A stretch of 52,047 bases of DNA from a virus (IMGVR_UViG_3300032237_000364:1-52047); one strand, 5' to 3'; shown: positions 1 through 52,047, numbered from the stretch's first letter. Notes: generated by a model not told the origin, from the letters alone. Numbers and translations are program-made.

Positions 1-2553
1 ATTAAACGAATAAAACCAGCTATAAAATATAGCGGTAGCCTCGTTCAGCAAGGATACGCCGAATCTTTGTATCACGGAATGTTGGTATGGGATACTGCTA
101 CAAAAACTTCAGAGTTCGTAACCATACCAAATGACATTTGTTATTACACTGTAGAAGTTGATAGTGGCAAGCATGCAGCAATTCCTGATGATTTGAAAGA
201 TAAAACTATACGACTTCGTATTAAATCTTTAAATACCGATGCAGCAGAGTTGAAAAAAGTTCTTGCTAAAATAAAAACTAAATTCAATATTGAAGAGTTT
301 ACCATACAAAAAATAAATGACTTCAGTACTAATAAAAATCGTGTACAAAAGATTAATATTGGCGATGTACGAGACATTGAATATCAAAATGAACTTATAG
401 CAAAGTATCTGGAAAATAAATTTGCTTTGGACGATGATATGTTAGACGGAGTTCGTCACGTAAATCGTACAGTAAATACTAATTTACCTAAACTGGAATA
501 CAACAGAAATGTATCTTGGATACCAAAGCGATTTGAATTTTCAAATATGTTTTCTTATGGTGAAGACAATGTAATTGACTTTACTAACATGCAGGGCGTG
601 TATGGTATATTTGCTCCGAACGCGTCAGGTAAATCTACATTGTTAGACGCTATTACTTTTTGCATATTTGACAAATGTGGCAGAACTTCAAATGCGGCGT
701 CTGTATTAAACAATAAATCTAGTTCATTTAACTGCAAATTTAACTTTGAACTTGCTGGTAAAAACTATTTCATCGAAAAGAAAGGAGTTAAAGGAAGAGG
801 TGACCACGTACGAGTTACAGTTAACTTTTACACTTTAGATGATTTAGGAAATGAAGAATCTTTAAATGGTAAAGAGCGTAGCGAAACCAATAAGCATATA
901 CGTAACATTTTAGGCACGTATGAAGACTTCGTGTTAACAGCGTTGTCAGTGCAAAACAACAATTCCGGTTTCATTGACATGGCTCAGAAAGATAGAAAAG
1001 ATTTACTAGCTTCTTTCCTAGATATAAATGTCTTTGAACAGTTGTACAATGCAGCGAATGAAGATATTAAAGAAGTAGCTATTTTGTTAAAGGAATATCA
1101 AAGGCAAGACTTTGCTTCGAAACTGGCGCGGGCATGTACAGATATAGAAACTTACACAGCAGAACACAAAGATTATCAGTTAGATAAAAATGTTTTGGAA
1201 GCAAAGATTAAAAGTCTGGAAAGTGAGATATTACAGGTAACTTCTGAACTGATTCCAATAGATAAATACATAGAAGACATCAGTGTTTTAAACGCTGCAA
1301 AGACTCGTGCCGAACAAGAATTGACTGCGCTGAATTCAGATTTTGAATTGTCTACGAACCGATTAACTGCCATTGATAATAAGATTGTGGAGCTGACAAC
1401 TTCTTTAGATTCTTACGATATTACAGACATTCAAAATAAAATTAACTCGCTGTCAGAATTGAAAGATGAAGAAAGAATATTGTATGCTCAGGTAGAGACT
1501 TTGAAGACTGAAGTTCGTCTCAAGCTTGAAAAAATGAAAAAGCTAGATGATTTGACTTACGATGAAAATTGTCCATATTGCATGGACAACGTGTTTGTAA
1601 AAGACGCCATCAATACCAAAGCTTCTATAGAGACGGACAAAGCAACTGCGTCTGCATTAGTAGAAAAGCTGTTGAGAGTAAAAGAATCTATTACAACATA
1701 TTCTAAGTATACTGAACTTAAAGAAGCACATCAGAAACTTACACAAACCATACAACAAGCTAAAGTTACTAAAGGAACTATAGCAACTTCAGTACATCAA
1801 GCAGAATCGAAAATGCATCAGACAAAACTTAAACTGTCAGATGTGGAAAGAAAAATATCTGAATATCATACAAAAGAGTCTGCTATTGAATCCAATAAAA
1901 AACTTAAGATACAAATAGCTGACTTAACTAATGATTTAGAATTGAACAAAGAAGAGTTAGATAGACTTGTCAATTTAATTGTACAATGTCATTCACATAT
2001 ATTGTTAGCAGAAAAAATCAAATCTGATAGTGAAGATTCCATAGCTAAGTTAAAAGAATATGAGCAGCGATACAAATTCTATCAATATTATCTAGAAGCT
2101 GTTAATCGAGACGGCGTTCCATACGATTTAATAACTACCGCAGTTCCATACATTGAACAGGAAATCAACAACATTTTAACACAGTTAGTTGACTTTAATT
2201 TGATGTTGGAAATGGATGGTAAGAACATTAACTGTTACATTGTATATGACCAAGACAACTATTGGTCAATAGAATTGACATCTGGTATGGAAAAGTTCAT
2301 TTCGTCGCTTGCTATACGAACTGCATTGATTAACATATCTTCATTGCCTAGACCAAATTTCTTGGCTATTGATGAAGGACTAGGAAATTTAGATTCGGAA
2401 TTTTTAGTTGAATTTGGAAATTTATTAAATTATTTAGAAACGCAATTTACTTTCGTTGTAATGATTAGTCATATTGAAGCATCGCGTGATATGGTTAAAA
2501 CATTAATAGAAATAACTAAATCTAATGGGTTTTCACATATTAACTTTCAATAG
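1..2553 (+). CDS. SbcD/SbcC (Mre11-Rad50, T4 gp47/gp46-like) recombination nuclease-ATPase, apparently fused; 5' truncated by the window edge
   Basis: Frame is open from nt 1 (IKRIKPAIKYSGSLVQQGYAE, an SbcD-type YSGS motif). It continues through Walker A APNASGKST, a long coiled coil with zinc hook CPYC, signature LTSGMEK, Walker B/D-loop LAIDEGLGNLD and H-loop ISH. Confidence 0.9.
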   Translation: MKRIKPAIKYSGSLVQQGYAESLYHGMLVWDTATKTSEFVTIPNDICYYTVEVDSGKHAAIPDDLKDKTIRLRIKSLNTDAAELKKVLAKIKTKFNIEEFTIQKINDFSTNKNRVQKINIGDVRDIEYQNELIAKYLENKFALDDDMLDGVRHVNRTVNTNLPKLEYNRNVSWIPKRFEFSNMFSYGEDNVIDFTNMQGVYGIFAPNASGKSTLLDAITFCIFDKCGRTSNAASVLNNKSSSFNCKFNFELAGKNYFIEKKGVKGRGDHVRVTVNFYTLDDLGNEESLNGKERSETNKHIRNILGTYEDFVLTALSVQNNNSGFIDMAQKDRKDLLASFLDINVFEQLYNAANEDIKEVAILLKEYQRQDFASKLARACTDIETYTAEHKDYQLDKNVLEAKIKSLESEILQVTSELIPIDKYIEDISVLNAAKTRAEQELTALNSDFELSTNRLTAIDNKIVELTTSLDSYDITDIQNKINSLSELKDEERILYAQVETLKTEVRLKLEKMKKLDDLTYDENCPYCMDNVFVKDAINTKASIETDKATASALVEKLLRVKESITTYSKYTELKEAHQKLTQTIQQAKVTKGTIATSVHQAESKMHQTKLKLSDVERKISEYHTKESAIESNKKLKIQIADLTNDLELNKEELDRLVNLIVQCHSHILLAEKIKSDSEDSIAKLKEYEQRYKFYQYYLEAVNRDGVPYDLITTAVPYIEQEINNILTQLVDFNLMLEMDGKNINCYIVYDQDNYWSIELTSGMEKFISSLAIRTALINISSLPRPNFLAIDEGLGNLDSEFLVEFGNLLNYLETQFTFVVMISHIEASRDMVKTLIEITKSNGFSHINFQ

Positions 2554-2580
2554 TTTTTTCAATAGTTTTTTCAATAGTTA
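2545..2580 (+). repeat. Three tandem copies of a 12-nt unit (TTTCAATAGTTT) overlapping the gp46-like stop codon
   Basis: tttcaatagttt tttcaatagttt tttcaatagtta read directly. Confidence 0.85.
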
Positions 2581-2597
2581 TATATTTATATTAGACA

Positions 2598-2744
2598 ATG
2601 GGACGCAAAAAGAAATACCTTACGGAAGAAGATAAGAAATTAGCTCAGCAGCGTTGGGTTCGTGAGTATTATGCACGTAACAGAGAAAAATTAAATAAAA
2701 AAGCTAAAGATGGATACTATGAAAGAAACTGTAAATCCATATGA
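2598..2744 (+). CDS. Small basic protein (48 aa) overlapping the start of the downstream endonuclease; not in the ORF track
   Basis: Manual translation MGRKKKYLTEEDKKLAQQRWVREYYARNREKLNKKAKDGYYERNCKSI; homologue at 17846; TATTTATA motif at 2583. Confidence 0.75.
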   Translation: MGRKKKYLTEEDKKLAQQRWVREYYARNREKLNKKAKDGYYERNCKSI

Positions 2745-3519
2745 TAGAAATGAGTTGATCACTTGCTTAGAATGTAATAAACAATTGCGGCAAATTACAC
2801 AAAAACATTTAATTAAGTGTAGTGGCATTACAATTGAAATATATAAACAAAGGCATAGCAATTGTAAATTACGTACGGACTGGCATTCATTTAAAATCCA
2901 ACAATTAAACTCAAAACATAAATCCGGTGCTTCTAATCCAATGAAAAATTTGGTACATTTAACTAAAATGAAAGAGTGCCAACTACTCGCAGTTCAGAAA
3001 CAAGAATATCGAGATAAGGTTAGTAGACGCCAAAAATTATGTAATAACAACCCTAACTTTAGTAAGACATGGTTGGGTAGAAAACATAAAAAAGAAAGTA
3101 TTGATAAAATGCGTAATACACAAATACTTCGCCGTGCTCGTAAGGGATTATCAAACAAATTTAAACCAAATTTTAATTTAGACGCATGCATTATTTTTGA
3201 TATGATAGCAAAAATGACAAACACTTATATAATGCATGGAATGAATGGCGGCGAATACAATATTACAGAATTGGGGTATTGGGTAGACGGATATGATAAA
3301 GAAAATAATATTGTTTATGAGTTCGATGAACCTAGGCACTTTAACAAAGACGGTGCATTGAATGAACGTGATGTCGTACGACAAAAAAATATTGAAGATT
3401 ATTTGCATTGTACATTTATACGATTAAATGAATCACACATTGAATCTATGAGAGATGTTGTTGATAAATTGATAGAAATCACCAAAACCAACGGAAGTTC
3501 GAAGATATCCTTTGAATAG
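2719..3519 (+). CDS. Putative free-standing homing endonuclease (zinc finger, NUMOD3-like segment, PD-(D/E)XK/DUF559-like domain); alternative start at 2710
   Basis: CLEC..HLIKC zinc-finger-like N-terminus, GRKHKKESIDKMR (NUMOD3-like), YWVDGYDKENNIVYEFDEPRH nuclease-like motif. Confidence 0.7.
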   Translation: MKETVNPYDRNELITCLECNKQLRQITQKHLIKCSGITIEIYKQRHSNCKLRTDWHSFKIQQLNSKHKSGASNPMKNLVHLTKMKECQLLAVQKQEYRDKVSRRQKLCNNNPNFSKTWLGRKHKKESIDKMRNTQILRRARKGLSNKFKPNFNLDACIIFDMIAKMTNTYIMHGMNGGEYNITELGYWVDGYDKENNIVYEFDEPRHFNKDGALNERDVVRQKNIEDYLHCTFIRLNESHIESMRDVVDKLIEITKTNGSSKISFE

Positions 3520-3548
3520 ATATTTATATAAAATAGATATCTTACATA

Positions 3549-5822
3549 ATGGCTAAAAAGGAAGTAGTTTATCAAGGCCTTGCCGAATTACCAGTTATAA
3601 TTGACGATACCTCTGTAAATTCTCCGGATTATTTTAGAGTAACTAAATTACCAACAGAATTTACAGCAGGTATCAATGTATTTGAATTTAAAGGAAATCC
3701 TTCTTTATTTCGAGAAGGTGTACATATATATGTCGAAGTTTTAGATTCTAACGGAGAACCAGTTTATTACGAAACTAATTTAGATTTAGAATCGGAAAGT
3801 CAATCCGCAATCATTTCAGTTTTTATTGATTCGGATACAAGGCCTGGTAATGGTACAATAGCTATTTGTAGTACAGCGTATAAAGATGCTGTTGGCAATA
3901 AATTACCTACTTCAAAAATTAACGTTAGATGGTCTTCGAAAATTTTCATAGATCCCTCTAAAAGGAATGCTTCGGAAATTGTATTCGGCGCATTGCCCGC
4001 AGTCACAATATTCGGTACTACTGGTTCATACACCAATTTAGGATATCCGGGCGGAAATAAGTTTGTTACGTCTGAGATACATAATCTACAGTATTTGTAT
4101 CGTAACACGACTCCGTTATTAATAACGTCTTCTTTATCTACTACTGGATTTGATACAACTGCTTTAGGAGCATCAGTTAACATCACATACAACAATCTGA
4201 CAGATAACAATCCAGTAGCGTTTGGAACTGTAAATACTTCTTCAGCATATACGTCTGTTATAACTGCAATTTCTAGCAGTGGAATTGCATTTTTATCCGA
4301 TCCTATAGACTTTCCAGTTTACAATAGTAATTCTGTATATCAATTATCGTCTGCAACAGTTGTAACGGCGTCGATCGCATACGAGCAGTCAGCGTCGTTA
4401 AGCTCAGACGTTACACAAAATACACACAATTTAGTAATCGCATACTTTGCCGGTCTACAGCCGCAAATAGGCACTGTTAGTAAAATTCGCTCATATTATC
4501 GTTCAGCGGGGGTCGGAGAATATATATTTTCCAATGAAACGGATGTTACGGGCCAAGCACCTGAATATGGGTTCACTGCTGATGTGATATCCGCTTCTTT
4601 TGCAGTACATACTGTGCACAGGAATGACCATTTAGATTTCAAATTTGAATTTGTCAATCCGTACGGCTCAGTTTCTAAACAAGTAGTTGAATCCCTAAAC
4701 AATTTATTTTTAGGAGGTAATACATACATCGGCGGAAAAGACAATCTTTTAACAGGTTCTTTATATGTAGCAGGTTCCACTGGAACTGGTGTAGAAATCA
4801 CTGGAGAAGGAAACTCTGCAATGGTTCGGTCAATAGGATATACCGGATTCCATAACGCAGTGAGTGGTTCTGGTGCAGGAGGTTTTGTTATGTATTCAGG
4901 GTCTATTCAACCTGTATTAGGTTCATATGAAACATATACTGGGGTCGGGTTGGAACTTGTAGCTAATTCCAGTTCATACTTTAAATATCAAACGTCTGGA
5001 TCGGGATTGTTAGATATACGTACATCAAATTTCTTTTTAGGTAATTCATCTTCATACATATCTGAAGTTAATGGGGCCATGACTATATACACTCCATACT
5101 TCACAGTTTCCACTGTAGGAGTTGTAACAGCATCTGCATTACATGTAGAAAAGTCATACACTGTTAACAGTATTGATTACAATGCTATTATGATTGATAC
5201 CACACAAGGTATTTTAGATGCAAAAAATCTTGGAAGAAATTTATACAATTCAATGAACGAGTATGTTACGCAGTCTTTTATATCCGGCAGTACGTGGCAA
5301 TATTTTCCCGGCCCAACTTTTGTATTTCAGGGACTTCCGAATGAGTTTCGATATACAGTATCTTATCAACAAAGATTACAGACAGGCGCCGGCACTTTTG
5401 GGACTTCTCTCTATCCTAGAAGTTTTTTAAGATTTAGACTGTATTCATGTAACTCTGGAAGTACAGGATATGATGATAGCAATTTTACTTTAGTATCTAC
5501 AAATATTGAAACTGGGTCATATACATCTAGGGTTCCGGCGGGAATTATAGTTTACACTGGAAGTAATTCTATAAAAGATTATACATTTTCTGAAGATATA
5601 AATTTACTGGACAGAGGCATTGATTTGTCAGGTTCGTTAGCACAGTATCAAGGAAAACTGTTCAAAGGAGTTATAGATTTTGCAATTTCTACTAATAATA
5701 TATCAGCATCTGGTTCAGTAACATCTTCATTTAAAAATATTTGTGTTAACGGTTCTCGTGGTATGAGTGGTATTTGGAATGGAGAATTCAGCCCTCCGGT
5801 AAATTTATTTCCATCACTTTAA
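3549..5822 (+). CDS. Putative virion structural protein (tail/baseplate, beta-rich)
   Basis: 757 aa, Ser/Thr/Gly rich, adjacent to a tail fibre gene, promoter-like motif at 3521. Confidence 0.55.
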   Translation: MAKKEVVYQGLAELPVIIDDTSVNSPDYFRVTKLPTEFTAGINVFEFKGNPSLFREGVHIYVEVLDSNGEPVYYETNLDLESESQSAIISVFIDSDTRPGNGTIAICSTAYKDAVGNKLPTSKINVRWSSKIFIDPSKRNASEIVFGALPAVTIFGTTGSYTNLGYPGGNKFVTSEIHNLQYLYRNTTPLLITSSLSTTGFDTTALGASVNITYNNLTDNNPVAFGTVNTSSAYTSVITAISSSGIAFLSDPIDFPVYNSNSVYQLSSATVVTASIAYEQSASLSSDVTQNTHNLVIAYFAGLQPQIGTVSKIRSYYRSAGVGEYIFSNETDVTGQAPEYGFTADVISASFAVHTVHRNDHLDFKFEFVNPYGSVSKQVVESLNNLFLGGNTYIGGKDNLLTGSLYVAGSTGTGVEITGEGNSAMVRSIGYTGFHNAVSGSGAGGFVMYSGSIQPVLGSYETYTGVGLELVANSSSYFKYQTSGSGLLDIRTSNFFLGNSSSYISEVNGAMTIYTPYFTVSTVGVVTASALHVEKSYTVNSIDYNAIMIDTTQGILDAKNLGRNLYNSMNEYVTQSFISGSTWQYFPGPTFVFQGLPNEFRYTVSYQQRLQTGAGTFGTSLYPRSFLRFRLYSCNSGSTGYDDSNFTLVSTNIETGSYTSRVPAGIIVYTGSNSIKDYTFSEDINLLDRGIDLSGSLAQYQGKLFKGVIDFAISTNNISASGSVTSSFKNICVNGSRGMSGIWNGEFSPPVNLFPSL

Positions 5823-5890
5823 ATGTAATGAATTTCATCTGTTTATTTTACTATGAAAATAATTATTAATAAATAATCAATATTCATACA

Positions 5891-8062
5891 ATGCCAAATA
5901 CTGTTAAAGATTTATCAAACCAGTACGCATCACAATCATATCAGTCACTGACGCAGTATTCTAGCTCAGGTGTAATGTATGATGGTCTTGCAAATCCAAT
6001 AACAAAAATTGTCGTAACATCTATTACGGCTTCGCTTAACGGTAACGCTTCTACAGCAACTACCGCATCTTATGCATTGAATTCTCCTGCGACGTCTGTA
6101 ACACCCGGTGGGTCTACAACTTACATTCAATTTAATTCTAGTTCTGCTTTTGGAGGAGACCAAGCATTGACATTTAATACTGTTACCAAAGCATTTGTAC
6201 ACGGGGCTTCAAACTTCGCAGTTGGAAATTATTCACACGCTGTGGGACAAGGGTCTGTCGCGTCTGGATCGTATCAAACTGTTGTTGGCAAGTTTAATAA
6301 AAAGAACAACTCAGCTTCTTTATTTATTATAGGTAACGGCTCTAACGATTCTTCTAGAAGTGATTTGTTAATAGCAAATTCTTCAGGATTGATTGTTTCT
6401 GGAAATTTAATAGTTACTTCTGGAATAACAGGGTCTTTGTCAGGATTGTCAACATCAGCATCTTATGCAGTTAGCGCATCATACTCTGCAAAGTCTATGT
6501 CAAGTTCATATTCAGAGACATCGACATCAAGCTCATATTCATTAACAGCATCATACGCTGTCAATGTCCCTGCCAGTACAGCAGCTGGTTCAAACACCCA
6601 TGTACAATTTAACTCAGCTTCTATATTGCAAGGTGATGTTGCTTTTACATTTGGACCTTTGACAAAGGGATTGGCGAATGGGTATGGTGTAGTAGCCATT
6701 GGAATATATTCACACGCTGAAGGAAGCAATACACAAGCAACTGGTTACTATTCACACGCCGAGGGCTCTGGCTCAACAACATCAGGCGACTATTCACACG
6801 CCGAAGGTAAAAATAACTTAGCATCCGGCAACTATTCTCATGCCGAAGGCGAGGCTGCAAGAGCTCAAGGAATTGGTTCGCATGTGGAAGGCTCGACTAC
6901 ATTAACTACCGGGGTTTTTGCACATGCTGAGGGGTATGCCACTTCTGGGTCTGGTAACTATTCACACGCCGAAGGATATGCTACACGAGGAACGGGAATT
7001 TCATCACACGCCGAAGGCTATCAAACCGTTGCAGGCGGCGGATATTCACACGCCGAAGGATATACTACACAAGCAATAGGAATTTCATCACACGCTGAAG
7101 GGTATCAAACCATTGCAACTGGTTACTATTCGCATGCGGAAGGAAGCAATACACAAGCAACTGGTTACTATTCACACGCCGAGGGCGCTGGCTCAACAAC
7201 ATCAGGCGACTATTCACACGCTGAAGGGAATGCTACACAAGCAATAGGTACCTATTCACACGCTGAAGGAAGTCAAAACATTGCGTCGGGTTCATATTCG
7301 TTTGCAGCAGGATATCAAAATACTGTAAACGCTGACGGCGCCGCTGCGTTTGGTTCTGTAAGTAATATTGGCTCGTCGGCTATCGGCTCGTTCTCAGCCG
7401 CAAACGGGGCTAGCATCTCAGGTTCTTACACCGCTGTTTTCGGAAGGTATAATACTAACGCATCCGGCTCCGGAGAACTAATAGTAGGTAATGGCATAGC
7501 TAGTGCAAGAAGTAATGCATTTAGGGTATCTTCTACCGGAGCCTGTTATTCAGGAACTACATTTAATAATGGGGGTGCTGACTATTCTGAATATTTTGAA
7601 GCTGACGGCTCGTGTAATACAATTAAAATTCCTACCGGAGTCGTAGTGGAGTTGAATGGATATAAAATACGTCCATGCACAGATAAGGCAAATGCTATAG
7701 GTGTAATTTCGTCGACACCGACTGTAGTAGGTAATAGCGATGGTGGTACCGGCGACGAGTGGGTAAATAAATATGAAAAAGACGTTTGGGGAAATTACAT
7801 AATGGAAAGTTATTCGTACGAAGAGACTATTGGAATAGATAACAACGGCGCACCAGTGGTACGTACAGTAAATACAGTTCGTAAAAAGCTGAATCCGTTA
7901 TACAATCCAGATGTTGTATATATTCCTAGAGAACAAAGACCTGAATGGAATGTAGTTGGTTTATTAGGTCAAATACGTGTACTTAAAAATCAGCCGATAC
8001 CAGACCGTTGGATTTGGTTGAAAGATTTAAGTTCTGAAGTGGCATTATATTTAGTTAGATAA
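5891..8062 (+). CDS. Tail fibre/spike with YadA-like (Hep/Hag) beta-roll repeats and a C-terminal peptidase G2-type intramolecular chaperone
   Basis: About 14 tandem 14-aa SHAEG repeats; GADYSEYFE and YIPREQRPEWNVVGLLGQIRV motifs typical of the autocleaving G2 chaperone domain. Confidence 0.8.
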   Translation: MPNTVKDLSNQYASQSYQSLTQYSSSGVMYDGLANPITKIVVTSITASLNGNASTATTASYALNSPATSVTPGGSTTYIQFNSSSAFGGDQALTFNTVTKAFVHGASNFAVGNYSHAVGQGSVASGSYQTVVGKFNKKNNSASLFIIGNGSNDSSRSDLLIANSSGLIVSGNLIVTSGITGSLSGLSTSASYAVSASYSAKSMSSSYSETSTSSSYSLTASYAVNVPASTAAGSNTHVQFNSASILQGDVAFTFGPLTKGLANGYGVVAIGIYSHAEGSNTQATGYYSHAEGSGSTTSGDYSHAEGKNNLASGNYSHAEGEAARAQGIGSHVEGSTTLTTGVFAHAEGYATSGSGNYSHAEGYATRGTGISSHAEGYQTVAGGGYSHAEGYTTQAIGISSHAEGYQTIATGYYSHAEGSNTQATGYYSHAEGAGSTTSGDYSHAEGNATQAIGTYSHAEGSQNIASGSYSFAAGYQNTVNADGAAAFGSVSNIGSSAIGSFSAANGASISGSYTAVFGRYNTNASGSGELIVGNGIASARSNAFRVSSTGACYSGTTFNNGGADYSEYFEADGSCNTIKIPTGVVVELNGYKIRPCTDKANAIGVISSTPTVVGNSDGGTGDEWVNKYEKDVWGNYIMESYSYEETIGIDNNGAPVVRTVNTVRKKLNPLYNPDVVYIPREQRPEWNVVGLLGQIRVLKNQPIPDRWIWLKDLSSEVALYLVR

Positions 8063-8073
8063 TAAAATTTAAA

Positions 8074-10017
8074 ATGATAAAAACAATAATCGCAGTATAT
8101 CCGGGAAGGTTTCAGCCATTCGGGGCACATCATGCAGAAGCCTTTGGATGGCTTGAAAAACAATTTGGAATGGGTAAAACTTTCATAGTAACTTCTAATG
8201 CCGTAAACCCCCCAAAAAGTCCCTTTAACTTCGAAGAGAAAAAATCTATAATAAGCACCTATAAGCTAGGAGATAGGCTTGTATTGGTGAAGAATCCATA
8301 TCAAGCGGAGGAGTTAATGAAGCGATACGATCCGGAAACTACAGCAGTTGTATTTATGGTAGGTAAAAAAGACATGGCTGAAGACCCCCGATTTGCAATG
8401 AAGCCGAAGAAAGACGGAAGTCCATCTTACTTCCAGCCATACGAATCAAATAAGAAAAATCTTGAAGGATACAAAAAACAAGGATATTTAATTGTCGCAC
8501 CACACGTTTCAATTAACATTCCAGGATATGGAGAAATGTCGGGCACGCAAGTCAGAAAAGCACTCGGAGACAATTCAAAGTCGCGAGATGAAAAAGGAAT
8601 TTTGTTTAAAGGTATATTTGGCTGGTCACCTAAAGATAATTCTAAATTAGCAGATATGATATTTGATAAATTAGAAGGGTTACACGAATCTTTGTTTTCA
8701 AAAACATGGTGGTCAAATTCATTGAATTTGCAAGAGGAAGATCCTTGTTGGACTGGATATAAACAATATGGTGTGAAAAAGAAAGGAAAGAAAACAGTTC
8801 CTAATTGTGTGCCAGTAGAAGAAGGATATATGGGAGCAAAGCAAACGGAAAAACACAATAAAAAATTGATTAAACTCAAAGATTTTTTAGAAAACAACAC
8901 GGGCAAATCATTTGTATACGACTTCAATCAATTTCCAAAAACAGTATTCGGGGTTCCAATGGAAGATTTAATTGAATCTAGATTGTTAAAAGAGGGTGGT
9001 GCCGGGGGCCATATGCATCACCTTTTCAATATTGAATGGGTACATACTGGTAAAGACTTGGTGAAAGCTTTTCAAATGTCTGTTAACTATTTGGCAAAAG
9101 TTCCAGCGTCGGTTAAGATAGATGGCATCAATGCTTCTATTCGATTAATTACTTTAGATGGTAAAAAGACTTTTGTAATGGACAGAGGTTCTAACAAACC
9201 GCTGGATGTTAAAGGCATTACCAAAGCAGAGTTAGTAGATAGATTTGGGGAAGGTCATGGTATGATTAAAATAGGTGGCACTGTATTGGACATATTTAAT
9301 GAATCTATACCAAAAATAAAACCAGCGTTAAATAAATTAGGACTTTGGGACAATCCAAACATTTTATTCAATATCGAGTATGTAGCGGGGTCGACCAATG
9401 TTCTGGCATACGATAAAAATTTCTTAGCAATACACGGCTTATTAGAAATTGAGCAAGTAACTCCGACCAGAAGAGCTACAAAAGAAATACCATTTAGTAA
9501 GACAGAAATGCAAGATTTGTTAACAAATTTAACACCTGTTGCAAAAACTAAAGGATATGAAGTTTTAGGCTCTGTGCCAACTAAATTAGAAGGTGTCCCA
9601 GACTTGTCAGGAGAGTTAAATAAGACTTATACAGTGCAATTCGGCGACCATGAAGAAACAAAGAAACTTTCACAATGGTTAGCAAAAGCAACTGTTCCGG
9701 AGGTTAATATTAAAACTAAAGATGGCAAAACTATTTCAGCTTTATCTAAAGAAGTTTTAACTAAAATTTTAAGCGGGACTCCATTATCTGATTTTATCAC
9801 AAATCCTAAAGACTATCAAGCAGCTGTAGATGGTTTTGTGATTTATCTGGCTACTATGAAGTTAGGTGATGCAATACTAGCTAAACTTTCCTCGCCGTTA
9901 GGCCCGGTATCTAAACATGAAGGAGTTGTAATCAGAGATAAAAAGATTTCTAAAGATCCGTTTAAAATTACCGGTGCCTTTATATTAAGTGGGCTAGCAA
10001 GTTCTTTTAACAAGTAA
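8074..10017 (+). CDS. Multidomain protein: N-terminal cytidylyltransferase-like (HIGH superfamily) domain, a short Cys module, and a C-terminal conserved phage domain
   Basis: YPGRFQPFGAHH and MSGTQVR motifs; DPCWTGYKQYGVKKKGKKTVPNCVP module; GGAGGHMHH..SVKIDGIN..KHEGVVIRD C-terminal domain with nucleotidyltransferase/ligase-like motifs. Confidence 0.6.
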   Translation: MIKTIIAVYPGRFQPFGAHHAEAFGWLEKQFGMGKTFIVTSNAVNPPKSPFNFEEKKSIISTYKLGDRLVLVKNPYQAEELMKRYDPETTAVVFMVGKKDMAEDPRFAMKPKKDGSPSYFQPYESNKKNLEGYKKQGYLIVAPHVSINIPGYGEMSGTQVRKALGDNSKSRDEKGILFKGIFGWSPKDNSKLADMIFDKLEGLHESLFSKTWWSNSLNLQEEDPCWTGYKQYGVKKKGKKTVPNCVPVEEGYMGAKQTEKHNKKLIKLKDFLENNTGKSFVYDFNQFPKTVFGVPMEDLIESRLLKEGGAGGHMHHLFNIEWVHTGKDLVKAFQMSVNYLAKVPASVKIDGINASIRLITLDGKKTFVMDRGSNKPLDVKGITKAELVDRFGEGHGMIKIGGTVLDIFNESIPKIKPALNKLGLWDNPNILFNIEYVAGSTNVLAYDKNFLAIHGLLEIEQVTPTRRATKEIPFSKTEMQDLLTNLTPVAKTKGYEVLGSVPTKLEGVPDLSGELNKTYTVQFGDHEETKKLSQWLAKATVPEVNIKTKDGKTISALSKEVLTKILSGTPLSDFITNPKDYQAAVDGFVIYLATMKLGDAILAKLSSPLGPVSKHEGVVIRDKKISKDPFKITGAFILSGLASSFNK

Positions 10018-10037
10018 TATTTATTAATAAAGAAATT

Positions 10038-10649
10038 ATGTCTACGAAGTTACGTAATATTGACGCCATCAAAAAAATGTTGGATGGACAGCACAAAAGC
10101 CAATCCAAAAAGTCAATTGGTTATCAAAAAACAGTTGAGAAAACTACTAGAGAAGTAGGAGAGACTTGGGTTGATGTTCATGGTGCTGAATGGGTTCAGA
10201 AAGAAGGGTTCAAAATTAAAAAAGGAAAATTGGATGAAATCAGAGCTTTAATAGAAGCTAGGAAAATGCCAGTTAAGTGTCCTAAATGCAATGCGCCAAT
10301 GGTTAAAAGACTTGACAAAAAGTTTTGGGTTTTAGAAAAACATTGCTTTGATTGTCAAGTAGCATTTGAACATAACTTACGTATTGAAGGTAAATACGAA
10401 GCTTATGAAAAAGAAAGAATTTTGAAAAATGCAGAATCTTGGTTAAAGGACGCTGAGCAAGAAGCAATGGAAATTGTAGCAGCGATGAGAAATCCAGTTA
10501 CCTATTCCGATGTGGAAGGAAATATTGAAACGTGGTCAGGCGGTCGTTCTCCGGATGAAATTGCGGATAAAATAGCAGCAGACTTTAAAAAGTTTAAAGA
10601 AGATTTCATAAATAAATTAAAACAAGAACTAGCTAATGATAAAGCTTAA
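10038..10649 (+). CDS. Hypothetical phage protein with zinc ribbon
   Basis: CPKC...CFDC; promoter-like motif at 10018. Confidence 0.6.
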   Translation: MSTKLRNIDAIKKMLDGQHKSQSKKSIGYQKTVEKTTREVGETWVDVHGAEWVQKEGFKIKKGKLDEIRALIEARKMPVKCPKCNAPMVKRLDKKFWVLEKHCFDCQVAFEHNLRIEGKYEAYEKERILKNAESWLKDAEQEAMEIVAAMRNPVTYSDVEGNIETWSGGRSPDEIADKIAADFKKFKEDFINKLKQELANDKA

Positions 10650-11361
10650 AGACCTTTTAAAAGAAGGTAAGGAAACTAAAGAACCTGTTAGACAAGATGA
10701 TTTAGCTTCGGTAACTGCCGACGTAACAAAATACTTTGAATCAAATAAAAAGTCTTTTGAAAAACTTGCTGATGAAAATGATTGGGACGCTTTCTATGAA
10801 AAGGCTTATGATAAATTTCCAGATGCAGACCAAGACGACGTCGCACAGGCTTTGAACAAAGCAATGTTATCTGCAGGATGGGTTGAAAACGAGACTCCTG
10901 AAGTAACTGAAAAAGATTTAGAATATAAAGCTTTTGGAGATAAAAAGAATTTAGGTAAAGGGATTAAAATGGGAGATTACGATAAAAAGAGTAAAGCTCC
11001 TAAAGACGTTAAACCGGAAATTTCTGCGCCGCTTGACAAAATGAAATTTGACAAGTTAAAAAAAAAGGTAACTGAGAGCTCTGACTGTAATTGTTTACAT
11101 GAAGAAATTTTAGAAGAAGCTGAATACCACGGAAGAAAAGTTACTTTGAACAAACCATTTTTAACGCCGGGAGGTCCTAGAAAGCGTGCAGTGTACGTTA
11201 AAAATGAAAAAGGCAATGTAGTGAAAGTAGGATTTGGCGATCCAAATATGCGCATTAAAAAAAATAGTCCTTCGCACAGAAAGTCATTCAGAGCGAGACA
11301 TCATTGTGAAGATCCAGGACCACATTGGAAGGCTAGGTATTGGTCATGTAAAGCATGGTAG
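10636..11361 (+). CDS. Hypothetical protein with MIKLKDLLKE leader and a basic C-terminal domain of a type seen in T4-like phages
   Basis: C-terminal KVGFGDPNMRIK..RKSFRARHHC..ARYWSCKAW. Confidence 0.6.
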   Translation: MIKLKDLLKEGKETKEPVRQDDLASVTADVTKYFESNKKSFEKLADENDWDAFYEKAYDKFPDADQDDVAQALNKAMLSAGWVENETPEVTEKDLEYKAFGDKKNLGKGIKMGDYDKKSKAPKDVKPEISAPLDKMKFDKLKKKVTESSDCNCLHEEILEEAEYHGRKVTLNKPFLTPGGPRKRAVYVKNEKGNVVKVGFGDPNMRIKKNSPSHRKSFRARHHCEDPGPHWKARYWSCKAW

Positions 11362-11990
11362 ATATGAGATACATTATATACAAAATTACTAATACTATAA
11401 ACAATCGATATTATATTGGCAGACATGCCACTACAAATATTGATGACGGGTATATGGGCAGTGGTAAAGCAATAATCAATGCTATTAAAAAGTATGGCAA
11501 AGATTCTTTTAAAAAAGAAATATTAGCAGAGGCTACGTCACCTGAAGAATTATGGGATTTAGAAAAATGTATAGTTAATGAGTCTGTAGTCACTGACCCA
11601 CTTTCGTATAATATGGCATATGGCGGTCGTAATTATCTAGATGGATTAAAAAAGTACGATTCGGAAAAGTTTTTTCAACATCAATCAGACGCTGGAAAAA
11701 TAGGAGGTATAAAAAGTGTTTCGTTACACAAAGAAAAATTTCCGAACAATGAATGGCATCACAGAGGAGCGATAGCATCTATATTGTCTAGGCGTAATAA
11801 TCCAAAATTTAGGTACGAAGTAATTTCAAATAACATGCGTTATTTAGTTACAAGAGATGAGCTAATAATATTATGTAAAAATCAAAATTGGAATTATAGT
11901 ACGTTAACATGGAATTTAACGTACGTAAAAGAAAAAATAATTAAGCGTGGACCGCTAAAGGGATTTTTTATAAAAATGATTGAACAATAA
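11355..11990 (+). CDS. GIY-YIG (Seg-like) homing endonuclease
   Basis: IIYKITNTINNRYYIGRH..GYMGSG..AIKKYGKDSFKKEIL..E..YN. Confidence 0.85.
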   Translation: MVDMRYIIYKITNTINNRYYIGRHATTNIDDGYMGSGKAIINAIKKYGKDSFKKEILAEATSPEELWDLEKCIVNESVVTDPLSYNMAYGGRNYLDGLKKYDSEKFFQHQSDAGKIGGIKSVSLHKEKFPNNEWHHRGAIASILSRRNNPKFRYEVISNNMRYLVTRDELIILCKNQNWNYSTLTWNLTYVKEKIIKRGPLKGFFIKMIEQ

Positions 11991-12013
11991 AATTTCAGTA
12001 AAATTCATTACTT

Positions 12014-12253
12014 ATGGTATTAGTTCATATATTAACGCATGTAATTGCAATGTGTATTGGAATAATGGTATGTAGAAAATTCCTGACAGGAGTTGCTTTT
12101 TTTACAGAGTATGAGCTGATAACCATATCGCAAAAAATTAAACGTTCTCGAATATCCGAGGACTTGCAATTTGAATTAATCAACTACTTGGCGTGCGAAG
12201 ATAAGAAATATTTTGAAATGTCAGCGGTGCTTAAAAATATAATCAACGAATAA
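12014..12253 (+). CDS. Hypothetical protein, hydrophobic N-terminus
   Basis: 79-aa ORF filling the gap between flanking genes. Confidence 0.4.
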   Translation: MVLVHILTHVIAMCIGIMVCRKFLTGVAFFTEYELITISQKIKRSRISEDLQFELINYLACEDKKYFEMSAVLKNIINE

Positions 12254-12263
12254 TAGTTTAAAT

Positions 12264-13838
12264 ATGTTAAAACTTAAAAATTTACTGCGCGAAGCTGCAG
12301 CTTCTGATATTGAAACTTTAGTGACTAAAGTTAAAAATTACGATGAGTTTGTGTCTAAGCTAGGAGATTTAGCTAAAGATCCAAAAATACAATCTTTTAT
12401 TAAATCTGGCAAGGGTGACGGCAGTTTAGATGATGATAAAATAGACGCAGTTTCTAAAAACATTTTAGTTACCAAACTTCGTCCAACACAAAATGAAATT
12501 GACGTTGATAAAAGCTTGATGTATCCATTAACAAAGCCAGATGCGTTGCAAAATTGTTTAGGGAAAACTCCCATCACTATTAAAGCTCCCATTGTAACTT
12601 ACAACAGTAAATATATAATTGATGGACATCATAGATGGAGTCAGGTATATTCTATGAATCCCAATGCTGTTATGACAGCGATAGATTTAGAAGGCCCTGA
12701 AATGAATCCTATTGATATTTTAAAGATAGTTCAGTTATCAATAGCAGGTGATATAGGAGCTGTACCGACTGCGGTTGTTAAAGGCAGAAATTTACTTAAA
12801 GCAGATGGAAAGTTCATCGGTGATTATGTAGTTAAAAACATCACAGATGACTGTGTAAAAGTATTTAAAAGGAATCGTTCAAAGACATTGTCAACGGCAA
12901 CTCCAGAATTGATTGCGGGAAAAATTGTAGTTCCAAATGTAATGGACATGCAAAAAACTTCGCAACCTGTTCCAGGAGCACCTTCAAGAAACGTAATGCC
13001 GCAAACAGACGACGCCCCTGATGCGATTAAAAATATTGCAAAGGGAGTTGTAAATTATAATAAACCATACCAATACGAATCAAAAATAATTAAAATGATA
13101 AAATTAATTGATTTATTAAAGGAAGATGAAGCTCCTAAGTGTCCTATAGCCACACAAAATGTTGAAGTAAATTTAAAACATCGTCAAATAGCTATTGACA
13201 AGTATGGATACGGTCCATTAAACCCTAACAATCCAAATATTAAATTTTGGAAAGAAAAAGCTAGAATTTGGAAGCTGGCCACTATAGAAGAAGCAAAGTC
13301 TGCTAGATGTAACAGTTGTGCAGCATTCAATATCACTACTAGAATTTTAAATTGTATCGGCGCGGGGCTATCTGCTGAAGAAAAATCAGTGGAACCTCGA
13401 CAAAGTGAACCAAATACGCATACACAAAGAAATCCGGGCCCACCTGTAGAAGAAAATTTAATTTCAGAAATAACTACTTTAGGACTTTCGGGTATTAAAA
13501 GATTTGCTGTTAAACACGGATTTTCAGTTAAAACTAAAACGTCGGGTGGTCGAGTACCTTACGCCACGCTAACTAAAGATGGTAAATCTTTTGGACCGTT
13601 TGACCCGACAATTACTACATTAGCCAGTTTACAGAAACGAGTTGGTATTGTAACTGAAGATGAAATACCTGAACAACCGGAGCCAGAAACAGATGACACT
13701 GAAAATGTAGGTGAACAAGATGCGTGGGAAACTATAGAAGCTGGTAAGTTAGGTTATTGTATAATGCACAAATTCAAATGTTCGGGTTCTAGGACGTGTA
13801 ACGCTTGGATTGAAGGCGGTCCTGTAAAAGATAAATAA
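12264..13838 (+). CDS. Multidomain protein: ParB/Srx-like domain plus Cys-rich domain
   Basis: LRPTQ..PIV..YIIDGHHRW (ParB/Srx-like); internal second leader MIKLIDLLKE at 13095; CNSC and YC..KFKC..TC cysteine cluster. Confidence 0.65.
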   Translation: MLKLKNLLREAAASDIETLVTKVKNYDEFVSKLGDLAKDPKIQSFIKSGKGDGSLDDDKIDAVSKNILVTKLRPTQNEIDVDKSLMYPLTKPDALQNCLGKTPITIKAPIVTYNSKYIIDGHHRWSQVYSMNPNAVMTAIDLEGPEMNPIDILKIVQLSIAGDIGAVPTAVVKGRNLLKADGKFIGDYVVKNITDDCVKVFKRNRSKTLSTATPELIAGKIVVPNVMDMQKTSQPVPGAPSRNVMPQTDDAPDAIKNIAKGVVNYNKPYQYESKIIKMIKLIDLLKEDEAPKCPIATQNVEVNLKHRQIAIDKYGYGPLNPNNPNIKFWKEKARIWKLATIEEAKSARCNSCAAFNITTRILNCIGAGLSAEEKSVEPRQSEPNTHTQRNPGPPVEENLISEITTLGLSGIKRFAVKHGFSVKTKTSGGRVPYATLTKDGKSFGPFDPTITTLASLQKRVGIVTEDEIPEQPEPETDDTENVGEQDAWETIEAGKLGYCIMHKFKCSGSRTCNAWIEGGPVKDK

Positions 13839-13840
13839 TT

Positions 13841-14056
13841 ATGCCATTAAACGTTCCAGTATTAATTTCGGATATACAATTAGTTTTAAAAGCTCAAGGG
13901 CCGCCGCCGCCAGATCCCGCTGCAGCCGCGGTCTTGGAAGCTTCGCAATTAAAACTAGCTACTGGGTTAGCAAATGCTATCAACAAATTTGTTTTATCAG
14001 CCAACCCAATACCAGTAGTCACATCGGCTGGCGCCGGCACGGCTACGATTTCTTAA
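13841..14056 (+). CDS. Small hypothetical protein
   Basis: 71-aa ORF tightly packed after 13838. Confidence 0.5.
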   Translation: MPLNVPVLISDIQLVLKAQGPPPPDPAAAAVLEASQLKLATGLANAINKFVLSANPIPVVTSAGAGTATIS

Positions 14057-14105
14057 GTTATTTACTGTCTTAATATTTATTAATATAAAAGACAGTGAAT
14101 AACTT

Positions 14106-14759
14106 ATGGAAACACTAACAAACAAAACAGCGATTTTAAAATCAGCATTCCCATACATAATAATTGCAATAATGGCAATTGTTATTTTCATGCAAAGGTC
14201 TTGCTACTCACCAACGCCCCCAGCTCCGTCAAAAACTTCAGTAGTTAACATCAATGGGCAGAAATTTGATGTTCAAAAACAAACTACTGACACACAATGG
14301 ATGTCGACACCTCCACAAATTGTAATTCGCCCAGGTAAAGTAATTCACAAAGACAGTATTGTATATGTAGAAATTCCTCCATGTGATGATACATTGGCAA
14401 TATTGGAAGACTACTTTGCAAAGAAAATATATTCAGACACTTTACGATTAAAAGATTCTTTAGGATATATAGCTGTTCAAGATACATTGAATCGAAATGA
14501 AATCTTAACAAGGATTTGGGATGCACATATCAATACAATGAAAATCACTGATACATTTTATTTATCTACTAGGCCAAGAACACAGTGGTATTTTGGAGGG
14601 TTGATAGGAGCTATGAGACCAAATACAACAATGGCAGGTGCAAGCTTGTTAGTTAAAAATAAAAGAGACTGTATATACAGTTTAAACGCTGGGTACACTT
14701 CCAATCTAAATTTATTTGTACAAGGCACCGTTTTTTGGAAAATCAAATTTAAAAAATAG
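14106..14759 (+). CDS. Membrane-anchored protein with beta-rich C-terminus (possible lysis/spanin-like protein)
   Basis: N-terminal TM segment YIIIAIMAIVIF followed by QRSC; amphipathic beta strands ending FWKIKFKK. Confidence 0.45.
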   Translation: METLTNKTAILKSAFPYIIIAIMAIVIFMQRSCYSPTPPAPSKTSVVNINGQKFDVQKQTTDTQWMSTPPQIVIRPGKVIHKDSIVYVEIPPCDDTLAILEDYFAKKIYSDTLRLKDSLGYIAVQDTLNRNEILTRIWDAHINTMKITDTFYLSTRPRTQWYFGGLIGAMRPNTTMAGASLLVKNKRDCIYSLNAGYTSNLNLFVQGTVFWKIKFKK

Positions 14760-14762
14760 GTT

Positions 14763-15356
14763 ATGGCGAATCAAACACAAAAGTCTTTAAAAGAAATCAT
14801 CAAAGACGAGTATAAAAAATGTGTACAAGACCCGGCACATTTCATGAAAAAGTATTGTCAAATACAACATCCACAAAAAGGAAAAATACCATTTCATTTA
14901 TATAAATTTCAAGAGCAAGTATTACATGATTTGCGTGATCATGACTATAATATTATATTAAAGTCTAGACAGTTAGGTATATCAACACTATCCGCGGGGT
15001 ATGCTCTTTGGTTAATGACCTTTTTTGGTGATAAGAACATTTTAGTTATCGCAACTAAACAAGATGTAGCAAAAAATCTAGTTACAAAAGTAAAAGTGAT
15101 GTATGAGAACTTACCCTCGTGGCTTAAGTTACCAGCAGTAGAAGATAATAAATTATCACTTCGTCTTAATAATGGTTCACAAATTAAAGCAACTTCTTCT
15201 TCAGGCGACTCAGGTCGTTCTGAAGCATTGTCTTTGTTAATTATAGATGAGTGTTGTGAGTATAACACTAACATAACAATCAAAAGTCGTATTACCGGAG
15301 AGTGTGAAACAATTAAAATTGGGGAGTTATATAAACGTTTAGAAAATTTATCTTAG
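14763..15356 (+). CDS. terL: Terminase large subunit, N-terminal part, fused to a 34-aa split-intein N fragment (15252-15353)
   Basis: T4 gp17-like LYKFQ, Walker A KSRQLGIST and Walker B LLIIDE, followed directly by intein block A-like CCEYNTNITIK..IKIGELY. Confidence 0.92.
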   Translation: MANQTQKSLKEIIKDEYKKCVQDPAHFMKKYCQIQHPQKGKIPFHLYKFQEQVLHDLRDHDYNIILKSRQLGISTLSAGYALWLMTFFGDKNILVIATKQDVAKNLVTKVKVMYENLPSWLKLPAVEDNKLSLRLNNGSQIKATSSSGDSGRSEALSLLIIDECCEYNTNITIKSRITGECETIKIGELYKRLENLS

Positions 15357-15383
15357 CCATATTTATTTTAAATATGCAATAAT

Positions 15384-16358
15384 ATGGATTTATCAGTTTT
15401 ATACAATTCTAACGGAGACTTAATCGCTGGGATTGAAAATATTCAATTTTATAGAGATAAAGGAATATTACATGTATATGAATATATAATGCTGAATACT
15501 ATGTTTTTAGACTCTGCGACTACATCGATTAAAGAACGTATTTTTTATATATTTAATGATTTAACAGAATTACAACTATGTCCACATTGTTGTATTAATA
15601 AACGTAAATATCAAGCAAACAAAAAATCGTTAACGAATACTTGCGGAAGTGATGTTTGTAAAAAATCAAAAATACATCGCCGAGATACATCGCACTTATA
15701 TATAAGTAAAGAATGTCAGTGCGGAAATACATTTAAAGTTTCTATAAAATCAGGAATGAATAAACAGTATTGTACCAGAAAATGCTACACATCGTTTCGT
15801 AATTACAGACACTCCTTTGATACAATATTGAAAATACGGGAATCCAATAAACGTACACATTCTGATCCAATATGGAGACTATCTATGAAGGAGATATATG
15901 AACAGTCCCATAAAAAAATTTCCGAAACTATGAAGACTAAAATTCTAGACGGTACTTTTACGCCATGTATTACAAATTCTTATACTCGATGGACTGCAGC
16001 CGTGTGTATTAATGGGAAAAATAAAAAGTTTCGAAGCTTTTGGGAAGCTACATTTTATTTATTGACACCGGGATTGGAATTTGAAAAAATACGTATACCA
16101 TATATATTAGATAATCAATCACATTCATATATTGTTGATTTTGTCGATGAAAAAAATAAAATTTTATATGAAATTAAGCCAAAATCTACAAAAGATTCTG
16201 AATTGAATCAGTTAAAGTTTCAGTACGCTACTATGTGGGCAAAAGATAATGGATATTCATTTGTTGTTATTTCCGATGACTGGTTTCATAACAATGTTAA
16301 CAGACTTGATTTTAATGAGCATCCTCAGTTATATAATTCAATGAAACAATTTTTATGA
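15384..16358 (+). CDS. Free-standing endonuclease (zinc fingers plus TnsA-N-like PD-(D/E)XK domain) between the terL halves
   Basis: CPHC, CQCG..YCTRKC; FRSFWEA..FEKIRIPY..YIVDF..LYEIKP. Confidence 0.8.
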   Translation: MDLSVLYNSNGDLIAGIENIQFYRDKGILHVYEYIMLNTMFLDSATTSIKERIFYIFNDLTELQLCPHCCINKRKYQANKKSLTNTCGSDVCKKSKIHRRDTSHLYISKECQCGNTFKVSIKSGMNKQYCTRKCYTSFRNYRHSFDTILKIRESNKRTHSDPIWRLSMKEIYEQSHKKISETMKTKILDGTFTPCITNSYTRWTAAVCINGKNKKFRSFWEATFYLLTPGLEFEKIRIPYILDNQSHSYIVDFVDEKNKILYEIKPKSTKDSELNQLKFQYATMWAKDNGYSFVVISDDWFHNNVNRLDFNEHPQLYNSMKQFL

Positions 16359-17803
16359 GTAATATAGTAAAAAATATAGAATATGATATTCTAACTCCGT
16401 CGGGGTATTCAAATTTCAAAGGAATATCCATGAAAGAAGTCGGTGTATTATTTAATATTGAGTTCAGTGACGGATCAAATTTGAGTTGTACAGAAAATCA
16501 TTTAATAAAACTCACAAATACTGATTTTCTTGAGGCATGCCATTTACAAATAGGAGATGAACTAGAAAATGGAGTATTAGTTGAGAATATATCATATGAA
16601 ATTGGAAAATTTTATGTTTTTGATCCGATCGATGTTGAAATGTATAACGAATATTACAGTAACTCTGTTATAAGTCATAATTGTGCGTTCATACCAAATG
16701 TGGAAGACATATGGATATCGTCGCAACAAACTTTAGCAACGGGTGGTGGAGCAATTATATTATCAACTCCGAATGGAGTCGGTAACTTTTTTCACCAACT
16801 GTGGGTAGAGTCGGAATCTAAAACAAATTCCAGGTTTCATCAAATTAAACTTCCATGGACTGTACATCCTGACAGAGACCAATCTTGGAGAGATAAACAA
16901 GATGATTTATTAGGTATACGTGGAGCTCGTCAAGAATGTGATGCGTCATTTGAAGGCACAGGTCACACAGTTATAGAGGGAGAGTTATTAGCTTGGTATA
17001 GAAAGACTACTGTACAAGATCCTATCAGTAAACAAGGATTTGATGGTAATTTATGGATTTGGGAACATCCTGATTACACAAAGGATTATATAGTAGTAGC
17101 TGACGTTGCACGTGGTGATGGGGGTGACTATTCAGGTGCACACGTTCTAGATGTAGAATCTATGGTTCAAGTCGCTGAATATAAAGGGCAGATATCACCG
17201 AAGGATTACGGCAACTTACTAGTTAATTTAGCTACACAGTATAATGACGCTCTGTTAGTAATAGAAAATGCAAATATCGGATGGACTACTATACAAGTAG
17301 CCATTGACAGGGGATATAAAAATTTGTATTACTCTACTAAAGATTCTTCAGTTTCAGACGTTTCACAACAATTATCTAGATATGTAGACTTAAAAGATAC
17401 CTCGCAGATGGTAGCTGGGTTTACAACTTCTTCTCGTACAAGACCATTAGTAATTTCCAAATTAGATACATACATGCGAGAGCGAACTCCTGTAATACGT
17501 AGTTCTAGGTTGATGGATGAATTAGATGTATTTATTTGGAACGGGTCTAAGGCAGAAGCCATGAGAGGTTACAATGACGACTTGGTAATGTCGTTTTGCA
17601 TCGCACTTTGGATTCGAGATACCGCTTTACGCTTGCGCCAGCAAGGCATAGAAGTTCAAAGAAAAACTTTGGATTATTTTGGAAAAAGCTCAGGAGTTTA
17701 CAACGGTCGTTCAGGAATGTTAAAAGATTCTGGATGGAGCATGAATGTGAAGAATAATGGAAAAGGAAATATCGGAGTTGAAGATTTAACGTGGCTTTTA
17801 TAA
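16355..17803 (+). CDS. terL: Split-intein C fragment (109 aa, 16355-16681) fused to the terminase large subunit C-terminal part
   Basis: Block B CTENH, block F VFDPIDV, block G YYSNSVISHN|CAF; then LSTPNG motif III, RNase H-like nuclease VADVARG, LVIENANIG and NDDLVMS. Confidence 0.92.
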   Translation: MSNIVKNIEYDILTPSGYSNFKGISMKEVGVLFNIEFSDGSNLSCTENHLIKLTNTDFLEACHLQIGDELENGVLVENISYEIGKFYVFDPIDVEMYNEYYSNSVISHNCAFIPNVEDIWISSQQTLATGGGAIILSTPNGVGNFFHQLWVESESKTNSRFHQIKLPWTVHPDRDQSWRDKQDDLLGIRGARQECDASFEGTGHTVIEGELLAWYRKTTVQDPISKQGFDGNLWIWEHPDYTKDYIVVADVARGDGGDYSGAHVLDVESMVQVAEYKGQISPKDYGNLLVNLATQYNDALLVIENANIGWTTIQVAIDRGYKNLYYSTKDSSVSDVSQQLSRYVDLKDTSQMVAGFTTSSRTRPLVISKLDTYMRERTPVIRSSRLMDELDVFIWNGSKAEAMRGYNDDLVMSFCIALWIRDTALRLRQQGIEVQRKTLDYFGKSSGVYNGRSGMLKDSGWSMNVKNNGKGNIGVEDLTWLL

Positions 17804-17845
17804 TTCTAAAAGTATTTTTCTAAAAGTTTTATATTTATTAGTGAA

Positions 17846-18001
17846 ATGGGACGAAAAAAGAAATACCTTACACATGAAGAGAAGCTAGAGGCGCAGCGTG
17901 TATGGAATAAAAAGTTCTACGAAAGTAACAAAGATAAATTGAATAAAGCTTCAATGGAAAAATACTATGAATTACGAAAAAATTTACAATCAAATAGTTG
18001 A
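17846..18001 (+). CDS. Small basic protein (51 aa) overlapping the HNH endonuclease start; paralogue of 2598-2744; not in the ORF track
   Basis: Manual translation MGRKKKYLTHEEKLEAQRVWNKKFYESNKDKLNKASMEKYYELRKNLQSNS; TATTTATT motif at 17832. Confidence 0.75.
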   Translation: MGRKKKYLTHEEKLEAQRVWNKKFYESNKDKLNKASMEKYYELRKNLQSNS

Positions 18002-18569
18002 GAGAGCGCGTACAGCGAGTCGTCAAAAGCTTTGCAAAAATAATAAAGAGTATGTTTATTATGAAGAGCACCACATCATTCCTAAATGTATAGGCGGTTC
18101 AGACGATAAAGTAAATTTAGTATTATTAACTGCTAGAGAACATTTTATTTGTCATTGGTTATTAATTAGAATACACATAACTAATGATAAACTCGCCTAT
18201 GCATTTTTTTCTATGTGCAATAAAAAAAGTAAACGACATTTATATTATACACCTTCCAGCAGAATGTATCAAGAATCTAAAGAAACGTTTTCTAATTTAA
18301 GAACTGGATTTTCTCACACAACATCTACAAAGGCTAAGATGTCTGAATCTAAAAAAGGATTTAAACACTCCGATGATGTTAAAAAGCGAATTTCTGACGC
18401 GCTGCGTGGAAGAGCTACTCCCGATGATGTAAAATTAAAAATATCAGAATCGAAGAAAGGAAAAGTTTCTCATAGAAGAGGAAAGCAATTGTCAGAAGAT
18501 GTAAAAAATAAGATGAAGCTAGCTAAAATACAATATTGGGCAGATAGAAAAAAATCAGAAAATTCGTAA
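17967..18569 (+). CDS. HNH homing endonuclease with NUMOD3 repeats
   Basis: EEHHIIPKCIGGSD..NLVLLTAREHFICH; repeated H(T/S)xxxKxK(M/I)SESKKG. Confidence 0.88.
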   Translation: MNYEKIYNQIVERARTASRQKLCKNNKEYVYYEEHHIIPKCIGGSDDKVNLVLLTAREHFICHWLLIRIHITNDKLAYAFFSMCNKKSKRHLYYTPSSRMYQESKETFSNLRTGFSHTTSTKAKMSESKKGFKHSDDVKKRISDALRGRATPDDVKLKISESKKGKVSHRRGKQLSEDVKNKMKLAKIQYWADRKKSENS

Positions 18570-18623
18570 AATTCAATGGTTATTATAATTCTAGATATTT
18601 ATTAATAAACTTATAACAAAATT

Positions 18624-20516
18624 ATGGCAGACAAAACACTCTACGGCCGATTAAAACGATTGTTTAACAACAACGTGGTAGTTCGCAAGGTCGGAAAGGA
18701 AAAGTTACGTGTAGTGGATAACGACCACTTGCAATCTTTAGGAAATGCTCACAACTCAAAGTTTGTGGATCGTTTCACGAGATTACATGGTGTTAGACCT
18801 AACTCATTGAATACATTCAATCCAAATTACAATTACTTTTCTTCAAAGACAGAACTGTATACAGACTATGAAGTAATGGACCAAGATTCGATTATTGCAA
18901 CTTGTTTAGACATTTATGCAGACGAAGTTGTACTTAAAGATGACTTTGGCGATGTATTACGTATTACATCAAATAATGAAAATATTAAAAAGATACTACA
19001 TAATTTATTTTATGATGTATTGAATATTGAATTCAACTTATGGCCCTGGGTTCGTAACATGTGTAAATACGGCGATCTCTTCTTACATCTCGATATACAG
19101 GAAGATATTGGCATCGTAAATGTTACTCCAATGTCAGCATATGAAATTATACGTGAAGAAGGTATGAATATTAACAATCCATACCACGTACAATTCAAAC
19201 AGTTAGGAGGAGGTAACATCATATATGAAAACTTTGAAATTGCACACTTCCGTTTATTAACAGACTCCAACTTCCTTCCTTACGGCCGTTCAATTATTGA
19301 GCCAGCTCGTAAAGTTTGGAAACAGTTAACGTTGATGGAAGACGCGATGTTGATACATCGTATTATGCGCGCGCCTGAAAAGCGTATATTTAAAATAGAC
19401 GTTGGTAATATACCGCCAAATGAAGTTGACAGCTACATGCAGCGTATTATTAATCAAATGAAAAAGACGCCATATGTTGACGAACAAACGGGTGAGTATA
19501 ATCTTAAGTTCAATATGATGAACATGTTGGAAGATTATTTCTTACCAGTAAGGGGTGGTCAGTCAGGTACTTCGATAGAATCTTTAGCTGGTATGCAATA
19601 TCAAAGTATTGAGGACATCAATTACTTAAAAGAAAAGATGACTGCTGCTATGAAAGTTCCTACAGCATTCATTGGTTACAATGGAGAGTCTGCAGGCAAA
19701 GGAATGTTAGCTGCACAGGACGTACGTTTTGCTAGAACTGTAGAAAGAGTTCAAAGAATTGTAATTTCGGAACTTTATAAAATAGCTATAGTACACTTAT
19801 TCTCCCAGGGATATACAGACGCTGAATTGTTAGACTTTGAGTTGACAATGACTTCTCCGTCCACAATTTACGAGCAAGAGAAATTGACTTTATACACTAC
19901 CAAAGTACAATTGGCTGGTGATATGATTGAAAAGAAGTTGGCTCCTAGAAAATGGATTTATGAAAATATATTCAATTTCGATTCTTCACAAATTGATGAA
20001 TTTGAAGCTAACTTAATTGAAGACCAAAAAGATACTTGGAGAATGACTAAGATATCTGAAGAAGGTGAAGATCCTGCCGATCCTAGAAATCAAGAGCCGG
20101 AAGAGTCTGAGGGAGTAGAAGAAAAAAAGGGTGGTGAGTCTAAAGGTGAAGAGAAAAAAGCTCCGGGTGGAAAAGAAAATCCATTTGAAGAAGGCGTTGA
20201 CACTAAATTAGTTGACGCATACGACAAGCGTAGAAGCAAAGACAGAAAAAAACCAGAAGTTCCAGATGGTGGCTGGCCAGGTGCTGGTAGACCAAAAGAA
20301 GGTATAAAGTACAATTCACATGAACATCCTAGAGGCTACGATCCTATAGGAAGAGTAGCTTGGAGCAATGCCCGTAACAATTCTAGAAACGAGTCTATTG
20401 CAGACTCACTTAAGAAACATGGACTGCAAACAGCTAGATCAAAAAAAGCTAGTAAGAAATTAATTAAAGAAACTAGCATGTTGGATGAGTCAAATATTAT
20501 CCAAGAAGAAATCTAA
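18624..20516 (+). CDS. gp20: Portal protein (T4 gp20-like)
   Basis: LMEDAMLIHRIMRAPEKRIFKIDVGNIP and MLEDYFLPVRGG motifs; located after terminase. Confidence 0.93.
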   Translation: MADKTLYGRLKRLFNNNVVVRKVGKEKLRVVDNDHLQSLGNAHNSKFVDRFTRLHGVRPNSLNTFNPNYNYFSSKTELYTDYEVMDQDSIIATCLDIYADEVVLKDDFGDVLRITSNNENIKKILHNLFYDVLNIEFNLWPWVRNMCKYGDLFLHLDIQEDIGIVNVTPMSAYEIIREEGMNINNPYHVQFKQLGGGNIIYENFEIAHFRLLTDSNFLPYGRSIIEPARKVWKQLTLMEDAMLIHRIMRAPEKRIFKIDVGNIPPNEVDSYMQRIINQMKKTPYVDEQTGEYNLKFNMMNMLEDYFLPVRGGQSGTSIESLAGMQYQSIEDINYLKEKMTAAMKVPTAFIGYNGESAGKGMLAAQDVRFARTVERVQRIVISELYKIAIVHLFSQGYTDAELLDFELTMTSPSTIYEQEKLTLYTTKVQLAGDMIEKKLAPRKWIYENIFNFDSSQIDEFEANLIEDQKDTWRMTKISEEGEDPADPRNQEPEESEGVEEKKGGESKGEEKKAPGGKENPFEEGVDTKLVDAYDKRRSKDRKKPEVPDGGWPGAGRPKEGIKYNSHEHPRGYDPIGRVAWSNARNNSRNESIADSLKKHGLQTARSKKASKKLIKETSMLDESNIIQEEI

Positions 20517-20559
20517 AAGATTAAATTGTATATATTTATTATTAAAGAAAACAGTCTGG

Positions 20560-21405
20560 ATGAAAAGTTTAAAACACTCAAAGTTTAAAAATACTGGCGT
20601 TCTGTTCGAGCTGCTCGTTAGACAAGTTACGTCAGATACTTTGAACAATGTAGATTCAAAGGCAATACCTATTATTAAGAAGTACTTTACTAAATCTACG
20701 GAATTATCTAAAGAACTTAATTTGTATCAAACCCTTGTAAAAGAAAAGTTTTCTAAAGAGGAAAAAGCAAATCACTTAATTGATGCGGTATTAACAGCAA
20801 AAAGTCAGTTAAATCAGTCTATACTTAATAGACAAAAATACAATTTGATTAAAGAAATCAAAAATACTTTTGTATTGGAAGAATTTTTCAAATCAAAAGT
20901 AAACAATTACAAGACTTTAGCAGCTATATATAAAATGTTTGAATTTACTATAGCAGACAATCCAGTAGAATCTGTTAATAATAGATACACTTTAGTAGAG
21001 CATATAACCCAAACTTCGGTAAAAAAGAGCAATGAGTTAAATGAAATGTCTGAGTTTGTAAAACAAGACAAAGACGTTCGTTTATTGTCATATAAGATTT
21101 TAGTTGACAAATTCAATGAAAAGTATTCAAACTTAAATGAAGGTCAGAAATCTCTTTTAAGACAGTATATCAACACTGTATCTGAAGGTACAGAGATTAA
21201 AGAGTTTGTATCTAAAGAAGTTATTAAACTTCAAAAAGAGTTAAAAACTTTAAATTCGAAAATCAGTGATAAAGTCGTTAAAATTAAATTGACAGAAGTT
21301 ATCAACTTATTAAATGAAATTTCTACAGCTAAGTCACTTAAAGATAATCACATTTTAAGTTTGTTACGTTATCACGAATTAGTAAAAGAACTTAAAAAAG
21401 TATAA
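20560..21405 (+). CDS. Conserved helical head-morphogenesis region protein (start revised from 20485)
   Basis: TATTTATT motif at 20533 lies inside the longer ORF call and upstream of ATG 20560 (MKSLKHSKFKNTG). Confidence 0.6.
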   Translation: MKSLKHSKFKNTGVLFELLVRQVTSDTLNNVDSKAIPIIKKYFTKSTELSKELNLYQTLVKEKFSKEEKANHLIDAVLTAKSQLNQSILNRQKYNLIKEIKNTFVLEEFFKSKVNNYKTLAAIYKMFEFTIADNPVESVNNRYTLVEHITQTSVKKSNELNEMSEFVKQDKDVRLLSYKILVDKFNEKYSNLNEGQKSLLRQYINTVSEGTEIKEFVSKEVIKLQKELKTLNSKISDKVVKIKLTEVINLLNEISTAKSLKDNHILSLLRYHELVKELKKV

Positions 21406-21407
21406 CA

Positions 21408-21722
21408 ATGGCAGCAGCAGTAGTAAACGGCCCTTATAATTCCCCATCAGTTCCATATCACCAACAAGGTGCCCTGTACAATAAAACAATACGTGTTACT
21501 GGATCGATGAACAATCCATTAACACTAACTGGTAGTTATGCAAATAACTCTGGCTTTATAGTATTCAATACCGGCAGCGTGTTCTTAACAGGTTTCAATG
21601 GCACTGCGTATGTAGGTGCCGATTTTCATCAGACAGGTGTGAATCACGTAATTTATCCAATAGGACTATCGTATGTGTCTTGTTCATCAGGCGGAGATAT
21701 TTCTGTATTATACTCATCGTAA
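21408..21722 (+). CDS. Small hypothetical beta-rich protein (possible head decoration)
   Basis: 104 aa, within the head gene cluster. Confidence 0.45.
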   Translation: MAAAVVNGPYNSPSVPYHQQGALYNKTIRVTGSMNNPLTLTGSYANNSGFIVFNTGSVFLTGFNGTAYVGADFHQTGVNHVIYPIGLSYVSCSSGGDISVLYSS

Positions 21723-21731
21723 AAATTATTT

Positions 21732-22265
21732 ATGAGAAAATCATATTTAGATACATTTAGAAAATATCAACTCAGCGAATCTGTAGAGTTTGAAGACAAT
21801 ACCAATTTGGTAGATGACAACGCTGAAGATCCGATGGTGGGCGATGAAGATGATTTAGATGAAATGTCTACGTCTGCAGGGGCTGGCCCATATAACACTC
21901 CAAACGCTTTCGGTAAAGTTTCAAATGATACTGTCGAAATCTTAGGTTATAAGAAAGTCAAAGACAAACATAGAAACGAATCTACATATAGAAAGATTTC
22001 AGAAGAAATGTTTTTAAGTGAAGCTTCGTATCATGCATATAAAAAAGATCCAACATCAACACCTAAACAAAAAGTAAATCAGTCTATAACTGAAATACAT
22101 CGTAAACTACGTGAGATTGAAAAAGTAGTAAATCATAATGTACGTTTAAAACAAGAGGCAGGTGTTAATAACAGCCAATACTGGAAGTCGTCGCGTGAAA
22201 ATCTTACTAAAATCAGTGAGCGTTTATTGAGGGTTTCTAAACAATTAAAAGAGCTAGCAGCATAA
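21732..22265 (+). CDS. Hypothetical prohead-associated protein
   Basis: Acidic N-terminus with LSE/LDE sites, coiled-coil C-terminus, directly before the protease. Confidence 0.5.
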   Translation: MRKSYLDTFRKYQLSESVEFEDNTNLVDDNAEDPMVGDEDDLDEMSTSAGAGPYNTPNAFGKVSNDTVEILGYKKVKDKHRNESTYRKISEEMFLSEASYHAYKKDPTSTPKQKVNQSITEIHRKLREIEKVVNHNVRLKQEAGVNNSQYWKSSRENLTKISERLLRVSKQLKELAA

Positions 22266-22266
22266 T

Positions 22267-22875
22267 ATGAACAAGAAATTAATTATAGACTGTATATCGT
22301 TTAACATCACTCCGGAGATGATTAACGAGTCCATGGACAAGAATAACGGTAGATTAATAGTCAAAGGCGTATTGCAAAGAGCAGCCGCTACTAACCATAA
22401 TGGAAGAGTCTATCCTAAAGAAATTTTGATGCGTGAAGCAAAGAAATATTCGGACATTAATATTAAAGAAAGAAGAGCGTTGGGAGAGTTAGATCACCCG
22501 GATTCTACAGTGGTAAATTTAAACAATGTATCACATAATATTGTAGAGATGCATTGGGATGGTAACGACTTGGTCGGGACTGTAGAAGTTTTATCTACTC
22601 CGTCGGGAAATATACTTAAAGAACTTTTTAAATGTGGAATCAAATTAGGTATTTCATCAAGAGGTTTAGGTTCTGTTAAACAGCTAGGAGAGGATCGAGT
22701 AGAAGTTCAAGACGACTTTGAATTAATTGCTTTTGACTTTGTGTCAAACCCATCGACACATGGGGCATTTCTTAAACCAATACACGAGTCAGCTAACAGA
22801 GGATTGCTTTCACCAGCATTGAAATATGAAAGAGTTAACCGTTTAATTACGGATATTTTATCAGATATAAAATAA
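22267..22875 (+). CDS. gp21: Prohead core protease (T4 gp21-like)
   Basis: NHNGRVYP, ALGELDHP, LGISSRGLGS and DFVSNPST catalytic motifs. Confidence 0.93.
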   Translation: MNKKLIIDCISFNITPEMINESMDKNNGRLIVKGVLQRAAATNHNGRVYPKEILMREAKKYSDINIKERRALGELDHPDSTVVNLNNVSHNIVEMHWDGNDLVGTVEVLSTPSGNILKELFKCGIKLGISSRGLGSVKQLGEDRVEVQDDFELIAFDFVSNPSTHGAFLKPIHESANRGLLSPALKYERVNRLITDILSDIK

Positions 22876-22883
22876 CATAGTAT

Positions 22884-23087
22884 ATGACTTTAGAAGATGC
22901 ATATAAAATTAGTAAGGACAATATACGTCCATCTAAGTATTCAGAGAAGACTATATTCAATGTAGACCATTCCAGGCTGAACATTGACCGTATACCATCC
23001 AAATACAACACTGCCGGTGTTTTAGGTAATGGAAAAGATTCTTCCAAATTAAACATAGACTTTATACCGAAAAAATATCATGGGTAA
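22884..23087 (+). CDS. Small hypothetical protein with internal repeats
   Basis: 67 aa; S(R/K)LNID.IP.KY occurs twice and PSKY is repeated. Confidence 0.5.
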   Translation: MTLEDAYKISKDNIRPSKYSEKTIFNVDHSRLNIDRIPSKYNTAGVLGNGKDSSKLNIDFIPKKYHG

Positions 23088-23469
23088 TTTATCACTGAAA
23101 AATATAATGTCGGGAAGAATGACTGAAGATATATCAGAACCTTCTGACCAAATAATGAAAGGAGCTATGCTTCTTTTAAAACAGTCTACAGGTCTGAATC
23201 CAGCATTTCCAACTTTCAAAGGAAAAAATAAACGTACTAATTCAGCATTGTATGAATCTTCATTGTCTAAGGAAATACGTACATCATTAATGAAAATTTT
23301 ATTCACTGACATTAATTTAAGAATTACTGTACGTGAATTGGAAAATGTGATTGGCGGATATAGCTTTGACTTTACAATCGGAACCAATTTAACTGATGGA
23401 ACTACAGATATTATACCTGTAGGGACTATCAATTTCAAAGACAACAAGTACTACGCAAAATTTAATTAA
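23080..23469 (+). CDS. Hypothetical protein
   Basis: 129-aa ORF in operon-like packing. Confidence 0.55.
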   Translation: MGNLSLKNIMSGRMTEDISEPSDQIMKGAMLLLKQSTGLNPAFPTFKGKNKRTNSALYESSLSKEIRTSLMKILFTDINLRITVRELENVIGGYSFDFTIGTNLTDGTTDIIPVGTINFKDNKYYAKFN

Positions 23470-23470
23470 A

Positions 23471-24250
23471 ATGCCATATACATTTAAAAAAGTAGGTGAC
23501 AAATATGCAGTGTACAAAAAAGACACGGGTAAGTTGGTTGGTAAAACTAAAGGCACAAAAGAAGCTTTGAGAAAATACTTAGCAGCACTTCATATACACG
23601 CAGAGTCAATAAACACAGATATGAAAACAAACGGTAAAATTAAATTAGCTTCATTGGTTAAATTAACTGAGTCAGAAGCTTCGAAAGAAAGAATGAGCAG
23701 TACTCAGAAAAAGGCTTTTTTAGAAGCAGTATATCGGTTTGCTGAACATGCTAATGATATATACAGAAAGCATTCGCTTCGAGAAACTTCTAAATATTTA
23801 GGAGAATTGATTGAAGCAGCATCTAAATTAACATTGTCTGAGACTGAAGATTGGTTTGATAGTGCGACAGTAGGTCGTCACATGAAACATTTAAGTGAAG
23901 CACATAAAATATTTGAAAAAACTTCTCACGAAATTGAAACGCTTCAACAGCGTTTAGAATCTTGCTACGAGGACATTGGTTCTACTTTGAACAAGTATTA
24001 TGATATTGGTGGAATGGTAAATGAAGCTTCAGACTCTCATGTTGCTGGACCCACAGACTATCAAAGATTTTTTCAAAAAGCTATGAAGAAATTCAATGTT
24101 CAAGAGCCAGGTGATTTAGGTGATGAAAGAGATAAAAGGAAATTCTTCAATTGGGTTGATAAAAATTACAATTCAAGTAAAGAGCCAGGTAAAGACGGTG
24201 AAAAGAAAAAGGAAGAAGAAACTAAGAAAGAACCTAAAAAAGAAAAATAA
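23471..24250 (+). CDS. Hypothetical modular protein of the head region
   Basis: 259 aa; modules separated by HAE/LTE/VNE sites. Confidence 0.55.
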   Translation: MPYTFKKVGDKYAVYKKDTGKLVGKTKGTKEALRKYLAALHIHAESINTDMKTNGKIKLASLVKLTESEASKERMSSTQKKAFLEAVYRFAEHANDIYRKHSLRETSKYLGELIEAASKLTLSETEDWFDSATVGRHMKHLSEAHKIFEKTSHEIETLQQRLESCYEDIGSTLNKYYDIGGMVNEASDSHVAGPTDYQRFFQKAMKKFNVQEPGDLGDERDKRKFFNWVDKNYNSSKEPGKDGEKKKEEETKKEPKKEK

Positions 24251-24876
24251 TGAAACTGAAATCTATATTATTAGAAGCTGAAATGGACCAAATTGAAAAA
24301 ACTTTGAACCAAGCGTTCGGTGATGCGCTTCGTGACTTAACAAACAGCGCTAAGTCACAGGCCGGCGAATTGAAAGTCGACACTTCTTCTGTAGAGGAAG
24401 GTCAGTTGGATGAGGCGATAGGCGCCATGGCTATTATAGGAGTTTTATTAGCAATGCCTAGAGTAGTAGAGTTAATGGCTAAGCCTATATCAAAGTTCAT
24501 TAAATTGTCTAGAAAACTTTTAAAATCTAAATCTGTACAAGAAGAGAAAGCAGTTGCTGAAGCTATAATTGAATTTGCGCATAAATGGCACCATGCATAC
24601 GTTAAAACAATTAAATGGATTTTAAACGCATCGGGAACATTTAAAAAGGCTGGTATTACCACTGAAGATCAAAAAGAAAAAGCTGCTAACCTAGTTTACT
24701 ATATTATCATTGCTACATTAGCAGTTACATCAGGCTTAGAATCAATTCACGCTTTTAAAGAACTTGCCCACGCTGGTTTTGAAACTGGCACGCTGTCCAT
24801 GGCAGCTTTAGAGTCTGCATTGGTCAGTCTTAAAACGCAAGAAGTTGCTAAATTTGTTAAGAAATTAATTGCATAA
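24250..24876 (+). CDS. Hypothetical protein with MKLKSILLE leader and two hydrophobic helices
   Basis: AIGAMAIIGVLLAM and LVYYIIIATLAV segments. Confidence 0.55.
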   Translation: MKLKSILLEAEMDQIEKTLNQAFGDALRDLTNSAKSQAGELKVDTSSVEEGQLDEAIGAMAIIGVLLAMPRVVELMAKPISKFIKLSRKLLKSKSVQEEKAVAEAIIEFAHKWHHAYVKTIKWILNASGTFKKAGITTEDQKEKAANLVYYIIIATLAVTSGLESIHAFKELAHAGFETGTLSMAALESALVSLKTQEVAKFVKKLIA

Positions 24877-25048
24877 AATTTTTAAAAATATTTTTTACAA
24901 ATGGAAGTGTTTTGATACACACTTACATATTTATTTTTGAAACGCACAATACCTTGTGACACATTCTACTTATACAAGGTGCATACAATATTCTATTCTA
25001 TTAAGATTTCTAATAATCTTACTTCCGATTTAAACAATAAGAGGACAA

Positions 25049-26026
25049 ATGAAAGATCTTTTAAAAGAAGCTATCGCTGACGCAAAGGCGGTAAGAGACA
25101 CTGCTCTAGCTAACGCTAAAATTGCTCTAGAAGAAGCTTTTACTCCAAGACTACATTCTATGTTGTCTGCTAAATTAGCTGAGGAGATGGACGATGAATC
25201 TGACGAACACCCTGGTGATGGTCACGATGATATGCCAGAAACTTCAGAAACGCACGACGAACACCACATGGAAGATGACGGTACCGACAGTATGAGCGAC
25301 CCTAAGGAAATGGAAGAAGGCGATGAATGGGGTGAAAGAGATGGCGGCGATGAACCGGACCATTCAATGGACGGCGAACATTATGAAACAGGAATGGGCG
25401 GCGACGAAGATGATGATTTAGATTTAAACGAAATCATCAAAGAATTAGAAATGGATGAAGATTTGGAGTCTTCAGAAATTGGAACTGGTAACAACAAAGT
25501 AAGAGATTATGACTCTGCTGATGAAGAAGTTACTGACGACCTATTTGCAGAAGATGACGATATGGATTCAGAAATGGATGAAGATATCGACATCAATGAA
25601 ATTATCCGTTCGTTACGTGAAGAAGAAGACGAAGATGTTCCGGCTGAAAAAGAAGAAGAACCTGCAAGTTCTGAAGATTTAGAAGAAGCTTACAACGTTA
25701 TTCGTTTCTTAAAAGACAAAATCAACGAGGTTAATTTGTTAAATGCTAAACTTCTTTATTCAAACAAATTGTTCCGTAACTTCATCCTTAATGAAGGTCA
25801 GAAAATGAAAGTTATTGAAAACTTTGACAGGGCATACAGTTTGCGCGAAGTTAAATTAGTTTACTCTACTTTAGCAGAAGGCTTTAAAATGCCATCAACT
25901 AAGAAGATAGTAAAAGAATCATTTGCATCGAAGCCAGTCGCTTCTACTAAACCAGCAAAGCAAGTGATATCAGAAGGCGCGGACTTAGCAGCTCGTTTCC
26001 AGAAGTTAGCAGGTTTGAAAAAGTAA
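25049..26026 (+). CDS. Prohead scaffold/core protein (gp22-like by position)
   Basis: Highly acidic, coiled-coil, immediately upstream of the major capsid gene; ends RFQKLAGLKK. Confidence 0.8.
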   Translation: MKDLLKEAIADAKAVRDTALANAKIALEEAFTPRLHSMLSAKLAEEMDDESDEHPGDGHDDMPETSETHDEHHMEDDGTDSMSDPKEMEEGDEWGERDGGDEPDHSMDGEHYETGMGGDEDDDLDLNEIIKELEMDEDLESSEIGTGNNKVRDYDSADEEVTDDLFAEDDDMDSEMDEDIDINEIIRSLREEEDEDVPAEKEEEPASSEDLEEAYNVIRFLKDKINEVNLLNAKLLYSNKLFRNFILNEGQKMKVIENFDRAYSLREVKLVYSTLAEGFKMPSTKKIVKESFASKPVASTKPAKQVISEGADLAARFQKLAGLKK

Positions 26027-26055
26027 TTTATTAATAACGAAAAACACATTTAAGA

Positions 26056-27759
26056 ATGTCATTACAAACAATTTTAAACGAAAGCAATTCGACTCTCCGC
26101 AGACAAATGGATGAGACGAAAGCACTTGTTTCTAAGTGGAACAAGACAGGCTTGTTAGAAGGCATTGATAGCGAATACGAAAGACACGGTATGGCTATCA
26201 TGCTTGAAAACCAAGCAAAGCAGTTAGTAACAGAAGCTAACTCAACAGGTACAGCAGCTAACTCTGAACAATGGTCCGGGGTTGCTCTTCCTCTAGTACG
26301 TCGTGTATTTGCAGAAATTGCAGCTAAAGACTTTGTATCTGTACAGCCAATGAATTTGCCTTCAGGTCTTGTATTTTACATGGACTTTAAATATGGCACT
26401 TCACAGCCAGGTTTCCAAACAACTAACACCAACAGCGATCCACTGACAGGTGGTTATCAAAACGACTCTGTATTTGGTGTGACTAGCACAACATCAGACG
26501 CGTCAGGAGGTCTTTACGGCGCTGGTCGTTTTGGATACTCAATCAATGAAGCCGTTAAATCACTTAACACTTCTGCATCTGCAGCATTAAGTGCAGCTTC
26601 AGCTTCAGTAACAGTAATATCAGCAGGTGTTGGTGCAGCTTCGACTGATTATCTTTTCGACTTTGATACTAAATTCACTGCTGCGTATTCTGGTTCAACA
26701 GCATTTTCTTTGATTACTGTTACAGCATCGGCATTCACTAACCCAGACCTTCAAGGTGTTCGCGCATTTGTTGTTACCGGTTCTACTATTGCAGCTACAT
26801 TCCCGCAATTTACTAAAGTTGTAACTTCAGGAACTAGTACCAATGTTACATTTATAGTATCGGGTTCACTGACAGGTTCTCCTTCTAATACAGTAGCCGT
26901 AGTTTACCAAATTCAGCCAACAGCTGCAGCGCGCGGTGACTTCGAATCTGCAGGTTCTGGAATGTCAGCTAACCCAGAAACTAGTATCGGTATTCCAGAA
27001 ATTAACGTTGAATTGAAGTCCGATCCAATTGTTGCTAAAACTCGTAAATTGAAAGCTGTGTGGTCTCCGGAATTTGCACAAGATCTTAACGCTTACCACT
27101 CAATTGACGCTGAAGCTGAATTGACTTCTATGTTATCAGAATATATTTCTCAAGAAATAGACCTTGAAATCTTAGACATGTTGATACAGAACGCAGTGAC
27201 TACAGAATATTGGTCAGCTCAATTAGGATATGAATTCAGCACAACAGCTAACTCTGGCAACGGCGGATTTATTCAATTAGCTAACTCGTCAGCTGCTGCT
27301 TATAATCAAGGTACTTGGTTCCAAACTTTAGGCACTAAAATTCAGAAAGTATCTAACAAAATTCATCAGAAGACAATGCGCGGCGGTGCAAACTTCATAG
27401 TATGTTCTCCAGATATTGCTACAGTTCTTGAATCAATACCAGGCTATGCGGCTGACACTAACGGTGACAAGATGCAGTTTGCAATGGGTGTGCAGAAAGT
27501 GGGTATGTTGAACAGCCGCTTCACAGTATACAAAAATCCATATATGACTACTAACGTAATGTTATTAGGTTATCGCGGTTCTCAGTTCTTAGAAACTGGT
27601 GCGGTATATGCACCATATATTCCATTGATTATGACTCCGCTAGTATACGATCCAACCAACTTTACTCCACGTAAAGGGGTTATGACTCGCTATGCTAAAC
27701 AAATGGTAAGGCCGGAATTTTATGGCGTGGTCAAAATTGGCGGATTGAACTTAGTTTAA
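26056..27759 (+). CDS. gp23: Major capsid protein (T4 gp23-like)
   Basis: VSVQPMNLPSGLVFY, AKTRKLKAVWSPEFAQDLNAYH, YAPYIPL and PRKGVMTRY motifs. Confidence 0.95.
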   Translation: MSLQTILNESNSTLRRQMDETKALVSKWNKTGLLEGIDSEYERHGMAIMLENQAKQLVTEANSTGTAANSEQWSGVALPLVRRVFAEIAAKDFVSVQPMNLPSGLVFYMDFKYGTSQPGFQTTNTNSDPLTGGYQNDSVFGVTSTTSDASGGLYGAGRFGYSINEAVKSLNTSASAALSAASASVTVISAGVGAASTDYLFDFDTKFTAAYSGSTAFSLITVTASAFTNPDLQGVRAFVVTGSTIAATFPQFTKVVTSGTSTNVTFIVSGSLTGSPSNTVAVVYQIQPTAAARGDFESAGSGMSANPETSIGIPEINVELKSDPIVAKTRKLKAVWSPEFAQDLNAYHSIDAEAELTSMLSEYISQEIDLEILDMLIQNAVTTEYWSAQLGYEFSTTANSGNGGFIQLANSSAAAYNQGTWFQTLGTKIQKVSNKIHQKTMRGGANFIVCSPDIATVLESIPGYAADTNGDKMQFAMGVQKVGMLNSRFTVYKNPYMTTNVMLLGYRGSQFLETGAVYAPYIPLIMTPLVYDPTNFTPRKGVMTRYAKQMVRPEFYGVVKIGGLNLV

Positions 27760-27778
27760 TCGTAACTAAATAAAATTG

Positions 27779-27808
27779 AAAATGGGAATAGAAATATTCC
27801 CATTTTTC
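27779..27808 (+). terminator. Rho-independent terminator after the capsid gene
   Basis: AAAATGGGAATA-GAAA-TATTCCCATTTT stem-loop with T-run. Confidence 0.8.
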
Positions 27809-27862
27809 ATGTAAAGTTGATAAATCTATCATAGAATTCATAATTATTGTAAAAAGAATTCT

Positions 27863-28525
27863 ATGGTAATATATGAAACTATCAATAAAATAAACGGTAA
27901 ACGATATATTGGAAAAGATAAAAATAACGACCCAAATTATATAGGTTCTGGACGCGTCTTGCAAAAAGCGATAAAAAAGTACGGAAAAGAAAATTTTATA
28001 AAAAATATTTTAGAATATTGTAGCACTGAAAAAGAATTAAATGAAAGAGAAGTATATTGGATTGAAATTACAAATGCACAGAAATCTTCAGTCTATTATA
28101 ACATTGCTCCGGGTGGCAATGGCGGCGATAACATTACACATAATCCTGATAAACAGAAGTTTATTGATAAAATGATTTGCATTAATCGATCTCCTAGAAA
28201 AAATACTAAACATACAGAATCTACTAAACAAAATCAAAAAATAGCTGCTACGGGTAGATATACACTTGCATGGTTTCGTGAAAGGTACGGCGTTGAAAAT
28301 GGATTGATAAAATATAAAGAAAGAAATACATTTTTAAAACTTCGTACACAAAATGCGGTCGATGCTAATCCAGAAAAATTTTTACAACTTTTAAATGATG
28401 TTACATACAACACTAAACAAATAGCTGAATATTTTAATGTTTCTTTTTCAATAATATATCGAAAGTTAGACCAATGGTATGGGTGTAAAAGTTTAAAAGA
28501 GTATCGTAGTAAATTGTTTACTTAA
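27863..28525 (+). CDS. GIY-YIG (Seg-like) homing endonuclease
   Basis: VIYETINKINGKRYIGKD..YIGSG..AIKKYGKENF..E..YYNIAPGG. Confidence 0.85.
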   Translation: MVIYETINKINGKRYIGKDKNNDPNYIGSGRVLQKAIKKYGKENFIKNILEYCSTEKELNEREVYWIEITNAQKSSVYYNIAPGGNGGDNITHNPDKQKFIDKMICINRSPRKNTKHTESTKQNQKIAATGRYTLAWFRERYGVENGLIKYKERNTFLKLRTQNAVDANPEKFLQLLNDVTYNTKQIAEYFNVSFSIIYRKLDQWYGCKSLKEYRSKLFT

Positions 28526-28570
28526 ATTACTGAATACACTGTATTAATTTTTCTGTTAAAATATTTATTA

Positions 28571-29281
28571 ATGAACAAACCAATTAACATGAGCCTGACA
28601 AATGGTACTACTAGTGAAAAATTGCAGACAAAGCGCAAACCAAAGTCTCCTATTAAATTCGAAATTTCTTTAAATGACGAGCAGAAAAATGCTAAATCAA
28701 AAATTTTAGAAGCTGACATTACTTTATTAGCCGGGCAAGCGGGTTCAGGAAAAACATTGTTAGCATGTCAAATTGCATTAGACATGTTTTTCAATCGTCA
28801 AACGGAAAAAATTATTATTACGCGGCCAGCGGTAGCTGCAGCAGAAGATATTGGTTTTTTGCCAGGATCGATGAAAGATAAAATGGATCCGTGGTTAGCT
28901 CCAATATACGCAAACTTGTATATGTTATATAACAAACAAAAAATTGACAAAATGATTGAAGAAGACTCGATTGAAATACTTCCCATAACATTTGTCAGAG
29001 GCCGTACATTTGTTAATTCAGTTGTAATAATTGACGAGGCGCAAAATGTAAGTACTAAACAAACTGAAATGATTTTAGGTCGTTTAGGATTGAATTCGAA
29101 AATGATGTTTTGCGGAGACACTTCGCAGATAGATTTGAAAAATAAAAAGGAATCTGGCATTGACTTTTTTAAAACTTTAGAAGCTCGTGTAGAAGGTGTT
29201 AAAGTTATTACATTGTTGCAAAACCATAGACATCCTATAGTTCCGAAAATTCTAGACGTGTACAAAGAATATGAAAAATAG
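28571..29281 (+). CDS. phoH: PhoH-family ATPase (start may be 28589)
   Basis: GQAGSGKT, ITRPAV, IGFLPG, RGRTF, IIDEAQN, GDTSQID and HRHPIV motifs. Confidence 0.93.
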   Translation: MNKPINMSLTNGTTSEKLQTKRKPKSPIKFEISLNDEQKNAKSKILEADITLLAGQAGSGKTLLACQIALDMFFNRQTEKIIITRPAVAAAEDIGFLPGSMKDKMDPWLAPIYANLYMLYNKQKIDKMIEEDSIEILPITFVRGRTFVNSVVIIDEAQNVSTKQTEMILGRLGLNSKMMFCGDTSQIDLKNKKESGIDFFKTLEARVEGVKVITLLQNHRHPIVPKILDVYKEYEK

Positions 29282-29429
29282 TCTATATAGACTATGCCAA
29301 ATATGGTATATTTAACAGTCGTATACATACCAATTTGGTCTTTGTATTAAGACGCCTATATACTTTTATTCAATACAAGCTTCAGAGTAATTTAGGCCGG
29401 TGTTATTAGATTTCTTAATTGATATTAGT

Positions 29430-29954
29430 ATGATAAAATTAAAAGAGATAATGGAGTTTGAATTACATAAAGTGTATTCCAATCCATATCACACTGCATT
29501 TAAGTCTTTAAATGAAGAAGTGGAAAAGAAATTGTTTATAATGGTAGGTCTTCCAGGGCCTGAAAAGTCTACATTTATAAAAGATTTGTCGAATCCAGTA
29601 GTTTGTTCAGCAGACCATTATTTTGAAAAAGGTGGAGAATACAACTTCGATCCGAATAAGTTAGGTGCTGCACATCAGCAAGCTAAAAACAAATGTTTAG
29701 ATAGCATGTTACAATCTAAACCTTTAGTTGTAATTGACAATACAAACTTAACTGACAGAGAACGTAAGCCTTATGAAGAAATGGCTCAGAAGTATGGATA
29801 TGATATTACTTACGTAGTATTCGAACCAGACAAAAAGAACATTGCAAAATTAGCTAAAAGAAACTTGCATGGAGTGACGGCCGCGAAATTAGAAGTTATG
29901 TTAGGCAGATATCGACCACCTTCAGGAGATAAAGGAACAATAATTTTTAAATAA
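29430..29954 (+). CDS. P-loop kinase-like protein (AAA_33/N4BP2-like) with degenerate Walker A
   Basis: MVGLPGPEKSTF, CSADHYF, VVIDNTNL and RNLHGV; start revised to MIKLKEIME at 29430. Confidence 0.7.
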   Translation: MIKLKEIMEFELHKVYSNPYHTAFKSLNEEVEKKLFIMVGLPGPEKSTFIKDLSNPVVCSADHYFEKGGEYNFDPNKLGAAHQQAKNKCLDSMLQSKPLVVIDNTNLTDRERKPYEEMAQKYGYDITYVVFEPDKKNIAKLAKRNLHGVTAAKLEVMLGRYRPPSGDKGTIIFK

Positions 29955-29961
29955 CAACTGT

Positions 29962-30282
29962 ATGTTTTCAAGTGAGTATCTTTGGGTAATGCTTTTAGGA
30001 GTTTTTGTAGCAATATCCTTTATTGCAGGATCGGTGATGTATGTTAATAAACTTTTCATACATGAAACAAAAGAAATACTAGTTAGATTTATACTAATGG
30101 TATTTGCTGCTTTGGTTGCTGTATTTATAGTCGATAAAGTCGTTGCGTTCAAAATTAAGTTACTGACTGATGAAATGAGTACACAACTCTTTGATTTAAT
30201 TAAAACACTGACACTAATGATTTTCTCATACTATTTTGGCACGCAAAAAGCTGGTGCTCAAGATAAAACTTTAAATAAATAA
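29962..30282 (+). CDS. Putative holin (3 TM segments)
   Basis: Three hydrophobic helices, YYFG tail, directly upstream of the endolysin. Confidence 0.6.
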   Translation: MFSSEYLWVMLLGVFVAISFIAGSVMYVNKLFIHETKEILVRFILMVFAALVAVFIVDKVVAFKIKLLTDEMSTQLFDLIKTLTLMIFSYYFGTQKAGAQDKTLNK

Positions 30283-30287
30283 CTTTT

Positions 30288-30878
30288 ATGAATTTAGAAA
30301 AATTAAAAGGTCATGTACCTGACAGCGTAATTGAACAATTACCCGAGACCATGGCAAAATTTGGTATTGATACTCCAATAAAATTAGCACACTTTTTAGC
30401 ACAAGCGGGCCACGAGTCTGGTGGGTTTAAAAGTGTGAATGAAAATTTAAACTACAGCGCTAAAGTGCTTCGCAGCATATTTGGAAAGTACTTCCCTACA
30501 GATGAAAAGGCGTTACTTTATGAAAGAAAACCTGAAAAGATTGCTAACTTAGTATATGGTGGTAGAATGGGAAATGGTGTAGAGTCTACGGGCGACGGAT
30601 ATAAATTCAGAGGCCGCGGATACATTCAACTTACAGGGAAAAGCAATTACGAAGCTTTTGGAAAATCTATAGGCGTTGATATATTATCGGTACCGGACTT
30701 GGTAGCTACAAAATATCCTTTATTATCAGCAGCTTGGTTCTTTACCAGATGTTTATCTAAATGTAAAGATGCCACAAACGAATCAATAATTGCAGTAACA
30801 AGATGCGTAAATGGCGGAACTATAGGAATTGCTGAACGTACAAAACACTTCAATGAGTACTATAAATTATTAGCATAA
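30288..30878 (+). CDS. Glycoside hydrolase family 19 endolysin
   Basis: AHFLAQAGHESGG, ENLNYS, FRGRGYIQLTGKSNY, SAAWFF and VNGG motifs. Confidence 0.92.
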   Translation: MNLEKLKGHVPDSVIEQLPETMAKFGIDTPIKLAHFLAQAGHESGGFKSVNENLNYSAKVLRSIFGKYFPTDEKALLYERKPEKIANLVYGGRMGNGVESTGDGYKFRGRGYIQLTGKSNYEAFGKSIGVDILSVPDLVATKYPLLSAAWFFTRCLSKCKDATNESIIAVTRCVNGGTIGIAERTKHFNEYYKLLA

Positions 30879-30917
30879 TTTTTTTTAAAAGATAATTATA
30901 TTAAATAAGAATATACT

Positions 30918-32078
30918 ATGCCAAGTATGTCAATAACAATTCCAGTATGGCCAGGCTCAAGCTCATTTACTACGGGTTCGACACCATTTGGATTTTTTGA
31001 TTCTGATACTGTATTTGCAGGGTCGGCTGACAAGGTAGCGCATTGGTGTGCTTCTAGACTTGGATATCCGTTCAATGACATTGAACTTCAAGACATACAT
31101 TTTTACACGTGTTTTGAAGAAGCTGTGCTAGAGTACTCTAATCAAGTCAATCAGTTTGCAATACGAGATAATATGTTTTTGTTACAAGGCGCGCCCATAG
31201 GCACAAACCTAACCGGAAAAGCTATTAATCCTACCTTAAATCGTCTTGTAACTGTATCGAAGAACTATGGCACAGAAGCGGGTAGCGGGGGTTATTTGGC
31301 ATGGAAATCAGCATCTATTGATATAATAACTGGTCAACAAACGTACAGTCTTAAGGATTTTAAATATGAGACCCTAGGAGATGCTACACATTCGATAGAA
31401 GTTAAAAAAGTTTTTCACGACACACCGCCGGCAATTGTAAGATATTTCGATCCGTTCGTTGGAACGGGTTTAGGTTCACAAACTTTATTAGAAAATTTTG
31501 GATGGGGTAATTATTCGCCCGGTGTTTCATTTTTAATGATGCCGGTATATGCTGACTTATTAAGATTACAGGCTATTGAATTCAATGACCAAATTCGTAA
31601 GTCAGGATATAGTTGGGAGATTACCGGCGAACAAATTAAAATATTCCCAGTCCCAACATACAATTACAAACTGTATATTAACTATATTACAGTAGAAGCC
31701 CGCGCTCAACAATTATTTAATGCGGGAAGTAATACAATTGGAGATTTTTCCAATGCTTCTTACGAACTGCACGTATACAGCAAAATCAATCCTGCGGGAA
31801 GACAATGGATTAACAAATATACTTTAGCTCTTGCAAAAGAAACTTTAGGCAATATACGTAACAAATACTCTTCAGTTCCAATACCAACAGCGGAAATGAC
31901 TTTAAATGGCGCAGATTTAGTTGCACAAGGACAAACTGAAAGAGATGCTTTAATTGTACAGCTACGTGAAAATTTAGATGCTGTTTCAAAAAATGCACAA
32001 TTAACTAAATTGACTCAAGACGCACAAAGTATACAAACACAATTGCAAATGAGCCCGATGATGATTTACATCGGCTAA
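30918..32078 (+). CDS. Neck protein (gp13-like)
   Basis: RLGYP..IEL, WINKYTLALAKETLG.IR.KY..P..TLNG motifs. Confidence 0.75.
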   Translation: MPSMSITIPVWPGSSSFTTGSTPFGFFDSDTVFAGSADKVAHWCASRLGYPFNDIELQDIHFYTCFEEAVLEYSNQVNQFAIRDNMFLLQGAPIGTNLTGKAINPTLNRLVTVSKNYGTEAGSGGYLAWKSASIDIITGQQTYSLKDFKYETLGDATHSIEVKKVFHDTPPAIVRYFDPFVGTGLGSQTLLENFGWGNYSPGVSFLMMPVYADLLRLQAIEFNDQIRKSGYSWEITGEQIKIFPVPTYNYKLYINYITVEARAQQLFNAGSNTIGDFSNASYELHVYSKINPAGRQWINKYTLALAKETLGNIRNKYSSVPIPTAEMTLNGADLVAQGQTERDALIVQLRENLDAVSKNAQLTKLTQDAQSIQTQLQMSPMMIYIG

Positions 32079-32088
32079 TATATAAAAT

Positions 32089-32619
32089 ATGGCACAATTC
32101 GGTTCCCGTCGAGATATGGGATTGTTTATGGGACTTAATAGAGAGATATTGCACAAGTATATTGATACTCCAGTGCTTGTCTATAAACTCGACTTGAACG
32201 CAACTGCTACAAACGTGTATGACGAGGCTGACGAAAAGATTTATTCTCAGCCAATATTGGTTCCTGCAATTGCAACTATAGATGACCAAGTGTGGACTTC
32301 GGAAGACTTCAATTCAGACGTTACACAAAATGCTACATTTGGATTTCTTCGTGAAGATTTAATTACTCTTAATATAGTTCCTGAGATTGGCGATGTGTTT
32401 GAATATCGTTCTAGATTCTTTGAAGTAGATGGGTTTGTAGAAAATCAATATGTAGCTGGCAAGTCTCCGGACAATTCTTTCGCCGCACTAACATATGGTT
32501 TGGATTTGTCAATAGTTTGTTCAACACACATGACTCGTCAATCAAAATTAAATATTGTACAAACCCGTTTCGGCAATTCAGTGTCAACAAAAAATATAAA
32601 ATTGCCAAATAATTTATAA
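32089..32619 (+). CDS. Neck/head-closure protein (gp14-like)
   Basis: NVYDEA and PEIGDVF..FFEV motifs; follows the gp13-like gene. Confidence 0.6.
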   Translation: MAQFGSRRDMGLFMGLNREILHKYIDTPVLVYKLDLNATATNVYDEADEKIYSQPILVPAIATIDDQVWTSEDFNSDVTQNATFGFLREDLITLNIVPEIGDVFEYRSRFFEVDGFVENQYVAGKSPDNSFAALTYGLDLSIVCSTHMTRQSKLNIVQTRFGNSVSTKNIKLPNNL

Positions 32620-33782
32620 TGAGACCAATTAAACCAACATATTCAGAATCGACTTTTTCCAATAACGATGAAGTTAAAAGATTAAGCGGATATTCTAACG
32701 TAAAGCGTGGACCTGTCAAAGACATTTCCATAGCTTTGTACGATGTTGACTATGCGATTAAATGGCATCTGGAAAATATTATACAGCCTACTATTACAGA
32801 AGATAATGTCGTAATACCAGTACCTGTATTGTTTTCATCTGGGGAGAAATGGGCAGCAGTTCAAAAACATGGTTATTTACGAGATAACCAGGGAAAGCTA
32901 CTTACTCCATTAATAATGCTTAAAAGAAATTCTGTATCTAAAAGAGACGATATTTTAGATATTAAAGTTTTAGAAACTACTGAAGCTAGAATTACCTTTG
33001 AAAAGAAATATTCCAGTCACAACAGGTATGACAAATTTTCAGTTACCAATGGAAAGCCAACTTCAGAGTATTATTCAGTAGACGTTCCAAAATTTGTACA
33101 AGTTGAGTATGATGTATTATGTTGGACTAACAATACTTCGCAATTAAATGAAATTGTTGAACAGTTGATTTGGTTCGATGGTAAAGCATTTGGAGATACG
33201 CACAAATTCAATACATACATTGATGCGCCAACATTTGAAACGATTAACTCAACAGGTGACGATAGAATAGTTAGAGCAACGTTTTCGATGCGAACAAAAG
33301 CTCATATCTTAAATACACACGGTGCCAACGCTCCTTCAATGTATAAATTGAACCCGGTCAACAAATTGGTAATCGGTTTGGAAACTGCTGTATCCATATC
33401 CACAGTTGCAAATGCAATGAATAACGGCACTTCGGTAATTATATCTGGAACCACAACTAACAATTCGTCGATGAATGCTACAGTGCTATATTTGAATTCA
33501 AATACACAGTTAACAGGTAATGTTATAAATTCAACAACCGTAAACTTTAATTCAGAATGGTTAAGTGCTCCATCGCCATTGCCTAGTACTTCAGTAAACA
33601 ACTTTACATTTTTTGTAAATGGACAAATGTTAGAACGTTCTGCAATTGTATCTTTCATACAGTACACAGGACTAGGATATAGTAGATTAATTGTTAACAC
33701 TAGTTTTTTAGGATTTACATTGCAAAATTCGGACGAAGTTATAGGAATAGGTAAATTTATCAATCAAGATCCATTAGCATAA
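32619..33782 (+). CDS. Tail completion/terminator protein (gp15-like) with C-terminal extension
   Basis: VPV..GEKW, PLIMLKR and P.FV.VEY..W..QLNEIVEQ motifs; synteny. Confidence 0.55.
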   Translation: MRPIKPTYSESTFSNNDEVKRLSGYSNVKRGPVKDISIALYDVDYAIKWHLENIIQPTITEDNVVIPVPVLFSSGEKWAAVQKHGYLRDNQGKLLTPLIMLKRNSVSKRDDILDIKVLETTEARITFEKKYSSHNRYDKFSVTNGKPTSEYYSVDVPKFVQVEYDVLCWTNNTSQLNEIVEQLIWFDGKAFGDTHKFNTYIDAPTFETINSTGDDRIVRATFSMRTKAHILNTHGANAPSMYKLNPVNKLVIGLETAVSISTVANAMNNGTSVIISGTTTNNSSMNATVLYLNSNTQLTGNVINSTTVNFNSEWLSAPSPLPSTSVNNFTFFVNGQMLERSAIVSFIQYTGLGYSRLIVNTSFLGFTLQNSDEVIGIGKFINQDPLA

Positions 33783-33783
33783 A

Positions 33784-36456
33784 ATGTCATTAATAAGAGG
33801 TGAACAAATATCGGGCAGTGTAGCATCAGCATCATATGCTGTGACAGCGTCATATTCTTTAAATGGTGTTGTAAGTAATATTAATACAAGTTCTCTTGTA
33901 ACAACAGCCTCTTTTAATGCATTTACTTCTAGCTACAATACAGGATCTTTTACCGGATCTTTTACAGGTGAATTGACAGGAACCGCATCATATGCAATAA
34001 GTTCATCTAAAAGTGTTTCTGCATCGTACGCAACAAATTCTGGATACGCAGGCAATGCCGGTTTAGTAGTAACACAAAATTCAAGTACAAATCAAGACTA
34101 TAGTTTAGTATTTGTAACTACAGGATCTAACGGATATTTGCAAACATACACTGATACAGCTAGCGGTATTTTGTACAATCCATCTACAGGTAAACTTACT
34201 TTAAAGTCAGTAAGCGCTTCTTTAGGTATTACAGGTTCTTTAAATGGTACAGCATCCACTGCAAGTTTTGTACAAACTGCACAAACTGCTAGCTACGTCG
34301 TAAGTTCTTCATACGCTAATACAGCGAGTTATGTACAAAATTCACAAACAGCTTCATACGTATTAAATTCTGTATCAAGTTCATTTGCAAGTACAGCATC
34401 TTTTGTAACCGGGTCTATATTTGCAAACAGTAATAGTGCAGCATCAGCTTCTTATGCAGTAACTGCTTCATACGTTAGAATAGCAGTAAGCTCGTCTAAC
34501 GCATTAACAGCTTCTTATGCAAATCCTTTAATACAAGCTTTACAATTAACAGGTTCTTTCAATGTCACTGGCTCGACTAGTCAAGTTGGAAATAATACTT
34601 TATACGGGAATACCACACTATCAGGTTCTATAATAATGTCTGGTTCAACTACTATTCCTGCTACGCCGACTATTAAAGTTTATGGTGATATGGAAACGAA
34701 TGGAGTGATTAAATTCATTCCAGTAGTTAAAAATATAGACAATTCAATATCAGCATCGTACATATTTGTGTCGGGATCGACACAAGACTTATACTTCGTT
34801 CAAAATGGCAATGGATATTCTAATACAACTCGATTAAGATGGATAGAAGGTAATTTATATACTGGACTTTTAAGTGGTGGTATTATTTCTGCATCTTTAG
34901 GAACAAATACATATTACATATCATCTGGTTCAGGAATTATTGTAAATTTGAATGCATCTACAGCAAGCAGCGATCCATTTCCAACTATACAATATTTACA
35001 ATGGAATCAATTATCAAAAAAAATTGATGCACTTTCAGCTTCTTTCGATCAACAATTTGTGTCTATCAACAGTTCGAATGTTATAGAAGCTCAAGGCATT
35101 CCATATACTGACGGCGACTTAAATACTAAAATTCCAATTGGAGTAGTAGTACATCAAAACCACACAAATATAAATGCTTTTCAGACATTTCCTAGTACAG
35201 GGTATGGTTGGAAGCAAAGAACAGCTGATTTTATAAATGCATTTGGCCCTTTGAAAATTTCGGGATATACTTTAGAACCGAGTGGTTCTTCAACAGGTTC
35301 ATTAGTTTTAGGAGGTGGTACTGCCTGGGTGGATGGAAGAAATTACACAATAGATCCAAACAACCCAAGTTATATATCAGAGCCTGCAGGCCTTACAGTT
35401 TCAAAAATATATAGATATTATCAATCTGGTTCAGGTGCTAATAATTGGGTTTATGATACAAATGGAGGTGTTGGATATACTACAATTGATCCCTCAAAAT
35501 ATTCAAATAATGGTACATTAGCCAACGTTGCAAATAATAGATGGTCTATACAAAGAGTATATTATTTTCCAAATAGTGGAACAAAAGCTTTTTATATTTA
35601 CTATGGAAATGCAATATATAATAGTGAAGCTTTAGCACTAGCAGCAGTAGATACTGAGTTATTTACAGAAGCCCCTAATACAGCAGCAAATGCTATATAT
35701 GTGGGGTATATGATATTAAGAGGTAACGCCGATTTCACATCTGCAGCTTCATTTACTATATATCAAGCGGGTTTATTTAGACGTAACAATGCAGGGGGAA
35801 GTTCAGGCGGAATTACTACTCCAGGTGGATCTACTGGCCAAATTCAATATAATAATACTGGAGCATTTGGAGGAGTAACAAATCTTACATGGGATGGTTC
35901 AATATTAACAGCAACGGGTTCTTTTACGGGATCATTTGCAGGACAATTAATTGGTTCGGCTTCATATGCCACAACGGCAAGTTATGTACAAAATGCTCAA
36001 ACAGCATCATATATAGTAACTGCTCAAACCGCATCTTATGTAACGGGTTCGATTTATAATAGTACGAATCCAGCATTAAGCGCTTCTTATGCAACTACAG
36101 CGTCTTATGCGACTATTACAGAGCAAATAGGAGCTGTATTTGATGGGCAAGGCGGTAATATATCAATCAATGCAACTGGTTATTACAGAGCTACTTACCC
36201 GTTTTCAATTATTAATTATTATATAGATGCGAATAACTCAGGATCTATTCAATTTGATTTGCGCGTAAACGGAACTTCTATAATAGTACCAGGAGGTAAC
36301 TTACCAACATTAACTTCGGCACCTAGTTCATCGGCAGCAATTGCATCGTGGGCAACTTCATCTTTAACTGCGGGAACTTTAATACAATACATAGTAACGG
36401 GCAGCGCTCCAACAGTATCATGGTCAAAATTAACTTTAACAGTAAAAAGAACATAA
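33784..36456 (+). CDS. Fibre-like virion protein with (T/S)ASY(A/V) repeats
   Basis: Many TASYV/SASYA and GSFTGS repeats; PGGSTGQIQYN..AFGG module. Confidence 0.65.
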   Translation: MSLIRGEQISGSVASASYAVTASYSLNGVVSNINTSSLVTTASFNAFTSSYNTGSFTGSFTGELTGTASYAISSSKSVSASYATNSGYAGNAGLVVTQNSSTNQDYSLVFVTTGSNGYLQTYTDTASGILYNPSTGKLTLKSVSASLGITGSLNGTASTASFVQTAQTASYVVSSSYANTASYVQNSQTASYVLNSVSSSFASTASFVTGSIFANSNSAASASYAVTASYVRIAVSSSNALTASYANPLIQALQLTGSFNVTGSTSQVGNNTLYGNTTLSGSIIMSGSTTIPATPTIKVYGDMETNGVIKFIPVVKNIDNSISASYIFVSGSTQDLYFVQNGNGYSNTTRLRWIEGNLYTGLLSGGIISASLGTNTYYISSGSGIIVNLNASTASSDPFPTIQYLQWNQLSKKIDALSASFDQQFVSINSSNVIEAQGIPYTDGDLNTKIPIGVVVHQNHTNINAFQTFPSTGYGWKQRTADFINAFGPLKISGYTLEPSGSSTGSLVLGGGTAWVDGRNYTIDPNNPSYISEPAGLTVSKIYRYYQSGSGANNWVYDTNGGVGYTTIDPSKYSNNGTLANVANNRWSIQRVYYFPNSGTKAFYIYYGNAIYNSEALALAAVDTELFTEAPNTAANAIYVGYMILRGNADFTSAASFTIYQAGLFRRNNAGGSSGGITTPGGSTGQIQYNNTGAFGGVTNLTWDGSILTATGSFTGSFAGQLIGSASYATTASYVQNAQTASYIVTAQTASYVTGSIYNSTNPALSASYATTASYATITEQIGAVFDGQGGNISINATGYYRATYPFSIINYYIDANNSGSIQFDLRVNGTSIIVPGGNLPTLTSAPSSSAAIASWATSSLTAGTLIQYIVTGSAPTVSWSKLTLTVKRT

Positions 36457-36457
36457 T

Positions 36458-36697
36458 ATGGAATATAAAATTATAAGTGTAAGTCATCAAGAAGATACAA
36501 TAACTACTACTGTAGAATTTCAATTAATTTCTGATAAACTAACGGTTAACATTCCTCATTACAAGCCAACTTCTATAGAACAAATAATAGATAATATAAT
36601 CAATAGAGGATTATCCGAACAAGCGAAGCTTGATTCTATCAATGCATGTACATCTTTATTGTCTTCAATTCCTGTAAACGAAACAATAAGTTTTTAA
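36458..36697 (+). CDS. Small hypothetical protein (possible fibre-associated)
   Basis: 79 aa between two fibre-like genes; TAATG overlap with the next gene. Confidence 0.55.
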   Translation: MEYKIISVSHQEDTITTTVEFQLISDKLTVNIPHYKPTSIEQIIDNIINRGLSEQAKLDSINACTSLLSSIPVNETISF

Positions 36698-38325
36698 TGG
36701 CTACTTATTACTTTAGAAGCGGAAGTTCTCTTTGGAACAATACTTCAAGCTGGTCAACATCATCACCATCAGGAAGTTCTGCATCAGTCATACCAACTTC
36801 AAGCGATGATGTATTGTTCATATCTGGATCGGGTATTTCCTGTCTTGTCGCAACATCTGCAGGTAACTGTAAAACTTTAAATACAAGTACTTACGCGGGG
36901 ACAATTTCACTGAATGCAGCATTAAACGTGTTTGGAAATATTACTTTAGGAACACTAACCGTTTTATCTGGATCTTCCGCTTTGGTATGTGCTTCTAGCT
37001 CAATTTTATCTTCATCAGGTAACACTACGATTAACTGTCCATTCACTCTTTCTAATTCAGGTTTAAGTAATACATACACGCTAGCTGATAACTGGACTTT
37101 AAATGGAACATTTTCCACTTCGGCCACGGCAGGGGCTTTAACACATACAATAAACGGTAATAATATTTACTGTAAAAGTAATCTTTCTATTAACGGAGGT
37201 TCTTTTTCCGCAGCCTCGCTAACTACAGGGTCGACAGTAATAAATATGATAGGTTCTGGTTCCATTACCCAATCACCAACCACTACTGGAGGATTAGGCA
37301 ACTCTTTAGTATTTAATTCAAGCGGGTCTATAATTTTACCTAATATTTTATATTACAGGGGCGGCCCACTAAAATATATTACGGGTAGTTTATCTGGATC
37401 TTGCTCCGCACTAATTACAGGAGATTTTACTGCGGATATGACAAATGGTGGTTCAAATACATACATAACACCATTTAACATATCAGGTAGTAATAGTTCA
37501 AATGCTACGATAACTATGCTTAGCGATTGGTATATTAATGGCATTTCGTGGTCAAACTTTAATTTAACTATAAACGGATATTCATTGTACACAACAGGTT
37601 CAATAGTTTCCAACGGAAATGCATACTTGTCAGGCACATCTGTTTTACGATTGAAAGGCAACTCATCAGGACAGAATATTTATACCGTAAATGGCACTAT
37701 AGGATTTGATTTATCTTTAGAAGCGGGGGCAAATCAAATTAACATTATTACCCTAAATTACACTCCTAAATCAGGTGGTAGTACAGTAACATATATCAGT
37801 GGTGCTGTAAATGCTACAGGAACATTTACTATATCTGGTCCTAATAATGTAACTTTAAATACCTCAGGTGTTAACTGGAACAATATTACTTATACCGGCG
37901 CTTCCTTTACAACTAATTTAAATTCTGCTTTAAATGTAAACGGTACAAGTTCATTCGGCGTAAATAATTATACTTTTTCAGGGTCTAACGGATTTACGAC
38001 AAATACACTTGTTTGGAATACTACCCCTACAACAATAAATACTGGTATAGTTTTAGCATCTGGATTAACATATACAATAACAAATAATTTGATTCTTTAT
38101 TCCGCAACAATTCCTACATATTTAGGTATAAAATCATCTAATTCGGGGTCTGCAGCATTTTTTATTCTCAACTTCAATGCTTCTCAAACTGTAGGAAATG
38201 TACAACCAACAGACATAAATTCCAGTAATGGACAAACAGTAGCCGTTTGGCAACCAGGACCTTTAAACAATACTACAAATTGGGTAGTTCTTTCTAAACC
38301 AGTAACATACGTCTCAACGTTTTAA
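36697..38325 (+). CDS. Beta-helix-like virion/adhesin protein (start revised from 36646)
   Basis: MATYYFRSGSSLWNNTSSWS..P.SSDDV N-terminus; very Ser/Gly/Asn/Thr rich; TAATG coupling. Confidence 0.6.
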   Translation: MATYYFRSGSSLWNNTSSWSTSSPSGSSASVIPTSSDDVLFISGSGISCLVATSAGNCKTLNTSTYAGTISLNAALNVFGNITLGTLTVLSGSSALVCASSSILSSSGNTTINCPFTLSNSGLSNTYTLADNWTLNGTFSTSATAGALTHTINGNNIYCKSNLSINGGSFSAASLTTGSTVINMIGSGSITQSPTTTGGLGNSLVFNSSGSIILPNILYYRGGPLKYITGSLSGSCSALITGDFTADMTNGGSNTYITPFNISGSNSSNATITMLSDWYINGISWSNFNLTINGYSLYTTGSIVSNGNAYLSGTSVLRLKGNSSGQNIYTVNGTIGFDLSLEAGANQINIITLNYTPKSGGSTVTYISGAVNATGTFTISGPNNVTLNTSGVNWNNITYTGASFTTNLNSALNVNGTSSFGVNNYTFSGSNGFTTNTLVWNTTPTTINTGIVLASGLTYTITNNLILYSATIPTYLGIKSSNSGSAAFFILNFNASQTVGNVQPTDINSSNGQTVAVWQPGPLNNTTNWVVLSKPVTYVSTF

Positions 38326-38462
38326 AAATTATTTAATTGTATATTGAAAAATTCATATGTATTTTTAAGAAAATTTCAAAGTTTTGAATTATTATAACAT
38401 AATTATAAGTAATAATATACTTAATTAATAGTATATAGTTATAAATTAAATATAAATTAGTT

Positions 38463-38726
38463 ATGGAAAACGAAATTAAATTAGATACTCAGACTCTTGA
38501 TTTAATTAAATCACTGAGTGACCAGTACAATGAAATAACATTTCAGCTCGGTCAGATTAAAATTGAAAAGATTCAACTGGAAGATTTTGAAAATACAGTA
38601 ATCAAGAAGTTACGGTCTTTACAGGAATTGGAAAAATCTACTTCAGAGGAAATTCAAAAAAAGTACGGGGAAGGTGTACTTAATTTAGAAACAGGAATAT
38701 TTACATCGAGCCAAACTACAGTTTGA
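38463..38726 (+). CDS. Small coiled-coil protein
   Basis: 87 aa ending KYGEGVLNLETGIF, upstream of the sheath gene. Confidence 0.6.
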   Translation: MENEIKLDTQTLDLIKSLSDQYNEITFQLGQIKIEKIQLEDFENTVIKKLRSLQELEKSTSEEIQKKYGEGVLNLETGIFTSSQTTV

Positions 38727-38787
38727 TAAGAAAAATACATATTTATATGTAGTAATCAATTTTCAAACAACTAAATACAGATAACCA

Positions 38788-41250
38788 ATGGCAGAAAAAA
38801 TCGTTAGCCCAGGAGTGTTTACTAATGAAGTTGATTTGTCTTTCTTACCTCAAGCCGTTGCCGGTATAGGCGCCGCATTTATAGGTCCAACAGTTAAAGG
38901 ACCTGCATTTGTCCCAACACCAATTGGCTCATATGGTGATTTTGTTCAAATCTTCGGAGACACTGATCCAAACCTCTACCTTCCTTACACAGTTAAGGAA
39001 TATTTACAAAACGCTGGAAATGCAACAATCGTACGTATACTTCATGATGATGGATACAAAGTACAAGATCCACTTTACGTTGTAGCGACAGGTTCTTATG
39101 GGTCTCGTCACATCGGCACCATTTTCCCTTCTCAAGTAGTAGCTGATTCAGGGAATACATTTACAATTACAGGAGCGACTTCTATTTTCCAAGCTTCAAC
39201 AGTTTCTGCTACAGCATCAGGTTCAGCAGTTATCAAACTGTCTGGTTCATATGGAATCGATTCTTTCTTCAGTGGAATAAATGCTGGTACGGTAGGTACT
39301 TCATACTCTGCTTCTATTAATGCATCAAGTGCAAATTATCTTCCAAAGATATTTAACAAAGTACCGACTACTGCGACAAATGCTGGATATTTATTCGATT
39401 TCTTCGGAGTAGCAGCATCTGCTTCTTTAGCAGCTGACGCAAACACTAAAATTGCAATTTACTCAGGTTCATATATCGGAGATTCTACATATTCAGAAGC
39501 TATCACTCCATGGATTGTGTCTCAGACAGTTAGCAACACAAATGCTAATTTATTCCGTTTACGTACAATAGCAGACGGCTATAACAGCAACTGGGAAATC
39601 AAAGTAGCAATATCAAATATTGTGCCAGCAGGTTCTGTTCCAGGGTCAACTTACGGTTCATTCACTGTTACAATTCGCGCAGTAGATCAAACTTATTTAA
39701 GTGCATTAGGCTCTCCTTACACTTACACAGACTCTGATATGCGTCCAAACATATTGGAATCATTTACCAATGTAAACTTAGACCCGAATTCATCTAGATA
39801 CATTTGCCGAGTAATTGGTGATAGATATGAGACATTCGATACCACTACGGGCAAAGTTACTGTGTTTGGTAACTATGCTAATCAATCAAAATATGTATTC
39901 GTTGAAGTTGATGCAAACGTAGACAACGGAGTAATTGATGCATCTTTAGTACCATTTGGATTTGCAGCTTTATATAGCCCAGTCCCTAGCACTGTATCTG
40001 TACAAGCTCCTTCAGCTTCATTTGTTACAACACAACAAATTTCTGGAATTTACAACAAGAGAGTGTATTGGGGCTTTGATTTCAACTTCTCTGGAACAGA
40101 TAACATCAATTATCTATGTTCTACACCTAGCCCAGCAACTACAACGACTGGAAGCAATGCAACTTTCTTGCTTTCAAACTTTACACAGGATGCCGGCGCA
40201 TCTTATCCAACAGCAGCTACAGCATATTCAGGAGCAATTGACTTAACAACTAACACTTCGGTATATTCTCGTCAGTTTATAGTTCCTTTCCAAGGCGGTA
40301 CTGACGGTGCTCAACCATTTAAGAGAGCCGCATCAGGCGGAAACATTTCTGCTACAAATACACAAGGATATGATATTAGCACTTCATCAGCAAGAGATTA
40401 TTCAGTATATACAGCAGCAATTGGAACTATATCAAATCCAGATGAAATAGATATTAATATGCTTGTAATGCCAGGTGTTATACAAGGAACGCACAATGCT
40501 ATTATAGACTATGCTTCGCAAATGTGTTTGGATAGACAAGATACATTCTTTGTATTCGACTCTTGTTTGTTAACAGATAACATTTCCACAGTAAACACAA
40601 ATGTGGCTCAGTTAGATAACAACTATGCAGCTACTTACTACCCTTGGGTTAAGATAGTAGACGCTAATTTAAACAAACCAGTATGGGTACCACCAAGTGT
40701 TGTACTTCCGGGTGTGTTAGCTTTCAATGACAAGGTAGCTGCTGAATGGTATGCACCTGCTGGTTTAAACAGAGGTGGTCTGTCAATGGTAGTCGACGCT
40801 TATACTCGTTTAACTCACGCTGAAAGAGATACACTGTATGACGCACGTGTTAACCCAATCGCTACTTTCCCGGGTGTTGGTGTTGCAGTTTGGGGTCAGA
40901 AGACTCTTCAAGCTAAGCCCTCAGCATTGGATAGAGTTAACGTAAGAAGATTGTTAATCGCAGTTAAAAAATACATTGCTTCTGCAACTAGGTATTTGGT
41001 ATTTGAACAAAATACGGCAGCGACTCGTAATCGTTTCTTAAACATTGTTAATCCTTATTTGGAATCAGTACAACAAAGACAAGGTTTATATGCATTCAAA
41101 GTTGTAATGGATGATACGAACAACACTCCAGACGTAATTGATAGAAATATTATGTATGGGCAGCTTTTTCTACAGCCAACAAAAACGGCAGAATTTGTTG
41201 TGTTGGACTTCAACATTTTACCGACAGGAGCTGCATTCCCAGGCACATAA
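38788..41250 (+). CDS. gp18: Contractile tail sheath protein (gp18-like)
   Basis: SPGVFTNEVD, AATYYPW, WYAPAGLNRG, VNPI, WGQKTLQ, RVNVRRLL and FEQN motifs. Confidence 0.95.
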   Translation: MAEKIVSPGVFTNEVDLSFLPQAVAGIGAAFIGPTVKGPAFVPTPIGSYGDFVQIFGDTDPNLYLPYTVKEYLQNAGNATIVRILHDDGYKVQDPLYVVATGSYGSRHIGTIFPSQVVADSGNTFTITGATSIFQASTVSATASGSAVIKLSGSYGIDSFFSGINAGTVGTSYSASINASSANYLPKIFNKVPTTATNAGYLFDFFGVAASASLAADANTKIAIYSGSYIGDSTYSEAITPWIVSQTVSNTNANLFRLRTIADGYNSNWEIKVAISNIVPAGSVPGSTYGSFTVTIRAVDQTYLSALGSPYTYTDSDMRPNILESFTNVNLDPNSSRYICRVIGDRYETFDTTTGKVTVFGNYANQSKYVFVEVDANVDNGVIDASLVPFGFAALYSPVPSTVSVQAPSASFVTTQQISGIYNKRVYWGFDFNFSGTDNINYLCSTPSPATTTTGSNATFLLSNFTQDAGASYPTAATAYSGAIDLTTNTSVYSRQFIVPFQGGTDGAQPFKRAASGGNISATNTQGYDISTSSARDYSVYTAAIGTISNPDEIDINMLVMPGVIQGTHNAIIDYASQMCLDRQDTFFVFDSCLLTDNISTVNTNVAQLDNNYAATYYPWVKIVDANLNKPVWVPPSVVLPGVLAFNDKVAAEWYAPAGLNRGGLSMVVDAYTRLTHAERDTLYDARVNPIATFPGVGVAVWGQKTLQAKPSALDRVNVRRLLIAVKKYIASATRYLVFEQNTAATRNRFLNIVNPYLESVQQRQGLYAFKVVMDDTNNTPDVIDRNIMYGQLFLQPTKTAEFVVLDFNILPTGAAFPGT

Positions 41251-41281
41251 ACTTATTTAGTACTATAATTATTTTGAAATT

Positions 41282-41304
41282 AGGCAGAGAAATCTGCCTT
41301 TTTT
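41282..41304 (+). terminator. Rho-independent terminator after the sheath gene
   Basis: AGGCAGA-GAAA-TCTGCCT followed by a T-run. Confidence 0.8.
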
Positions 41305-41353
41305 CATGACTTGTTACATATATATTAGTAGGTAAAATAAATAATTTTCCGTT

Positions 41354-42343
41354 ATGAATGATGATGAATTAAAAAGTTTTATAAAAATCAATAAATGTAA
41401 TTTTACAAAACTATTGCGAACACATCACAATAAACTATATACAGATATCGATATGAATTATCCAGGGAAAGAATTTTCTGAGAAATTATATCGATATATT
41501 AAACGAGAAACTGATAGTATCGGTAAATGTATTATTTGTAACAACGATTGTGGATTTATAGGAATTAATCGAGGGTTTAATGTAGCATGCAGTTTTAAAT
41601 GCAGAGATGTAATACGTTTTAATAGCACAAGAAAAACTAAACAATGCTTAATTTGTAATAAGAGTTTTGATATATACTTAAAAGATAAAAGAAAATATTG
41701 TTCAGACAAATGTCGAATAATACAAAATAAATTAAATTCTAAAGAAAGAACTGCAAAATCTTATGAAAGTAATTTGCGTAACCATGGAGGTATACATGCA
41801 TGTTCTTTACCGGAGCATGTAATGAAGTCTAAATCTACTACTTTACAAAAGTATGGAAATGAAAATTACAGAAATATACAAAAATCTAAACGAACCCGAT
41901 TAGAAAGGTATGGAGATGAAAACTACTCGAACCCAGAAAAAGTTAAAGAAACATGTTTACAGCGTTACGGGGTAAAAAACATCTTCTTAAGTAAAAAAGC
42001 AAATGGAATTGGAATATCTAAACCACAACGTAAACTTTACGAGTTAATTAAAGAGCAGTATACAAATGCCGTACTAGAGTATCAAATTCCAGATTTAAAT
42101 ATATCCGCAGACATATACATCCCTGATAGAAATTTAATTGTGGAATTTTTCGGAGACTATTGGCATTGCAACCCAGCAAAGTATACAGACGACTATTGGC
42201 ACAAAGGAATGAAACGTACTGCTAGAGAAGTGAGATTAAAAGATGTTGACAGGATCAATAAAATCAAATCGCTAGGATATGATGTACAAATAATATGGGA
42301 GTCTGATTTCAAATCGAATGTATATACATTCCTAGGAGCTTAA
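41354..42343 (+). CDS. Putative homing endonuclease (zinc fingers, xYG repeats, Vsr/DUF559-like domain)
   Basis: CIIC..CSFKC, CLIC..YCSDKC, three (K/R)YG repeats, ADIYIP..IVEFFGDYWH..D..GY..IIWE. Confidence 0.8.
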   Translation: MNDDELKSFIKINKCNFTKLLRTHHNKLYTDIDMNYPGKEFSEKLYRYIKRETDSIGKCIICNNDCGFIGINRGFNVACSFKCRDVIRFNSTRKTKQCLICNKSFDIYLKDKRKYCSDKCRIIQNKLNSKERTAKSYESNLRNHGGIHACSLPEHVMKSKSTTLQKYGNENYRNIQKSKRTRLERYGDENYSNPEKVKETCLQRYGVKNIFLSKKANGIGISKPQRKLYELIKEQYTNAVLEYQIPDLNISADIYIPDRNLIVEFFGDYWHCNPAKYTDDYWHKGMKRTAREVRLKDVDRINKIKSLGYDVQIIWESDFKSNVYTFLGA

Positions 42344-42363
42344 TTGATTACACCATGAATACA

Positions 42364-42394
42364 GAAAGGAGTTAAGAAATTAACTCTTTTCTTT
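42364..42394 (+). terminator. Rho-independent terminator
   Basis: GAAAGGAGTTAA-GAAA-TTAACTCTTTTC. Confidence 0.75.
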
Positions 42395-42433
42395 TAATTC
42401 GATATTTATTTATAATAAAACATTATAATTGTT

Positions 42434-43000
42434 ATGAACAACCAACCATTGACACATTTAGCAACTCAAAGTCAACAAATTGCTGCAGACAGAATTGCAC
42501 AAGGCAAAAAAGAAATAATTCGGGACGCACGAAAAATATCTAGTATTGCTTCTGAATACAATTCCAGATTTCAAAGAGAAATTGAAGCAGGTACTCGTCA
42601 GCGTCAATTACTATTAGAACAACATCCAGGTGAAAAAGAAGAAGAAGTTTTAGAAAAATACGGTAAATTTCTTCCATCAAAAAGCACTCCAATTTTAAAC
42701 TTTTTATATTTCTTCATCAATGAAGGATATAACAGTGAAAGAGAATTGCTTCGAGAAGTGCAAGATAAAAAATACGGCACTTTATTTGAAGATGTAACAC
42801 ATTCAGATGCGGTTGTAGCACCACAACCAATGGAACAGTTCATATACGGAAACTGTACACACGCTACATTTCAAACTATTAAAAAGCTTAAGCGATTAGC
42901 AACCAGCATGAACAATGAAAATGAAGCAGCTGCAGCATACATTGCTTGTCAAAAATTATGTAAGAAATACTCTTTAGAGTTTGATAAAATACCCAATTGA
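42434..43000 (+). CDS. Hypothetical protein with C-terminal DUF2786-like helical motif
   Basis: IKKLKRLA..NENEAAAA..CQKLCKKYSL; promoter-like motif at 42403. Confidence 0.55.
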   Translation: MNNQPLTHLATQSQQIAADRIAQGKKEIIRDARKISSIASEYNSRFQREIEAGTRQRQLLLEQHPGEKEEEVLEKYGKFLPSKSTPILNFLYFFINEGYNSERELLREVQDKKYGTLFEDVTHSDAVVAPQPMEQFIYGNCTHATFQTIKKLKRLATSMNNENEAAAAYIACQKLCKKYSLEFDKIPN

Positions 43001-43008
43001 TATTAACA

Positions 43009-43040
43009 AATAGGAGTTAAGAAATTAACTCCTATTCTTT
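43009..43040. terminator. Likely bidirectional terminator between convergent genes
   Basis: AATAGGAGTTAA-GAAA-TTAACTCCTATT perfect 12-bp stem. Confidence 0.75.
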
Positions 43041-43538
43041 TGAAGTGTTGAGCAAAAATTGTATTGGTTCTGGCAAAACTAAATTAATATTTTTTGTATT
43101 ATTTTTTAATGATTGTATAATGTCGTTTTTAGCAAATTTATATAATTCTAAATCACGCAAAAATCTTTGTAATCCTAGCCAGCAAAAATCTGCAGGTAAT
43201 ATTGCTTTAGAGTCTATAAATCCATGTGGATATACTTGAGTGCAAACGACATTTTTGTTAATAACAAATGAAGATATTTCAGAACACCACTGTATAAAAT
43301 ATGGAATTCGAATTATACGATATCCAGCATTTACGTAATCAATATCCTTTTGCAAATCTTTCATACAGGTATTACTGTTCGTATAGTGTAAATATCCGTC
43401 AAATTCAATAATTAATTTCATCGACTCGATACGTATATCAGGCCTGTAGTTTAGAAATTTCTTATTATGTATGATTTGTTCATCTATCAATAAAGAAATT
43501 TCATTTAATAATTTTTCTTCTGTTAAATACGATTTCAT
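43032..43538 (-). CDS. DUF559/Vsr-like endonuclease; the only credible minus-strand gene
   Basis: YRPDIRIESMKLIIEFDGYLHY..D..KD..AGYRIIRIPY. Confidence 0.75.
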   Translation of the reverse strand: MKSYLTEEKLLNEISLLIDEQIIHNKKFLNYRPDIRIESMKLIIEFDGYLHYTNSNTCMKDLQKDIDYVNAGYRIIRIPYFIQWCSEISSFVINKNVVCTQVYPHGFIDSKAILPADFCWLGLQRFLRDLELYKFAKNDIIQSLKNNTKNINLVLPEPIQFLLNTSKE

Positions 43539-43631
43539 AATTAAATGTATGTATTTCTTTTGATAAAAACAAAGTTTTTAAAAAAATGTATATTTATTAA
43601 TAAAATAGATTATCATTAAACTACACATATC

Positions 43632-44120
43632 ATGGCAGAATTATTAGACCCAACCGAAATAATGTACACGGCGTTTGAACCAAAAGTTGCAAACCGATTC
43701 ATTATGTATATTGAAGGCATCCCAGCTTATTTAATCAAAGCTGCAAATCGCCCAGGCATTACTTTCGGCGATGTTGTTTTAGACCACATCAATGTAGAAA
43801 GAAAATTAAAAGGTAAAGGTCGTTGGAACGACGTTACCATCACTTTATACGATCCGGTAGTTCCGTCAGCTGCACAAGCTTGTATGGAATGGATTCGATT
43901 ATCACATGAGTCTGTTACAGGTCGTGATGGTTACTCTGACTTTTACAAAAAAGACATTACATTTAATGCTCTTGGTCCTATAGGTGACAAAGTTGAAGAA
44001 TGGACACTGAAAGGAGCTTATATTGGTGACTTGAACAATGGAGATTTTGACTGGAGTACGGAAGACGCGGTGAATATACAAGCGACGATTAAGTATGACT
44101 ATGCCATACTTCAATTTTGA
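43632..44120 (+). CDS. gp19: Tail tube protein (gp19-like)
   Basis: FEPKVANRF, W.DVTITLYDP, YKKD, EEWTLKGA and DYA motifs; downstream of the sheath gene. Confidence 0.88.
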   Translation: MAELLDPTEIMYTAFEPKVANRFIMYIEGIPAYLIKAANRPGITFGDVVLDHINVERKLKGKGRWNDVTITLYDPVVPSAAQACMEWIRLSHESVTGRDGYSDFYKKDITFNALGPIGDKVEEWTLKGAYIGDLNNGDFDWSTEDAVNIQATIKYDYAILQF

Positions 44121-44167
44121 TTTTTATCAATTAATTGTAAAAATACTTTATCAAATTTTATAGTTTC

Positions 44168-44207
44168 AAAAGAGTTCCTTATATTTATTATTATAAGGAA
44201 CTTTTTT
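44168..44207 (+). promoter_or_regulatory. 16-bp inverted repeat enclosing the ATATTTATT motif and abutting the endonuclease ATG
   Basis: AAAAGAGTTCCTTATA-tttattat-TATAAGGAACTTTTTT-ATG. Confidence 0.75.
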
Positions 44208-45065
44208 ATGTATATATGTACCGATTGTAAGAAAGAATTTGATTCTTTCAAAAAACTTCAAATACACAATTCAAAAATTCACAAAATACCTGCTGGAAAA
44301 TCTTATGTTGATGTTTACTTAAATGGAACATGGCCAGTGTGTAAATGTGGTTGTAATGAACTATTGCAATACTTTTCAGGAATTAAATTCGGCGAATACA
44401 TCAGAGGCCATGCTGCCAGAGTTAACGGAGGATTTTATTCTGAGGAAGGAGCTAAAAAGTCAGGGAAAACAAGAAAACAAAAGTTTGCATCAGGAGAACT
44501 TGAACAATGGAATAAAGGAAGAAAGCTGACTGAAGAAGAACTAATGAAATTTCAGGAAGTTGCTAAAGATCCACACCGTAGAAAGAAAATATCGGAAGGG
44601 TTGAAAGGAAAGCAGAAATCTCCAGAACATGTTGCAAAGATTACTGCTGACAGGAAAAAATATTGGGGTGACCAACTACATCGTGACGAGCAGAGAGCTC
44701 GAAGAGTAAAGTATATGACAACTCATCTAATCAAAACAGAATCAAAGCTAGAGAAAGAATTTAAAAATTTGTTATCAACATTAAATATTGAATATATATT
44801 TCAGTATGTAGTTGAAGATTATAACTATGATTTTTTTATTCCAAATAAAAATCTATTAATAGAGGTTGACGGAGATTGGTGGCACTGCAACCCAAAATTA
44901 AATATTACTCCAATTCACGACTCGCAAAAACATACTGTAGCACATGATAAAATAAAAAATGATGTTGCGATAAAAAATAATTATCAACTTCATCGATTCT
45001 GGGAAAACGATATTGTAAACAATCGATTTGAAGTTGTATCTAAACTAATGGAAATTTTAAAATGA
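44208..45065 (+). CDS. Putative homing endonuclease (C2H2 zinc finger, CKCGC, NUMOD3, DUF559-like)
   Basis: CTDC..H..H, CKCGC, KKISEGLKGK, YDFFIP..LIEVDGDWWH..D..K..RFWE. Confidence 0.8.
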   Translation: MYICTDCKKEFDSFKKLQIHNSKIHKIPAGKSYVDVYLNGTWPVCKCGCNELLQYFSGIKFGEYIRGHAARVNGGFYSEEGAKKSGKTRKQKFASGELEQWNKGRKLTEEELMKFQEVAKDPHRRKKISEGLKGKQKSPEHVAKITADRKKYWGDQLHRDEQRARRVKYMTTHLIKTESKLEKEFKNLLSTLNIEYIFQYVVEDYNYDFFIPNKNLLIEVDGDWWHCNPKLNITPIHDSQKHTVAHDKIKNDVAIKNNYQLHRFWENDIVNNRFEVVSKLMEILK

Positions 45066-45094
45066 TTGTATATTTATTATTAAAGTTCAGTTAA

Positions 45095-45721
45095 ATGAAA
45101 CTACAAGAATTAAAAAAGATAATACGTGAGGAAATTGCTTTACTTGAAAAATCTAGAACAGGGTTAACAGGCGCTGCGGAAAAAGATATCAATATTGCTT
45201 TGCGCGATGCGTATAAAGAAGATAATATAAATTATGGAGGTTGTGGAGCAATGGCCAAGCTGTTATATTATGCATGTAAAAAGTATTTAGGTATAACACC
45301 GAAAATTGTTGTAATTTTTACAACGTACAATGATCGTATAAGCTATGCTAAACATGTAAATTTAAACGAGTACGATTCAATCGGATCGCTTGTACATTCA
45401 GAGAAAATGTTTCTTTCACACGTTGTTATTCAAATACCAGGCACAAATGTATGTTTGGATTCTAACGGGTGGCACAGTTTAAATTGGTATTTGAATGAAT
45501 ATACCAAATACATTGTTCCTGCAGCAAAAGCATTTGCTTCTACAGCTGCCAACGACACCCTTGAAGTTTCTACATTATCTAAATGGTTGAATATATCCAT
45601 GGAATGGAATAGTACATTTAATCGATCTCGTATACCAGACTTGGCCAAGCATGTAGATGAAATAATGAAGAAGGTATCTGAAATGCCAGAGCTTCAATCA
45701 AAACTGAAATCTGTTAGTTAA
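45095..45721 (+). CDS. Hypothetical protein with MKLQELKKIIREEI leader and possible Cys-His-Asp triad
   Basis: GGCGAMA, SHVVIQ and CLDSNG. Confidence 0.55.
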   Translation: MKLQELKKIIREEIALLEKSRTGLTGAAEKDINIALRDAYKEDNINYGGCGAMAKLLYYACKKYLGITPKIVVIFTTYNDRISYAKHVNLNEYDSIGSLVHSEKMFLSHVVIQIPGTNVCLDSNGWHSLNWYLNEYTKYIVPAAKAFASTAANDTLEVSTLSKWLNISMEWNSTFNRSRIPDLAKHVDEIMKKVSEMPELQSKLKSVS

Positions 45722-45777
45722 TCAGAATGTTTTTTACCAATTAGATATTTATATTAAATAATAAAAACAAAAATAAA

Positions 45778-46441
45778 ATGAAACTACAAGAATTTCGTAA
45801 TTTAATACGCGAAGAAATCACTAAAGTATTAACAGAAGAACGTGATGAACAATTTGTTCAAAAAAAAAATACAACAATATATTAAAAATGGAAGTAAAGG
45901 AGATTTAGATTTTGCTAGTACTGATATTGAAAAACTTCCAAACAATTTAAAAATAGTTGTAGGAGATTTAAATCTTTCCGAAACCAATATTGAAACCCTT
46001 CCAGACAATTTAAAAGTTAAAGGAGATTTAAATCTTTACGGTTCCAATATTAAAATTCTTCCAAACAATTTAAAAGTTGGTGGAAGCTTAAATCTTTCCA
46101 ATACCAAAATTGAAAAACTTCCAAACAATTTAGAAGTTGTAGGAAGTTTAAATCTTAATAGTACCAATATTAAAATTCTTCCAGACAATTTAAAAGTTAA
46201 AGGAGATTTAAATCTTTACAATACCAAAATTGAAAAACTTCCAAACAATTTAGAAGTTGGTGGAGATTTAAATCTTTCCAATACCAATATTAAAATTCTT
46301 CCAAAAAATTTAAAAGTTAAAGGAGATTTATATCTTAACAACACTGAAATTTCAAAAAAATATTCTATAAAAGATATAAAAAACAATTATCCAGGAATTC
46401 TAGGATCAATATCTATTTATGAAAACAATGACACCAGATAA
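45778..46441 (+). pseudogene. Leader plus LRR-like repeat protein interrupted by a frameshift at an A10 run (45860-45869)
   Basis: ATG 45778 gives MKLQEFRNLIREEITKVLTEERDEQFVQKK and then stops at 45885; removing one A joins it to the 45842-46441 repeat ORF. Confidence 0.6.
45899..46345 (+). repeat. Tandem 60-nt (20-aa) LRR-like repeats, about 7.5 copies
   Basis: G(D/S)LNLxxT(N/K)IxxLP(N/D)NL(K/E)Vx units with 60-nt period from 45962; the first unit is 63 nt. Confidence 0.9.
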
Positions 46442-46787
46442 ATTCAAACAATTACTTAAAGAATTTGCACCTGAGCAAAAACTTCAAGAAGCTGATGTTA
46501 TTCCGGTAGGACCTGACGGAAAGCAAATTGAAGACGCGCAAGTAATTAAAAATTTAAACTTTGCACTTAAAGCAGTTTCATCTACTTTACGTCCGAAATT
46601 GATTGCGTTGATTACAGATCCGGAAGCGGCTAAAGAATTGCGTAATCCTGGGCAACGTACTGCTTTAATAGGCGCGGTGGCAGTAGCTTTTGGAATTACT
46701 GAAAAAGACTTCGGTCAGATAGTATCAAAAATAAAAAATGTTTTAAAACAAACATCGACTTCTTCAAATGAAAGTCCTGAAGCTTAA
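46419..46787 (+). CDS. Hypothetical protein
   Basis: 122 aa with KFKQLLKE..LQE leader. Confidence 0.55.
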   Translation: MKTMTPDKFKQLLKEFAPEQKLQEADVIPVGPDGKQIEDAQVIKNLNFALKAVSSTLRPKLIALITDPEAAKELRNPGQRTALIGAVAVAFGITEKDFGQIVSKIKNVLKQTSTSSNESPEA

Positions 46788-47280
46788 ACCTATAGCAGAG
46801 CAAATAATTCAAGAAGCGGGTACTTTAAATGTGACCTGGGGCGAGGTACGTGATTTATTTCTTCAAATACAACAAGAAAATAAAAATCGTAATTGGAAGA
46901 TTGTTTTGAGTACACTGAAAAATGTATTTAATTCCGAAGCAGCTCCTGATGCTATACAAAGTATAGCTGGTATATTAAATGATTATACCAGTTTGGAATC
47001 ATGGACAGAGCTTTCAAAAGCTGTAGTTGAAATTGCCTCGAAAATTTCCAGAGCAGAATTAGCAAATCCGTTCGCATTTAAAATTTCACAATTCAAAGGA
47101 CCTTTATGGGACAAGTTAAAATTGTCTCAGGAAATTTCTCAAATTCTGGATGATAAAATTGAAAAAGAATTCATTGAAAAAGAATTGATACCTACTTTAT
47201 CTAGACCTGGTACTGAAAATACACCATTTCCTAACATGGATGAACTTTTAGGTAAATGGTTAAATGATAAAAAGAATTAG
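46768..47280 (+). CDS. Hypothetical protein
   Basis: 170 aa with MKVLKLKPIAEQIIQE leader. Confidence 0.55.
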   Translation: MKVLKLKPIAEQIIQEAGTLNVTWGEVRDLFLQIQQENKNRNWKIVLSTLKNVFNSEAAPDAIQSIAGILNDYTSLESWTELSKAVVEIASKISRAELANPFAFKISQFKGPLWDKLKLSQEISQILDDKIEKEFIEKELIPTLSRPGTENTPFPNMDELLGKWLNDKKN

Positions 47281-47371
47281 AAAGAAACGCTGATATACAT
47301 TTCAAAGGAAAAAGTGGAGATTTATAACTGTTTTTTTTTCATACATATTTATTAATAAACAAACCAACGTT

Positions 47372-48220
47372 ATGTCAACAGTAAACGACAATTATCCAGT
47401 ATCAGACGAGAAGTTAAAAGAACTTGCTCTGCAATCTTATCAACAGGCTCAAGTACGAAAGTCCAATTTCCCTACAGAAATAGTATCACTTCCTTCTCAA
47501 GGAAAAGTGTATCCAGAAGGCAATCCACTACGTAGTGGACAAATAGAAATGAAATACATGACTGCTAGAGAAGAAGACATTTTAACTTCACAAAATTTAA
47601 TTCGCCAAGGAGTTGTTTTAGATAAGTTGATGCAGTCAATGATTGTATCTCCTATCAATTACAATGATTTGGTTATAGGAGATAAAAATGCAATCATGAT
47701 TGCTGCTCGTATTTTAGGATATGGAAAGGATTATGACATCGATGTTGTATGTCCTTCCTGCAGCGAGAAAAATCCAGTATCCGTGGATTTAACTAAATTG
47801 CCAGAGAAAAACATTCCTGATACAGTGAAACTGACAAATGTAAATGAATTTGAATTTCAGTTGCCACAGTCTAAAAGGATTGTAACTTTTAAGTTTTTAA
47901 CACATGGCGATGAAAAAGCAGTTCAGACTGAATTAGATGTATTGAAGAAAGGAGCTAAGAAAGATGCTGTAGATAAAGAACTATCAACAAGATTGAAATA
48001 TACAATACAATCTGTTGACGGTAATTACGAAAAGTCTTTCATTGAAAATTTTGTTGACAATGAATTGTATGCAATGGACTCGAAAGCTCTTCGTAAGTAT
48101 ATAAGAGAATGTTCTCCAGACCAAAAGTTTGAAATTCCATTTACATGTACAAACTGTGACCACGAACAGGAGGCGTTGTCATTTTCAATAGATACCAACT
48201 TTTTTTGGCCTAACTCCTAG
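47372..48220 (+). CDS. Tail assembly chaperone / baseplate hub assembly protein (gp26-like)
   Basis: LPSQGKVY, MTAREEDIL, CPSC and CTNC, C-terminal NFFWP; upstream of tape measure. Confidence 0.7.
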   Translation: MSTVNDNYPVSDEKLKELALQSYQQAQVRKSNFPTEIVSLPSQGKVYPEGNPLRSGQIEMKYMTAREEDILTSQNLIRQGVVLDKLMQSMIVSPINYNDLVIGDKNAIMIAARILGYGKDYDIDVVCPSCSEKNPVSVDLTKLPEKNIPDTVKLTNVNEFEFQLPQSKRIVTFKFLTHGDEKAVQTELDVLKKGAKKDAVDKELSTRLKYTIQSVDGNYEKSFIENFVDNELYAMDSKALRKYIRECSPDQKFEIPFTCTNCDHEQEALSFSIDTNFFWPNS

Positions 48221-48437
48221 TTACAAGCCAATATTACACGCTCAAATATTTGACATAATTTATTATGGTAACGGAGGATTTAATTGGAGCGATGTATATG
48301 ATTGGCCGATATGGTTAAGAAAGTTTTATTACAAGAAAATAGAAGAAGCTTTGAAGGCACAGAAAAAAGCAAGTGAAAAAGCTTCTAAAACAAAGAAATC
48401 CACGAAAGTTGACAGACCAGCTATTTTAAAAAGATAG
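48201..48437 (+). CDS. Start-less ORF in the +1 frame, probable frameshift extension of 47372-48220; not in the ORF track
   Basis: FFGLTPSYKPILHAQIFDIIYYGNGGFNWSDVYDWPIWLRKFYYKKIEE..; begins at a T7 run, with an in-frame TAG just upstream at 48189-48191. Confidence 0.7.
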   Translation, partial: FFGLTPSYKPILHAQIFDIIYYGNGGFNWSDVYDWPIWLRKFYYKKIEEALKAQKKASEKASKTKKSTKVDRPAILKR

Positions 48438-48489
48438 TTGGTCTTACAACTGTTTAGTAATTAGATATTTATTAAAAAGTATATACTAC

Positions 48490-48906
48490 ATGAAAGCATC
48501 TGAATTAAGAAAACTAATTAAAGAAGAAATAGTTAATGTTAAAAAACAGAAATTACGAGAAGATATACATTTTCTAGATGATGGATATAACGCGGCTCGT
48601 AAATTGTATGAAAATGTTTTAAGTTCTATTATGTCTCTATTTTTAGAACCCGGTGCTCGAAAAAAAGCCGAGGCGATAAAAACATCTCCAGAATATAAAG
48701 AGTTAGAGCAACAAATCAAAGTATCTTCAGATTCATTATCACAAATAACGAGGCGATTGGAAAGAAAAATTGATGAGTATGACTCATTAATTAAAGGACT
48801 ACAAAGCGATGGAATCGATGTTAAGATGGGTGACAGCATGGATAAAATTGTGCAGAAAGTCAAAAACAAACACAAAGACATTTTAAAGAAGTATAAAATA
48901 TACTAA
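48490..48906 (+). CDS. Hypothetical helical protein with MKASELRKLIKEEI leader
   Basis: 138 aa; promoter-like motif at 48466. Confidence 0.55.
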   Translation: MKASELRKLIKEEIVNVKKQKLREDIHFLDDGYNAARKLYENVLSSIMSLFLEPGARKKAEAIKTSPEYKELEQQIKVSSDSLSQITRRLERKIDEYDSLIKGLQSDGIDVKMGDSMDKIVQKVKNKHKDILKKYKIY

Positions 48907-48909
48907 TAA

Positions 48910-51279
48910 ATGGCTGAAGATAAAGACTTACTTAAAATACAAGCTAAGACATCTGAAGCGATTAAAACGCAGGCCGCGGCCGCTGAATCAAAGCAAAAAG
49001 CGCAGAAAAAAATTGCTGAGACTGCGAAAGATATCACAGCTTCAACTAAAGAATTGCTAAACATTGAGAGTGATTTACTTGATGTTGGTAAACAGCTATC
49101 ATACACACAATTAAAACGACTTGAATTACAACGAGGTATTTTAAAAGATCAATTATCTTCACTACAAGCCGATAAAAGTAAATTACTAGCTAGCGCTAAG
49201 AATTTCAAAGAAGTAGAAAAAGCTGCGAAAAAAGCAAAAGAAATAGCAGATTTAGAAACAGAAGCATTGCCACACAGAAAAAAATTGTTAGCAGCTCAAA
49301 AGGAACTAAACAAATTTCAAAACCAATATGTAAAATCAATCGAGACTTCCTTAGGATTTGTCGATAAAATAAATGAAAAGATTAAATCTATCCCAGTAGT
49401 CGGGGACTTTCTTTCAAATGCTTTAGGTCTGGATACGATTAAAGATGAGATTGAAAAAAAAATTGGAGATACACTGAATAATACATTTAAAAAGTCGGCG
49501 GTAGAGCAAAAAAAAGCGGCTGAAACTGCTTTAAAAAGCTATGATTCTCAAATAAATAAGTTGTCTGGGGTCGCTGCTTCTTCGACAGAAGTTGTGGAAT
49601 CTACAGAATCCATTGCTGCCGGCACTGAAGCGGGCGCAGCTGGTGCTTTGAGTATGTCAGCGGCCTTGGGAATGATGATTCCAATTGCTTTAGCTATTGC
49701 AGCTGCTTTTGAGTTAATTAAATTTGCAGTAGATATTAATAAACAGACTACTGAGTTAGCTAGAAATTTAGGAAAATCGAACAAAGAGGCACGTGTACTA
49801 CGTAAAGAAATGTCTGATATTTCAGTTAGTTCAGATAATGCACTAATGTCAATTAAAAATCAGACAGCTGCAATGGAGGCATTGGCTACTGAAGCAGGTA
49901 CAAATAAAATTATAAGTAAAGATTTAATTGAAAATCAAGTAGTTCTTACAAATAATCTAGGATTAACAGCAGAAGCGGCAGCTAAATTAAATACTACATT
50001 TGTTTCTATGGGCAAATCAGTTGGCGGGGCAACTGATGAAATAATGGAAACTGTTGCACAGACTGAAAAAGCTACAGGAGCGTCTATTAATATGAAAGAA
50101 GTTCTGACAGAAATCTCTTCAGTTTCTGCAGAAGTTAGAGGCTCATTCCAAGGAAATGTAAAAGCATTAACTTTACAAGTTATTAAAGCTAAGGCATTAG
50201 GACTTACTTTAGATAAAATAGCTGAAATTGGTAAACAGTCGCTTGAAATTGAATCTAGTATTGGAAAGGAAATGGAAGCGCGAGTTCTTACCGGAAAAGC
50301 TTTAGACTTAAATGCATTTCGTTTAGCAGCTTTGAATAAAGACCAGGCCGGTATGCAAAAAGAATTAGTTAAACAGACCGGTTCATTTGCCGAGTTCAAC
50401 AATCTAAATTCAATTGCACAGAATTCAATGGCAGAGGCATTCGGAATGACTGTATCAGAAATGGCTAATATGTTACAGAAGGGAGAGTTGATGAAGAAGT
50501 TAAATACAGATTTAACTAAAATATCATACGATGAGTTAGCTAACAGAGAAGATTTAACTGCTGATGAAAAGGAAAGGTTGAAAACTATGAAACTCAACGC
50601 AGACGTAACCGATAAAATGGCTAAGGCTGCAGAATCAATGAAAGAAATATTCGCGGGTATGGCAGACGCGCTGCAGCCTGCACTAGATATCTTTGCTTCG
50701 ATGTTAAAACATACGACTGCAATAAGTACTATTATATATGGAATAGGAGGCTATATGGCTGGACAAATGTTAGTATCTGCAGGTAAATTAGTTGCTGCAT
50801 TCATTACTCAGTCAATAGCAGCAGAGGCTACTGCGGCTGCTACGACAACAACTTCAATTATGTCAACAATGGGAGCCGCAGCTGCGCTTATACCTATTGC
50901 TTTAGCAGGTGTTGCTGCGCTATACGGCGCTTTTAAATCTACAGGAGACTTAGCAATGCCAGCGTCCGGAGGCCCTATAGTAGCAAATCCTAGAGAAGGG
51001 ACTATATTCCAAGGAACTGCAAATGATGAAGTTGCAATGGCTCCTGGAATTTTAGGTCAGTTATCAAATTCAAACAGTGCTGGCAAAGAAATTTCTGTAA
51101 ATTCAGTATCAGCGGACAATTCTGAATTAGTATCGCTGTTGAAACAGTTAATAGCAAAAGTCGATCAGCCAGTACAAATTGTAGTTGGAAATAAAGTTAT
51201 AGACGAATTAGATACTCATATATCATTAAGAAAAACATACAATACAAAAGTTGACCATGGATATGGTGTGTTCGGATAA
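48910..51279 (+). CDS. Tape measure protein
   Basis: 789 aa, Ala/Lys/Leu-rich helical with hydrophobic stretches, after the tube and chaperone genes. Confidence 0.75.
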   Translation: MAEDKDLLKIQAKTSEAIKTQAAAAESKQKAQKKIAETAKDITASTKELLNIESDLLDVGKQLSYTQLKRLELQRGILKDQLSSLQADKSKLLASAKNFKEVEKAAKKAKEIADLETEALPHRKKLLAAQKELNKFQNQYVKSIETSLGFVDKINEKIKSIPVVGDFLSNALGLDTIKDEIEKKIGDTLNNTFKKSAVEQKKAAETALKSYDSQINKLSGVAASSTEVVESTESIAAGTEAGAAGALSMSAALGMMIPIALAIAAAFELIKFAVDINKQTTELARNLGKSNKEARVLRKEMSDISVSSDNALMSIKNQTAAMEALATEAGTNKIISKDLIENQVVLTNNLGLTAEAAAKLNTTFVSMGKSVGGATDEIMETVAQTEKATGASINMKEVLTEISSVSAEVRGSFQGNVKALTLQVIKAKALGLTLDKIAEIGKQSLEIESSIGKEMEARVLTGKALDLNAFRLAALNKDQAGMQKELVKQTGSFAEFNNLNSIAQNSMAEAFGMTVSEMANMLQKGELMKKLNTDLTKISYDELANREDLTADEKERLKTMKLNADVTDKMAKAAESMKEIFAGMADALQPALDIFASMLKHTTAISTIIYGIGGYMAGQMLVSAGKLVAAFITQSIAAEATAAATTTTSIMSTMGAAAALIPIALAGVAALYGAFKSTGDLAMPASGGPIVANPREGTIFQGTANDEVAMAPGILGQLSNSNSAGKEISVNSVSADNSELVSLLKQLIAKVDQPVQIVVGNKVIDELDTHISLRKTYNTKVDHGYGVFG

Positions 51280-51284
51280 AATTT

Positions 51285-51314
51285 AAAGTACTCCTCTTTT
51301 ATGGGGAGTATTTT
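51285..51314 (+). terminator. Rho-independent terminator after tape measure
   Basis: AAAGTACTCCTC-tttta t-GGGGAGTATTTT stem with G-U pairs. Confidence 0.65.
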
Positions 51315-51369
51315 CATGACTGTTTGAGTCTTTATTTTACATTTTTCTTAGATTGATAATTATTAATAT

Positions 51370-52047
51370 ATGGCTTTAGTAGATTTAAAATCCAATCTGT
51401 CTTGGTATGACACTCCACCAGCAGTAAATTACTTCCCAGATGAAAACTCAGGAGCAAAAGGATTTACTGATAATATGTATAAAAATGGAAGTAAGAAGCC
51501 ATCTCAATTTACTGTAGATGCCGACGCATTAAAAGTTCCTAGGACAAATTCAAAATATCCAGAGTTTACAGGAGACGGTACATTGAAAAATCAATTAGGT
51601 TTAGGTTCTCCATTTCGGTATTTAAAGAATGGAGCGTTTTCTACAAAAGTATTTTCAAATGCAGGAACTAATTCTAAAAATACATACGAATCCTCTATTG
51701 TTAATGGACAAAGTCATTTACTAGTAAAAGCAACAGAACAAAATTCCCCTTCAGCTATTGATGAAGAATATAAGAAACATAACCTACGAAATGAATCTTA
51801 TAATCCAACATACATGGCACAACCTTTCATTTTGAGAGGTATACAACGTAAAGGAGAAGAAAAGCCTCAATATTGGGGTTTTGGTTCAAAGCCAGGGTTT
51901 GATGATGGATTGATTAGAGGCGGAGCTGTTACAGTGGCAGACAGAATTGTTGCTGATACAGAAAGAATTGCAAAGTTCATGGCATCGCCTAAAGGTCTGT
52001 TATGGGTAGTTAAACAAATTGGCCTAGGATTGACCAATCCAAAAGTA
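51370..52047 (+). CDS. Partial ORF, probable tail/baseplate protein, truncated by the window end; not in the ORF track
   Basis: MALVDLKSNLSWY.. open to the window end (..LLWVVKQIGLGLTNPKV). Confidence 0.65.
   Translation, partial: MALVDLKSNLSWYDTPPAVNYFPDENSGAKGFTDNMYKNGSKKPSQFTVDADALKVPRTNSKYPEFTGDGTLKNQLGLGSPFRYLKNGAFSTKVFSNAGTNSKNTYESSIVNGQSHLLVKATEQNSPSAIDEEYKKHNLRNESYNPTYMAQPFILRGIQRKGEEKPQYWGFGSKPGFDDGLIRGGAVTVADRIVADTERIAKFMASPKGLLWVVKQIGLGLTNPKV

Follow-up and report, generated by a model that had tools for sequence, protein, structure and literature searches.

Two cassettes in a T4-like phage genome fragment

The window (the whole 52,047-nt stretch of viral DNA analyzed, IMGVR_UViG_3300032237_000364) covers 52 kb of the genome of a T4-like myovirus, with portal and gp23-like capsid matches. 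Its capsid protein is 57% identical to that of Microcystis phage Mel-JY01 and 54% identical to those of Flavobacterium phages of Immutovirus. SD-like words are present in only 2 of 42 window genes, a scarcity that would be expected if the candidate host belonged to the Bacteroidota (in line with the features described in PMC6847099). There are at least 8 nuclease-like genes in the window, and a micro-ORF stands in front of two of these, in cassettes on the + strand with the order repeats, promoter motif, micro-ORF, overlapping ATG and payload.

The first cassette begins with a candidate operator of three direct repeats (2548..2577; core CAATAG, period 12, T-tracts between the cores), to which a protein may bind; the stop codon of the SbcC/gp46-like gene upstream shares bases with the first core. 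An ATATTTAT motif (2582..2589), promoter-like by its position and strand bias, lies 16 nt ahead of the ATG of the micro-ORF (2598..2744), which encodes a putative autoregulator of 48 aa with a basic arm, two helices, Trp20 and Lys37. Partner 1 (2719..3519), a putative free-standing nuclease, starts at a +1-frame ATG within the micro-ORF, with a further in-frame ATG at 2710. The cassette ends at another ATATTTAT (3520..3527), which precedes the next phage gene (3549).

The second cassette lies between the terminase and portal genes. Its candidate operator has two direct repeats (17806..17826; core CTAAAAG, period 14), predicted as binding sites, that start 2 nt past the terminase stop, so the repeats differ between the two cassettes. 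The promoter-like ATATTTAT (17831..17838) is 15 nt ahead of the ATG of a 51-aa micro-ORF (17846..18001; Trp20, Ser36, Met37), again a putative autoregulator. Partner 2 (17967..18569) is an HNH-NUMOD3 homing endonuclease, and an ATATTTAT before the portal gene (18595..18602) closes the cassette. The terminase-portal gap is 820 bp in the window and 29 bp in Flavobacterium phage immuto_2-6A; the insertion of partner 2 is optional, and this relative carries the empty allele.

An earlier, sequence-only reading of the window had called attention to these two ORFs. Both exist, their residues 1-42 align ungapped with 52% identity, and the partner ATG lies at an offset of 121 nt in each. That reading also assigned the partners to different nuclease families, and the two show no meaningful alignment to each other. 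For partner 2 the assignment holds (Pfam NUMOD3, E 3e-12; PHROG 655, E 1e-45), while PD-(D/E)XK-like for partner 1 stands as a supported lead. Partner 1 has an N-terminal Zn-finger-like part and a C-terminal DUF559/Vsr-like part; there was no significant nuclease match in Pfam or PHROG, the only match being ROS_MUCR under its cut-off, and the Atlas shows a likeness of the C-terminal part to DUF559/PvuRts1I clusters (0.91-0.92).

A TATTTAT motif ahead of both micro-ORFs had been read as part of the module. It is present at both, but as a module-specific signal it was rejected, since ATATTTAT stands before many window genes, mostly at a short distance from the gene start, with 20 occurrences on the + strand and 2 on the - strand. 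The same motif is split 12 to 1 by strand in immuto_2-6A. From this position and strand bias we infer that ATATTTAT is probably the promoter motif of this phage lineage; its sequence is what we take to be the reverse complement of the T4 late consensus. A literature search on the motif returned nothing relevant.

The micro-ORF family and its payload genes

A profile search gave 547 short homologues among 952 candidates, nearly all without a name. From viral and metagenome loci, 172 distinct matches were reduced to 156 ORFs of 40-66 aa by leaving out 16 long or truncated forms. The largest group, class A (88 of 156), has the partner ATG directly after Tyr40, and a codon position shared by this many homologues indicates that the likeness of the two window copies is not due to chance. 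The offset of 121 nt is common in class A (81 of 88) without being obligatory (118 nt in 5, 109 nt in 2). Class C (16, including two misfiled rows, L307 and L045) has its own promoter motif in 11 cases, and its partner is absent or starts later. Class B (52 ORFs of 59-62 aa) occupies a single locus, with the same upstream gene in 34 of 35 callable cases. The 52 class B homologues precede methylase or helicase genes, not the endonucleases named in the sequence-only reading.

The family is widespread within one phage lineage. No member was found in isolate phage records (tblastn, two queries). In cellular genomes a specific pattern had 0 matches, and a looser one, in a partial scan, picked up 120 loci in 29 of 64 parts; the profile fitted none of these loci. 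The sequence-only reading knew of no description of the family, and our literature search, which was largely of open-access text, found none, though supplements of small-gene catalogs may list it with no function assigned.

Codon-level purifying selection on the micro-protein is evident, with dN/dS of 0.19 in classes A/C (25 disjoint pairs) and 0.12 in the more conserved class B (23 pairs). The median net charge is +8. In an AlphaFold model (pLDDT 93) residues 1-9 are extended, and residues 10-27 and 29-47 form helices. Searches of the two window ORFs against Pfam, and of 34 aligned members against NCBIfam and PHROGs, gave no HTH/Xre match; the best PHROG for the 34 was a weak ‘transcriptional regulator’ (PHROG 19880; 4 of 34, E 0.002). 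There was likewise no RHH match in Pfam, NCBIfam or PHROGs, and the monomer model has no strand. Neither a sequence search of the PDB nor Foldseek named the protein, and the best VIA-align hit (Z 4.8) was to generic helices, a two-helix model being uninformative in fold searches. The Atlas holds unnamed clusters only; the nearest named one, AT_hook at 0.89 and in 14% of members, is a lead only.

The partner ATG is itself under selection. Among rows with Tyr/His at codon 41 and G as the first base of codon 42, codon 41 ends in T, which creates the ATG, in 85 of 87, whereas the comparison codon Tyr40 ends in T in 53 of 87 (Fisher p = 5e-10, with rows that are not independent). The Tyr40 codon supplies an A at -3 of the partner start in 86 of 86 cases, and A at this position is described as a positive determinant of initiation in Flavobacterium (PMC6847099). 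Codons 37-38 provide an SD-like word in 24 of 86. The overlap is conserved among homologues, being kept in 88 of 104 class A/C modules, and it varies in length from 14 to 71 nt. Upstream of the partner ATG the +1 frame is open for just 3 or 8 codons in 67 of 86, A-runs of 8 occur in only 2 of 86, and there is no conserved slippery site. RNA structure at the partner start is also unremarkable (median z 0.26; below -2 in 10 of 86). The selected ATG, the short open +1 frame, the variable overlap and the lack of RNA structure together favor independent initiation over frameshifting. The distance from the start of the promoter motif to the micro-ORF ATG is 12-16 nt in 67 of 83 cases, suggestive of a cassette mRNA that is leaderless or nearly so.

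The partners are diverse. A hand tally of Pfam matches (E up to 0.05, many under curated cut-offs) for 86 distinct class A partners gave 15 GIY-YIG, 19 HNH, 6 PD-(D/E)XK-like and 1 weak LAGLIDADG, with 21 matching NUMOD3 only, 3 methylases, 4 matching ROS_MUCR only and 17 uninformative. A clear LAGLIDADG partner (L698, E 6e-13) was present among the 18 scanned of 30 new partners. A check for methyltransferase-endonuclease pairs of the R-M type found single homing-endonuclease-like genes or lone methylases as partners, in flanks that are only partly annotated. For classes A/C, the upstream neighbors fall into 44 gene groups in 69 loci and the downstream neighbors into 31 gene groups in 42 loci. 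Partners that lack any BLAST match to one another stand behind leaders of 98-100% DNA identity (L013/L015, L247/L222/L316, L031/L310), and such cassettes diverge 5-26 nt past the partner ATG. Near-identical leaders on unrelated partners at many insertion sites indicate a mobile unit whose payload is swapped behind the start codon, which supports the proposal of a portable promoter and leader module for selfish nucleases. The micro-protein motif also occurs as an N-terminal domain, single or repeated, of some nucleases (P0122-P0128, L088, L286). This suggests that the micro-protein may have arisen by gene fission from a nuclease N-terminus.

Upstream repeats and their covariation with the micro-protein

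The promoter motif is immediately preceded by a 5-8 nt core in two copies with a T-tract between them, a feature that the sequence-only reading had missed. Calling a repeat at ≥8 of 9 matches and a period of 10-17, we found repeats in 70 of 83 class A/C promoters, against a mean of 5.5 and a maximum of 12 in shuffles, 1 of 67 other promoters (taken from those loci and from the window) and 2 of 41 promoter-less upstream regions of class B. Periods are mostly 14 (45 cases) and 11 (17 cases). In most cassettes 4-5 nt separate the proximal core from the motif; in some sub-families (L222/L247) the repeats lie up to ~18 nt upstream of it. Both copies change jointly between sub-families, and an identical repeat can precede GIY-YIG and HNH partners (L032/L001, L027/L243); the repeat tracks the micro-protein, not the nuclease. 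The repeats are direct and non-palindromic. As to a terminator or hairpin role, there was no terminator call and no consistent fold (folding z +1.4 and -1.7). Target-site duplication is improbable as their source, as one and the same repeat is found at several sites of insertion.

A repeat was called in 85 of 96 distinct leaders and in none of the other 11. The last base of the core is predicted best by residue 20 (z 13 within period classes; next best 6.7). Where the anchor is C or G (59 rows), all 20 cases of Lys/Arg20 have C and all 39 of Trp/Tyr/Asp20 have G, a set from which 9 rows with these residues but an A anchor, mostly register errors by eye, are omitted. For Ala/Ser/Asn20 the base is A in 10 of 11 cases. 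Of the 59 rows, 49 are predicted by the next-best residue, and phi is ≤0.36 for 16 other linked characters. Taken on the opposite strand, the pairings are Arg/Lys with G and Asp with C, which fits common base-readout chemistry. Residue 37 in turn follows the period, being Met/Ile in 52 of 55 long-period rows and in 0 of 30 short-period ones. All four combinations of residue 20 and period occur (12, 8, 12 and 27 rows), which requires at least one repeated, paired change of residue and repeat, or else several crossovers within ~150 bp.

The rules were fixed before a new scan was analyzed, which provided 37 new leaders (1 was not of the family and 7 had no repeat call); the new loci, too, are relatives. 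The residue-20 rule was correct in 26 of 29 new loci, and in 22 of the 25 at <80% identity to earlier rows; residue 37 predicted the period in 29 of 29. A rule for residue 36 was right in just 10 of 16 testable rows, as scored by script. Shared ancestry accounts for part of the covariation. In an AU test a single origin of the Lys/Arg20-C state was not rejected (p = 0.60), so that tree-based proof of a repeated residue-20 switch was not reached, and only 2 independent pairs fall on well-supported branches. In a partial Mantel test helix 1, taken whole, added little signal of its own (r = 0.07, p = 0.06), against r = 0.45 for residues 28-40, in a run with a few misaligned rows.

Models for control of the payload genes

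We consider it probable, though far from assured, that the micro-ORF product is a DNA-binding autoregulator, most likely a repressor, that uses the repeats to limit transcription of its own gene and of the nuclease. A basic helical protein of 45-60 residues would bind the two repeats beside its own promoter motif, with one monomer per repeat placed antiparallel to the top strand. The GRKKKY arm would lie on the T-tract, residue 20 in helix 1 would read the core at its 3’ base, and residues 33-39 in helix 2 would read it at its 5’ end and set the spacing. The promoter-proximal monomer would cover the motif and block the polymerase, giving negative feedback. The payload would be translated from its own ATG on a near-leaderless shared transcript, and the 121-nt offset would reflect a 40-residue domain in which the Tyr40 codon gives the A at -3 and the next two codons give the ATG. 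Among the mechanisms offered by the sequence-only reading, the repressor is the one that agrees with the repeats and the covariation; +1 frameshifting, an inhibitor peptide and an RNA-structure attenuator fare worse, as discussed below.

Repression rather than activation is inferred solely from the repeats ending a few bases from the motif, and covariation fits binding of either sign equally well. The protein might thus activate the promoter, or activate and then repress it, delaying nuclease expression in the manner of the C proteins, for which a distal site is described as activating and a proximal one as repressing (PMC2632904). The cassettes resemble the operons described for C.PvuII, C.AhdI and C.Esp1396I in having a small gene upstream of and overlapping a nuclease gene (PMC2632904, PMC2997769), two sites by its own promoter and a short site-to-start distance suggesting leaderless mRNA (PMC2632904), and in some sub-families the repeats lie farther upstream of the motif, which would also fit. 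Against this, the same motif precedes many genes that have no repeats and so seems independent of such an activator, and in most cassettes the proximal core is only 4-5 nt away from it; we regard activation as unlikely. The cassettes also differ from the C-protein systems in several respects: C proteins are Xre-family HTH dimers with palindromic sites, whereas the cassette protein has no HTH match, is modeled as an arm with two long helices and faces non-palindromic direct repeats, and what the cassettes carry, in lytic T4-like phages, are homing endonucleases from four superfamilies.

The translated leader could instead set nuclease output by coupling or occlusion, with the peptide incidental and the repeats serving as promoter elements. 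Retention of the overlap in most class A/C modules would fit, coupling has been proposed for free-standing T4 endonucleases that overlap upstream ORFs (PMC2988022), and class B genes overlap both neighbors in many loci. However, coupling predicts neither amino-acid selection nor residue-repeat covariation, the length of the overlap varies with no consistent RNA structure, and PvuII is described as having an overlap without coupling (PMC2997769). As the whole explanation this is quite improbable, but coupling may act in addition to repression by the micro-protein.

Basic helical peptides are able to bind RNA, and the repeats directly follow the upstream stop codon in both window copies, so the protein could bind them as RNA in read-through transcripts of the upstream gene and attenuate these. 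The repeats always adjoin the promoter motif, itself a DNA-level element, and they show neither a consistent fold nor a terminator call; we give this reading very little credence. A fusion by +1 frameshifting or polymerase slippage, which would give the nuclease the helix as a DNA-binding domain at its N-terminus, is more doubtful still. In-frame fusions exist (P0122, P0123, L088) and the class A overlap is always in the +1 frame, but the near-invariant ATG, the short open frame and the rarity of A-runs argue against it, and long forms made up 8 of 8000 scored candidates against 547 short ones, although the search for long forms is weak evidence. Binding of the nuclease by the peptide, as an antitoxin-like inhibitor or a DNA mimic, is similarly hard to credit, since the peptide, though in class A it is always encoded ahead of a potentially toxic gene and co-transcribed with it, occurs as near-identical leaders on GIY-YIG, HNH, LAGLIDADG-like and other folds and on methylases, is strongly basic where a mimic would be acidic, and varies with the upstream DNA.

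In class B the micro-ORF lies in an operon of RecA, 5’-3’ exonuclease, micro-ORF, often a methylase, and DnaB. No tandem repeat was found at the gene start or at the operon promoter 3 kb upstream, and the prediction that tandem repeats would stand at this promoter failed (1 of 64 promoter motifs). A pattern predicted from the residues has one match each in 2 of 5 class B contigs, at the same site and in reverse orientation, between two promoter motifs upstream of the tail-tube gene. A pattern built from the tail-tube site hits that site in 65 of 67 matches, and the looser pattern had no match in 48 regions upstream of the tail-tube gene in window-like relatives. The site and the class B gene are linked in two related contigs only, 11 further contigs from that pattern scan being fragments without the gene. 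As a post hoc lead, the class B protein may act in trans at the tail-tube promoter.

A wider picture, which we put forward tentatively as possible rather than probable, would be that of micro-proteins that form a new family, bind DNA as helical monomers by a simple residue-to-base code and were split from a phage nuclease N-terminus. A plug-in cassette of operator, promoter, repressor and start codon would give self-limiting expression to the nuclease or methylase genes that recombine behind its ATG, and different operators would insulate the cassettes within one genome; in one marine lineage the gene would have been domesticated within the replication operon, and the tail-tube promoter may be its target in trans. 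The expression and restraint of free-standing homing endonucleases that have landed between phage genes are only partly explained by promoter-less insertion, RNA hairpins, self-binding and coupling. If the proposal is true, a separate, swappable controller common to four nuclease superfamilies would add another solution, and the spread of unrelated nucleases through one phage lineage would be explained. The ~115 natural protein-repeat pairs allow the binding model to be tested with single substitutions, and a binder of 40 residues whose specificity can be predicted would, if real, interest builders of small orthogonal repressors.

The cassettes also share features with other selfish elements. 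Expression of the homing endonucleases of T4 introns (I-TevI and I-TevII, along with I-TevIII) is described as limited by an operator overlapping a late or middle promoter (PMC2988022), but in I-TevI autorepression the nuclease itself binds a copy of its homing site, whereas the cassette repeats stay constant when the nuclease family changes, which points to a separate protein as the binder and makes the control portable. CapR of the PLE satellites is described as a repressor derived from homing-endonuclease DNA-binding domains (PMC10448857), and the cassette motif, too, is found as a nuclease N-terminal domain; CapR, however, is related to Zn-finger proteins, is encoded by the satellite and has capsid genes as its targets in trans, and the cassette protein is unrelated to it in sequence, as far as tested. 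Arc of the IS605-family transposons is likewise reported as a micro-protein, in some cases of ≤50 aa, that represses the promoter of a selfish element (bioRxiv 10.64898/2026.09.24.754181), but it has a ribbon-helix-helix fold, while the cassette protein has no strand in its model, no RHH match and no accompanying transposase. Arc genes are reported in the same source to lie beside homing endonuclease genes as well.

Surroundings and possible origin of the class B genes

Upstream of the tail tube gene, the loci L523, L524 and L528-L594, which belong to one lineage, carry a conserved non-coding element that is flanked by two copies of the promoter-like ATATTTAT motif and matches, in reversed orientation, the operator predicted for the class B proteins (the 59-62 aa homologues encoded within the replication operon). 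In L454, L463, L490 and their relatives, the promoter motif of that operon lies ~3.0 kb ahead of the class B gene. Just before the motif stands an inverted repeat, variable and with a T-tract at its centre, which may be a terminator or a binding site.

L044 encodes a class A cassette (micro-ORF with the partner ATG directly after Tyr40) with a GIY-YIG gene, located after a gene similar to the exonuclease of that operon and before DnaB. This is apparently the site occupied by class B genes, which may be relics of an insertion of this kind.

Variation among cassettes and related motifs

Where several cassettes reside on one contig (L036/L060, L002/L033, L011/L018 and the window), their repeat cores tend to differ, which would be consistent with insulation from cross-talk. 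The two leaders with ACG in place of the overlapping ATG are L219 and L043; in L219 the +1 frame nevertheless remains open into a GIY-YIG-like ORF. At L088 (1801-2730) the arm and first helix are fused in-frame to a GIY-YIG nuclease, with one repeat-like core ahead of the promoter motif of the fusion gene. A similar basic arm-helix motif occurs in ~9 spaced copies in the 946-aa protein P0121, whose composition is eukaryote-like.

Split terminase and other nuclease genes of the window

The large terminase of the window (14763-17803) is split into two pieces, the inner ends of which resemble intein halves. The two pieces are separated by the gene of a free-standing TnsA-like nuclease (15384-16358), a layout similar to the ‘fractured gene’ arrangement (PMC2677866). 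The micro-ORF cassette of L082 occupies apparently the same kind of site.

Five further nuclease-like genes of the window, of GIY-YIG and DUF559/Vsr-like types, lack a micro-ORF (11355-11990, 27863-28525, 41354-42343, 43032-43538 and 44208-45065); that at 43032-43538 is antisense (minus strand), between the tail sheath and tail tube genes. Positions 45842-46441, amid the structural genes, encode a protein of ~7 leucine-rich-like repeats of 20 residues each.
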